Source: Phoronis australis
Lineage: Eukaryota > Animalia > Phoronida
DNA length: 64,000 nt
Reading direction: 5' to 3'
Assembly: GCA_002633005.1 (NCBI GenBank)
Contig: NMRA01000043.1
Location: 159,463-223,462 of the forward strand
Below the pieces are notes generated by a model. The model ran no database searches. It was not told where the DNA came from and saw nothing but the letters and a program-made list of their open reading frames with translations. The translations under genes and the position numbers were made by a program. Positions 1 to 64,000 of the stretch are shown one piece after another. Position 1 is the stretch's first letter. Each line of letters starts with the position of its first letter.

Positions 1-905
1 GGATACTTATGGCACTCAGTGGTCAGATTTAGATATAGACTTCAGTGATTATGGATATGAAAGTGTGGATACTTATGGCACTCAGTGGTCAGATTTAGAT
101 ATAGACTTCAGTGATTATGGATATGAAAGTGTGGATACTTATGGCACTCAGTGGTCAGATTTAGATATAGACTTCAGTGATTATGGATATGAAAGTGTGG
201 ACACTTATGGCACTCAGTGGTCAGATTTAGATATAGACTTCAGTGATTATGGATATGAAAGTGTGGATACTTATGGCACTCAGTGGTCACATTTAGATAT
301 AGACTTCAGTGATTATGGATATGAAAGTATGGATATTTATGGCACTCAGTGGTCACATTTAGATATATACTTCATTGATCATGAATATGCAAGTATGGAT
401 AATGATGGCACTCAGTGGTCAGATTTAGACACAGATTTCAGTGATTATGGATATGAAAGTGTGGATACTTATGGCACTCAGTGGTCACATTTAGATATAG
501 ACTTCAGTGATTATGGATACGAAAGTATGGATATTTATGGCACTCAGTGGTCACATTTAGATATATACTTCATTGATCATGAATATGCAAGTATGGATAA
601 TGATGGCACTCAGTGGTCAGATTTAGATACAGATTTCAGTGATTATGGATATGAAAGTGTGGATACTTATTGCACTCAGTGGTCACATTTAGATATAGAC
701 TTCAGTGATTATGGATATGAAAGTATGGATATTTATGGCACTCAGTGGTCACATTTAGATATAGATTTCAGTGATTATGGATATGAAAGTGTGGATATTG
801 ATGGCACTCAGTGGTCAGATTTAGACACAGATTTCAGTGATTATGGATATGAAAGTATGGATACTGATGGCACTCAGTGGTCAGATTTTGTGACAGATTT
901 CAGTG
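1..905. repeat. 66-bp tandem repeat with an internal 198-bp higher-order duplication
   Basis: ggatacttatggcactcagtgg recurs at 1, 67, 133...; the variant unit encoding DIYFIDHEYASM occurs twice, three units apart. Confidence 0.95.
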
Positions 906-949
906 ACCTAGATTATGATGGAGATATGCCACATGGAAAACTTTCTTGA
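2..949 (+). CDS. Acidic Asp/Tyr-rich 22-aa repeat ORF (3' part, open off left edge), antisense within NDUFS2 intron 7
   Basis: 66-bp unit x~14 encoding DTYGTQWSDLDIDFSDYGYESV with no stop or indel; unique tail DLDYDGDMPHGKLS*; several synonymous unit variants (GAT/GAC, TAT/TAC). Confidence 0.5.
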   Translation, partial: DTYGTQWSDLDIDFSDYGYESVDTYGTQWSDLDIDFSDYGYESVDTYGTQWSDLDIDFSDYGYESVDTYGTQWSDLDIDFSDYGYESVDTYGTQWSHLDIDFSDYGYESMDIYGTQWSHLDIYFIDHEYASMDNDGTQWSDLDTDFSDYGYESVDTYGTQWSHLDIDFSDYGYESMDIYGTQWSHLDIYFIDHEYASMDNDGTQWSDLDTDFSDYGYESVDTYCTQWSHLDIDFSDYGYESMDIYGTQWSHLDIDFSDYGYESVDIDGTQWSDLDTDFSDYGYESMDTDGTQWSDFVTDFSDLDYDGDMPHGKLS

Positions 950-1550
950 CATGTTTTCTGGAAATTTAAATGGATTACTTGTAAACAAATGTCTTTGTTT
1001 CTGGAAAACAAAAAGTAAAACTACTTGTTCAACCCTTTATCACTACTAAACTTGGATAAAATTATTTTATATCAACATGAAGCTCATTTACTCAATGCTG
1101 AAAATTTGGTAAGTATATGTTCACTAATGACTAAGTGACGAGGTTTTAATTATGTGCAGTGTTTCTGACCTAGATCTGAGTGAAATACCCTCCGACTTCA
1201 AGGGGGGAAGACACTCCACAGCTCAGCCAGGCCATTAAGCTGTTTATGCCATATGGTGCTCAGGGTCGCATGAGTTAAGATATCGTTTCTATACCCTTGC
1301 CCTACCATAACTGGGTAGGTCAGTAGGTAAATCGTTTTCTTCACTGTTAAGGTGCACAGATTTTTGTTGCCACAAAAATCTAGTCAGATGTGAACCAATG
1401 AAAACATTTTGAGCCGTATACGTATTTCGACAATGGGTAGGAAAGGTGAAACAAACTTAAATTGCCACCATCCAAAAACAAAGCATAACCATACAAACTA
1501 GCCACAGATGAGTACACACAGAGTCAAACAAACTTGAGTGCAAGTCTTAC

Positions 1551-1625
1551 CAGCGCTACACCACCAGGACGAACATAAGCAGCATGTAGACGAGCACCAG
1601 AGACACGCTCATAAAACTCCATCAT
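1551..1625 (-). CDS. NDUFS2: NDUFS2 exon 7 ([25 protein letters not shown])
   Basis: Matches conserved [19 protein letters not shown]; tttttttgcag acceptor, GTAAGA donor, 75 nt, phase 0/0. Confidence 0.97.
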
Positions 1626-2541
1626 CTGCAAAAAAACAATGATGGTGAAACCTACGTGGGACAAATGGTACAGTCGTTAACTCAAGACACAATAAGAAAA
1701 CGCAAGAACCACATTTACCACGGTGTGTTCAGGGGGACTCCATTACCCACCAAGAAATCCCATTTATTCTCCCACACAACTGACTACCGTAACATGTTTC
1801 CCTGCCCTGTAACCAACTGTAACCATCTCCCTATCATATCGTGTCTGTTCCCCTGAGGAAAATGACCAAGAGCAGGATCTCTTAATTTCATACAATAACC
1901 AATAATGGTGGTGTTGCCAGGGGCAACCTACTTCCTGCAGCTACATCTGGCGTGCGTTCAGTAGACGCTAGGACCTATGCTAGGACCTAGCTAAAACCTA
2001 GTCAAAGTCACATGCTCTCATTTAAAATACACGGCCATATCTCACGTAATCTCTCAAAGTCTTGCTTTTTAGCGAGGTCCTAGCGTTACTGAACGAGAGG
2101 CTTGTTAACACTGGACCACACATGGATTGATATCACACATCTTGTTGTTTTTGTTTTGTTTATTCAAATTTTTCTAAATAAAGTCTTATAATTATACAAC
2201 CACGTAAAACTCAGATTATTGAGTGTGATTCCTTGACAATAGAATTTGCAATTTTTCACCTGAACATTTTCCCAATCAAAACTTCAATTAGACAACCCTG
2301 CAATGCTAAAACTATGCAAGATTTATCAGTATTTTATAAAGCTTATAAATGAACAAAACAATTTTCATGTCCAACATAAGTTTACAATTGCTCAAGTATC
2401 AAAATGTTAAGTATTTTGCATTAGTGAAAACTACAATACACAAAAAGGCAAAGACAGAAAGTACGTCACATGAAAGTTCAAAAGAATGCACTTTTACCAA
2501 AATGACAACCAAACAAAAACACGCCCTGACCCTTGCCTTAC

Positions 2542-2654
2542 CTTTTCCCTCTCCTCAAATATCCAAAAGAAGGGTGTCATGGCGCCGACGTCCAACGCAT
2601 GGCACCCAACAGCCATGATGTGGTTGAGTAGACGCGTGATCTCTCCAAACAGGG
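2542..2654 (-). CDS. NDUFS2: NDUFS2 exon 6 ([38 protein letters not shown])
   Basis: Conserved motif; ctctcttgcag acceptor, GTAAGG donor, 113 nt, phases fit exons 5 and 7. Confidence 0.97.
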
Positions 2655-2817
2655 CTGCAAGAGAGACACGTTACAGTATAATGTCTGTTCCATGTCAGGC
2701 ACCCACAAGATCATGTGGAATCTTAGCTTTTTTACAATTTTATCACATGGTGACAATTAAACATGCGCATTTCATTTACTATGCACAGCTAATTTATTCG
2801 ACCACTAACACAAACAT

Positions 2818-4090
2818 AAACAAGAGCAACGCGGAGCGTGGAAATGCACCCACGAATGCATTGCAAATGGTGTGCTTTTAGGGTTGTTTATTTGTATCAT
2901 AAAAATGTAATCCGGATGGCGCAAAAACCTACAATCCATCCAAAAACAGGAACATGCCCTATTTCATAAAAATCTGTAAGGAACTTCAGAGAAACAAAGG
3001 AAAACAGAATAAAATGAAATTGCCACTAGTGGGCACAGTGTCCGTCGGATCCTCCTGAAAGTGGTCGTCGTCTGTTGTTATCTTCATATAAATACATTTA
3101 TTAAATTTAGTAAAGATCCTGCAGTTGGTTAAGGAGATACAACTATGGGCGCAAAACAAAACTACCACTAGGAGGCGCCACAGTAATCAGTCACCATCAT
3201 CAAAGGTCGTCTTCACACTGAGAACATATATGCCAATTTTCAAATGATATGGTTGATACAGGGATGGACACCAAAAACAAGATTTGAAAACAGCAAAAGT
3301 GACCACTAGGTGGTGCAAAATACCTTGATTCCATCCAAAAACAGGTAGATAGCATCATCACACCAATAGATGCCTATATTAAAAATTTTATGAAAATCTG
3401 TTGAGGACCTTTGAAGATACTGAGTTAACTTACAAAACTAACACTAGGGGGCACAACAGTACTCAGATCAGTCTGAAAGACGTCGTCATCCGTAGTCAAC
3501 ATCATATAAATACACTTGCTAAATTAAGTAAAGATCCTGCAAACGGTTTAGGAGATACAGCCATAGGCGCAACAAAAACAAAACTGCCACTAGGTGGCGC
3601 CACAGTAGTCAAAATCGTCGGAAAATCATCGTCAACCGTCCACTTTATAGTAAGCACATACATGCCAATTTTCACAATCACCCTTTGAGCGGTTTGGTTG
3701 ATAGAAGGGTGAATGCAAAAAAACAAAAAAACAGCAAAAATGGCCACTAGGTGGCGCCAACTACGTCGAATCCATCCAAAAACGGGAGGATAGCGTCATC
3801 TCACTAATAGGTGCCTACATATCAAATTTCATGAAAATCCGTCTCGGACTTTTGAAGATACAAACTAGGTAAATGTAAAAAAAAATTGCCACTAGGGGGC
3901 ACACCGGTAGTCGGATCCATCTGAGAGTTCGCTCATGCCGTCCCATTCATGAATGGAACATGTATGCGAAATTTCATGAACGTATGTCAAAGGGTTTTGG
4001 AGACAGAGCAGCGGACGCCGGACACTGGACGTCGGATGGACGCCGCCCGGACGCACGGAGATGACGGCATAATGCGTCCACACATAAAAA
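2818..4090 (+). mobile_element. Non-autonomous repeat with internal subunits rich in CCACTAGRKGGCRC motifs (possibly Helitron/Helentron-like)
   Basis: Starts aaacaagagcaacgcggagcg, ends cacacataaaa; homologous reverse-orientation copies at ~34.9-38.2 kb and 40.7-42.8 kb, with end fragments at 44.5-44.9 kb. Confidence 0.75.
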
Positions 4091-4578
4091 TGAAATGCTT
4101 TCTAACTGTGATTTAACAAAGTCCTAAAATGAATACTCTGATGATCACGATAGTTTCATTCTAACTAACTTTTGAATACAAACAAAGCTCATGTGAAATT
4201 CTTTTGATTGGAACCAAACAGAGCTATGCAGCACAAAAAGGGTTTTACTTTACAGCTGCATTTCACCCTGTTGAGAAGGCTGAACATGGAAAAAGGAATT
4301 AGGTCAGTTACTTTCATACAATAAGTCTCAAATTATTCCTTACCAGTTCAACTCAACTTGAGAAGGTAATACAAACAAAAGCCTATCACAGCATGGTATA
4401 TTGTCAGACCTATTTTATGAGATTGAAAGACCTAATTCAATTTTCGGTTTGGGGGGTTTAAATTTTGTTTTTCCATCTTCACTGTTCAGTTAAATAAGAT
4501 TTTCAAACTTTGCTGTTCATGTTGTACACACATTACATTCCCACAACGACTACACAATCAAACACCCAGACAACCTAC

Positions 4579-4699
4579 TGCGGATCATCTTAGCTCTTGG
4601 TGGCACTTCAATATTGAGTAGTTTCTCAACAGCTAGACAGTATGCTTGTTCATTGCACATCATCGACACATAGTCGAGTCTGTCAAAGTAGGGCAGCGC
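4579..4699 (-). CDS. NDUFS2: NDUFS2 exon 5 ([40 protein letters not shown])
   Basis: Contains the RLDY quinone-site motif; ctttccttcag acceptor, GTAGGT donor, 121 nt. Confidence 0.98.
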
Positions 4700-5783
4700 C
4701 TGAAGGAAAGACCAGAACAAGGGGTCACTTAATGATTCTAAAGAAAGTTTATCAGGGGTCTGTTTCATGGAATGTGACTTCAGACTTATGCTCCACATAC
4801 GTATTTATGAAAAAATAATTAAAATTCACTTAAGCAAAAATAGTAAGTATCTGAGAACATATTCATAATTTTAAGTCACAGGGATAATTTGTGAAAATCA
4901 TTTCTAGGGTGTGAAATACATTGCTAAACCTTTATTCAGCAATTGTGAAGTGAGAGTGCAAGACCAAATTTCTCTCTTAAGTCACTTTTCATGAAATAGG
5001 CCCCAGGAAATACTTGACGCATAACCAAACTAACATAATGGACTAACATTTATAACAGTTACATGTTCCTGGAAAGATTTTGTAGCAGATTGGACCCTGC
5101 ACCCAGGATATTAGTTTTTGTCATGAAATGAAAAATGAATGCACACAGCTTTTTTTGGTTGATAATCAGAAATAATTTCTTGAGTGAGTTCACATCAGCA
5201 ATTTCATGTCAATGATATGCAATGACATAAATGGTTAACAAGAATTCATATTAACGGTTGATATAATATTTCATGACAGGTTTGTCATGAATCACGATAA
5301 CTTGAGTGAGTAATGTCTTATCATTGAGCAATGATAATTATCAAGAGGCTTTCGATGAATGATACTACGAATGTTGGCCAGACTGACGATCAATTATCAT
5401 CAGCCTAATATAAACTTTCATATTGTAGTAAATGTTGGCGTCAATCTCAGCTGTGGCGTCTCTATGTTGTGAGGTCCTTTTCGTTACAATGTTGGTCTTG
5501 GCCTGGTGCGACACCTGAAGCCAGAAGTGGTCACCCTGTCATCACGTGACCAGTCACTTCTCAAGACCATGTGACAAGATCGTCTGGGCTTTCTGGAGTT
5601 TGCGGCCGTCCTGTGCGGACGTGATGTAAGTACACTCTAGACTTTACTCTTTCACCGTGTTAATAGGCCGAACCTGTGTGTCTGCTTGGCCAGCCAACCC
5701 AGGTAATACAACAATATCAACCAAAATGGGTGAGGTTATAAGAGCTCAGTTGAACATGACAGTGACTCATACGTGACCTATAC

Positions 5784-5864
5784 CTGTGTGAAAGTCTTGT
5801 ACTCTATAAGTTTCTCTGTGGCTCGATGAAGAAGGCCAATGTGTGGATCAGCTCTGACTATGGT
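5784..5864 (-). CDS. NDUFS2: NDUFS2 exon 4 ([27 protein letters not shown])
   Basis: Conserved [19 protein letters not shown]; ctaatttcag acceptor, GTATAG donor, 81 nt. Confidence 0.97.
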
Positions 5865-6430
5865 CTGAAATTAGAACAAGTCTATACATTAACAAGTAAC
5901 TGTGCCTATAACTAGTACAGCACTTTACCAGCCCTCACTATTATGGTGTGTATTTACAACCAGTTGATACTAGTAACAGTGCCAGGAAACATTACATCAG
6001 CTTCAACAGAATGTGCAACATGCAATCTTCATAACTTGACTCTTTTGTCAATATACCGTACATGTAATTAGATACCAAAAGATTTGAAATCATAACTGAA
6101 GAACAACCCGTGCTGGGTTTGAAAGCTTGGACTTTTCAAAAATGTTGACTTTTTTGATGCCTTCTTTTTACATACGTTTGAAGACGCAGATTTTTGGGCT
6201 TCTGGGTTTGGGTTTCTGTGGTATGTAATTCGTCAGATCAGAAATAGCGATATCTGACATCTGAACGGCTTGATATTACAAGACTGGCCAGGCAACATCA
6301 CACATAATGGAAGTCACCGTACCATGTTTTCATAAATAAGAGGACAGAAGTTTCGTTGGTACTACATAAATATCCAGTGTTCCCTTCTACAAATTCTATT
6401 GTTTACAAGTTACATAACAGGGCAACAGCA

Positions 6431-6620
6431 CTTATTTGCCAGCCAATGTGTAGTTTCTAGAATAGTCAATGTATGCCATTCTCAACCCCTTGAGACTTAT
6501 TTGCCAGTCAGTGTGTAGCTTCAAGAATATTCACTGTATGTCATTGTCAACCCCTTGAGACCTATTTGCCAGTCAGTGTGTAGCTTCAAGAATATTCACT
6601 GTATGTCATTGTCATCTTGA
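6431..6620. repeat. 65-bp tandem repeat, ~3 copies
   Basis: c(t/c)tatttgccag recurs at 6431, 6496 and 6561. Confidence 0.85.
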
Positions 6621-6688
6621 GATTGTGTTCACAATATCTCACACACTGGCATTATAATAATGAGTAATGACCAACTACTCATACTTAC

Positions 6689-6798
6689 CTCCCCGTCCAA
6701 TGTTAAGACCAGACGCAGAACACCGTGGGCAGCGGGATGCTGCGGACCGAAATTTAATACAATGTTCTTTACTATCTTCTCTCGAACCTCCGCATTTT
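6689..6798 (-). CDS. NDUFS2: NDUFS2 exon 3 ([37 protein letters not shown])
   Basis: Diagnostic [15 protein letters not shown] motif; ttgttttcag acceptor, GTAAGT donor, 110 nt. Confidence 0.98.
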
Positions 6799-7346
6799 CT
6801 GAAAACAAATAATCACAGTCAACCATTAGCACCAACAGCACCATTAGCACCAACACCAACCATTAGCACCAACAGCACTCTCACAAAGTTTAGTACTGAC
6901 TATAATCCTGATGATATTGAGTATTATTGAAATGTTGATATGAAGCACAGCATCCCGTTTTTACAAAAAAATTAATGTAAAACACAAAAAAGTTAGCAAC
7001 AACTGGGCAGAGTGCAGCTTGAACTTGCATTTATATAACTTGTATGAAGTAACAACTGGGCAGAGTGCAGCTTAAACCTGTATTTATATTCAAATTCAAC
7101 ATTTATGCTTTTGAAGCAGAACTTAAATATCATACGTGCTCTTAACTAAGTATTTAGATGAAGTCATGTTGAAACGCAAGGTCACTCAAGAGACACATCT
7201 TAGTCAGCATTATCCAATAACAAATAACAGAGCTAATGAATAATTTACTGTAGTTTCAAACTGAAAATTCCATTTTATTTTCCTTAAATCTGTTCCATTT
7301 CTTATAAAACTGTTTCATTTCTGTTCAAAATGCTTTCTCAAAGGAA

Positions 7347-7821
7347 CAGGGCTTGGAATGACCAATGACAAAAAACGCGGAAACTTTTATGGCCCAAATC
7401 ATGCGCGCTACCCAGCCTTGAAATGGTCGATGTGAACCTTTACCCGACAAAAATCGGGAGGACTATAAAAAAAAACAAAAAAAAAAACGTTACCACCATC
7501 AGTAGCATGCGTCTGCGTCCTTTTAGCTCGTCGGTCCACTCTCAACCCACACATTTTTGGCTGCAGAGCCGTAGTATTTGTCGCCGCGGTTTACAATAAC
7601 ACGACACGCCATTGAAAATCCCACCTCGCTATCCCTGATATCCCGGCAATGTTGACAATTTACGTTCCTCCGAAACATAAAGAGCAACTTCCGCTTTTCG
7701 CGGTGCCGCGGAAATTTTAGATCAAATACGATTTTTTTTACGCGGAAATATAATAAAATGCGCGGACAGAACATTTGAAAAAAGCGGAAATCCGCGTTTC
7801 CGCGGAAAATTCCAAGCCCTG
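7347..7821. mobile_element. MITE with 13-bp TIR CAGGGCTTGGAAT and 6-bp TSD AAGGAA (hAT-like)
   Basis: TIRs and TSD visible; closely similar inverted copy at 26290-26799. Confidence 0.9.
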
Positions 7822-8244
7822 AAGGAAATAAAACGAGTCACAAGTCGCAGCTGATTATCTAGGCTGTCTTACATATCGTCAGGCAGCGCAGCTCCATTCC
7901 ACCCATGACTGGCTGCATGCAATGCTGAATGTTTTCCAAAATAAGAAAAACAACAGCATAGTAATTAGAAAGAATGTACAACTACTTGAACTTGCCGGAT
8001 GCGAAGCGATCACCGATCGAGTTGTGGCCAGAATTGGTCACCAGTAATGAATTTGATGGATTACACTCCTACACCAGGTTACTGATAATCAGAAACAATA
8101 GAATGCAAGCATCTTCTACTGAAATTTTTTTAGTATGTTCAAAGCCTATAATTCAACAAAAGAAATCTGATTCTGTGAATTCCGTCCACTGTCTGCTACC
8201 CAAAACTCATTGTCGCTGAAATAACTTTTGATGCAGTTAAGTAC

Positions 8245-8354
8245 CATTCCACTCAGGGAGTTTCCACTTGGAGGATTCTTCATCTGGATACATGACAGGT
8301 AGACTATACTGTTCATAGTACTTCTTGTCTGGCAGCCAGACCTTACCAGCATGT
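8245..8354 (-). CDS. NDUFS2: NDUFS2 exon 2 (R-HAGKVWLPDKKYYEQYSLPVMYPDEESSKWKLPEWN)
   Basis: Aligns with vertebrate W.PD.EW..QF...VMYP....W..P.WN; gatatttcag acceptor, GTACTT donor; 110 nt, phase 2 in, phase 1 out. Confidence 0.93.
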
Positions 8355-8578
8355 CTGAAATATCAAATTTAAAATTACAAAAAGTTCTGGATTTTCTGTA
8401 AAGAACATGTTGCCAACTTAAAATTATTGCTGATTTCATTGCTAAAAAACATTCATAGCTGCTATTTTCTGCAATAATTATCGTTCACTTATTTTGATTT
8501 TTCAAAAGTTCAAGCGAACCAACTTGTCTCATCGGACAAACAACACTGTCATGAACTTGTCTGGATGGTATACAATCT

Positions 8579-9953
8579 CAGTGGCGGATCTACGTTTTCA
8601 GTAAGAGGGGGGTTTAGGATTCCCGCAAAGCTGGAATCCTAGGTGCGTGGCACCGAGCGGGGGAACCCCCCTCCCGTGTAAGACATATTTTTGTTTTTGT
8701 AGCCAAATTGTGAAATTTCCATGCATCCTGGTAAGTTTCTGGCACTTAACATGCCCCTGGAGTTTTTCTTAAGATAATTAAAAACCCTTCTCGATTTCGT
8801 CGCATGAACTTGGCTTCGTGAAACCATATTGTGCACATCTGGGTATAAGTCACGCCACCAGCAAAATTTTTTGTTGGAACATCTGCTTACATACACATTT
8901 TTTAGCCCACAAAAAGTCATATACGAAAAGTGTGGTGTGTATACAGGGGTTTAGACAACGCTTGCACTTCGTCAACTGCTGTATCAATGAGTTAGTAAAC
9001 CTCTACAATGTCAGCATCTCGTTTCACATCTCAGTTGGCATTAAGACCCTTGAGGTTGTCAAGTCCATTCAAAAGACTTACATGCCCAACTGAATTTGAT
9101 CCGTTTATCATGGACTACTTCAAACCTTAGTGATGTATCCCAGGACCTATTTGCATATCTTGCAATTTTCGAAATAAACGTCCCAATGTCTGAACGCTTG
9201 AAACCTGAAGTACTAACATCAAATAAATGCCCATGGGCATGAGCGTTTCATCGGGTGGGCCTTTCTGCGGAAATTCCCAGTATAGAAGACGGCAGTGTGT
9301 TTATTGCAGGTAAAAGATAGTAGGTGTTGAGGTCGGAACTAGGGCTCCTTAGGAGGCCTATTGAACATCGCACGAGTCCCACAAGACTTTGTTGTGAAAA
9401 AAAGCCTCTCCACAATTTCTGGTACTGTACACTGTTTGCGAATGTGGTCACTGCGCAAGACAACTTCACTATACATCAGTTACAAACGTGTGGAGTATAG
9501 AAAATGACACGGCATAACAGATGAGGTAAAAACGTTGCACGTCAATTCGCCTGAATATCAGGGTTGCGGCACCACAGTATTTCCCTTAATCAAATCAAAG
9601 CAGATCTTAGAGTAAAGAAGCTAGTTACATAAAGAAATCAGCTATAGAACTGCTCTTTCAGCGGTGGATCCATCTAAAATGCTTGGCTACTTCAGAAGTG
9701 TCGACGGAAGCGCGCGCACAATTGATCTCCGCGCGTTTTACCGATGAGCCACTAAGACTCAGCAATTCACAATGCAAAAAATTATATTTTCAAAGTGAGC
9801 CCCCCCTCAATTTTTTCCAAGTTGGTTTACTTGGGTTTACACACACTATTGGTGCTGTTTTTGTTTTGCTGGAGACGTTTTTTTATTTTTGGGTCCTAGC
9901 AAAGGCGGGGGGTTTAAACCCCCTGAACCCCTCCCCCCATAGATCCACCACTG
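8579..9953. mobile_element. hAT-like element(s) with CAGTGG(C/T)GGATCTA termini
   Basis: cagtggcggatcta at 8579, tagatccaccactg at 9953, a further internal end at ~9659; no clear TSD. Confidence 0.55.
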
Positions 9954-11299
9954 AAACTGCTAGTCCCGGATGGTCAGAGTATAAAGGTCAAAGTATTTTT
10001 CAATAAAAGCTCCCATCTACAAGTCATCAGCAAGTTAGCAGCAGAAGGTGGCTCTCAAATTGGGAGAATTTCTCAAGATCAGGTGAATTCTCGAAAATAG
10101 AAGAATTTTTTGTCTAGATCTGGAGATATTCTCCCAATTGGGGAAATGAAATTCTCAGAGTGTCTAGGGGAAAAAGTTATCAATCATGGAATTGGTTTGA
10201 CAGACTGATCACCTAACAACGCTGTACAATCAACCCAAGTACAACAAACCTCTTAGAACTTACTAAAATAACCTTTAGTTCACCAAAATTCACCACTGAC
10301 CAAATCAATTTTCTAGGAATAACAAAAATTAATTGATGTATCCTAAAGCCAGTCAAATTTCTCCCAATACAATGAAATTCTACTGAATTGAGAACCTGCT
10401 TCAGCTGGTCAGTGACACAGTACACATACATGTCACACACAGTAGCCAGCCAGCTAGTTGTATGAAGACTATCGTCAAAATATAGACATGCATCATTGTG
10501 TGTTGAGTTCCATTAGACCCCGAAATTTCACACAGTCCGGGTAGTTCTGTTCGTCACCTAGTTATGAAACTGATTTCAACATGTAGAGCTAACCACCGGC
10601 CGGGGCGCATGCAAAATCTGGGAGTCATTCGACACTCACCTTGCCCATAGCAGCCGTTTAAGTGAAAAAGAATCTAATTAATGTCATTTTCTTGCATAAT
10701 TCTCTGCCTTTTGTAAGAAAGAAAAATCTTATCATTTTGAATACAGTAGGCTCGTGACAAGCACCATTTCCTAAAATTTTGCAACATCTCTCGGGAGATG
10801 ATGACAGCTTCGCAGCACCATAATTTGTTCTGAAATTTGGTTTGCTAGTACTAAAATACTAAAAACTTGTAGCAAAATGAAACCAGTTTCCATAACTTGT
10901 TGCGACACATATGCAACCTCGTGGAAAAACAGTGGATTGAAGAATTGGACGAAAAAGAAACTGGCCAATAAGTGATGCAATATTTCCTGGCACCGAAAGC
11001 CGACACCTAAGATCGCTCCACAACTTTAGCAGCAGAATAACAGTAGAACACCAATTCTTCCAACATAAGTAAATAATTTAGATTACCCAAGGAAGAGTGT
11101 AGCTTTTAATGACACAAATTTTGGTGTCAGATTTAATTTGTTCATCTTTTACCAACATCAGCACAAAGTTGAATATTTTAGAATAGTATACAGCTATGCA
11201 CCAAGGCTACATACAAAGTTGTATAGGAATGAGATTTACCACGACTAATTCTGCTGCGTGGCAGCTGAGGACAAAAATGAAAACGCTCCGAGGAGCGAA

Positions 11300-13405
11300 T
11301 CTTGGCGAAATTAATCAAAAAGATGACGATAAAGATGATGACAAAGATGACAAATATGACGACGATGGTGGCGAGGATGAACAAACATACACATGATGAA
11401 CGTAGAAGTCCGAAATCAGTAAGAAAAAGGCTAAAGTCTTGAGCGACACTTGGCGAAATTAACGGAAAAGACAACGACGAAGATGATGACGAAGATGATG
11501 ACGATGATGACGAATATGATGATGGTGGTGGCGATGATGAACAACATCATAACATTCATATGATGAATTTAGATGTCATACATCGTTAAGAAATAGGCTG
11601 CAGTCTAGTTCAATAGAAGCTAAACCAACCTGAATGCAGCAAGAGCGCTCAACAAAGGAACAGCGTTATCACAAAATCTCAAATAACTCGAAAAGTAGAC
11701 GTCGTAGAGAAAAATGAAAAGCATCTTCTGAAAGCCCGTTCAAAATTCTATCTAAACTGGTGGTATCGCCTAATTCCGTAAATTTTTCGAAAAAAAAAGA
11801 AATTTTGCGTATTTTTTTAAGAAATTCAAAGTCAAATAACTCGAAAACGGTAAGTCTGAGAAAAAAATTGTTACAGGCCATTTGAAAGAATATACTGCAA
11901 AGAATCCACATGAAAAAAATCACGTCTTTTTCTCTTCCCGTTTAAAATCGCACTCCAGCACGACTGAAAATGGGTCAACATGCGCCAGATCCGCCATCTT
12001 GAAAGCAACTTCCGGTTTTTTGGGTCAGTATAATAGCATGTCATAAGAAACTAGTAACTGTAAACATTCGAAGGAATTGATCTGATAATGCGCCCTCTAG
12101 AGAAAACGTTTTTAGGCCAAAATCGAGGTGCGCATGCGTAATCGCCGATATTTCCGCCATCTTTATTCGGAAGTAAACAATTTCCGGTATAGCTGTAGAA
12201 AACTTCCAGTCCATTTACTGTGCCGATACTTAGCCTTTTACGTAAAAAATTGTAGCCTCCAGAAGCATTTGAACCTTTAAATGGAAACAAAATGGCCGCC
12301 ACAGCCGCCATCTTGGATCCGACTTTGACGAAAAACAATAGGCTTCCAGTACTCCCGGAAGTACGTGTTATGTGGAAATTTCGTGATGATCGGACGAAAA
12401 TTGCGACCTGTATCGTGCGAACAAACAAAAAAACGAGAGGACGAGAAAAGACGACGACAGAGATGATGACGAAGATGACAGCTATGACGACGATGGTGGC
12501 GATAATGGACAACCCTAGTTATGATATTCATATAACGAACGTAGAGGTCAGAAATCACTAAGAAATAGGCTACAGTCTTGAGCGACACTTGGCGAAATTA
12601 ACTGAAGAAAAGACGACGTCGGAGATGATGACGAATATGACGAATATGATGATGGTGGTGGCCATGATGAAGAACATCATAACATTCATATGACGAATTT
12701 AGATGTCATAAATCATTAAGAAATAGGCTGCAGTCTAGTTCAATAGAAGCTAAACCAACCTGAATGCAGCAAGAGCGCTCAACAAAGGAGCAGCGTTATC
12801 ACAAAATCTCAAATAACTCAAAAAGTTGACGTCGTAGAGAAAAATGGAAAGCATCTTCTGAAAGCCCGTTCAATGTTCTATCTAAACTGATGGTATCGCC
12901 TAATTCCGTAAATTTTTCGAAAAAAATGAAATTTTGCGTTTTTTTTAAGAATTTCAAAGTCAAATATCTCGAAAACGGTAAGTCTGAGAAAAAAATTGTT
13001 ACAAGCCATTTGAAAGATAATACTTCAAAGAATCTACATGCAAAAAATCACGTCTTTTTCTCTTCCCGTTTAAAATCGCATTCCAGACGACTGAAAATGG
13101 GTCAATATGCGCCATATCCGCCATCTTGAATGCAACTTCCGGTTTTTTGGCATTGTATAATAGCATGTTACAAGAAACTATTACCTGTAAAAATTCGAAG
13201 GAATTGGTCTCATAATGCGCCCTCTAGAGGAGAAAATGTTTTTAAGCCAAAATCGAGGTGCGCATGCGCGATCGCCGATATTTCCGCCATATTTAGCCGG
13301 AAGTAAACAATTTCCGGTATACTTGTAGCAAGCATCCGGTCCATTCACTGTGCCGATTCTTAGCCTTTTACGTAAAAAATTGTAGCCTCCAGAAGCATTT
13401 GAACC
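11300..13405 (+). repeat. ~1.14-kb direct duplication with GATGAC microsatellite blocks (repeat element)
   Basis: cttgagcgacacttggcgaaatt at ~11438 and ~12577; both copies run to ccagaagcatttgaacctt. Confidence 0.85.
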
Positions 13406-14193
13406 TTGTCAGAGCAATATACTTGGCGAAATTTATTTCGACAAGTAATTAAGCACCATCTCAACAAAACAGCGAGCAACAACCCTAAAATAGTCACAGC
13501 CAACCAGGACCTCAGACTAGGACTGTGGACACAATCAATCCCAATGCCTGGGCTCTGGCAGACACTGACCACAGTCTCAAGCTAGCAGAAGAGATGGTGA
13601 AGTTCCTTTAGGCACTTCATACGCCGAAAGCTTTTTGGCAAATTATGCCTCACACTGATTCAAACATCAAAGTCACATTGTTATAAGTACCTTTGGTGTT
13701 GCGAGGGGCTTTATAAGCATGCGCATTAGTTGACGCCAAATCGCACATTTCGCGATCTACGCTTTCCCATGAATGTTGCCGATTGAACTAGGAAAATCTG
13801 GAGGTATTTATGGTATTTATTGGATTCGACGTCAACAAATGTAACTAGTGAACGAGTTGCTGTCGCACATAAAATGTTTGAGTTAAACTAGTCTCAGATT
13901 TGACATGCTTGGAGTTATTGCAGAAGTGCCTGGCAGGCAGCCATATTGGATAGCAGTTGTATACCTTCAATAAGCTATATATAGAGAGAGAGACGACACG
14001 ACCATACTCGCAGCATGCGGCACGCGGTCTGGCATATTGATGATGAACACTATGTAAACAAAAGCACGGTGGCCTTATGGAAGCCGGGGAATTTTCAGAA
14101 AAAAATTTGAAATTTTAAATACTAACGAGGTTCTGAAATATTGGTAACATAAAGCAATGTAAACCGGTGACCCACGCATTGCTTAAAGTCATA

Positions 14194-17100
14194 CCGTATT
14201 TGCCGTAATAACCGCCCATGCCCTCATAAGCGCCCACCCTCACGCGTTTTCAGACTTGTCTAAAATAAGCGCCCAGTCCATGAACGTGTAGGTGCGAAAA
14301 ATGCCTTACCTACAGTCCTAAAAATCTACAGTAACATCATTAATTTATCAATAATATCCGACAGTGAGTCCTGAAAAAAATCATTGTGTGCAGAATTTGT
14401 AGAGCATGAGCCTTACCGCTATGTCGGTATTTAGGCCTAGTGACTACACACTTCAAACTTCCGCCATGCCTCAAAACGAACACAGAAGTTTTGCTGATCT
14501 TGAGAGGATCAATAGTCTGGCCTTTCAGAACAGACATAGTGTACTTGTCAACGGGATTGCTCTGATGATATTTCCCGCTTTCAACAGGAGTCCAAATTTC
14601 TTTGAACACGTGAAAACTGCGAATCGAAGGCTACTAAAAAGCTTGGCCTGTAGTGTTAAAAAGCACGTGGCCAGGAAGCGCGTGCTACAAACATAAACCT
14701 GTCATCAAAGACATTAGTCGGGAACTATCCATTCATGAAACGGGTAGCATAGCATAGGCAAGAAATGAATATTGGCATTAATTTCTGACAGTTTCTAATA
14801 CTATAAAAAATATTTGCATTACTTTTAAGATGAATTGTTTGATCAACCATAATTGGTGTTTTTAAGCCAAATATCCGATAAAATGACCGCCGACAGTGAA
14901 TGCTTAAACACCCTTACAGTGAAAAATAACTGTCAGATAGTTACGTACGCATCCAGCTACACGGCGACTAACATGGGCCTTACCGAGACAAATGTCGAAA
15001 GCTTTTAGCATGAAACCGGCAAGTGATGAATGATACACGCTCTGGTTTAGGCCTACTGTGCACATCTCTTTAGACACATCTAGCTAGTTAGATTGCATGG
15101 CTCTGGCCAAAAGACGGTCTCTGCTTTGGCAAATGAACTCTGGTGATATGCATGCACTCGCTTACTCGCAGAAAAACTTCAAAACAAACGTCACGTGATA
15201 ATAACATGTTTATTCGTCCAGACATTTTTCTCGCCGTGTTACCGATCATACTTGTAGATGGCACGATGTTGCACAGATTTGTACTTAAACCTGGCATTAA
15301 TCTAGACTCCACGGGAACTTAAAAAATCTTAGAGACGCTACTTATAAAACTTAATGAGGATTTCAGGTAATTTGCTTGAGTCGAAACCATTTTTATTCAA
15401 GCATTGAAGTCGCCATATCGAAGACGGCGATTTCGAGGCAGTCAGTCGGCGAGTTTTCGACCTGGGATTTCAGCACAATTTTCTGTAAAATGATCGTAAT
15501 TTAGCAGCAAAGTTTGATAGCAATGCACCACAGTTTTGTTGAAAGTCTTTCATAGATTACATATACTTCACACAGCGTAAATCTGATGAATCTCAGGGCT
15601 CGACGCTATGAAAATCGCCAGGTCGCATTTTGCGACCTAGCCAAAATCCCAGGTCGCAGTTTCAAAACTCAGCTCGCATTCATAAATGCCAGGTCGCAAA
15701 ATTTTCCCGCCAACTTTACGCGCTAAAATACTTTTTTTAGATCATCGAGAAAGTGCTTAGATTATGTTTTTCCCAGCGGCGTTAAGTACTCCCAAATTTC
15801 AGGTCGCAAAATTGAGTTCTTACATGCAGGTACCGCGTTACTATTCTTCACAACCGACATTCAAAGGCTATTGCCGACACGTGAAAGTTGAATCAGTGCT
15901 TTCTAACCAACACCTGCATTAGAGTAGCTTAGTTTGCAATGTGAAACGGGAGAAGATATTCGTTGAAAAAGTATCCGCAATTTTGCTAGGTCTGACCTGC
16001 TATATGAATGTCATCAATTTCGTTAACTAACTCTGAGTGCAAACTCCCTCCATTTTTTATTCGCAGGCCATACTTTGCAACTTAATTCGACGTTTGAAAA
16101 CATCACGTCGAAAAAATCCGTGAAACGTTGCCTGAGCCGAATCACATATGCGGAAGCATGTACAAATGAGTGCAAATTTCACAACAGAAATGCTGGACTT
16201 ATGATGTTTAAGTACTCAACAATTAGTTTCCATGAAATGAAAGACCTTGAAATAATTCCCAAATCTGAGCGAGTTTCCATCGGGTACACGGTAATTCAAG
16301 TTTGCTCCTCAATACCTTCCACGAACGGGAAAAATAATAGGTCAATCACAAAACGACACACATGTCACTAGTCTAACTTTCTTTCGGATGTTTAGAAACA
16401 AAGCTGGGGTTTGGTTTTTTAGATATTGAGAAAAGACATTTTCTTTGAAAACTGAATTTGTTTTGTAAAATGAGAGTGACTCACTATATAGGTTGCATGT
16501 CAATTTCAAACCACGTGCGGTCGTCTGTAGTGCGCTGTGATGGGCGCTAGCCTGAACTGTTGGTGCTTAATTGGAAATTCTCAAAAGTTGAGGGGAAACG
16601 CTTAGTGAGCGCTTATTATGAAACACTTCAAAGGTAGGGAGTAGACGCATGCGTGAGCATAGTCGTTAACAAGAGTGTTGGCGGTAATAAGATATTGAAA
16701 GACTGCAATAGTGCGAAATGTTATTATAAAACGATTTTGTGAGGCAAAATCCTTTTAGTAGGGGTGACTTTCTGGTTATCGTTACCACTTACGCTGCATG
16801 TGCGCACCCTCCCTAAAATATAGGGGGGCTCAGTATGTGCACCTTTTACTCGTTTGAGCCCCCCGCGCTTTCCTCTTTTTAGATACCCGGAATAATTTTG
16901 TTTTTAATTACCAGCTTCAGTCAGAATAAGAGTCCTTCTATTGGAGTCTGAAAATTAATTTTACGGCATTGTCTGGAGAGCGAAAAATTAGCATGGGGTG
17001 GGGTGTATGAAGAGAAGAATAAAAAATTCGCTAACCACGATTTCGCATCTAACCATTTTTTTGCAATAGCTGGCTACGAGGAGAGATCATCGGGCCTAGG

Positions 17101-18259
17101 GAACATTGACCCGGGGAAAATCGGAACAGGAAATATCAGTTCTGGGCTACATCGGTCCCGGAGAATATCGTAAAGCATCGGGTCTTAATTAATCGCCGGG
17201 TACCTATTAAGTTCTTTGTCAAATAAACCATTGGCACCCGTGTGCTTAACAGAGCCAAGCTGGTATGCTCTTCCATTTAGGACTGTTGCTGTTCTCTTTT
17301 GATGTGCAGCTTTTTAGTGGTGCGCTCGCATGAGTTCACGCACTTGAATCGCTGGAGTAGACCTACTCTTTATGTTGGCAACAACATGGGACAGACGACT
17401 CATATGTCACGCACATAGCCTTAGAAACAAGTAAAGGGTTTGAGAATTTCTTGGCGACTCAGAAACACCTTTGCTGAAAGTAAAGACGTGGTCGTCGTTT
17501 GGCAATTAATAGGGTTGTCATTTTCACGTTTGCTGCCTTTTGCTATGAAAAACGAGACTTATATTTCCAAGTCACGGTCGTCTGCAGGGACTGCTTGTGC
17601 GCTAACAACGGGACCGACCAGTGCCGCAGAGTGATATCAGGGATTTTGTCACGGATATTTGATAATAACTAAGGACATCTTAAATGAAAAATAAGTACGT
17701 TTTTCCACCACAAAATTTGGCGAGTTGATCATCTAAGAATTAGTTGGAACACCGCTGTTTTGTGACGTTTCATCACTAGTTATGCCGTGGTCTGAAACCG
17801 TCTTCGACACATCCGGAAATTTAAAGAAGTAGCCAAAAATGCTAGCCGAAGATCGATTCTGCATTATCCCATGTTCACGCTAAATGCTTAACAGTCATCA
17901 GGAGGGCTCTTCTTAGTCGGTTAGTGTCATTTTGAACTTGATTTGGCAACAAGATTGGTCGGATTCACACGAGTAGCTTTATATTTGCCTGGCATCTGCC
18001 GAGAAGTGTAAAAACTCAACTCGCATGCCTTGGAAATTCTAGGTCGCATTTTGCGACTCGATACGAGCTGGCAAAAATCTCAGCTTGCACTTCCAAATTT
18101 CAGGTCGCAAATGCAACCTGCAGCTGTCAAGCCCTGAATCTTAGCTTCCAATTTCACCCGTTTCGGGAGACTGGGTTTCAACCGCGTTGGGTTATAATAA
18201 GCGCCCCCACTGAACTGAACTTTTCTAAGCGCCCTGGGCGGTTATTACGGCGAATACGG
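14194..18259. mobile_element. Tc2/pogo-like non-autonomous element, TA TSD, TIR CCGTATTYGCCGTAATAACCGCCCA
   Basis: ta|ccgtatttgccgtaataaccgccca ... tgggcggttattacggcgaatacgg|ta. Confidence 0.85.
15594..18136. mobile_element. hAT-like element, TIR CAGGGCTYGAC, 5-bp TSD AATCT, nested in the Tc2-like element
   Basis: aatct|cagggctcgac ... gtcaagccctg|aatct; subterminal aggtcgca repeats at both ends. Confidence 0.8.
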
Positions 18260-18269
18260 TATGACACTC

Positions 18270-19053
18270 CAGTGTTCTCCACATAATAAACTCTAAACTC
18301 GACCTAAATGTTCAGTGTCAGTTGCTGACATTGTCTCATCTCTAACCATAACCATGGGTTTGCTGGAGGTCTTTATATATGGTTTAAAAGACAGTGCACA
18401 CTGCACTGGCGTGACTTACTTTTTAGACACTTCAAAGTTTAGCTTTCCTACCAATGTATTTCATAATTCCTCCAAAGCATTTGACAGAGCCAGAGCAGCA
18501 AACAAAAGATTAAAATTTCCTTTAATAATACCAATGCCGATTTTAATATCAATTAGACATATTAAGTACTACTAACAGGAGTTCTGATGTGACCTAGTTT
18601 TTAGTGACACCTGTTGTCAAGTTGAATAAGCTCATAAAGTTCTAACTTGCCACGAGATGTCAGTCAAAATCAAAATTGTCTTTATTAAGCAAATTAAATT
18701 GTTTCTTTACAGATTGACTTGCAAAATTTTAAAGTAAGAATGACAAAGTAGATTAGTCATTTGATTGAGCAAGCTAGATGACTCCATGAAATTTTTGTTA
18801 TTCAAAGATTTTTGCAGATTTTGTTAATTATAATTTAAACTCTTGTAGCGTCATACAAAGTTATACATATAGTGTTTGTTGACGGCCTCTTATATTCTGT
18901 AATGGGCTTGATGTTGGTTAATCGGGCTGTGCTTTAGTGTCAAGGGCTGAAATGCCAAACCAGGCCACAACTTCAAACCTGAGGCAGCACTTCCTAAACT
19001 CAAAATCCAAACTCATTACAGCGTCGAGTTAAAACAGGTCGTGGAGAACACTG
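18270..19053. mobile_element. hAT-like element, TIR CAGTGTTCTCCAC, 5-bp TSD CACTC
   Basis: cactc|cagtgttctccac ... gtggagaacactg|cactc. Confidence 0.85.
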
Positions 19054-19649
19054 CACTCCCGACCAGAAATTCAACGGGTGCTTCACTTCAGCCGTCCATA
19101 TCAAACACAAAACTCAATAAATTTATACAAAACAAGGTTTTAACAAACCGTTAGCAATTTTTCTTTCTTCTAATACCATTCACGATGTCCTGGTCCAGTG
19201 AGATCACAACAAATTCGCGGTCACAGCACAAAAATGTTCCCAAAAAGCCCACGCATCGAGTCTCCTTGGATGGTTTGAGGTCAAGGACAGGACGGCAATT
19301 CTTGACTTGTCACGAACTGTCACGGCATCGTTAACTCCACACTTAGCCAGACCATTTCGTAACCTTTCGTGAAGAACTGGCAATTGCCGTTCATCCGTAA
19401 CTTATTAGATAATTCCGAACCGCCCATGACCTCGAACCATCCAAGGAGGCTCGATGTGTGGGCTTTTTGGTAACATTTTTGTGCTCTGACCGTGAATTTG
19501 TTGCGATCTCGCTAGGGCAGGACACCGTGAATGGTATTAGAAGAAAGAACAATTGCTGAAACCTTGTTTTGTAAAATTTAATGAGTTTTGTGTTTGATAT
19601 GGACGGCTGAAGTGAAGCACCCATGGAATTTCTGGTCGGGAGTGTCATA
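19054..19649. mobile_element. Foldback MITE (long palindrome) whose left end is interrupted by insertions; Kolobok-like TTAA|AG start at ~14183
   Basis: cactcccgaccagaaattc... is mirrored by ...gaatttctggtcgggagtgtcata; removing the inserts restores ttaaagtcatatgacactcccgacc. Confidence 0.7.
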
Positions 19650-19668
19650 CCTTGTAGTATTATATATA

Positions 19669-22600
19669 CTCTGGGGTTCTGAATAGTAGTAGAGACAGCA
19701 ATAATAGTATAGACTGGAAAATTTCACGATTTTTAATAATAGTAGAGACTCTAATAATAGTTTTGACCCAACATTTTTGCCACTAGAAAAGTAGAATAAT
19801 AGTATAGACTGGAAATTTGTCGGAAAAAATTAATAATAGTATAGAATGGAATAATGGTATAGACGGCAAATTTGTGGAAATTTAAACATAGTATAGACTG
19901 GAATAATAATATTGATTATAAATTTAGGTAAAGTCTAATAATGATATAGAAAGGAATAATGCAAAACAGCAAATTCTAAGGAATAATGATATAGGCGGTA
20001 AATTTGAGAAAAATTAAAAATAATATAGATTGGAATAATAACATTGATTACAAATTTGCGTAAAATCTAGTAACAGTAGATGGAAATAATAGGAAGTGCA
20101 AAATCTAATAATGATGTAGATGGGATTGGAATAATAGTGCAAAGAAGCATATTCTGACTTACCACCGCTTTAAGTACTTGTTTCAAAGAAAAACTTTTTA
20201 ATTGAACATTAGCATAGGTAAATTATTGCAGTGGTGTATCCACCCATGCCATAACATAGTACAGTGAAGTGGAATAAAGTGTCATTGCTAAAACAAAGAT
20301 CATTCGTTTATTCAATAACTTTAAATGGAAGTCTGTATGGTATGCGTTATCATTTTACTCAAAAAAGAATGTGACATTAATACTAGAGATGCCAATGTGA
20401 CATTAATACTAGAGATGCCAATGTGACATTAATACTAGAGATGCCAATGTGACATTAATACTAGAGATGCCAATGTGACATTAATACTAGAGATGCCAAT
20501 GTGACATTAATACTAGAGATGCCAATGTGACATTAATACTAGAGATGCCAATGTGACATTAATACTAGAGATGCCAATGTGACATTAATACTAGAGATGC
20601 CAATGTGACATTAATACTAGAGATGCCAATGTGACATTAATACTAGAGATGCCAATGTGACATTAATACTAGAGATGCCAATGTGACATTAATACTAGAG
20701 ATGCCAATGTGACATTAATACTAGAGATGCCAATGTGACATTAATACTAGAGATGCCAATGTGACATTAATACTAGAGATGCCAATGTGACATTAATACT
20801 AGAGATGCCAATGTGACATTAATACTAGAGATGCCAATGTGACATTAATACTAGAGATGCCAATGTGACATTAATACTAGAGATGCCAATGTGACATTAA
20901 TACTAGAGATGCCAATGTGACATTAATACTAGAGATGCCAATGTGACATTAATACTAGAGATGCCAATGTGACATTAATACTAGAGATGCCAATGTGACA
21001 TTAATACTAGAGATGCCAATGTGACATTAATACTAGAGATGCCAATGTGACATTAATACTAGAGATGCCAATGTGACATTAATACTAGAGATGCCAATGT
21101 GACATTAATACTAGAGATGCCAATGTGACATTAATACTAGAGATGCCAATGTGACATTAATACTAGAGATGCCAATGTGACATTAATACTAGAGATGCCA
21201 ATGTGACATTAATACTAGAGATGCCAATGTGACATTAATACTAGAGATGCCAATGTGACATTAATACTAGAGATGCCAATGTGACATTAATACTAGAGAT
21301 GCCAATGTGACATTAATACTAGAGATGCCAATGTGACATTAATACTAGAGATGCCAATGTGACATTAATACTAGAGATGCCAATGTGACATTAATACTAG
21401 AGATGCCAATGTGACATTAATACTAGAGATGCCAATGTGACATTAATACTAGAGATGCCAATGTGACATTAATACTAGAGATGCCAATGTGACATTAATA
21501 CTAGAGATGCCAATGTGACATTAATACTAGAGATGCCAATGTGACATTAATACTAGAGATGCCAATGTGACATTAATACTAGANCAAAAGCATGAAACGG
21601 GCGAAAACTCAAACATTTTAAATGGGGATATTCTTGCGGCACATCATATTATTAAAATAATGACATTTATTTCGCTTTTGGTGTTTTCAAAAAAAGATGA
21701 AGTAGATGAAACTACAGCTCTGAAACACCAGTTTGCAGTTGAGCAAGGTCCGTGTCCCTATATAAAGTACAGAATTGCTATGGCACATGAGGTTACTGAA
21801 AGCAGACACTCTGGCAACCAAACACGTGCTAATGATTGACAGGCCTACCAAATAGTTTGAACATTGCAACATTTAAAATACATTGTATACTTCTTTCTGA
21901 GTTGAAAGGGCCAACTTCTCTCTTTGATTAACTGGGAGTCTAAGTAATCTTACAATGTGGGTGTCCAAACTGGAGAAATTCTGATTGACAGGGCGTCCAA
22001 ATGATACATTGGGCGTCCTTGCCAGGGCGTCTACATTAGTGCTAGGGCGTCCATTTGGACGCCCAGGACGTACGCTGCATGAAGGCCTGTGTAGAATGCG
22101 CATGTCAATAATGACGAAAACCGCAGATGACACTGGCTGTGCAAAATCCCAGACTTACTCCCTCGGACACGCGAACTTCGGGGACAGAAACAGTGAAGAG
22201 TTGTTACGGCTTGCCAGTTTTTCACAGGGTGCAATCATAAATATTGAATCACCCAAAGAAACTCGTTGAAAGCGTTTTTATTCATATGAATATTGAGCTG
22301 CCGGTAACAACGATCTGTGTCAAGGATGCGCGGAATATTGAAAAATGCACTTTTTGTGCATTTAATTCATCATTTCTGAAATTACTAATGGCCTTTTTCT
22401 TTGAGCGACTGCCAACCAGCCGTTAATATTAAGAGAAGTGGTCATCATTTCAAGCTTTTTAAATTTCGCCAACACTTTCTTAATTCTGACCGATCCTGTC
22501 GAACCTGTCCAAAATAACATTCTGGCCGTCCAGCAGACAGCCGCTGCGTAAACCCTGGCTTAGGAGTCCTGTTAGTTACACTATGAAACATACAGTTGTA

Positions 22601-22971
22601 TATTTTAGCGAATAAAATCTTTATGTGTATGACATGTGACTTCTGTGTGTAACGCGGAGTCGTACATAGATCTTGTAAATTACGAAATCTGAACTGTGTG
22701 TTTCGTGGTCTAGAGGCTTAGAGCGAATTAGGAGCGAATTAACTATGAGTTAAGACCAAGGTACGATACCCGGTGTCAGCAGCTAAGTCTTTGTGTAACA
22801 AATTTTTAATGAATGAAACAAAAACTGAGAACTTGCTGAATCAAATAACCGTGGAGAGTGGACAAAGATTAGAAAATTAATAAACGTAGAGACCCGAATA
22901 AGCGTCGTATAGATCGGAAAATGAGTCTGAAACAAATAATCGTATAGATACGACTATTCGGAACTCGAGAG
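19669..22971 (+). mobile_element. TA-flanked DNA transposon copy 1 (TIR CTCT.G.GTTC.GAATAGT.GTA) in NDUFS2 intron 1
   Basis: ta|ctctggggttctgaatagtagta ... tacgactattcggaactcgagag|ta; AATAATAGTATAGA subterminal repeats; contains an N and a hAT end. Confidence 0.75.
20368..21583. repeat. Perfect 26-bp tandem array (gtgacattaatactagagatgccaat) x~47 ending at an N
   Basis: No variants seen between units; N at 21584; single unit in the paralogous copy at ~28900-28930. Confidence 0.95.
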
Positions 22972-23161
22972 TAGTGTATTGGGGACGATCAGATGCTGAG
23001 GAAGCCTTTGGGGCTTTGGCCTGGGTCTGGTTGGGGAAAATTACATAAATCATAAATGATAAAAATAAATAATTGACATTCCTTTTCAACAGGGCAGACA
23101 GAAACTCCCAAAATTTCTAGCATTAGCTAATCTGACGTCCTTTTACTTGAACTCAAATTAC

Positions 23162-23265
23162 CTGACAAAATATACAGAGGCAGGATACTGATTTATGGCG
23201 TTCTTTGTCAATAAAGTGGCTACAGGACTGGCCCTGCCAAGAGTACCTCTAATGATCGACGCCAT
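23162..23265 (-). CDS. NDUFS2: NDUFS2 exon 1, mitochondrial presequence (MASIIRGTLGRASPVATLLTKNAINQYPASVYFV-R)
   Basis: caagATGGCG start; basic/hydroxyl-rich with no acidic residues; CAG|GTAATT donor; phase 2 joins exon 2. Confidence 0.88.
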
Positions 23266-23469
23266 CTTGGAAGGTTAGAGCTCTCACGTATATCGAGATC
23301 GCACTCATTCTGGTTTTAATAACTATTTTAACCATTTATGAATAAAAAATCGTGACATATTGCTTTTATTTCGTTCATCATAACAGAAAATGTTTTTAAA
23401 CTGTAAAAATAATAAAACTTGTATTTAGTGTTGTAGTGTCTTCCCAGAACGCTATTGAAAAACTCAAAA
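23266..23469. promoter_or_regulatory. Bidirectional promoter and 5'UTRs of NDUFS2 and RBM42
   Basis: 204 bp between divergent ATGs; both starts lie in YY1-type AA(A/G)ATGGCG motifs. Confidence 0.8.
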
Positions 23470-23525
23470 ATGGCGACTTACGGAGGTGATGACAAAATGA
23501 AAGAAATGGAAGCGGAGATGTCCCG
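23470..23525 (+). CDS. RBM42: RBM42 exon 1 (MATYGGDDKMKEMEAEMS-R)
   Basis: Matches the RBM42 N-terminal motif (L)KEMEAEM..FE.E; CG|GTAAAT donor, phase 2. Confidence 0.9.
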
Positions 23526-23878
23526 GTAAATTTCCATGTGTCTCTATCAGTGTTACTCAGTGTGGATCGTATTTTTTCGCTTTGCAACTAACTCATGCCT
23601 TAGCTGTATAAATTTACCCCCAGAAACAGCGTGGCATTAGTTGTAAATTCGAGACCGGCGACGGCGCACCGACCCCCATCTTCGAATAACGCCGGGCCAC
23701 CAGACATGAGATTGAGAGTCTAAGCCGTTCGGCCAGGGGTCAATTGGCACATGGGAAGTTCTTTTATAATCACAGTTGTCATCTTTGGAACTGTAAATTT
23801 TCAACACTCCTCTCGAGACCTTGCTTTTGGGGTGTGGTAACTTCCTTTCCACCTGCTCTCGAGTTCCGAATAGTCGTA

Positions 23879-24689
23879 TAGTCTGGTTACCTATTGTCGT
23901 CAGGCTCCAAAGGTCGTCCGCCATCTTGTTTTGCGTGCAGCGCAACCACGCGGGACTTAGCGTTCCAATTTGGATTGCTCGTCTGCACGTTAGGTACTAA
24001 CTTATCGGAAGAGACACGTGTCAAAGTAATGAGACAAAAATCGGTGAGTTTACCGATTGTTTTTTAAAACCACTTAAAAATCAGTAGATTTTACTAATAC
24101 ACTTTTTTGTGCGTTTTCAGAAGATGTTTTCGAATTTAAATTTTCTTCCGACGGGACACAAAACATGATCCAGGGTTTGTTTATGCAATGTATCTGTTTG
24201 TCCCAGGCACTAGTAGGATCTAGAAGGCCAAAGGAAAAATCCGCAGACAAATGCGATACGCTGGGTTCTTAACATTTTTGCCTCACGTTCACCATTAAAC
24301 TGCATTGAAATGTTGTCCAATTGGCTTTTATTGGAAACCACAGTGCAGAGCTCAACATCAAAGCTTCAAATCGAGTTTATGTCAATAAAAACAGGCTGTT
24401 GCAATTTTCATTACTTCGTTGGCCTTTTTCTGCATGTTTCTCAGTTTTTACAAAAGGGGGCAGCATATGACGAACTTAGGTGTCACAATAAAATGGCTGC
24501 CGAAGGCAGTGCACATTTGAAATAACTCGGCACAAATTAAAGAAAACTTCCGAATCGATGAATGCGGTATATCTGTGGGAGTTAAATCGAATCCTATTCA
24601 GATCATAACTTTGAAGTGGAATAATTCGGTGAGTACAACAGCAAGTCGGTTTTATGCTTAGGCGGACGACCATTGGGTTCCCCAGTATA
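23879..24689 (+). mobile_element. ~0.8-kb element with imperfect TIRs (tagtctggttacctattgtcgtc / gacgaccattgggttccccagtata)
   Basis: Absent from the mirrored arm of copy 1; second, diverged copy at ~29649-30958. Confidence 0.65.
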
Positions 24690-26289
24690 TAGTATACGAT
24701 TATTTTTTTCAGACTCGTTTTCCGGTCTATACGGCGCTTATTCGGGTCTCTACGTTTATTAATTTTCTAACCTTTTTCCACTCTCCACGATTATTTAATT
24801 CAGCAAGTTCAAATTTTTGTTTCATTCAACACAAATTTGGTGCACATAAACTTCGCTGCGGACACCGGGTATCGTACCTTGGTCATAAAACAAGTTAATT
24901 CGCTCTGAACCTCTAGACCACGAGACACTCTGTTCAGAGCTCGTAATTTAGAAGAGCTATATACGACTCCACGTTATACACGGAAGTCACATGTCATACA
25001 TATTAAAAATTTTATTCCCTAAAATATACAACTGTGTGTTTCAAAGCGTAAAATAATCGGACTCCCAAGCAAGGGTTTACGCAGCGACCGTCTGTTGGAC
25101 CATAGACTAGTATCTATGGTTGGACGGCCAGAATGTTATTTTGGACGGGTTGGACGGGATCTGTGTCGGCAAAATTTAAAAAAGCTTGAAATGATGACCA
25201 CTTTCTCATTATTAACGGCTGGTCGGCAGTCGCTCAAAGAAATAGGGGATCAGTAATTACAGAAATGAGAAATTTAATACACAAAAAGTGCATTTTTCAA
25301 TATTCCGCGGGCCCCGTGACACAGATGGGTGTTACCGGCATCTCAACATACGTATCAATAAAAACGCTTTCGACGAGTTTCTTTGGCTGTTCCAATATTT
25401 GTGATTGCACCCTGTGAAAAACTGGCAAGCCGTTACACCTCTTCACTGTGTCTATCCCCAAAGTTTGCATTTCCGGGGGAATAATTCCGGGATTTTGCAC
25501 AGCCAGTGTCATCTGTGGTTTCCGTATTGACATGCGCATTCTACATACTTAATCATGTCGTCTGCCGCACAAAGGCCTAAAGAATTCGAGGATAATTTTA
25601 CAAAATGAGAGATGTTCCAGAAACTGACATTGATTTAGGTGCTAGTAGATGACAAATAATCCAGCTACAGACATGTAACATGGTGATAACGCAGCCAGTC
25701 AACCAAGCGCAAATACCCGTGCAATTAATGAATGGTGCCGAACCTTTCAACCAACAAAGTACCAACAAGTTGCCGACGTCATCGGACATCGGCATTTTTA
25801 CAATTGACCTATCGCCAGGATTATGACGGACGGCTTATTGACCAATCAGAACGCAGCATTCTTGGCACACCTTCGTCTGCGTTTCCAAGCCGCCATTTTA
25901 CCCGACAAACCACACGCAGTCGAGTAAAACTTACTTTAGTCTGTAGCTCAAGAAATTGTACGCTAAGAATGGGGAAACGGTGTTGATATGACGTGCGTAG
26001 CCCCGACAGCCGTTATGCTGCTCCAGAATAATATCCCGTCATTTTTTGGCATGTCCTAAGCTGAAAAACGATGTTGAAATGCGTAAACTATTGATCAAAC
26101 TGTACGGCCACACGAGCAGCTGAACTTAGCGATGTTGCTTGATAACTCGAAGGCTATAATAAACACAAATATATTAGTTCCTAGATACGCACTTTTCAGC
26201 TTGGTGGCTATGGTGCAGGGCTATCTCAGATTTTGACTCCCGAGTTGGCTACGTCTGGCCGCCTTTGTCTCGGCACCTGCTGGATCTCA

Positions 26290-26799
26290 CAGGGCTTGGA
26301 ATTTTCCGCGGAAACGCGGATTTCCGCTTTTTTCAAATGTGCTTTCCGCTTTTTTTATAATATTTCCGCGTAAATAAATCGGATTTGATATAAAATTTCC
26401 GCGGCAAATTCCTTTCTTACCGCGGCGTTGCAGACGACGTTCACCTCGAAAAGCGTAAGTTGCTCTTATGTTTCGGAGGAACGTAAATTGTCAACATTGG
26501 CGGGGCATCTGGGACAGCGTGGTGGGATTTTCAATGGCGTCTCGTGTTATTGTTAAGCGCGGCGACAAATACTACCGCTCTGCAGCCAAAAATGTGTGGG
26601 TTGGGAGTGGACAGGCTAGCTAAAAGGACGCAGACGCATGCTACTGATGGTGGTAACGTTTTTTTTTTTTTTTAGTCCTCCCGATTTGTGTCGGGGAAAG
26701 TTTAACATTGACCATTTCAAGACTGGTTATCGGGCATGATTTGGGCCGTAAAAGTTTCAAAGTTTCCGCGTTTTTTGTCATTGGTCATTCCAAGCCCTG
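26290..26799. mobile_element. MITE, TIR CAGGGCTTGGAAT, 6-bp TSD ATCTCA (same family as 7347-7821)
   Basis: atctca|cagggcttggaat ... attccaagccctg|atctca. Confidence 0.9.
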
Positions 26800-27368
26800 A
26801 TCTCAGCACTCTAGCGGTAGTCCCCGGAAATTGTTGTTTTTAAGGACATTTTTATTTTATGTTTTTTTATTTATTTCAACCTAATGGACATTATTTTGTT
26901 TCGTATCAGAGGTACATTTATGTTATTCCTAAACCGTAAGCTGGCGTTCAACTGAACTTCTCTCCTGGTCAAAATACAGAGATTCGATCGGTACAGGGAA
27001 GGGCACTGGATTACTGCCGGAACTCAAAGCCTTGGTCGAGCTGTTGTCACTAAAAATAAACTGTTGAATTACTTTTTGAGGTGTACCTCTAGCATACACT
27101 ATGTCTGTAGAGTTAGAGAGAGCTCATTTTGGTGTGGTTCAAACATGATATTTAGATTTATGAAGCTTCAAAAAAGAATTTGAGTTATTTTTGTAAATAC
27201 CGTACACTATTTTTGCAACTACCACACCAGACTTTTAATCTTTTGTAACCATACCACGACTTAGTGATCATGGTACCTTCAAAATTAAATGAAAGCTACC
27301 TTTATGGAATGAAATGCCAAGTTCATAAGAAGGTAGGCCTAATTTAAATGTCTTAATGGTGCAAATTC

Positions 27369-27692
27369 CATAGGCGGATTTGGAGGGGCTGGGGCCTCTA
27401 CCCCCCCCTTGGCTGCCGCAAGCAAAATGAAACAGCAAGAGCGTGAGGAAATATTGAGTTCAATAACTAGGACCTGAAGCGGAAGAGGGGGGGGCTCAGA
27501 CCCCAGATCGCGGCGGAATCGTGTTCCTGGTTTTTTTAGTCCACCGATAGATTTTCTGAACAGAAGGTCCAACGGTCTGCATCCCTGGCCCCTGCAACTT
27601 TCGGGCCGCCTGTGCACATACAATCGCACTTTGCCCTATTCCACGAGGCAACATATGTTGGGCCCACCTGTGGTATCCTAGATCCGCCACTG
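27369..27692. mobile_element. hAT-like MITE with CA..GGCGGAT termini and 5-bp TSD AATTC
   Basis: aattc|cataggcggat ... atccgccactg|aattc. Confidence 0.65.
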
Positions 27693-29648
27693 AATTCCAG
27701 ACATTAATTTTACTTAGACACAGCCCTAGACCTAGGCTACCGGAGCTAACTGTTTGCCCAGGACGAGATGAGTGTGTACCTGAGCTATGAACCTGAATTT
27801 TTTTATCAAAATATTTCGTGACAAGATTAGAAAAGCTATCGAGTCGATCTAGTCAGGGACTATAGTGCATGTGTTGTATGTAATCTATGACTTACTTTAC
27901 TCCAGGAGTCCCACCAGTTGTGACCTACTTTTCATTTGGCGAAATTTAGCAGACGACAGAATAAAAATATCGGTGAATCTTCACTGATTTTATTCGAAAG
28001 ATCATGAAATCTATGGAATCGTACAGATAATTGGACTTTAAGGTACATACCCAGCTTTACATGAGCAAATCGTATCGGTGGCCTTGTCATTTGTCAGGTG
28101 AAGGTAGCCCCGAGGCCGAGGGGTTCTTCGGATTTTCTCTGGCTCGTCGAGCACTTATTTTTTCATTTCATCGTCACCTTTACATATTCCCATATCATGA
28201 ACGTGCGATTCACTGTTGAAAAGCATCGCCTCTTGTATCTGTCGAAGCGTTTTCAAATAGTGCAAAAACACTCATTGGTTCCACCAGGAACGTCGTTTAG
28301 CGACAGTGCATTTGCCTCTGATATCTCGTTCGAATGTCGGGTATCACGTGACTTTTCGCATAGGGGCGGAGCTTGCGATAGGTCAATTCGCTCCAAACTT
28401 GAGAATAGATTGTTTTTGTGAACAGGAAGAATGGACTTGTGACAATCTTGAAAATGACATAGTTGCTAACGTTCGACAATCCAGTCGATATCTATTGAAA
28501 TTGATTTCTACTTGCTCTCCCATCCAAATAAATGGAAAAACGCACGTGAATCGGTTTGTTTATTATACCTAATTAGATATTCAAGATGGTTGACGTAGTC
28601 GTGGTCGTGGACTCGAATGTTGGGCAATTCTTCAAGAAATCTCAATTTCTGGCTATGTGAAATTTTGGATGTAGCCTACAGACTTTTTGATGTCGAATTC
28701 TGACTAACATTACGAGGGTATTGACTGTGCAAGACATAAGATTGAGAGAAAACAAAGGCTCGAATGTCAGGAACATTTATGATAAAAATGGGACTCGTTT
28801 TACCAAGACACTTTATTGTCTTTATTCAGACTGTCAGCTTCGTGGAAGACTGGACGTTCCTTCTGAAATCTTTACCTCCTTGTTAGTTTTTGGACTTGGT
28901 CAACATTGTCATCTCTAGTATGAATGTCACATTCTTTTTGAGTAAAATGATACCGCTTACTGTTTGAAACACGTCTATTTAGACTTCCATTTAAAGTTAT
29001 TGAATAAACTAATGGTCTTTGTTTTAGCAATGACGCTTTTATTCCACTTCACTGTACTATGTTATGGCATGGGTGGATACACCACTGCAGCAATTAAACT
29101 ATGCTAATGTTCATTTTAAAATTTTTTCTTTGAAACAATTACTTAAAGCGGTGGTAAGTCAGACAGAATTTGCTTCTTTGCACTATTATTCCTATCTATA
29201 TCATTAGATTTTGCACTTCCTATTATTTCCATCTGCCGTTACTTGATTTTACGCAAATTTGTAATCAATGTTATTCCAGTCAAAACTATTTTTAATTTTC
29301 CACAAATTTGCCGTCTATATCATTATTCCCTAGAATTTGCTGTTTTGCAGTATTATTCCCTTCTATATCATTATTAGGTTTTACCTAAATTTGTAATCAA
29401 TATTATTATTCCAGTCAATACTTGTTAAAATTCCACAAATTTGCCGTCTATACCATTATTCCATTCTATACTATTATTAATTTTTTCCGACAAATTTCCG
29501 GTCTATACTATTATTCTACTTTTCTAGTGGCAAAAATGTTGGGTCTATACTATTATTAGAGTCTCTACTATTATTAAACATCGGGAAATTTTCCAGTCTA
29601 TACCATTATTGCTGTCTCTACTACTATTCGGAACTCCAGAGTAGTATC

Positions 29649-30958
29649 TAGTCGGAATACCTATCGTCGTCAGGCTCCATTGCCAATAAATGGTCATCTG
29701 CCATCTTCTTTTGCATGCAGCGCAGCCATGTGGGACTTAGCATTCCAATCTAGAGTGCTCGTTGCGGGACTACTGAGATGAAAATCAGTGCGTTTACCGA
29801 CTGTTTCTTGAAACCACTTAAAAACTTGTAGATTTAACTGATGCACTTTTTTGTTCATTTTCAGAAGATTTTTTCGAAATTAAATTTTCTTCAGACGGAA
29901 CAAAAAACAACACAGGGATTGTTTATGCAATGTATCTATTTGTCCCAAGCACTAACCGACACCTGTTAGTTCAAAGGAAAAACGCAGCAGACAAATGCAA
30001 CACGCTGGGTGCTTAACAGTTTCGGTCCACGCCTTGGTCATCAAAATATTGTCCACTTGTTTTTTATTGCAAAACACAGTACTGAGCACAACATTGATGT
30101 TGAAAATTTTGGTTAAGGCATTTTGGATTTATTTGAAGAAAATTAAAATATTTGAAATCAGAGTATGGCCACCAATAAAGTAAAACATTGACTTCATTTC
30201 ACTATATTGCATTGTTACATACAACATAGCATGGCATAATTAAAAATAATAGAAGAGATTGAGCAATAAAATGCAAATGCAACTTTGGTATTTATTTATT
30301 TATTTATGATTGCAGAAGCCTGTTAAAGGTGAGAAAAAAATCAAACAATATGATATTGGGTAATTTATTAGAACAACTGTATCGAGGTTCAATGATCAAC
30401 TTCCGCTGACCAAGTCTCAGAGGGTTACAGTTCTGTTTTGGCTGACTAGGTGTTAACAGAGAATGAAGAAAAACTGAAAAGAAAAAGAAACACAGCAGAG
30501 ATAAGTGGTGTTAAGAACAACAAGGTCAAATGAAGAGGTCACAAACAGAAAATAAGTCAGGTCTATCTGGAATAAAACCATCGCGATTTATTTTCCAGAA
30601 CTGAAATTCTGAACCAGTTTTATTCAATTTATTAATCAATATCATACCGGAAAAACAGTTTGTGGTTGAATTAGAATTGTTGTAAACCATTTTTCACTAT
30701 TTTCTCGGCTTTTTCTGCGTTGTTTTCTGTTCTTTCAAAAGGCGGCAGCATATAATGACCATAGAGGTAATTATAAAATGGCTGCCGAAAAGCAAGGCAC
30801 AGTTGAAACAACTCGGCATAAATATAGAAAACTTTTGAATCAACGAATACTATGTATTTGTGAGAGTTAAATCAAATCCTATTCAGAGCATAACTTTCAA
30901 GTGGAATAATTGGGTGAGTACAACAACAAGCCGGACGACCATTGAGTTCCAGAGTGTA
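29649..30958 (+). mobile_element. Second copy of the 23879-24689 element, with extra internal sequence
   Basis: Shares tgtcgtcaggctcc/tcgtcgtcaggctcc, gggacttagc, aaaatggctgccgaa and ggacgaccattg segments in the same order. Confidence 0.65.
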
Positions 30959-31277
30959 CTAGTAGTAGTACAGGCTGTGCCTGTGGTCGCGTGGATTCCA
31001 GGAACTGTTGTTGGGCATCAATAGAGTGACCACCGTCTCTAGTTGAACTACAGATGGTGTAGCTCATACCCCGAAAGCTTTTCAGAAAATTATGCCTCAC
31101 AGTAACCAAAAGTAAAACATAAAAGTCGTGTTGCTATGAATACCTTTTGTGCAGGAGGCCGTCGATGTCTCTAATTCCTTCCAACTCCAACAAATACTCC
31201 CGTTATCAAACTTTTTCTTCAAGCAGTCCTTCGCTCAGTTCCCAGAATCAGAAACTTGCCATTTTTACCCTGCGCGC

Positions 31278-31439
31278 GGCAGGTGGTATGACGTCATATT
31301 CCCTGGCAGGTGGTATGACGTCATATTCCCTGGCAGGTGGTATGACGTCATATTCCCTGGCAGGTGGTATGACGTCATATTCCCTGGCAGGTGGTATGAC
31401 GTCATATTCCCTGGCAGGTGGTATGACGTCATATTCCCT
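31278..31439. repeat. 27-bp perfect minisatellite x6, each unit with CRE (TGACGTCA) and E-box (CAGGTG)
   Basis: ggcaggtggtatgacgtcatattccct repeated six times. Confidence 0.95.
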
Positions 31440-32085
31440 GGTGTGTGCAATGTAAAAATGGCAAGTTACGTGTCTACCTCAAAACTGAAGCAAAAGCACA
31501 CCACAGATGTTGATGTAGGAAAAATGTGTAAGTGCATTTGTCATGAATTTGGTTGTTTACAATTTTTCATTCATATGCAGAGATTTTGCTGTTGATTTTA
31601 GTTCCTGGATATTTGTCCTGAAGTGTCAAAACATTTTGAAAATCAGCCGGAGAAGGTTTGCCATGAGAACCAACAACTTCTTCATTCATTAGCCTAACAC
31701 TGTCAATAATACAATGCACAAATGTTAAGCATACATGTGAATTGAACAAATCAGAGAACTAATCACTAACAGGCAGTGATGTACCTCAAAAATACAAATT
31801 GTGAGTTCTGCTAGAGACGTAACACAATCATGAAAAGCTAGTACAAGTGTAAACTCGGCTTATTATAGAACCTTAACAAAATCAAAGAATCAAAACATTT
31901 CTATTGGATGAGTTTTATAGTACTACAGGGAGGTCAAGGTCTCCTGATATTCCTTCATAGCAGGAACCTCTCCAGTGGCCTGGCTGTTACAAAGTGCTAT
32001 GCGATGTGCAATGCACTGGTTGAATATTTAGAAAAATTAATATGGAACTAATCGCATTAAGAAGCCAGTGACACCTTTACCTTTG

Positions 32086-32468
32086 CTGGTCATAACACTC
32101 GTAGTATCCAAACCTTAAGGTAGGTGTATACACTGGTCGTAACACTCGTAGTATCCGAACCTTAAGGTAGGTGTATACACTGGTCATAACACTCGTAGTA
32201 TCCGAACCTTAAGGTAGGTGTATACACTGGTCATAACACTCGTAGTATCCGAACCTTAAGGTAGGTGTATACACTGGTCATAACACTCGTAGTATCCGAA
32301 CCTTAAGGTAGGTGTATACACTGGTCATAACGCTCGTAGTATCCGAACCTTAAGGTAGGTGTATACACTGGTCATAACACTCGTAGTATCCGAACCTTAA
32401 GGTAGGTGTATACACTGGTCATAACACTCGTAGTATCCGAACCTCAAGGTAGGTGTATACACTGGTCA
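32086..32468. repeat. 47-bp tandem repeat x8 spanning flank, TTAA and TIR of a Kolobok-like element
   Basis: ctggtcataacactcgtagtatccgaacc-ttaa-ggtaggtgtataca. Confidence 0.95.
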
Positions 32469-34212
32469 AATCTCCAGGTTCCTAACTAAAATGAGTAAAG
32501 AGAGAGTTTTAACTAGTTAGGCATGACTCTGAAAGTGACAAAAATCGAAAAAAAATTATTTTTGTAGTTCGTTTTTTTTTAAATTGTATTTTTTGATTTT
32601 CAAAAAATCCAATTTTGCCTCGAATTTTTTTTCAAAATGCACAGGGATCATCATAACTGTTTCCTTACGCAATATTCTACTTATCCATACCAAATATATG
32701 TACAAAATCATTAAGATCTTGATTTTGTGGCATTTTTTGTGTGTGAGTTGGGGCAAGCACGCCACTTTTTGTCATTTGGTCACTTTCCGTCTAATAACTA
32801 AAAATCTGGTCCATTTATCAAAAAACCCTGGCACGCGATTTTACTTCAGTCCTAGAGGATTTCAAATTTGCAACTTTCGTAAAAATTGACCCACGTGTTG
32901 TGGAAAAATAGGCCCGAGAATCTTGTCACTATCCTGAAATCACGAGCCCAGAAAAACGGCTTTGAAGTTAAGCGGTCATCGATTGCCACTTGAGATCAAA
33001 TTTCGTTCAGAATGCGTGGTCATTATGTTACAATTTTTGTTGAAGTACTAGAAATAAAGCTGATATTTACTTCATATTTAGAAAATGTGACATACCTGTT
33101 TGTTTACAGCATAATTTTAATCATTTTTTCGAACTTATGAAGCACGACAGACGACCAAAACAAATATGGCTGTCACGTGGGCGGAGCTTAGCGTTGATCT
33201 ATTGTCTGCTGTACTGGTGTGCCGACCACACATTAAAACTTTCATAGAAATGGTTCAACATTTTTACGTGCCTGTACCGAATGGACTTTGGGATGAGAAA
33301 ATATCACTTTCTGCGCAAATAGCTTCGCTTGGGTGTGATTCTCAAGTTACTAAAGTTTCTTATATTGCTTTCCTCTAAAATCGTATAATATCATGAGTTT
33401 TAATTCAGGGTTACGTTTGAATCTATGCACTAGAAATTTTTTGTTATGTTGAACACTGGGTCATTTCTCTAATTTTTTGGGTTACGGCCAGTGGCAAGTT
33501 AAAAAATCCTCTGGGTTTGACCGCCTACTTTCTCCACGGCGCGTTCCCAGCACAGAAGGACGGTTTATCTGCGAAGACTTTACTCTGACGGCATGTAGTT
33601 GTCCATGTGTCATGCGCTCAGCTTGTCTTCACAACGCGTGCATGCACTCTCACCTAATTATGCAACACCACCCACGTCGACACTCAGCGTCCTCTCGCAA
33701 GACACCTGACCTTATATTACCGACTTTTCTTATTACATGCACAATTTCTGCACGGACTCCTCAAGCTGAGTGCAGTGATGGCTTTGGTAGGGCTTGGCGT
33801 ACTCAACTTAATTTTTTTGCAGATAGACAAACAGGCTCAGGCTCGGAACAGGAGCTAGTTCACCATTTTGCTACCAACTTTCACATGGTCAAAAATAGAA
33901 TTATTTTATTCTTGGTCTTGCTACAACACCAATATCAGCTGGTACAGCACTCTCGATTGCCCGGTTACGCAATGCTTGTTGACAGGGTTAGATTAAAGCT
34001 AGTGTCCTTGTATATAAGCTCCGCCCCACTTGTCAGTCACTGAGCTGGTGAGCACTCAAGCCATATGACTTACTGAGGCTTGGTCAAATATAGCTAAAAA
34101 AACAACTTTGGATATTCAGAATGATTTTATTTTTCTTCAGTATACTGTGCATTAGGATGACATAAAAATGTAAAAAACAGCCAAAATTAATGTTTTTGTG
34201 TATCCACCTACC
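32448..34212. mobile_element. Kolobok-like non-autonomous element, TTAA target, TIR GGTAGGTGKATACAC
   Basis: ttaa|ggtaggtgtatacac ... gtgtatccacctacc|ttaa. Confidence 0.75.
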
Positions 34213-34929
34213 TTAATTTCTGAATGGGGATCTTGAATTTCTTAAGAGTGTTAAAAATCTGAGGTTATTAATTTTTCAGTACCTTCTTTTAGTTGTAAAT
34301 TGGTTAGAAAATGTCTTGACGGTGTCGTATCATGCTGCATGATGTGTGCACATAGACACAACCATTTGTTGAATGCATATTACTTTCATCAGCAACTGTA
34401 GTTACTACGGGAGACTGTTCGGTTAACTGTTTCATCTGATCTTCCAGTGCTTCATTGATTGCAGACTTCTAGAAACTCACACATACCATAAGATGATGAG
34501 TATTGAATTATAGCAGAATCCCCAACTACGTGTGACAAGTTCGGGACTTCCAAATCTGACACCCAGTTCTTTATTGATTGAAATTTTACCACCAGCAGAT
34601 TCACTTGCCAGCCAAAAAGAAGTTACATAACAATGAGCATTGCTTTGATTTTTTGGCGGCTGTCAGAAATTTTGCTTTTGTACCTGGGTCTGTAACAGTT
34701 GTCTGCTTTGTGAATATATTTCATGCTGTTGTGCCTCATATATTTTCACACATTGTTTTATATAAATGTTAAGTTTTGTAGTTTTAAGCGCCTGATTCAG
34801 TGAAATTCCTACACCAACTCCCAGCACACTTTGTGGCTCAAAGGCAAAGCAGTTATAGAAAGTTTCGTTTCTGCTTCCGTCCATGTTCGAAAATGCATCC
34901 GAACCAAAGGACAAAATCTCAAGCAAATG

Positions 34930-37900
34930 TTATGATTTTTTAGTTGCCCACATATTTATGTGTGGATGCATTACGCCGTCATTTCCGTCCGTCCGTCTGG
35001 GGTCCGCTGCTCTATCTCCAAAACCCCTTGATGTAAGCTCATGAAATTTTGCACATGTGTTCTTTCCGTGGATGGTTCGGATCTGACAACTGGTGTGCCC
35101 CCTAGTGGCAATTTTATTTTTTATGTTTACCTCTATATCTTCAAAAGTCCTCAACAGATTTTCATAAAATTCAGTATGTAGGCACCTATTAGTCAGATGA
35201 TGCTATCCTTCCGTTTTTGGATGGATGCGACGTAGTTTGCGCCACCTAGTGGCCATTTTTACTGTTTTCGATTCTGTTTTTTGCGTCCACCCCTCTATCA
35301 ACCAAAACGCTCAAAGAATGATTGTGAAAATTGGCACGTACATGCTTACTTTGAAGTGGACGGCTGATGATAAGTTTCCGATGACTTTGACTACTGTGGC
35401 GTCTCCTAGTGGCAGTTTTTTGCGCCTATGCGTGTATCTCCTAAAACCTTCGCAGGGTCTTTGCTAAATTTAGAAAATTTATATATATGATGTTAACACC
35501 GGACGACGACGACTTTCGGACAGGTCTTCCTACTGGTGTGCCCCTAGTGGCTGTTTCATTTTTTATGTTTACCTCTGTATCTTCAAAGGTTCTCAACGTA
35601 TTTTCATAAAATTTGGCATACAGGTATCTGATAATGGGGTGACGCTATGTCTCCGTTTTCAGATGGATGCATCCTTGTGTGTGCCACCTAGTGGCCATTT
35701 TTACTGTTTTTGAGTCTATTTTTTGGCGTCCACTCGTCTATCAACCAAACTGCTTTCAGGATAATTGGGAAAATTGGCATGTATGTTTTTACTATGAATT
35801 GGACGGCTGACGATGATTTTCCACTACTGTGGCACCTCGTAGTGGCAGTCTTATATTTTTTGCACTCATGACTGTAAGCAGGATCTTTACTTATTTTGGC
35901 AAGTTTATTTATATGATGTTGACAACGAACAACGACGACTTTCGGACGATCTGATTTCTGGTGTGCCCCGTAGTTTTTTACGTTTAACTCTGCAACAGAT
36001 TTTCATAAAATTTTAAATATAGGCATCTATTGGTGAGGTGACACTATCCTCCTGATTTTGGATGGAATCTAGGTATTTTGCGCCACCTGCTGGTGGCCAT
36101 TTCTGCTGTATTTGAATCTGTGCTTTTGGCGTCCACCCCTCTATCAATCAAATCATTCTTGGGATTGTTTTAAAAATTGACTTATATGTTCTCAGTGTGA
36201 GGGAGACATGGTGACTCACTACTGTGGCACCTCCTAGTGGTAGTTTTTATTTTTGTTTTGTGCCCATAGCTGTATCTCCTAAACCCACTGCAGGGTGTTT
36301 AAAGGAGCATGCCACCCAAAAAACAACCTAATTTGTATCAATCGAGTAGTTCTACTCCATAACGACACGTACGGTTGCGTTACCTGACACCTGACAGCAG
36401 ACGGAGGTGTTGAAATTTTCCAATGACGTCATCGGTTTCACACGCAGTCTGTTCAACACAGGTTACTGGTGTCAGCTTATCGCTTGAAGTCATCGTTTAA
36501 CACCAATAAATCATCAAACTTCGATGTAAAACCCTTAAAAATACACCGAGTTCTTATAAAAACGTGTTGTTTTATTTCGCTCTTATGGATTTATTGGTAT
36601 TTGGACACACAATAAGGTCCGTAGCAGGAGTTTGGGATCTGTTTGTAGATAATTTCGAAGTGTTTTCCGTGAGATACAGAGAGGAGAACCTATATCTGTG
36701 TTGTTTAGACTAATGATTTTTTGAGTTCTAAACACAAAACGCTTGTTATCCTGGCTAGTGGCTCGGAGCCCGATCAAGCCCGTCGTGGCCGGCTGGATTG
36801 ACTTCATTGTTATCCTGGCCAGTGGCTCGGAAACTGATCAGACATTACGAACATAAGCCAGCCAAAGTTCAGTGGAAACTAAACTTCGAGTCAAGAAAAT
36901 ACTATACTAGTGAGCCAAAGTAATTTGCACATGATTATGTTGGTGAATTAGCCACGAAACTGCTAATCTCCGCTTTGGCCACAGCACCGTCTGGGCAGAA
37001 GTTGTACATATTATTTGAGTAATGTGAACGTAAATAAAGATTCCCCTATCACTTAGCCGTGGGATGGAAATCGAGTTGTTTCACAACAGTTTCTGTCAGC
37101 AAACACTAAATTAGTATGAGCTCACACGGCCTCGGTGTTCCGTCAATTAGTTTTATTGCACCTAAAGCCGGTAACGCAGTGATTTATTCATTGCTGGCTT
37201 CTCAAATCATTTGCACTCACAAACACTCCAAAGGCATTACAAATCGCATCTAATGAGACAGACTTTGTTTCAGTTGGTTAGGGTGAGAAGGCATTTTGAA
37301 ACAGAACGTTCAGTACTAAACGCCAACATGGCAACTCACAATCCCGACTTAGGAGGAGCTAGAGCTCATCAGTCCCGACTTCGCAGGTGGATCGTTAAGT
37401 TTTACAGGCTATCAATTCGAACAGGAATACAGTGATGAAATACTAGAGAGGCGCCATGAACAAGCTCAGACAACGGAACATGGAGTTATTTGGTAAGCCA
37501 GCATTAGTCACTGAGGCACTGTCGACGTCTGCATGCCACAGACACGGAGATGTTTCACGGCCTCATACTTGCTATTTACAGCATACATTTCATTCTTCAC
37601 TACCATGAGCCACTTCTTAAGCATTTCGGACTCTTGAGGAAGTAAAAAAAAACGATATACCCACTTTCCTCGCAGCTGCTTAGTTCGGACAAGCGGGAAC
37701 GATGCACCGCAACACAGCGGCATTCACTCTACATATGAACCACTGACGTCGCTAGTGTCGTTTCTCACCTTCCTCACAGGTTAACGCGACACCTCTTGGC
37801 AAGGTAAAGTCGACCGTATGCAAGGTGATGTGGATATAGACCGATTAAGATGGCAAAAAAGACTAAGTTAAATCGGTTGGCATTCTCCTTTAATAAATTT

Positions 37901-38190
37901 AGTAAGTGTATTTATATGAAGATAACAACAGATGACGACTACTTTCAGGCGGATGCAACGGACGCTGTGCCCACTTAAGTGCCAATTTCATTTTATTCTA
38001 TTTCCCTTTGTTTCTCTGAAGTTCCTTGATACATTTTCATGAAATATGGCATGTTCCCGTTTTTGGATGGATTGTACGTTTTTACGCCATCTAGTGGCCA
38101 TTTTTATGATACAAATAAATAACCCTCAAAGCACACCATTTGCAATGCATTTGTGGGCGCATTTCAACATTCTGCATTGCTGTTGTTTTC
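34930..38190 (-). mobile_element. Reverse copy of the 2818-4090 CTCF-motif repeat, interrupted at 36303-37889
   Basis: Many gcgccacctagtgg / gtgccccctagtgg motifs; end matches the reverse complement of the 2818 start. Confidence 0.75.
36303..37889. mobile_element. Internally deleted Kolobok-like element with TTAA TSD and a THAP-domain remnant
   Basis: ttaa|aggagcatgcca ... tggcattctcct|ttaa; minus ORF 37508-37723 reads MPLCC...FF.LP.....KKWL...LRVC (THAP-like). Confidence 0.75.
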
Positions 38191-40273
38191 TGCTTTAAGT
38201 TCACGATTAAAATGGCCATTGGGATTACCACTATGTCTCTTTGTGACATTTTAGAGTAATTTTAGTCTGTTTTTGGGTAATTCTATTAAAGTACTTTTGC
38301 TATCCCTTGTGTAGTGACCACAGATTCACACACTACATGCTTTGTGGTGACACTTGATACCCGTATGAGCAATGTACCATGTTGTATTTTTTAACGATTT
38401 GTAAATTACATACAAGTTTTGTGATTTCCCTTTTTTTCGTAAAACAGCTCATCAAAAAATGACCTTTCAAACTGGTACAAGCAGTTTCTGTCGCCATTTT
38501 CCTTCCAGTTTCTGTATGTAAAATGCCTAGCAATTATCCGAGTGGATTTTCATGTGTTATACTACTAGGTGCTTAAAAGATTTGAAAGCCCAAGTCATCC
38601 TAAGTAACCAAGAGTAATTTAAAATAAGAATCTCTGAGGCCAGTTCTCTACAACATCTGAAAATACAGGAAAGTGTGAAAAACAAATTCAGACTGAAGTA
38701 TAAAATAGTCTGCTTTTTGGGGCACATTTTGTGTGTTGTCCTATGGAACATAGAGTCTGATGAACCGAAATACTGCCATGTATCTGTTTCTTAATTAGAA
38801 GTTAAATCATTTAAAAGGGCATCTAAAGTAACAGCCTTTGCCTTTTATGTATGTGTTACATTATAGTTATATTACATCTATATTATAGTTATATTACAGT
38901 TATATTGTAGTCAGTTGTATTATAGCTGATTTCATTGTAAGGTAATGGGGTACCCTTTTTACCGAGGATAAATCTGTTACCGGTAAATAACTTTTAAGTA
39001 TGAAAGTAGGCCCATGAAATTATATTTTTAAAATCCTAGACCAATTGGTTCCTGTGCTTCACACGGTCAGATCAAGAGGCTTTGAGGCTAACAATGTAGA
39101 TGTAACAAAAATGAAGGTTTAAACTCAAAAACAATAAAATGGACAAGTCGACCCCAGCAAGAATCTGGGACAACACAGCATTACAAACAGGAAACAAAAT
39201 GAAAGTATTGGAGAATACATATCCAGGCCGAAACGAATCCTGAGATCATCTCAGTCATTGGCCAGGATGTGACGTTTGTGACCTATATGGCTGGACACGC
39301 AGATTGAGAACTGGGTTCTGTATTGTTTGCATGAAAATAATGAACAGATTATAGTTTGAAATCATGTGTTTTTGGTTTTGTGTAAAAAAATGACTTTTCA
39401 TGGACGCGACGATGGTTTGGGGAGTTGTGGTCAGTATGAACCCTTAACTCCGGTCCTGGATTGCAGTTAACAGCTGCTGACCAGTTAACTTCGCAGTTAA
39501 CAGGTGGATTTAATTGCGCAGCATCGATGCTGCAGTGCAGTATGAACGCTTAACTTCGGTCAAATCGAAGTTATCGCCAGGTGCCACTGTTATCGTCAAC
39601 AGTTTCACGGTAGTGTTGTCACTAATAGCTGCTTATAATTTGCTCTAATAACTAATCGATTTAAAAATAAGTTTAATGTCATTTAGCACATGTAAAGGTT
39701 TTCACATTGTCTCATTAAAAAAATCTTAGCTTGCAGCGCTACCTTGCGATAACTTCGATGACATCGTCACCAACCGTTCACTTCGATGTTCATTAACTAC
39801 TGAAGCCAGTATGAACGGTCCAGTTAACTGCTCTGTTTACGTTGACACTCCATTCAGACCGGAGTTAAGTGAATATGAAAGGGCCTTTAAAGGCCTTTTA
39901 TGCTGAGAACGCGGCACCCTAAAATCAACACTTCACCAAATGATGGTGATGACAGTTGTTAGGCTGTGGGAATGGCGTCAAGTAAAATCCGAGTCTTTCT
40001 CTTGAAGGTATTAGAATATAGAACCAAAATTTGCAAGTTTCAGGTGAACAATCTTCAGTGTGTGGAAATTACAGCCATCTTTTTGAAAATCTAAATTTTT
40101 TAAAAAATGTAGTCACATCCACATTATTTGTTTTGCTCTTAAATGAGTTATGACCATCAAAGATTTTAAAAATACAGTTTTATGGGTCTACCATTAATAC
40201 TTAAAGTTAGTTGAAAAACTGATCCTTGATGACAAATGAATACTATTAATTTAATTTGGTTTAATTATTCTAG

Positions 40274-40500
40274 CTTTGAGGAAGAAATATCAGGAGATCC
40301 AAACAATGACATTGTCGATGTCAGCAAGTTCATCATTGGCTCCAACACATTCACTCAGGTGCAGGAACAGTTGCAGCTGTTACGAGGTCAGGTTGCTAAG
40401 CGACAGAAGCTGTCACACAAGGTGGCACCTCCACCACCTCCTCCCAGTGCAGGTGAACAAGTGGTTGCCCCTGGTAACGGCACATTTCCAGGTCTGCAAG
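40274..40500 (+). CDS. RBM42: RBM42 exon 2 (FEEEISGDPNNDIVDVSKFIIGSNTFTQVQEQL...GLQ)
   Basis: Resembles RBM42 FEQEV...IIATNTYQQVQQTL; ttattctag acceptor, AAG|GTAAGG donor; phase 2 in, phase 1 out. Confidence 0.9.
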
Positions 40501-40711
40501 GTAAGGCCAAAAACAGACAAAAATGTTTCAGGGCAGATTTGAATGTCATCTGTCTCTTTAATGTCTACACTGTGTTCCTTTTGTACTTGAAGATTTTTGG
40601 AATTGAACTGAAAAACTATCATTGCGAAAGGTCAGAGTTCTTTATGTATTCCAAAACCAAGTCGCCAAAAAAGACCACTTCAGCATACCCTGAAAGTTTT
40701 ATTTAATACTG

Positions 40712-42790
40712 TTCAGGATAATTGTGAAAATTGGCATGTATGTTTTAACTATGAAGTGGACGGCTGACGATGATTTTCTGACGACTTTGACTACTGGGGT
40801 GCCTCCTTGTGGCAGTTTTTTTTGCGCTCATGGCTGTGTCTCCTAAACTGTTTGCAGGATCTAATACTTAATTTAGCTAGTGTATTTATATGATGTTGAC
40901 TATGGACGACGACTACTTTCAGACAGATCTGACTACTTCTGTGCCCCCTAGTGGCAATTTTAGTTTTTTTTACATTTAACTCTGTATCTTCAAAGGTCCT
41001 CAACAGGTGCTCATAAAATTTCAAATATAGGCATCTATTGGTGTGATGACGCTATCTTCCTGTTTTGGGATGGAATCAAGGTATTTTGCACCACCTAGTG
41101 GCCATTTTTGCTGTTTTCAAATCTTGGTTTTGGCATCCACCCCTGTATCAACCAAATCATTTGAAAATTTGCATATATGTTCTTAGTGTGAAGACGACCT
41201 TTGATGATGGTGACTGACTGCTGTGGCGCCTCCTGGTGGTAGTTTTGTTTTGCGCCCATAGTTGTATCTCCTAAACCTACTGCAGGATCGTTACTAAATT
41301 TAGTAAGTGTATTTGTATGAAGATAAAAACAGACGACGACGACTTTCAGGCAGATCCAACAGTAACTGTGCCCACTAGTGGCAATTTCATTTTATTCTGT
41401 TTTCCTTTGTTTCTCTGAAGTTCCTTGACAGATATGTATGAAATATGGCATGTTCCTGTTGTATGTTTTTGCGCCATCTAGTGGCCATTTTTATGATACA
41501 TATAGATTATTACATGGCGAAGTCGTTATCCCCCGTTATCTAGAGCCCGAGTGGATTTTGGAGAATTATCACCCTCGGGCTAATGCCCCTCGGGCGATAA
41601 CTCTCCAAAATCCACTCGGGCTCTAGATAAGGGGGATAACGGCTGAGAACATGTAATAATCTATTTATGCCACATGCTAAACGAGAAACATTGCAATGAA
41701 TCGATTTACCTTTTCTGACTCTCCACGGCTTTGTAACTACTTTCTATGTCAGAGGCCCGGGGTCGGAGGTTGTGACCTTTTAAGAAAAGTCCAGCTATTT
41801 TTGTCAAATTATGCTTTTACTCAAAACCAATTGAAAACTTAAATATTATAGAAATAAATTGAATTGATAAATTAAGATTTACCATCTATTATAGCTTAAA
41901 ACACGTTTTTTTCACGCTAAGCTTCGACCGGGAAGTTATCATCTGCTAAAGTAGGTTACCGCTGGAAACTGAATATAATTCTCAAGTCAAAGATCCTGAC
42001 GACACGATACCCGCATTCAAACTGTAGATCGGTGATTTACGAGTAACAGGACATGAGAGAAAATTTTAACTGAATTAAGATATCATTTTTATGCGCCCTC
42101 ATATTTATATGTGAACACATTATGCCGTCATCTCCGTCCGTCCGGGCGGCGTCCGTCCGGTGTCCGGCGACCGCTGCTTTTTCTCCAAAACCCTTTGACA
42201 TACGTTCATGAAATTTAGCACATATGTTCCATTCATGAATGGGACGGCATATGCGAACTTTCGGACGGATCCGACTACCGGTGTGCCCCCTAGTGGCAAT
42301 TTTAGTTTTTTACGCTTACCTTTGTATCTTCAAAAGTCCTGAACGGATTTTCATGAAATTTGGTATGTAGGCACCTATTAGTGAGATGACGCTATCCTCT
42401 TGTTTTCAGATGGATTCGACATAGTTTGCGCCACCTAGTGGCCATTTTTAGTGTTTTTGAGTTTTTGTGCGTCCACCCCTCTATCAACCAAACCGCTCAA
42501 AGTATGATTGTGAAAATTGGTATGTATATGCTTACTATGTAGAGGACGGTTGACGATGATTTTCCAATGATTTTGACTACTATGGCGCTTCCTAGTGGCA
42601 GTTTTCTTTTTTTTTTTTGCGCCTATGGCTATATCTCCCAAACCGTTTGCAGGATCTTTACTAAATTTAGCAAGTGTATTTATGTGATGTTGACAACAGA
42701 TGATGACGACTTTGGGATGATTCTGACTACCGGTATGCCTCTAGTGGCAATTTTAGTATTTTACATTGACCTCTGTATTTTCATAGGTCT
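40712..42790 (-). mobile_element. Further reverse copies of the CTCF-motif repeat, with a palindromic insertion
   Basis: Reverse-complement matches to 2950-4085. Confidence 0.7.
41501..41665. repeat. ~165-bp near-perfect palindrome (probably a transposon end or MITE)
   Basis: atagattattacatg..ttatctagagcccgagtggattttggaga pairs with tctccaaaatccactcgggctctagataa..catgtaataatctat. Confidence 0.85.
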
Positions 42791-42920
42791 TCAGGTGTAT
42801 ACTTTGTGTTACTTCGTGACTATGAAGGAAAAGTTCCAAGTAGAAATTTGTTTCTGGCATTCTAATGCTGTGCTAATCTCGTATGTTGGTAAATTTGTTT
42901 TTGTTTCTGTGGTGCTTTAA

Positions 42921-44338
42921 CCCTTTCGAAACGAACCCGGCCAAACCCGGCCGCTGCCGTATGCAACCAACTCGGCTCAAACCGGCCGACCTTACTTTCA
43001 TAAATACAGTTCCAGTCCATTCACGCATATTCTCGAGTCTGAACATTATTTCCGTCGTAAACATCTGTCTGTTCGTCCTACCACGTTTCACGATGTCTAA
43101 CAATTGAATCTGAAGTTTTTTGAAGTAATTTTCTGGTAATTTTTTAACTTGTTTCTGAAAATTTAAATGTCTCGTGGCTTCCAGTGAAAACAACGCCTAT
43201 AGCAGTGACAGTGACGCTAGTTGCGGTCGTTTTACGAATGTACAAGTAGCCGAATTTCTTCAAATTTGTGAAGGACTTGTTGTCAAAAATAAATCTGAAG
43301 CTAATATCTACGATGTTTCGTCGACTGGGGATAAGGGCGATGATGAAATCGCCGATGTTGCCGGTCCGGTATTAGCAGCACTTGGTGCGGATTGGTCACG
43401 GGACTTGTGCAATAATAATTTAATGGGTTTTACTGAAATAACCGGTGTTAATCATGACTTATAACCTTCAGCCAAACCTGTTCACTGTTTCAAACTGCTT
43501 TGCCAGATAGAATTTTTGAAATGGTGTCTCAGGGAACGAATCTTTTTGGCCAGCAGAATTTTGCAACATCACTGGAAACAAAATGGCAGCCAACATGCCC
43601 TGATGAAATAAAGTTTTTTTTCTTTATTGGGATCATGATGGGTATGAAGTAGTTGCCAATAATAAAAGTAACATTTTCTAAGACAGTAAAAGTTTATTTC
43701 ATGCATTACATACAATTCGAAATGTCGTGAATTCGGAATATGACTTACCTGTACTTACCTATACCCACTTGTTTGTTGTGGCTCATTACCTTCAGGTAAT
43801 GGTTAAATGGTAACCTGTGACTGTTGTTTAACATTTTGCTGAGTATGTTTTTGGTCTTAACTGTTATTGCAAGCCAAATTATCCTAAGATTTTGGGCTTG
43901 TACATTGTGTTCATCTTTCTGCCTGTTGACTTGGTTGTTACTTGCTTGTTGTTATCTAACATATTGTCTTGGTAATGCGGTGAATACTTACCCAACTTCT
44001 TAGAATGAATTGAAGAACATTGTGAATAAATTATTTTATTGTCTAAGCAATAAAAACAGTAATATTTTGGATGGAAATGGCGTAATTTAATTGACAAGCA
44101 CATTATTTGCTACCTTTACCTCCATTTACCTGATAATTTGATGAGTTTTGCTCATAAAGTCAACAGCTACATGAACACCATCATATGTCAGATATATGTT
44201 CCAAAAATCAAGTTAATATCTTGCCAAATAGTAAAGTTATGGTCATTTTTGTACATGCACTCAAAATAAGTGGAATTTCTCAATTAAATGTGGTCTTCAC
44301 CATATGGTGATTTTGCTGTAAATAGAAACACGATAGGG
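42921..44338 (+). mobile_element. piggyBac-like element with a decayed transposase N-terminus
   Basis: ttaa|ccctttcg ... cgataggg|ttaa; acidic N-terminal ORF 43174-43464, then disrupted PGBD-like segments (TN.F, KWQPTCPDEIK, IGIMMGM). Confidence 0.75.
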
Positions 44339-44682
44339 TTAAGCAACTGGTGTATAGGATGTGCTTGTATTATGAAGATCATTCACATTTTGCCCCTAGC
44401 CTATTGAGGAGACAATGACCATGCCTTTCCATTTTGCAAAGTACAACATACTACATATTATATGTCCTCTACTGGCCACTTTACGGTACCAATAAACAAC
44501 CCTAGAAGGATACCGTATACAGTGCAATTGTGGGCGCATTTCAACGCTCTGCGTTGCTCTTGTTATGGAAATTATGCGTCTTATTTTTCGTAACATACAA
44601 GTACAGTACAATGCGATTTGTTGAACGTGCGATTATTGCGCGTGCTCCTTTAAGTATTCTACTTTCACTCTTGATGACGTCA

Positions 44683-44756
44683 GCCGCTGCATGGTGTAGT
44701 GGTAAAGTCGGCGATCAGCAATTTCAGGGTCCCGGGTTTGACTCTGTCCTCGGTTT
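44683..44756 (+). mobile_element. tRNA-derived SINE head
   Basis: A box TGGTGTAGTGG and B-box-like GGTTTGACTC; stems too degenerate for a tRNA gene. Confidence 0.55.
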
Positions 44757-45138
44757 CCCGCCAAATCGTTATCTCACTAGTGAGATAACTTTATGGGTTA
44801 TTACACGGTTGTATCTGCCATTTGACGCTAATATTGTGGTATTGAAATAAATAACCCTAAAAGCTCACCATTTGTAATGCATTCGTGGGCACATTTTAAT
44901 GCTCCGCGTTGCTCTTGTTGGCAATTTTTTTTGTCCAAAATTGGGGAGCTTTTAGCGTTATTTGAAGACTTTAACTCATTGCTTTCTTTGCTGCTTGGAT
45001 GTTCATTTAATTAAGTGGAAAAGATGACGCATTTCCTAGCATAGACGCTTGAATGTACAATTTTAAATTTTGATATTTGTGAAACAGTCTAGTTTTGTAA
45101 TCACACTGCTTCACATGTATTTCTCTTGTTCTTCACAG

Positions 45139-45762
45139 CTGCTGCATCAGCACCTCCGCCACCACCACCAACAGGTCCTCCACCGGGACCCCCTCCCAGT
45201 TTCCTGCCACCACAGCTGAGGCACCGAGGCCCGCCACCTCCTGGTGCAAGATTTGGCCCTCCTGTCCCTGGTCCCATGGGCATGCCACCACGTCCGCCAC
45301 CCATGCGCGGCCCTCCCCCTGGCATGGCTCCACCGCCGATGATGCGGCCACCTGGCCCCATGGGACCCAGGCCTATGTATCATCAGTCTCCACAGTTTTA
45401 TGTGCAGCCAACTTCACAAGAAATGCCTCAGGAAAGCAAGCCATCAGGTGTCATTGAAAAACCGAAGGTTGTGTACTCAGCAGCACCTGTGAAAAATACA
45501 GCCAAGCCAGAAGAGAAGGGGAACAAACCATCTCAGCCAGTGGCTGGCTTGCAGCCAACAGTCATCGAGCAGGCATCGCCTATGGTGACAGCTCCGCCTA
45601 CTGTAAACTTTCCAACTGTGACCGTGAATCATGCCCAGCCAGAACAGCCAATGACATCGACAAACACCACAAAAAAGGAAAAGAAGGAAAAGAAGAAGAA
45701 ATTTGTTCGTTGTGCAGCAGGACAGGTGTGGGAGGATAACAGCTTGGCTGACTGGGACCCAG
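45139..45762 (+). CDS. RBM42: RBM42 exon 3 (Pro-rich region to KKKFVRCAAGQVWEDNSLADWDP)
   Basis: Matches RBM42 R.AAG..WED.SL.EWD; cttcacag acceptor, CAG|GTAATG donor. Confidence 0.96.
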
Positions 45763-46345
45763 GTAATGTATTGTGGCCTGTCGTGATCACACCTTGGGGG
45801 TATTGTAAGGGAGGGCAATAGTTGCTCTACTAGGATCTAGTAATGTGTTGTGGCGTATGGTGATCACATCTTGGGGATGCGAGGGAGGACAATAGTTGGC
45901 TTACTGGGACCCAGGTAATGTGTTGTGGCCTATGGTGATCACACCTTTGGGGGTGTTGTGAGGGAGGGGCAATAGTTGGACTTAGTAGGATCCAGGTAAT
46001 GTGTTGTGGCCTATGGTGATCACACCTTTGGGGGTGCTCTGAGGGAGGGGCAATAGTTGGACTTAGTAGGATCCAGGTAATGTGTTGTGGCCTGTCGTGA
46101 TCACGCCTTGGGGTTGTAAGGGAGGACAATACTTGGTCTTACTGGCACCTAAGTAATTTGTTGTGGCCTATGGTGATCACATCTTGGGGGTATTGTGAGG
46201 GAGGGCAATAGTTGGCTTACTGGGACCAAGGTAATGGGTTGTGACCTGTCGTGATCACACTTAGGAGTGTTGTGAGGGAGGGCAATAATTGGTCTCACTG
46301 GAATTCAGGTAATGTGTTGTGACCTGTGGTAATCACACCTTGGGG
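45730..46345 (+). repeat. 75-81-bp tandem repeat x8 containing the exon 3 end and its 5' splice site
   Basis: GTAAT donors at 45763, 45840, 45915, 45996, 46077, 46153, 46231 and 46309. Confidence 0.9.
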
Positions 46346-46759
46346 AAGTGGTGTTTGCACATAAAACTGTTCCGTGGAACATGATTTGACTGACATGTTG
46401 TCAAATTGAGCTACCTTTTTGTCAAAGTTGCTTCATCTGAGTTTGGCGATTTAGTCAGATAAAGTTCGTGTTGAAACAAATTTTCTATATTTTACACTTC
46501 GAAATGAATCATGGTCTTTAATCTGTATACAAAAAATACCCACTTGCATGTCTACATTCTTTAACAATAATTGCTGAAAGTATAAGTGAAGCGCCAGAAA
46601 AATCTGATGCAAAATTATGCGAGATGCATAGTGGGGAGCTTGTGCTCATGAGTCTAGAAGTACGACTGCACCATCAAGGGGTCACTCACATAGCCCATCT
46701 CTCGATACACATCAAATATAATTTGCCATACTATTCCATTCAAGACATTTACATTAATT

Positions 46760-47345
46760 TGGTCTAGGAATAGGCTTAGGTGAGGATTTGCTTTAGGATT
46801 GGTGTACGTTTGAGTTAAGTCTATGGTTAGAGTGAGGTCTTAGGCTAGGATTAGGATTAAACTAAATCTAGGATAAAAGATTGGTTTACATCCTTGGTTA
46901 GGGTTAGGTTTATAATTAGCATTAAGGTTAAGTTTGGTGTTATGTCAAGGGTTAGGTGCAGGGTTAGGGTTTGATCTAGGATTACGTTAAGGTTAGGTTA
47001 AGTTTAGCTGTACAATTAAGGTTTAAGTCTTGGGTTGGGGTTTTGAAATAGGGTTACGTCTACAGTTAGTTTAGGTCTAGGGTTAGGTAAAGGGTTAGAG
47101 TTTTTGTTAGGTTTGGCTTCAGGGTTAGGTTTAAGGTTAGAGTCAAGGGTTGTGTCAATGGTCAGGGTTAGGCTTAAGGTTAGAGTCAAGGGTTGTGTCA
47201 ATGGTCAGGGTTAGGCTTAAGGTTAGAGTCAAGGGTTGTGTCAATGGTCAGGGTTAGGGCTAATAGTAGAATTAGGGTTAGGGTTAGGGTTTGAGTTAAT
47301 GATAGATTCAGGCTAAAGTGTAGGGTTATGGTTAGGTCTAAGGCT
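46760..47345 (+). repeat. Degenerate GGTTAG/TTAGGG-like low-complexity tract
   Basis: Many imperfect ggttag units; few perfect TTAGGG runs. Confidence 0.8.
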
Positions 47346-47411
47346 AACACATTCTCTCACAGCTATTACTGCCTTAAATCAATAAATTAAATACTCATTT
47401 AATAGCAATCG

Positions 47412-47814
47412 GGGCCCGGTCTCTAATCTTTGTACTCGAAACGAACTCGAAACTATGTTTGGCAATTTCTCTGCTCCTTTTGTGCGAACTTAAGATAATT
47501 GGTTATCAGACTGTGCTCTAATTCATTATAGTTTATGCATAGGAGTTTCTAGTTCAAGTTTGCCCTTGAAGACCCTTATATTCGTGCTACAAACTCGAGT
47601 AAAAACTCGAAATGTCGAGTTCAAACTCGAACTTATTGCTTTAATATTGGGTTTACAAACTGTGAACTAAGGGCAATAAATTATCTACGTAAGTTATTGT
47701 GTACTCGAGCATATAATAATAGACACTTATCTTGAGTTCGCCCAAAAGTAGAGTAGAAAATGCCAAACCTAATTTCGAGTTCCATTTCGAGTAAAAAGAT
47801 TGGAGACCGGGCCC
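47412..47814. mobile_element. PIF/Harbinger-like MITE, TIR GGGCCCGGTCTCYAATCTTT
   Basis: gggcccggtctctaatcttt ... aaagattggagaccgggccc. Confidence 0.8.
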
Positions 47815-48255
47815 TGGTTACTTTCAGCTGGCAGTTATGCCTACAATAAGTCACCAATGAAACTGTATCTGGTTTCCTAACCACTGATCACCTTCTTTCT
47901 GTTGAGGACATCACATGACTGAAAACATAAAAAACACAGAATTCCTTTGATATTTGATATTTCTGTAGCGTTTTGAAAAATAAATTCTTGATTAGTGCTT
48001 TCTTCTGGACTTAGTTATTGCCCAATGAGCCCAAATTTTAAGTCGTAGGCAATGCATACAAGCATCATTTTCAAATCTGCAATTCTATGGTTGGCCAACA
48101 CGAAATAAACTGAAGCTTTTTCTTGATTCACTAATGGCATCATAGATATAATGGCCTCTATGTTGTTGGTTATGGAAATAGAATCCTATATGTAAGGAAT
48201 ATTATGAGATCAATTTTATGAACATAAAAGGCCTAATTCAGTTTTCATTTTAGCC

Positions 48256-48505
48256 AGCTAAACAGGGTGAATTGCAGTGTAGAGCTAAACAGGGTGAAGT
48301 GCATTGTAAAGCTAAACAGGTTGAAGTGCAGTGTAAAGCTAAACAGGGTGAAGTGCTGTGTAGAGCTAAACAGGGTGAAGTGCAGTGTAAAGCTAAACAG
48401 GGTGAAGTGCAGTGTAAAGCTAAACAGGGTCATGTGCAGTGTAAAGCTAAACAGAGTCAAGTGCAGTGTAAAGCTAAACAGAGTGAAGTGCAGTGTAAAG
48501 CTAAA
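48256..48505. repeat. 27-bp minisatellite x~9
   Basis: agctaaacagggtgaagtgcagtgtaa units. Confidence 0.9.
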
Positions 48506-48778
48506 AATGCGCCATTACCTGAACTGCTGATTGAAATTGTTATAACTCTGTGTCTTCCTTCTCCAAAAAAACACTTGATTTTAGCCACTTAACGATGGGA
48601 TTTCTGTCAGAAACAGTATGATATCATTGTAATTAGGCTGGTTCTGAGGCCAAACACTAAATGGAGATATTAGTATTGGCCAACAAGAGCATACATTTTC
48701 TGAAACGTTGGGTTCAGTTTCATTAGGTGTGTGCTCAATGTTTACTACATCGTAATGGTACTTTTTGTGATGTTGCAG

Positions 48779-48973
48779 ATGATTTTCGGATATTCTGTGG
48801 TGACCTTGGCAACGAAGTAACTGACGAATCGCTGGCCAGAGCTTTCAACAGGTACCCAAGCTTTCAGAGGGCTAAAGTGATTCGCGATAAGAAAACGAAC
48901 AAGACGCGAGGCTACGGCTTTGTCAGCTTCAAGGATCCCAATGATTTTGTAAAGGCCATGCGGGAAATGAATG
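48779..48973 (+). CDS. RBM42: RBM42 exon 4, RRM (DDFRIFCGDLGNEV...RGYGFVSFKDPNDFVKAMREMNG)
   Basis: Highly similar to the RBM42 RRM (RNP2 IFCGDL, RNP1 RGYGFVSF); tgttgcag acceptor, GTGAGC donor. Final exon (GKYVGSRPIKLRKS...) not found in window. Confidence 0.98.
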
Positions 48974-50952
48974 GTGAGCCTTTCTAGGTTATAGCCATGT
49001 TACATTTCTTCTTGAATGTGCCTACTAAGTTTCAGTACCATATAGTCAGTATCCTGTTCGGTCATTGTCTGCCCGTGGCCTTTACCTTTCTTGTCAAGAA
49101 CTGCTCGACAGATGATGTGAAATTTGGCCCAGAATTATGTGTCCAAGATGTGCTGGGATGAGTTGATTTACTAACACATACCAACTTGGCAGTTTTAGAT
49201 TTTGAAGAGAAATTGCTTAACAAATTTGGCTGAAACTTGACTCAGAATGTGCCGGCACCAGTTGATTTTCAGATCGGTTCAACTACTATGGCAGCCCCTG
49301 TTGGCCATAATAATTTTCAACAAGGAGTTCCATGTTGAAACTTGACACAGAGGTATTTGGTGGGAATGCACCAACCCCAGTCTTCAGATGGAGTCTGCTA
49401 CCCTAGCACCCTCGTTTTCGACTGGAAATGCCTTGTCCATCTGTTTTCGGCAAAAACAACTCAATGAATTTTGTTGAAACTTGACACCAAAGTTTGTAAT
49501 GGGAATGTGCTGGCACCAATCGCTTGTTTGGAAGGAGTCAGGAACCCTCTCAATTTTAGTTTTCAACAAGATTTTCTTTGTCTGCCAATTATTGTCACAA
49601 CAACTTGAAAAATTTTTATGAAACCGTACACAAGGGTTCATGGCTAAGATTCACTGACATTAGGTGATTTTCCGACTTCTGTGTAATCCATGTTATTAGC
49701 TATTATAGTTTTCAACAAGTTTTATCTTGTAAGTTTTGAGGGGATGTTATCGTTTTTTTGGCCAAAAATGTAATTTTGTGATTATTGCTGAATGAGATTG
49801 ACTTGTTGAAGTGATTGGCGTTGACCAGAGCTTTGAAACAACAAAATACATTGTTTTTGTGGTTTTATTACAAGTCGCCAATTCTGACTGTCAGACATTC
49901 ACTACAATCAAGAATGGTATGTTTAGCATTTAAATACACATAATAAATTATTCGGTTACTTCAGGCTTGGAATTTGGGTCAGTTGTAGAGCATTCATCTG
50001 CTATTGCAGAGCAGGTAGGTTCAATTGTGCAGTAGTGCTGATATCTGCAATATTCCTTTTTTGCCCAGATAGTGCTTCTACATTGATTTGCCAAAACCAC
50101 TTCACTGACTTTTGATAGACCTTGACAGAGAGGTGTATTACTAACGTTTTTTAACACCAGTGGATCTTCAGCTTTGATATCAGTTACCTAATTCACTGAA
50201 TTATATCGCTCTAGCTGATACCCAGGCAAAGGTAGTGGAACTACCCAATAACGCCAAAACGGTTCCCTGGGAAACCCCAAGTTTAGAGCGACGTCAGAGT
50301 CACTCGCAAACACCCCTTGTTTGGTGACCTATTAGCCAGGATGTGACGTGTGACCTTTGACCTACATGCCAGGGGCCTGTTTCACAAAATTGGCCAAAAG
50401 AGGCTGGGAACATTAAAGCTCATCAAAAATATCTTTTAAGCAGTACCTGACAAAAGTGTCGTCTTGCAACGTTTTGTTACAAAGTTATTACCTTTTCCCT
50501 GTGAGGAATTTCCAGAAAAAGTCGCAAAATCCACAATTTTTGAAATGCACGCGAAGGAAAAACTCTGTAGTAACCACAGAGTTTCTAATCTCCCTTCACT
50601 TATGAGAAATGAGTGCATGCGCTCCCAGTCATTAAATAAACAGCTGACTAACAAGGTTATCATGTGGGATCGCACTCCAAATTTGAGGTCAAGACTACTG
50701 CATTAGAAAAGCCAGTGAAGCAAGTGATTTTCCAAAAAGAATTCTAAGTGCATTTTAGAATGTATTTGTATACTACAATGCCTTTATAACCAACTTTACA
50801 ATTGCAGGCCATCTGATACACATTGTACCAGACGTGCGCAGGCCTCTGTTGTGAGCCCATTGCACTGATCCCCTGGAACTATTTTTATGCTTTATTAATA
50901 TATGGTTAAAATTGAGCTGAGGAGCTAGAAAACTGGCTCAAGGGTTTAGCAG

Positions 50953-51022
50953 TGTGACCTGGTGGGACTTGAACCCACGACCTCGAGTAAAGAAAGCGGA
51001 CACTTATCAACCAGGCCACACT
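50953..51022 (-). mobile_element. tRNA-derived SINE head
   Basis: Minus strand reads gtggcctggttgataag...gggttcaagtccc (A and B boxes). Confidence 0.5.
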
Positions 51023-52710
51023 TACTCCTCAACCAACCAACTTTACATAGTTATGACTTGCATCAATTGCCTCTTAATCAGACTGGCTGCTACTCGGAAG
51101 TCACCATTGTTTTGCTTACAAAGAACACATTTCCATGTGTCTGTGTTTTGCCATACTAAATAAGGTGACGTGTTTAGTCTTGTGGAAGAAAAATCAATGA
51201 AGTGGCAAGTAACTAGCAGTCTTTTTTTAAGTTTTAAACTAAAAGGAAAATGCTTTGACATCAACAGAAATTCAAAATCGTTACGAACAAATCATAACAA
51301 TACCTGGTGAGAACCACTTTGAATAATGTAACTTAGTCTTTGCGTTTAAGCCTTAAGACAGACATTTGCTATGACGCAGAAATAGTTGTGTGGAGTGTAA
51401 ATCCAAATTTGAGTTTTTTAGTCGTGTAACTGTTCAACAAACAGATCCCAGGGCAGGGAGAAATGGAATTTTTGAGATTTTTTGCGATGGACTAAAAAGT
51501 AATCTAGTCGTGGTTTTGCCTCGAATGTCTAATTGATCCCACCGTGGAGCTAAGATGTAGGATCAGGCGGAGGTTTGGTGCGACTGACCGGCCATCTTGG
51601 AGCCTTGGTGTTTATTTACAGAGTTTTGCTCAGGTATTTTTACCATATGGTTCAATTACTCTCAGAAAGATTGGTTGTAATCGGGTGTTGAAAAGGAGGT
51701 CAATAAAACCCAGTACTGGTATTAACTTACAAAAACAAAACGTTGCTGTGTAAATAACAATAAATGCTAATTGCAAGGAAATTCTTATAGCAGCTATAAA
51801 CTCACATTCCATTGAAGGAATTAAAGTTTGATTTTGACAACTTAGTGCTATAAAATTGGTCTTAATTTGTTCCTTACTTCGTTTGACAAGTGATTTTTGG
51901 TCTTGCAAAGAAGTGACTGTTATACTGTGAGACCATGCTTATCTATCCTGTTCCCAAGTGACTGTTATACTGTGAGACCATGCTTATCTATCCTGTTCTC
52001 AAGCAATAACGAACTGTCACATCTTTCTTAAGTCCAGAAATCACACTTATTTTGACAAAGGAACAATTTGAGACCAATTTCATAACAGTTACAGTTAGTG
52101 ATATAAAAAATTTGCATTGGGATAATAGATCAAAATTTTAATTGAGACCATGCCTTTTTCCCTCGACTGTACTGGATTAGCTCATTCTTGCAATGACTTT
52201 TTTATGAAAACAATGTTCTAAAATACAGGGAACAAGCTTTGGGTCTCAAAACAATTCTTTGGAGTGCCTTTACAAAGACCTTAATTTAAGGACAATGTAT
52301 TTCATTACTAACGGATAAGGACAATGCATTTAATTACTAACGGATAAACAGCTTTCGGTCATTTCCACCCTGTTGATTACAAAACATTTATTTCTTCAAT
52401 TTAGAGATGTGGAGAACCGTTCAGTTTGAGGTTATTAGTGAGAGACTTTAGAGATGTGGAGAACCGTTCAGTTTCATGTTATTAGTGAGAGACTTAGTGT
52501 CAGCTGTGATGTGGGTATTAGCAAACTAATTACTTATGTCGCTTTCACAACTCACAAATTCGTAAACCATGGAATTGCCTGTCGTGATTACAATGCATGG
52601 AGCTGCTTCCTAAGAAAGCTATCTGTATAATTACATGCAATTTTTGCAGCAGATTTGCATAGACAAGACTGTCTGGCACATTTTATTGAGACCCTTCCTT
52701 TTTCACTTAC

Positions 52711-52795
52711 CTCAGGATTCCGTAGCACTACGTCAAACGACCCCTTGATCTCAGTAAAGAGCGCTGTTTTTTTAAATCCTCTGGACTACCTACAC
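52711..52795 (-). CDS. Nested gene candidate exon with stop (G-VGSPEDLKKQRSLLRSRGRLT*; stop at 52728-52730)
   Basis: ttttgtcacag acceptor, GAG|GTAAGT donor 17 nt after the stop; phase matches the 26-nt exon. Confidence 0.5.
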
Positions 52796-53036
52796 CTGTG
52801 ACAAAATTATTCAGGGAAATAGTTGGACATTTGAAGAGGCATTTTTCACTTTAAGTTAAAATAAAAATTTCTGTCTGACACACTCCATCGGTTTGTTCAA
52901 TGTCACCACCCATACCCTGGCTGTGCACATTAGTGTGCTGGGCTCACATTTTCATCATGGAGATTAAGGAAAAGTATCAAAATTTGGCTAACTTTAGAAC
53001 ATCATATCTCAGAAGTAGCTGATCACATTCACTCAC

Positions 53037-53062
53037 CATGTGATCCTTCTTTGATTCTTTTT
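53037..53062 (-). CDS. Nested gene candidate 26-nt micro-exon (R-KRIKEGSH-G)
   Basis: gctgttgccag acceptor, ATG|GTGAGT donor; phase 2 in, phase 1 out. Confidence 0.45.
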
Positions 53063-54786
53063 CTGGCAACAGCAACCAATATCATACGAGGTGCCAGGAT
53101 ATGTTCATTTCTGAGATTTTTCAAATTCCACCTACTTCACAAAGTAAAAGGATTATTATGTAAAATAATTCTAGGTCAAAGTGCAAGCAGATTATTATAT
53201 CGAGCCGAGGGTGTTCAAAACGGAGGGACACAAGAGGGAATCTCCCACTCATTGAGATGGGGAAAGCACCAGTCCCGCACTAAATCAGTTGGATAAAATA
53301 TTTTTTGAAGCACTGCACAGTCTGTGAGTGCGGGTCCACAGTGAACCCTAAGTAGCAGGGGATTGGGGTACGCACACATTTTCTTTGCCTCAATTGTGAG
53401 CTAAATGTCTATGTTTCTGCAACATCTGAATGGAAAACATAATGTTGCAAACTATGGCTATTGTCTTAGGAAGTGTTGGTTTATTTTTTTTGATTCCCAT
53501 ATCAGATGTTCATCAGTTTAGTCTTTCGGTTAATATTCATCTGCATTTAAGGATGACTCCTGTGGTGTAATCTCATCAAACACTGTTGTGTGGGATTTTC
53601 AGGGCCATAAAACCTTGTGGGTGTTTGAAAGTTGTGAAGTGTCGTAACTTGATATTTGTTAATACGGTGTACGATGGCTTTAATCACAAGACGTCATGCG
53701 TTTTCATTGTCTGAGTATACCTCTGTCTTCTGCTCAGGAACTGAGCTTGATGAGTTTCTAGTGAATGCGGAAATTGATGGAGCCAGTCGCAAAGCAGTTG
53801 CGTTTTCTTAATGTACTTCTGAATGGTGTTCCATCAGATCAGTGTGGTCTTGTTTTGAGATGGTCTGTGAATAGATCTCTGTTGACGTCATTCACTACAG
53901 GCCAGCAAATGTCACTACTTGTTTGGCTTTGAAATTTCTGCCTCTTTTCTGACGCGCTCGGATGAGCGCAAAGTAGGTGACGAAAGGGCACGTGGCTTGT
54001 GACGTGAGCAACAAAGCTATTCAATCAGTCCAGTTTCCTCAGTTATTCAACCATCAAGTCTTTTTTATACACTAATGAAGTGTCGATGCCTAAGTTATTG
54101 GTTCATTTAAGTGGCTTAAGATTGACTCTTTTATGCAGTGCCAAGTTTAAAGATCTAAAGAAGGATTTGAGTGCTGAGGAAAAAGTGTCAAGCAAATTAA
54201 TGGGAGATATCCTCAAATAGTTTTTGATAATCAAGTTGTAATTTGATAAGTAAGTTAATTTAGAAATACTGTGATGGTCGTACCTGATTTAATGCCCATC
54301 TCCAACTTTCTGCATTGTGAAAAACATTAGGTGTATTAGGTGGCGGAATACGGTAGCTGGGAAAAGTCAGATTAAAAGTCTGCTAGTGGTATCTATGAAA
54401 TTTGTGAGGCAGCAGCATGTAATTGTCCTGTATTCACTGGTTTATTTCAGTTATGCTTGACTTTCTATGATCTTGCCCTGAAATATCTGAAATCTTGTAA
54501 ATAAAACAATACAAAAAATGACATTCCAGACAATTGAACTGCTCTACAATTACAGTATGTTCAAATTCTTAATTTCGTGGCAATTCAAATCATGATGATT
54601 GTGATTATGCAGCTGTCATTTCAAGTCTGAAGAACTATTTTTATTGGTACTTTGGTATAAAATCTAGTGCTGTCGATGTTTTTCTGTATGTCTTGCTGAA
54701 GTTTCAGTTCGTTTTAAGTAAAATCTGAGCGAGTGTCCAGTTCTGTTCAGTCATTAATTTGCTTCCACCTGATCAGCTCTCTGAGG

Positions 54787-54910
54787 TCAGTCCGAGGTCA
54801 ATCTGGTATAGAACAACTGTCTTGCATTGTGTAATTGAAATCGGATTCCCTTTGTTGGAAGCGTATTCTCGACAAGACTCCTCAATGTAACAACAGGACT
54901 GGAGTATTTC
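54787..54910 (-). CDS. Nested gene candidate alternative terminal exon (R-KYSSPVVTLRSLVENTLP...TRLTSD*)
   Basis: Strong ttattttcctcctag acceptor; open in phase 2 for 40 codons. Confidence 0.4.
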
Positions 54911-57342
54911 CTAGGAGGAAAATAAATGAGATAGATTCTTAAAGCTGTGCTTCTTGTCCATATACTTAACACGGAATGAAGAAAGTTTCTGATTAAGCCT
55001 TTCACACTTGGCTCAATGCAATTTCCTTATTTTTCGGCATACCATATGATTGAGTTGTAATTAACATTGTACATTCCTCTAATGATCACGTCTTGATGTT
55101 CAATTAAAAATTAACTATCAACTGGCAACCGACAAAAGTATGTATTTTCTGAAACTGAGAGTAAAAGCATTTTGTGTCATTCACAACACTGTGCCATTCA
55201 TCATGTATCTGTCATGAAAATGTTGCTCCTAAAAGTTACATCACCAGCATACATTAAACTTTATTTAATAAAAAACTGATAAAAATGCTTAAAACCATGT
55301 CTGGGGTTGTCTAATGGTTATTGGGCATGTCAGTCTAGCACTAGTTTTAGATAGCAATGATACATGAACAGTGATGAATCTTTTGTTACTTGTTCAGCTT
55401 AGGAATTGAAACTTACTGAATCTGTTCAATATACTCTCTAGCCGCAATTGCTTGCTTTTTGTAGACAGGCCATCGTTAATTAGCGCATCTGAGCGTTTGC
55501 CAGGTCCCCAGTTTCTACCTGAAATCAGAAGGATATCTTAAATATGTCGTAAACAGTTTCAGCATTATAACACCAAGCTGAATGTGACAACAGATGGAAA
55601 TGACGTCACCCATGATTTGGTGGAAACTTATCTTTCATGTCATTTCTTATTTATTAGGTATTATTTTTTTAGAAAATAGTTTGCAGACTAGTGTGCAAAC
55701 TATTAGAGGAAAAAATGTATTGACACTTTCATTGTCAGCGACACTTGGCATTGACTCTGATGACATTAATATTTACATTCATGCAGCACTTATTCAGCAC
55801 ACTGGTTTTTCAAATTTCTTACCAAAGTGAATATGAAGAAGAGCTTAATTTTATTGCTAGTATGGTACACAACATTTGGTAAACTTTAAATTATTTCTAG
55901 CAAAGTAATTGGCCTTAATGGCAATGGTGACAATTTTGACATTTATTTTTGTGCGGAATGAGTGGAGAGTTACCGCAAGCTATTATACCTGAGCATTGAC
56001 ACTTTGTTGTCAAATTCACCTATTTACAGCAGATAATTTGTGATTTTAATGCTGATCCAAGACCAAAGTTACTGTTTAACATTCACCAACCCTTACCATT
56101 GGTGTGATATGTCTGTTAGTCAACGAGAGGTTATCTATTGAACAGACTTCAATTTTTTTAAACACTCCACCTTGACAATGGGTACTTCTCCTACACTGCC
56201 GATCATGCCGTTCATTGTTTGCTGCTTATGCATGTAAATAGTAAGTATGTGACAATTTCAAGAATTGTTATGGAATCACAATGCGAAGTGACAGATTTCG
56301 ATATCGATGTGTCAAGGTACATTTCAATTTGATTCTTAGTTCCAATTTTTCCCACTAAGTATATTGCAAAATTATGACTTCTTGGTATCTTTTGAAGAGT
56401 TTGATTGAGAAATATGAAAGAAGAAATAAATTGCACTGGATGATTCCTTAGTTGGAATCCTATTGTACATGACAATTGTGCTGCTGGAATTGATACGATT
56501 GGCAAGTTAACTGCTTGTGTGTAAGCAAAAGTGAATTAATTTTACAAACGAGAATTGAATGGAAAATAATGAAATTCTTCCCTAAATCGTATTTAATCGA
56601 ATAACTAGAAATGTGTATCGCCCGTGTAGCATCAAAAGTCTATCATCCGTGCTGTACTCTGAATATTCACTGAGCTGTGAATATTCAGATTCAGTAAGCT
56701 GTGAAGAGAGAGATCATTCGCAGTTATCATTGGTTGCGTTGCAGTAAATCTCCACTTATTTCGAACAAAAAATTAAACACATTTCTCTGATAGTCAAGAT
56801 GTGTGAAGTAAACTGAATATAGAGATTTCATGGTTGGCAAATGTGTGAAATTAAGTGAGCAACCAAGCGTTGCCAACAACCCCTTGCACGGCATGTTTGC
56901 AACAACATGAGATTCCCAAGTGAACGAAGGAGTGAATATACAGTGGTCAGACCTTATTAACTCAGTCGGTTAAAAAGGTGTGCTAAACTGACCATTTGTG
57001 AATTGGGTAAGGCAAGAAATTCACAAGTGAACGAAGGAGTAAATATACAGTGGTCAGACCTTATTAACTCAGTCGGCTAAACACACCATTTGTGAATTGG
57101 GCAAGTGTAGCCTCATGCAAAATAACTGAGGGACAAAATATTATCTTAAATATATTCAAATAATTTTAGGTGTACAAAATGCAGCTAGTGAGCTAAATTA
57201 GTAGAGCATTGCCATAGCCACATAGCAGTATAAATTTGTCTGAAATTGTTGATTTGAAGTAATTACTGAGCTTGGATAGAAGTGACAGTTATAATTGCTT
57301 GAGTCATTAAGTTGGTTTGAGCTGGTCCTTCACTTTATGTAC

Positions 57343-57387
57343 CTAGCATGACCTCGAGTTATGACCAACTCTTTGTTCTTTTCAAAC
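57343..57387 (-). CDS. Nested gene candidate exon (R-FEKNKELVITRGHA-R)
   Basis: tgtgattttaag acceptor, TAG|GTACAT donor; 45 nt, phase 2/2. Confidence 0.4.
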
Positions 57388-58029
57388 CTTAAAATCACAA
57401 CAGTTTGAGTTTCGTTTGGGTAAGTGGTCAGGGACCTCGTTCACCTGAGGAGAAAGGTGCTGTGCCTTCTGAGAGGGGATTTTGGGGATTTTTTTCGGGT
57501 GAGGGATGTGTTTTCCATCACAAAAAGCAAACTTGATTTAGACAACTTACAGTCATGAAAGTGACCTCAAACTGTTTCTCAGTTAAGCTGGAGGCAGTAT
57601 TAAAGCCTCCTAACTGATTGTTCATTATTGCTTGAGACCTGGCTTTACAAGTTGGCTTGTCAAGGCTGGTATTTTTATGCCCAGAATAGTCCCAAGGAAT
57701 AACAACCTGTCAGTTCTTTGCAATTCCAATGATCAGTTCTCATCTTAGTGAGGAACAGGTATGTGGTGCAAATCAAAAGTTACCTTATTAGACAGAATGT
57801 GGTTTGTAGCAACATCACAGGGGGTTATTGTGCTCCTTTTAGAACATTCATTAAAATCTCGCTAATTTAGAACACAATGCTTGTCCATGTTCAATTTCTA
57901 TATTATAACCACCATCAGATGATGTTTTGAAAAAATACCATTTATAACGATATTAGAAGCATTTGAAAAATGAAGAAGGACAATTTTTGCAATCATTTTT
58001 GTCTGAAATTGGGACAGATTTTACCGTAC

Positions 58030-58153
58030 CTCTCATGCACTATACGGTATACGTACGGTAAGTTGGGGAATGCAACCGTGTATCCATTCCAAATGAAATT
58101 GGCCGAAATTCTCGCAACGCTATTTATATCGCCATTGTGTGATGTGCCAGTTA
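58030..58153 (-). CDS. Nested gene candidate exon (TGTSHNGDINSVAR...PYVYRIVHE-R)
   Basis: aatcccacag acceptor, GAG|GTACGG donor; phase 1 in, phase 2 out, bridging the ATG exon and 57343-57387. Confidence 0.3.
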
Positions 58154-58326
58154 CTGTGGGATTGGCTGATGCCCTACCTTCAACTGGGATCATTCATCGG
58201 CTTCCATATTTGAGCAATAAATGATCTCAATTGAAGATCAAGCAGCAGTCCATCATAGGGTAGCTAAGGATTGACCTGCGGGTCACGTAGTGGTAAGATC
58301 GAGAACATCGCCAGACTTTCGCCACA

Positions 58327-58820
58327 CAGGCCTTTATTCAGGATTTCGAATATAGGGTGTCCAAAATGGGGTTCCCAGTATTCCAGGGCGTCCATGATTC
58401 CGACGCGTAAACCCCCCACCCCCAGCAATCCGTCCAAACACACACATATTTTTACAAAACAGGCATAGACCAAGGTTTTTACATCTAAGTTTACAAATCA
58501 GCCTTCTGTAGTCAGCATTTTTACTAAAAAAAACTGTAGAGGAAGAGTTTTACAATGCCATCAACCAAGTGTGAGTGTAGCAACATTGTATATACTTTGT
58601 ATATACATTGTATATTTCTTCCTGCTTTAAAAAAAAAGAGTCCCCACAGTGAGCCTTCAGAGGCTTCCTAGTATTCATTACAATGTGTGAGTCCAAACAT
58701 GAAAGGTTCCTATTGACAGTGGGCGTCCAAAATGATACATTGGACGTCCTTGCCAGGGCATCCAGATTAGTGCTAGGGCGTCCAAATGGACGCCCAGGAC
58801 GTACGCTGCATAAAGGCCTG
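58327..58820. mobile_element. hAT MITE, TIR CAGGCCTTTAT, 8-bp TSD TCGCCACA
   Basis: tcgccaca|caggcctttat ... ataaaggcctg|tcgccaca; related end at ~21870-22089. Confidence 0.92.
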
Positions 58821-59554
58821 TCGCCACATTTCATCCAGAATAGAGGACAGCTGCATTACCCTTATTACATAAACTATAGTCTTTAGTGTACGATAGGTTT
58901 GCTCTAAAAAAATCGCGATAAGATCCCTCGAGCAGTTTAGCAAAGGTTGTCTTGTTTGGTCACCAGTTGAACTGTTAAATTCTGCCAATAGAACCATACC
59001 CTCTTCCTGTACACACTCGGCTGGACGACAATTGTCTTAATTTCTTCACTTCAGTAAATGTGGCTTACGATTATTTAGGACACTACAAACATTCCAAATT
59101 TGGCCAATTTTGGAACATTTTATTTCAGAAATGGCTGATCATATAATTTGTGTGAAACTTTCACGTTCTATGCTTTATGCACTGTGCTCAAAAAGCTGAT
59201 AGTAATTCGTTTTAAAATGTTCCACTTTTGCATGAAAGGCTAACAAAAACCATGATTTTGTGATTTTCACGAAAAAATCTCTCAATAGTTTCATAAAATG
59301 AAAAGGAAATGGTGTTTTAGAAAACTGTAACATTGAGATCTCATCTCGAACCAATTTTATTACGTTAATACCGTTCTTTTGCCATCATTGTATCTTTTTT
59401 TGCTAAATTTTGCTGTAAGAAGTGGCCATATGACTCAATTAACGGCAGATAGATTAAAAGCCGAATATCATTCTACAAGCTTTCTGCTTTTACTGAGATG
59501 TAATCTACACTTTTGTAGATATTGTACTAAATGTGCAGACTTATCAGCATGGTC

Positions 59555-59821
59555 CTACATAACCTTTATAAAAGAATTTTTACTTGAACCAAATATGAAT
59601 CTTGATGGCCAGTATAGTGTTTTTTTCGGCTCGCTTTCTTGTGATTGTGCTGGCGATGCTCCCTCCTCTCTGCTTTTTGATATGCTTGAGTGGCAGCCGG
59701 GGCTCCAGTTCCGCTGGTGACATCCAAATAAAAGTCTTTTGTTTATCACAGGTTGACATGTGGCTAGGACGGCAAAGCAGGTCAGTGTGACGACAACTGT
59801 CACATTGGAGTAGGTCCACAT
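59555..59821 (-). CDS. Secreted peptide precursor, first coding exon (signal peptide, QPVINKR, LLFGCHQRNWSPGCHSSIS); elevenin-like
   Basis: Acceptor cttgtttccag 1 nt before ATG; hydrophobic MWTYSNVTVVVTLTCFAVLATC; KR site; C-x8-C. Candidate exon ends at 59584 (phase 1) or 59564 (phase 0); 88 aa if unspliced. Confidence 0.65.
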   Translation of the reverse strand: MWTYSNVTVVVTLTCFAVLATCQPVINKRLLFGCHQRNWSPGCHSSISKSREEGASPAQSQESEPKKTLYWPSRFIFGSSKNSFIKVM

Positions 59822-60284
59822 TCTGGAAACAAGTTTGAGATGTATTAAAACAAATGTCTGTGTCAGGGCCACACGTGTTGCTGTGAAAGGGACATTTCGC
59901 TGTTGTTTAGCTGTCAATTTAAAGCCTAAGCACTTTGGAAAAAAAGCCATTTCCATGCTCATCTCATTTTGAATTGTTGACAAATGAGACGGTAACTCCG
60001 GGCAATAGTCGTGAAGGATCTTCGAGTTTTATGCTTGGTCATCCCCTATGAATTTGACCTCTTTTCTTTAGTCGCTGATGGTATCGTTGTGATCATGGCT
60101 CCTGTGGCAGCAATATAATGAAACAGATTTTATCAGTTTAAGTCGCTTAATTTAAGTTTTGTTCATAAGCAGCTAAACACTGAAGATATGCAGTTTTAAG
60201 ATATTCACAAACAAAACATAATAATGTAGAGTGTGGTCCACACATTCTACGAGTTACACACAAATTACTCCTGAAATGGTTATC

Positions 60285-61270
60285 GAGTTACTCTTGGAAC
60301 GAGTTATCACTAGGTTTAGTAATTACTGTGCGTTTGCACGCGCAGAGTACTGTTGTTCCTGGGTTTTTTTCAATTTTATTCTTATTCTTCTTCTTCTTCC
60401 AACTTTGAGGCTTAATAACTCCAAATTGGGTGCAGATACGCTCTTTAAATTCAGAATATGATTTTTGACAGTACATAAATTTTGATTCGTTATATAATCA
60501 TATTCCATATTGCACCGGAAGAGGTTGGTTGGTGCAAAGGTGAAATAATTTTCAAAATGCTACTTCTTCAGTTATAAAGCTATCTTTTTCAAATTCGATG
60601 CACAGGTATAAGTTAACATGACAATTCTTTTCAATTTCAGCACACTGGTGTAAGTCAACCTGCCAGTTGAACACCCTACTTTACTACGCAATAGGCCTAA
60701 CCAATGAGAAAAATAGGTCGAAGGTCATTGAGTGCAAACTAAAATTTTGAGCTAGAGACTTCAATATTACATATCTGTTTACTAGATTTGATTGAGTTTG
60801 AATTCTAAATTTTCGGGTCATTTGGTGCATCCATGGGGTCATTAGGTGCATTTTTCTTCTGAAAGTTTGACCAATTCATTCATCTTGTATTCTGAAGTGC
60901 TTAAAGTTAAAGATCTGTGATTCTTAGCATCAACCACACTTTTAATTGAGCGTTTTTCCCTCATCGGGGCTCATAATGCACCGGAAGAGGTCAATTAGTG
61001 GAAAGGTCATCAAAATGTTAACATGTAATTTCTCCTACAATTGTAAAGAATTCCTTCTCGTATTGGTAAACCGATTACTGTCAATAACTTCCCATAACAA
61101 TCCCAGTATTACACACACGCAGAGTCCATTATTGTCAAAACGTGACAATAATCTTTCTAGTTGTGTGTATACTATTTTTGCTAGGCCAATTTTGACTCAC
61201 ATGTGAAAACTTACGCCATTTTATCAAGATAGGTTAATTTGTTCTTGGCTATGGCAACTCTCCACTTATT
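60285..61270 (+). mobile_element. Possible Helentron/DINE-like non-autonomous element
   Basis: ttactgtgcgtttgcacgcgcagagta hairpin followed by a cttctt microsatellite and internal subrepeats (tgcaccggaagagg x2). Confidence 0.45.
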
Positions 61271-61602
61271 TCACACTAAATATTTGCCAAACGTGTCATT
61301 TTTGCATTTTTGAATTCTGGTTACCTCATTGCAAATAATGCAAAATTTACCGAAGTTGTTAAATGACATCTCCACTGTACAAGCTATGTTAGTGATATAG
61401 ACTAGAATTTTCTTCATCTTTGTTTTTGTGGAAAAATTTGACAAAATAGAATTTCACTTGCCGGACAAATTGTGAGAGACACTGGTGCAAGTACAAGGTT
61501 AGTGTGGATACAAATCTGCCAATATGACTAAGTTACAGGTGTCTATTTGCACGGTACTTGTGCCAAGTTGAAGGATGAGTAGTGTACTTAACTGTGGGGG
61601 GG

Positions 61603-61843
61603 CAAGTTGCTCTAGAGCAAGTTGCTCTAGAGCAAGTTGCTCTAGAGCATGTTGCTCCAGGGCAAGTTGCTCTAGGGCATGTTGCTCCAGGGCATGTTGC
61701 TCCAGGGCATGTTGCTCTAGGGCAAGTTGCTCTAGGGCAAGTTGCTCTAGGGCAAGTTGCTCTAGAGCATGTTGCTCCAGGGCAAGTTGCTCTAGGGCAT
61801 GTTGCTCCAGGGCATGTTGCTCTAGGGCATGTTGCTTTAGGGT
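61603..61843. repeat. 15-bp minisatellite x~16
   Basis: gttgctcyagrgcaw units. Confidence 0.92.
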
Positions 61844-62786
61844 AGCTCTTAACATGACATGACTACGATGACTACTTAATGTAGCAAGTACCTCCTCAAT
61901 ATGAGACAAATTTTCCAACTCGACAGAAATTCACACTGTCAAGCAGAAATCACACACATATTACATTCCAACCCACAGGGTTGATTCTCTCAGTAACTGG
62001 AATAAAAATACAGGGTGTCCAAAATGTTCATACATTTTAAATGACAACAACTGATGTTTATGGACTTGGGAACAAGATCAGGGACTTAAATTCAGGTGGT
62101 GATCAAAAAAGGAATTTAGTCTTTATTAACCGGAAATAAATTCATTGTTTATTTACTTGTTCGGTAGGAGATAAATCGAATATAGCATGAATAGTGAATT
62201 TACGTTTGCCAGTAGAATTGTGCGATTAATTTCCGTTCTCCAAAACTGCGTGCCTTTGCCATTTATTTAGTATTTACTTTATCTAGGCTATTAATTGTAG
62301 TATTTACAATGACGGTAGCCCCATAAGTTTTCACTGCTTTCCATGGGTGCCCTCACATGTAATGGTTCATGCGTCTGCTTTCACAGCAAAGTGTAACCAT
62401 GCAATAGTTGAGGGCTAGACTATGAACTGCACTGCTTGTTAAATCATGGTCTTTGTTCAGGTGCATGGTGCTAATTGTCATTTGTTGCTCGGTCTAATTT
62501 TAACAGTAAAGACGTTGTTAAAGGTGGTGGCGTAAGTGCCAGGAAACTGGTCGTGAAATGGGTCATTGAGAACATTGCTCTGTGTTGCTGTTATGACAAT
62601 GTTTTTGCATTTATCCAGAAATTTGCTGTTTTCCTGACGTTTAAATCCACTGTAAATGTGTCTTTCATCTTAAAAAATAACTGCAGATTTAGACTCCTTT
62701 TCGCTTTGAAGTTGGTCTCAAAATGTCCTTTCTCAAAGCCGAGGTGATTTCTGGTCTTGAAAAGAACTAACAGTGTGTTGCTGCTT

Positions 62787-63755
62787 GAGGCTATGGTGTG
62801 TTGGTCATTGTGTGCACCATCTACTGTATGAGCCAAAAGTATTCACTATATGAGGCTATGGTGTGCTGGTCATTGTATGCACCATCTACTGTATGAGCCA
62901 AAAGTATTCACTATATGAGGCTATGGTGTGTTGGTCATTGTGTGCACCATCTACTGTATGAGCCAAAAGTATTCACTATATGAGGCTATGGTGTGCTGGT
63001 CATTGTATGCACCATCTACTGTATGAGCCAAAAGTATTCACTATATGAGGCTATGGTGTGTTGGTCATTGTGTGCACCATCTACTGTATGAGCCAAAAGT
63101 ATTCACTATATGAGGCTATGGTGTGCTGGTCATTGTATGCACCATCTACTGTATGAGCCAAAAGTATTCACTATATGAGGCTATGGTGTGTTGGTCATTG
63201 TGTGCACCATCTACTGTATGAGCCAAAAGTATTCACTATATGAGGCTATGGTGTGCTGGTCATTGTATGCACCATCTACTGTATGAGCCAAAATTATTCA
63301 CTGTATGAAGCTATGGTGTGTTGGTCATTGTATGCACCATCTACTGTATGAGCCAAAGTATTCACTATATGAGGCTATGGTGTGCTGTTCATTGTATGCA
63401 CCATCTACTGTATGAGCCAAAAGTATTCACTATATGAGGCTATGCTGTGCTGGTCATTGTATACACCATCTACTGTATGAGCCAAAAGTATTCACTACTT
63501 GAGGCTATGCTGTGCTGGTCATTGTATGCACCAACTACTGTACAAACCAAAAGTATTCACTACTTGAGGCTATGCTGTGCTGGTCATTGTATGCACCAAC
63601 TACTGTACAAGCCAAAAGTATTCACTACTTGAGGCTATGCTGTGCTGGTCATTGTATGCACCAACTACTGTAAAAGCCAAAAGTATTCACTACTTGAGGC
63701 TATGCTGTGCTGGTCATTGTATGCGCCATCTGCTATAGGAGCCAAAAATATTCAG
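62787..63755. repeat. 65-bp minisatellite x~15 with a 130-bp dimer higher-order structure
   Basis: Alternating gtgttgg..gtgtgc and gtgctgg..gtatgc units in the first 8 copies, then a gradient of new variants. Confidence 0.92.
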
Positions 63756-64000
63756 GTAAAGTGACCTTGACGGTTGGTCGGAAGCCATAGTCATTGTCAG
63801 AGTAATCTTCATGATCGAGAATGAATGGGAATGAACAGTAAAGTTAAATGGGAATGAACAGTAAAGTTAAATGGCAAAGGCATTTTGTAATTAGAATTTG
63901 ACCACCTTAATAGTTAACGTATTACCAGTCATTTTTGCTGGTAACATAGTTACCTGCATGATGGAAAACAGTATTTTGTGTGATTACTTGTGTCTTGTGT

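What the first reader, a model, noticed from the sequence alone, without database searches (positions are those of the whole stretch)
52711..59822. Antisense gene nested in RBM42 intron 4 encoding a divergent elevenin-like (C-x8-C) secreted peptide precursor
Seen: a splice acceptor 1 nt before an ATG, then MWTYSNVTVVVTLTCFAVLATC-QPVIN-KR-LLFGCHQRNWSPGCHSSIS-KSR and an acidic spacer. Known: signal peptide + short pro-region + dibasic site + disulfide loop is neuropeptide/toxin precursor architecture. Elevenin/L11/SNET-1 peptides have C-x8-C ending aromatic-x-P-x-C, followed by five residues and a basic site (e.g. CTRFVFAPACRGVSA). The spacing is the same here (W-S-P-G-C, five residues, K), but the usual DC..F.F and CRG residues are replaced. 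Inference: a new elevenin paralogue or a new cyclic peptide family hidden inside a housekeeping gene; the ORF track masks it by starting upstream in the intron.
Basis: partly seen in the sequence, partly recalled or inferred. Interest (0 to 1): 0.8.

Follow-up and report, generated by a model that had tools for sequence, protein, structure and literature searches.

The report
Two-peptide hormone gene inside RBM42
A small gene that is transcribed and spliced on the strand opposite the housekeeping gene RBM42, and likely lies inside its last intron, is predicted to make a secreted precursor of two related peptides, one disulfide-looped and one amidated, that likely descend from the GnRH/corazonin hormone family rather than from elevenin; no relative was found in the searches run.

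Summary
Stranded RNA reads cover it and show a spliced minus-strand transcript: exon 55518-55417 joins exon 54910 in 5 reads from 3 of 4 runs. The end at 52711 has no sense reads. Exon 55518 encodes RNWGPGKR, a second, amidatable copy of the RNWSPG core in the cysteine loop. The 59822 exon is its only in-frame signal-peptide partner in the window; that join is inferred. The loop keeps elevenin's spacing but lacks D5, R16 and G17, which elevenin needs, so it is not an elevenin. The second peptide ends like corazonin/AKH/ACP (W-x-P-G-KR) but lacks pyroglutamate, position after the signal peptide and tail cysteines. No homologue was found. RBM42's last exon is outside the window, so nesting is inferred. 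The scan earlier noted a similar two-peptide gene in an RBM42 intron of an arthropod-like genome (e1-7500828; unchecked, sequence unseen). Verdict: a real orphan neuropeptide precursor, probably a derived GnRH/corazonin-type gene.

The parts
59584..59822 (-). Exon A, first coding exon: signal peptide, short pro-piece, KR, peptide 1, acidic spacer, KK and the start of peptide 2. Donor at 59584 (phase 1) inferred; 59590 is a weaker alternative.
   Evidence: strand-correct depth 0.78 (X1) and 0.43 (X3) in bin 59539-59795
59756..59821 (-). Predicted signal peptide, residues 1-22
   Evidence: hydropathy up to 2.74, no charged residue in the core; SignalP not run
59678..59734 (-). Predicted peptide 1 (residues 30-48), after KR, with C34-x8-C43 loop holding RNWSPG; not amidated; C-terminal cut at K-S-R uncertain
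   Evidence: sequence; processing inferred from dibasic-site rules
59584..59620 (-). N-terminal part of predicted peptide 2, after KK (or after the single R at residue 74); ends in FIFGS, echoing LLFG in peptide 1
   Evidence: depends on the inferred A-B join
55417..55518 (-). Exon B (102 nt, phase 1 in and out): RNWGP, amide donor G and KR (55501-55493), then a cysteine-free tail. Only this phase is open.
   Evidence: acceptor score 6.8; frame test; Pfam AKH E 0.15, 13.0 bits against a cut-off of 22.9; 3' junction in reads
54640..54910 (-). Exon C, terminal: nine more codons, stop at 54884-54882, 3' UTR, AATAAA at 54645
   Evidence: GT..AG joint skipping 506 nt in X1 (1 read), X2 (1), X3 (3); strand-only depth 1.94/1.06/2.49 in bin 54656-54912
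52711..52795 (-).
   Evidence: no sense-strand depth
23470..48974 (+). Host gene RBM42, coding exons 1-4 (23470-23525, about 40274-40500, 45139-45762, 48779-48974); last coding exon lies outside the window
   Evidence: tblastn with P0001-P0003, splice ends, Pfam RRM_1 E 1.3e-17
48975..64000 (+). Inferred RBM42 intron 4 (at least 15 kb), which holds the peptide gene on the opposite strand
   Evidence: phase-1 donor after the MNG codons; same intron position in 33 of 80 related loci; no last exon here

Best explanation
A transcribed, spliced gene on the strand opposite RBM42 likely encodes a 122-residue secreted precursor that would be cut into two related W-x-P-G peptides, one disulfide-looped and one amidated, likely a derived member of the GnRH/AKH/corazonin superfamily that would signal through a receptor of that group. 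Shown: minus-strand transcription of exons A, B and C, the B-C splice, the open frame, and two copies of RNW[SG]PG. Inferred: the A-B splice; entry into the secretory pathway; cleavage at KR, KSR, KK and GKR; a C34-C43 disulfide; amidation to a W-G-P-amide end; origin by internal duplication of one peptide unit, with cysteines gained in the first copy (or lost in the second); activation of a GnRH/corazonin-type GPCR. Confidence by step: real peptide-precursor gene about 0.9, A-B join about 0.85, GnRH/corazonin ancestry and receptor about 0.5.
For: B-C joint in 5 reads from 3 of 4 runs, all first mate on +, the opposite of RBM42 exon 4 (first mate on - only), so the RNA is minus-strand. Only phase 1 of exon B is open. 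Of 436 GT sites between 64000 and 55560 only 4 follow a Met plus hydrophobic core in that phase, all in exon A. Depth arithmetic in X3 needs at least one further read on or just upstream of exon B (281-284 bases against at most 276 from the three junction reads), and exon A holds about 110 bases on the same strand, which is consistent with an A-B read. RNW.PG occurs twice and W.PGKR once in the window, never in 60 resampled windows. Exon B's only Pfam match among 24,736 models is Adipokin_hormo. Its end matches published precursors: Nasonia ACP ends WGPGKR and Terebratalia corazonin NWSPGKR (PMC8557429 supplement); starfish GnRH ends GWGPG-amide (PMC4923880). Precedents: nematode RPamides are diverged ligands of GnRH-like receptors (PMC11004728); starfish kisspeptin precursor has a first copy with two cysteines and a second without (PMC4772807).
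Against: The A-B joint was not listed (threshold 3 reads per run) and its donor is weak (-0.9). The Pfam match is below cut-off and not significant (E 0.15-0.22). The shared motif is only 5-6 residues. Most AKH/corazonin hallmarks fail: no N-terminal pyroglutamate on either peptide, not directly after the signal peptide, no cysteine pair in the tail, both introns phase 1 against a shared phase-0 intron (PMC5024129). No homologue or the Atlas (16, 48), so conservation is untested. Expression is low and the tissue unknown. Reads may come from a different individual or population than the assembly.
Confidence: 0.5

Rival explanations
1. The same two-peptide precursor founds a separate neuropeptide family. 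The W-x-P-G-KR ending resembles GnRH/corazonin by convergence and the receptor belongs to another GPCR clade.
For: Fails most AKH/corazonin hallmarks; pro-piece, KR and two internal copies are the layout of ordinary multi-peptide precursors; no homologue; motifs absent from the supplement texts searched, apart from known corazonin/ACP entries.
Against: AKH is the single Pfam model touched by exon B and the ending equals that of known ACP/corazonin/GnRH peptides.
Confidence: 0.3
2. Exon A is a divergent elevenin paralogue acting through an elevenin receptor.
For: C-x8-C spacing, Pro at C+7 and an aromatic residue at C+5, five residues then a basic site.
Against: D5, R16, G17, I4 and V18 are absent, and each of G17, R16, P13, D5 matters for receptor activation. 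All four phoronid L11 precursors seen in full or part keep C-x-K-[YF]-P-F-A-P-x-C-R-G. A second, linear, amidated copy of the core is not an elevenin feature in the precursors seen.
Confidence: 0.07
3. Exons B and C are the tail of a conventional GnRH/corazonin gene whose first exon (signal peptide, Gln, start of the peptide) lies beyond 64000 or is split, and exon A is a separate or alternative exon.
For: A-B joint not observed; weak donor; exon B opens in the middle of a corazonin-like peptide.
Against: Exon A is transcribed on the same strand, is the only in-window signal-peptide exon in the right phase, and ends in FIFGS, completing a repeat of its own LLFG...RNWSPG unit. The tail has no cysteines.
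Confidence: 0.08
4. The product is a secreted defensive or venom-type peptide that mimics a hormone, not an endogenous signal.
For: Disulfide loop and no orthologue found; cone-snail venoms hold elevenin-like peptides (PMC10175484).
Against: One copy in the window, low expression in three RNA runs, ordinary prohormone cleavage and amidation sites, intronic position in a housekeeping gene.
Confidence: 0.05

Closest known systems
Lophotrochozoan corazonin precursors (e.g. Terebratalia, Novocrania, Lingula, Phoronis entries in PMC8557429 supplement, part 10 of 387 read)
   Same: Signal peptide; peptide ending S-x-x-W-x-P followed by G-KR; amidated Pro; short precursor.
   Different: There: one peptide, starting with Gln right after the signal peptide, aromatic-Ser core, two cysteines in the tail. 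Here: pro-piece and KR first, two copies, the first looped by cysteines, F-G-S core, no tail cysteines.
AKH / ACP / proto-AKH (Pfam PF06377; hallmarks in PMC5024129, passages; Nasonia ACP)
   Same: W-G-x-amide ending; WGPGKR identical to Nasonia ACP; weak Pfam match to profile positions 6-17.
   Different: Longer than 10 residues, no pyroglutamate, no FS/FT/YS at 4-5, no cystine bridge in the tail, phase-1 introns, score 13 against cut-off 22.9.
Starfish GnRH (PMC4923880, passages)
   Same: W-G-P-G at the C-terminal end.
   Different: Single copy with pyroglutamate, ends in Gly-amide; a single conserved intron in deuterostome GnRH genes.
Elevenin / L11 / SNET-1 (PMC10175484, passages; phoronid entries)
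   Same: C-x8-C loop with an aromatic residue at C+5 and Pro at C+7.
   Different: Lacks D before the first Cys and R-G after the second; has a second linear amidated peptide.
Starfish kisspeptin-type precursor (PMC4772807, passages)
   Same: Layout only: two related peptides, the first with a cysteine pair, the second without.
   Different: Kisspeptins end L-x-F-amide; no sequence likeness to RNW[SG]PG.
Nematode RPamides NLP-2/22/23 (review PMC11004728, passages)
   Same: Diverged Pro-amide peptides that act on GnRH-like receptors; a model for how this gene could work.
   Different: Different motif and phylum; no sequence comparison made.

Membership tests
Elevenin/L11 | Two cysteines separated by 8 residues | tested here: met
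   C34-x8-C43; definition
Elevenin/L11 | F11 and P13 inside the loop | tested here: met
   P41 at C+7 exact; W39 at C+5 is a conservative swap
Elevenin/L11 | I4-D5 before the first cysteine | tested here: not met
   F-G at these places
Elevenin/L11 | R16-G17-V18 after the second cysteine (G17, R16 most conserved non-Cys residues) | tested here: not met
   H-S-S at these places
Elevenin/L11 | Activates an elevenin receptor | not testable with these tools
   needs a cell assay
AKH ('true AKH', PMC5024129) | W-G-x-amide C terminus | tested here: met
   WGP followed by G-KR in exon B; amidation predicted
AKH ('true AKH', PMC5024129) | 8-10 residues, pyroglutamate at 1, FS/FT/YS at 4-5 | tested here: not met
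   under the A-B model peptide 2 has 11 or 18 residues, no Gln start, F-G-S core
AKH/corazonin precursors | [quoted passage not shown] | tested here: not met
   pro-piece and KR come first; no in-window exon gives signal peptide plus Gln in phase with exon B
AKH/corazonin precursors | Cysteine pair in the C-terminal associated peptide | tested here: not met
   no Cys between GKR and the stop; compare
AKH/corazonin precursors | Shared phase-0 intron in the coding region | tested here: not met
   B-C intron is phase 1 (shown); A-B intron phase 1 (inferred); figure legend and text of PMC5024129 only, figure not seen
AKH (Pfam PF06377) | Score above the gathering cut-off 22.9 | tested here: not met
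   12.4-13.0 bits on exon B alone; the joined precursor was not scanned
Lophotrochozoan corazonin | S-x-x-W-x-P-G-KR ending | tested here: met
   W-G-P-G-KR direct; the Ser is the split codon of the inferred A-B join; by-eye comparison
GnRH/AKH/corazonin superfamily | Activates a GnRH-, AKH- or corazonin-type GPCR | not testable with these tools
   needs deorphanization; no genome held to list receptors
Calcitonin/DH31 | N-terminal cysteine pair and C-terminal Pro-amide in one peptide | tested here: not met
   both features occur but over 50 residues apart with KSR and KK between; definition from PMC6586643
PFGx8amide | Many copies of KR-PFG-x8-G-KR | tested here: not met
   oyster precursors in PMC4200219 supplement; here two copies, no P-F-G start
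NdWFamide | N/H-W-F/Y-G-KR directly after the signal peptide | tested here: not met
   entries; here N-W-G-P-G-KR deep in the precursor
Nested (intronic, antisense) gene | Host exons on both sides | tested here: inconclusive
   upstream exons found; last RBM42 exon not in 48975-64000, so it must lie beyond the gene if RBM42 is intact and colinear

The most novel reading that the evidence does not exclude
This is the lophotrochozoan member of an undescribed, protostome-wide branch of the GnRH/AKH/corazonin superfamily: a two-copy precursor that has sat antisense in an RBM42 intron since before arthropods and spiralians split, missed because annotation pipelines mask it. Here its first copy has become disulfide-cyclised. 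It would supply ligands for orphan GnRH/corazonin-type receptors such as oyster AKHR2.
Probability: 0.2. Interest if true: 0.8.

Novelty: new variant of a known kind. Interest (0 to 1): 0.5.

Why it matters
GnRH, AKH, ACP and corazonin are among the best-mapped neuropeptide systems, and the lophotrochozoan precursors seen here all carry one peptide straight after the signal peptide. A two-copy version with a disulfide-looped first copy would be a new design in the family and a direct candidate ligand for receptors of this group that are still orphan (oyster AKHR2 stayed orphan in PMC5024129; PMC8557429 suspects a second annelid GnRH receptor). If the unverified arthropod-like case in an RBM42 intron is the same gene, RBM42 synteny becomes a way to find it across protostomes. 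If not, it is one more lineage-restricted orphan neuropeptide gene, useful mainly as an annotation fix.

Tried and rejected
Own-genome search: no genome is held, so no paralogue, receptor or ordinary elevenin/corazonin gene could be checked. Run search: no RNA holder listed by shared words; three raw RNA runs and one contig set were added by species label. Homologue searches: exon A ORF, 1 candidate, none at E<=10, lengths 48-154 only; exon B frame, 9 candidates, none at E<=10, lengths 71-2000; phmmer over 1.84 billion representatives gave 1 hit, P0011, a 665-residue tandem-repeat ORF without signal peptide or dibasic context, rejected; metagenome contigs, 224 pattern matches, 0 relatives; ESM Atlas, best 0.84 and 0.81, below the lead threshold, with neuropeptide S, PDH, AKH-type and GnRH clusters only at 0.77-0.79. 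Synteny: the best 80 of 206 RBM42 relatives in metagenome contigs; 33 of 80 hold the whole last intron (51-2311 nt); none showed W-x-P-G-KR and the best tblastn E-values over all 80 were 0.55 (exon A) and 3.0 (exon B); 5 of the 33 had a looser aromatic-G-basic-basic motif that I did not follow up. A look-alike in L026 is an alternative frame of a neighbouring gene's last exon and is not kept in the 5 other loci, rejected. Candidate exons at 57444, 56698, 56112-56097 and 52795 have no sense reads. MAFFT did not align the two copies across the split pieces; the repeat is by eye plus motif count. Families considered and dropped: elevenin, calcitonin/DH31, PFGx8amide, NdWFamide, vasotocin-related (needs a neurophysin domain), MCH-type (peptide sits at the precursor's C terminus), kisspeptin. 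Literature: five motif terms in main texts gave 5 unrelated papers (listing only); RBM42 with neuropeptide gave 4 unrelated papers (listing only); one search listed none with RBM42 among its top 20 of 366. Supplement text searches: PMC8557429 (long cells cut), PMC6425005 (two files cut when stored), PMC5996578, PMC4200219 (two scanned files unread). Supplements of PMC4923880 (intron maps, Fig. S9) were not opened and bear on the gene-structure comparison. By-sequence look-ups in earlier findings: nothing. No folding or complex job was run: short flexible peptides without an alignment would not be informative.
Full report
Observation. The 11-residue hydropathy peaks at 2.74. A pattern of Met, uncharged hydrophobic core, dibasic site and C-x8-C within 60 residues occurs once in the window and in 0 of 60 dinucleotide-resampled windows (pattern set after seeing the sequence). 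The acceptor is weak on my generic matrix (0.75) and a stronger one lies at 59880; either leaves the ATG intact.

Host gene and organism. tblastn with named relatives places RBM42 coding exons near 23470, 40272, 45138 and 48775 on the plus strand, with in-phase splice ends and an RRM at E 1.3e-17. The last coding exon is not found between 48975 and 64000 (best 5 of 12 residues). In 33 of 80 related loci that hold both exons the intron sits at the same place. The peptide gene therefore lies in intron 4 if RBM42 is intact and colinear; this is inferred. The ten RBM42 hits were 33-41% alike over the proline-rich part where aligned at length; the 8 named ones are a nemertean, a brachiopod and six molluscs, so the animal is probably a lophotrochozoan without a close annotated relative. 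An earlier unchecked note calls the genome likely molluscan. No whole genome is held.

The real gene model. RBM42 exon 4 has depth only from first mates on minus (2.29, 1.53, 2.84 against 0), which fixes the library orientation. At 95% likeness, depth only from first mates on plus, that is minus-strand RNA, lies on 59539-59826 (X1, X3; X2 0.07 on both strands), 55417-55518 (all three) and 54656-54912 (all three). One GT..AG joint is listed: 55417 to 54910, 506 nt skipped, in 1, 1 and 3 reads of X1, X2, X3; the contig set X4 does not show it. Repeat-derived reads on both strands cover 52857-53113 and 58254-59281. Exon B (55518-55417) is open in one phase only and reads RNWGPGKR, then a cysteine-free tail that stops at 54884 in exon C; AATAAA lies at 54645. 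The A-B joint is not listed, since listing needs 3 reads in a run. Three things support it. Of 436 GT sites upstream of exon B in the window, only 4 follow a Met and hydrophobic core in the needed phase, all in exon A. In X3 the bin over exon B holds 281-284 read bases, more than the 276 that three junction reads can give, while exon A holds about 110; an intronic read could also explain this. And the 59584 donor, though weak (-0.9, best phase-1 site in the exon), ends exon A on FIFGS, so that F-G followed by RNW[SG]PG appears twice. RNW.PG occurs twice in the window and never in 60 resampled windows. The model gives 122 residues (120 with the 59590 donor).

How it most likely works. By standard prohormone rules (established knowledge) the signal peptide is removed, convertases cut at KR, KSR, KK and GKR, and the Gly before KR is used for amidation. 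This would release peptide 1, 19 residues with a disulfide loop and a free C terminus, and peptide 2, linear, 18 residues (11 if cut at the single Arg) ending W-G-P-amide. Both show the same RNW[SG]P core, the signature of an internal duplication. They would act on a GPCR. The amidated ending points to the GnRH/AKH/corazonin group: AKH is the only Pfam model exon B touches (13.0 bits, E 0.15, cut-off 22.9), Nasonia ACP ends WGPGKR and Terebratalia corazonin NWSPGKR (PMC8557429 supplement), and starfish GnRH ends GWGPG-amide (PMC4923880). Against membership: no pyroglutamate, not directly after the signal peptide, no tail cysteines, phase-1 introns (hallmarks in PMC5024129). So it works like a GnRH/corazonin-type ligand at about even odds and is not filed as AKH or corazonin. 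Diverged Pro-amide ligands of GnRH-like receptors exist in nematodes (PMC11004728), and a two-copy precursor with cysteines in the first copy only exists for starfish kisspeptin (PMC4772807).

Elevenin test. PMC10175484 (passages) names I4, D5, C6, F11, P13, C15, R16, G17 and V18 as conserved. The loop here has F, G, C, W, P, C, H, S, S at those places: 3 of 9 identical, 1 conservative, 5 absent. G17A moved EC50 from 25 to 8200 nM at one Aplysia receptor and above 10,000 nM at another. The spacing match is real but the receptor-critical residues are missing, and the repeated motif survives without cysteines in copy 2. Elevenin is unlikely (0.07).

Relatives. None was found: word-based searches with exon A and exon B, phmmer over 1.84 billion representatives (one spurious repeat protein), metagenome contigs, ESM Atlas, supplement texts for nemerteans, brachiopods, phoronids, molluscs and scallop (some cells and files cut). 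These searches used single exons and have little power for short peptides. In the 33 complete last introns among 80 related RBM42 loci (51-2311 nt, mixed eukaryotes) no such gene was seen, which shows the nesting is not universal; a look-alike in L026 was an alternative frame of another gene. An earlier unchecked finding, e1-7500828, reports a gene with two GnRH/AKH/corazonin-like FxSxGWG peptides antisense in an RBM42 intron of an arthropod-like genome. I reached the GnRH-like two-copy reading before seeing it. I could not see its sequence or intron, and by-sequence look-ups returned nothing. It is a lead, not support. No paper linking RBM42 to a nested neuropeptide gene appeared (listings only).

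Papers seen. PMC8557429: outline, passages, sections 5, 12, 13, supplement part 10 of 387 and term searches. PMC4923880, PMC6586643, PMC5024129, PMC10175484, PMC5627052, PMC11004728, PMC4772807 and bioRxiv 10.1101/2024.07.20.604414: passages. PMC4200219 and PMC5996578: passages and supplement term searches. PMC6425005: supplement term search only. Figures were not available.

Verdict. Observation partly confirmed: the exon is real, the extent is wrong and a second peptide was missed. Interpretation partly supported: a secreted peptide gene, yes; elevenin, no. It is a real, lowly expressed orphan neuropeptide precursor and a new variant of a known kind. Interest 0.5. The bold case, an ancient RBM42-nested two-copy branch of the GnRH/corazonin superfamily, has probability about 0.2 and would merit 0.8.

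Noticed in passing
window 2-946 (+): Open frame of at least 315 codons made of a 22-residue acidic, aromatic-rich repeat; Pfam matches look like repeat artefacts. Coding status unknown.
   Followed up: no
window 4553-7837 (-): Exons of what looks like the complex I subunit NDUFS2 (name recalled from motifs; Pfam gave no name for the two pieces scanned).
   Followed up: no
window 45760-46340 (+): Just after RBM42 exon 3 a roughly 65-nt tandem repeat carries repeated copies of the exon's own donor context (CCAG/GTAAT), a possible array of alternative 5' splice sites (seen).
   Followed up: no
window 57444, 56698 and 56112-56097 (-): Strong acceptor sites (scores 8.0, 8.5) and a 16-nt exon-like piece with a strong donor inside the inferred A-B intron; the 16-nt piece would fit exon B's phase. 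No reads in three RNA runs; could be rare cassette exons.
   Followed up: partly
window 60282-61350, 50670-51203, 51738-52271: Multi-copy transcribed repeats with deep, 90-95% alike read cover; the one near 50920-51030 looks by eye like a tRNA-derived SINE on the minus strand (not tested).
   Followed up: no
window 48250-48500, 61570-61860, 62780-63740: Tandem repeats (units of about 24, 15 and 60-65 nt) that create long spurious ORFs.
   Followed up: no
L026:8720-8900 and matching places in L004, L014, L022, L025, L038: In 6 related loci a gene ends tail-to-tail with RBM42; its last exon encodes a conserved stretch with a hydrophobic C terminus.
   Followed up: partly
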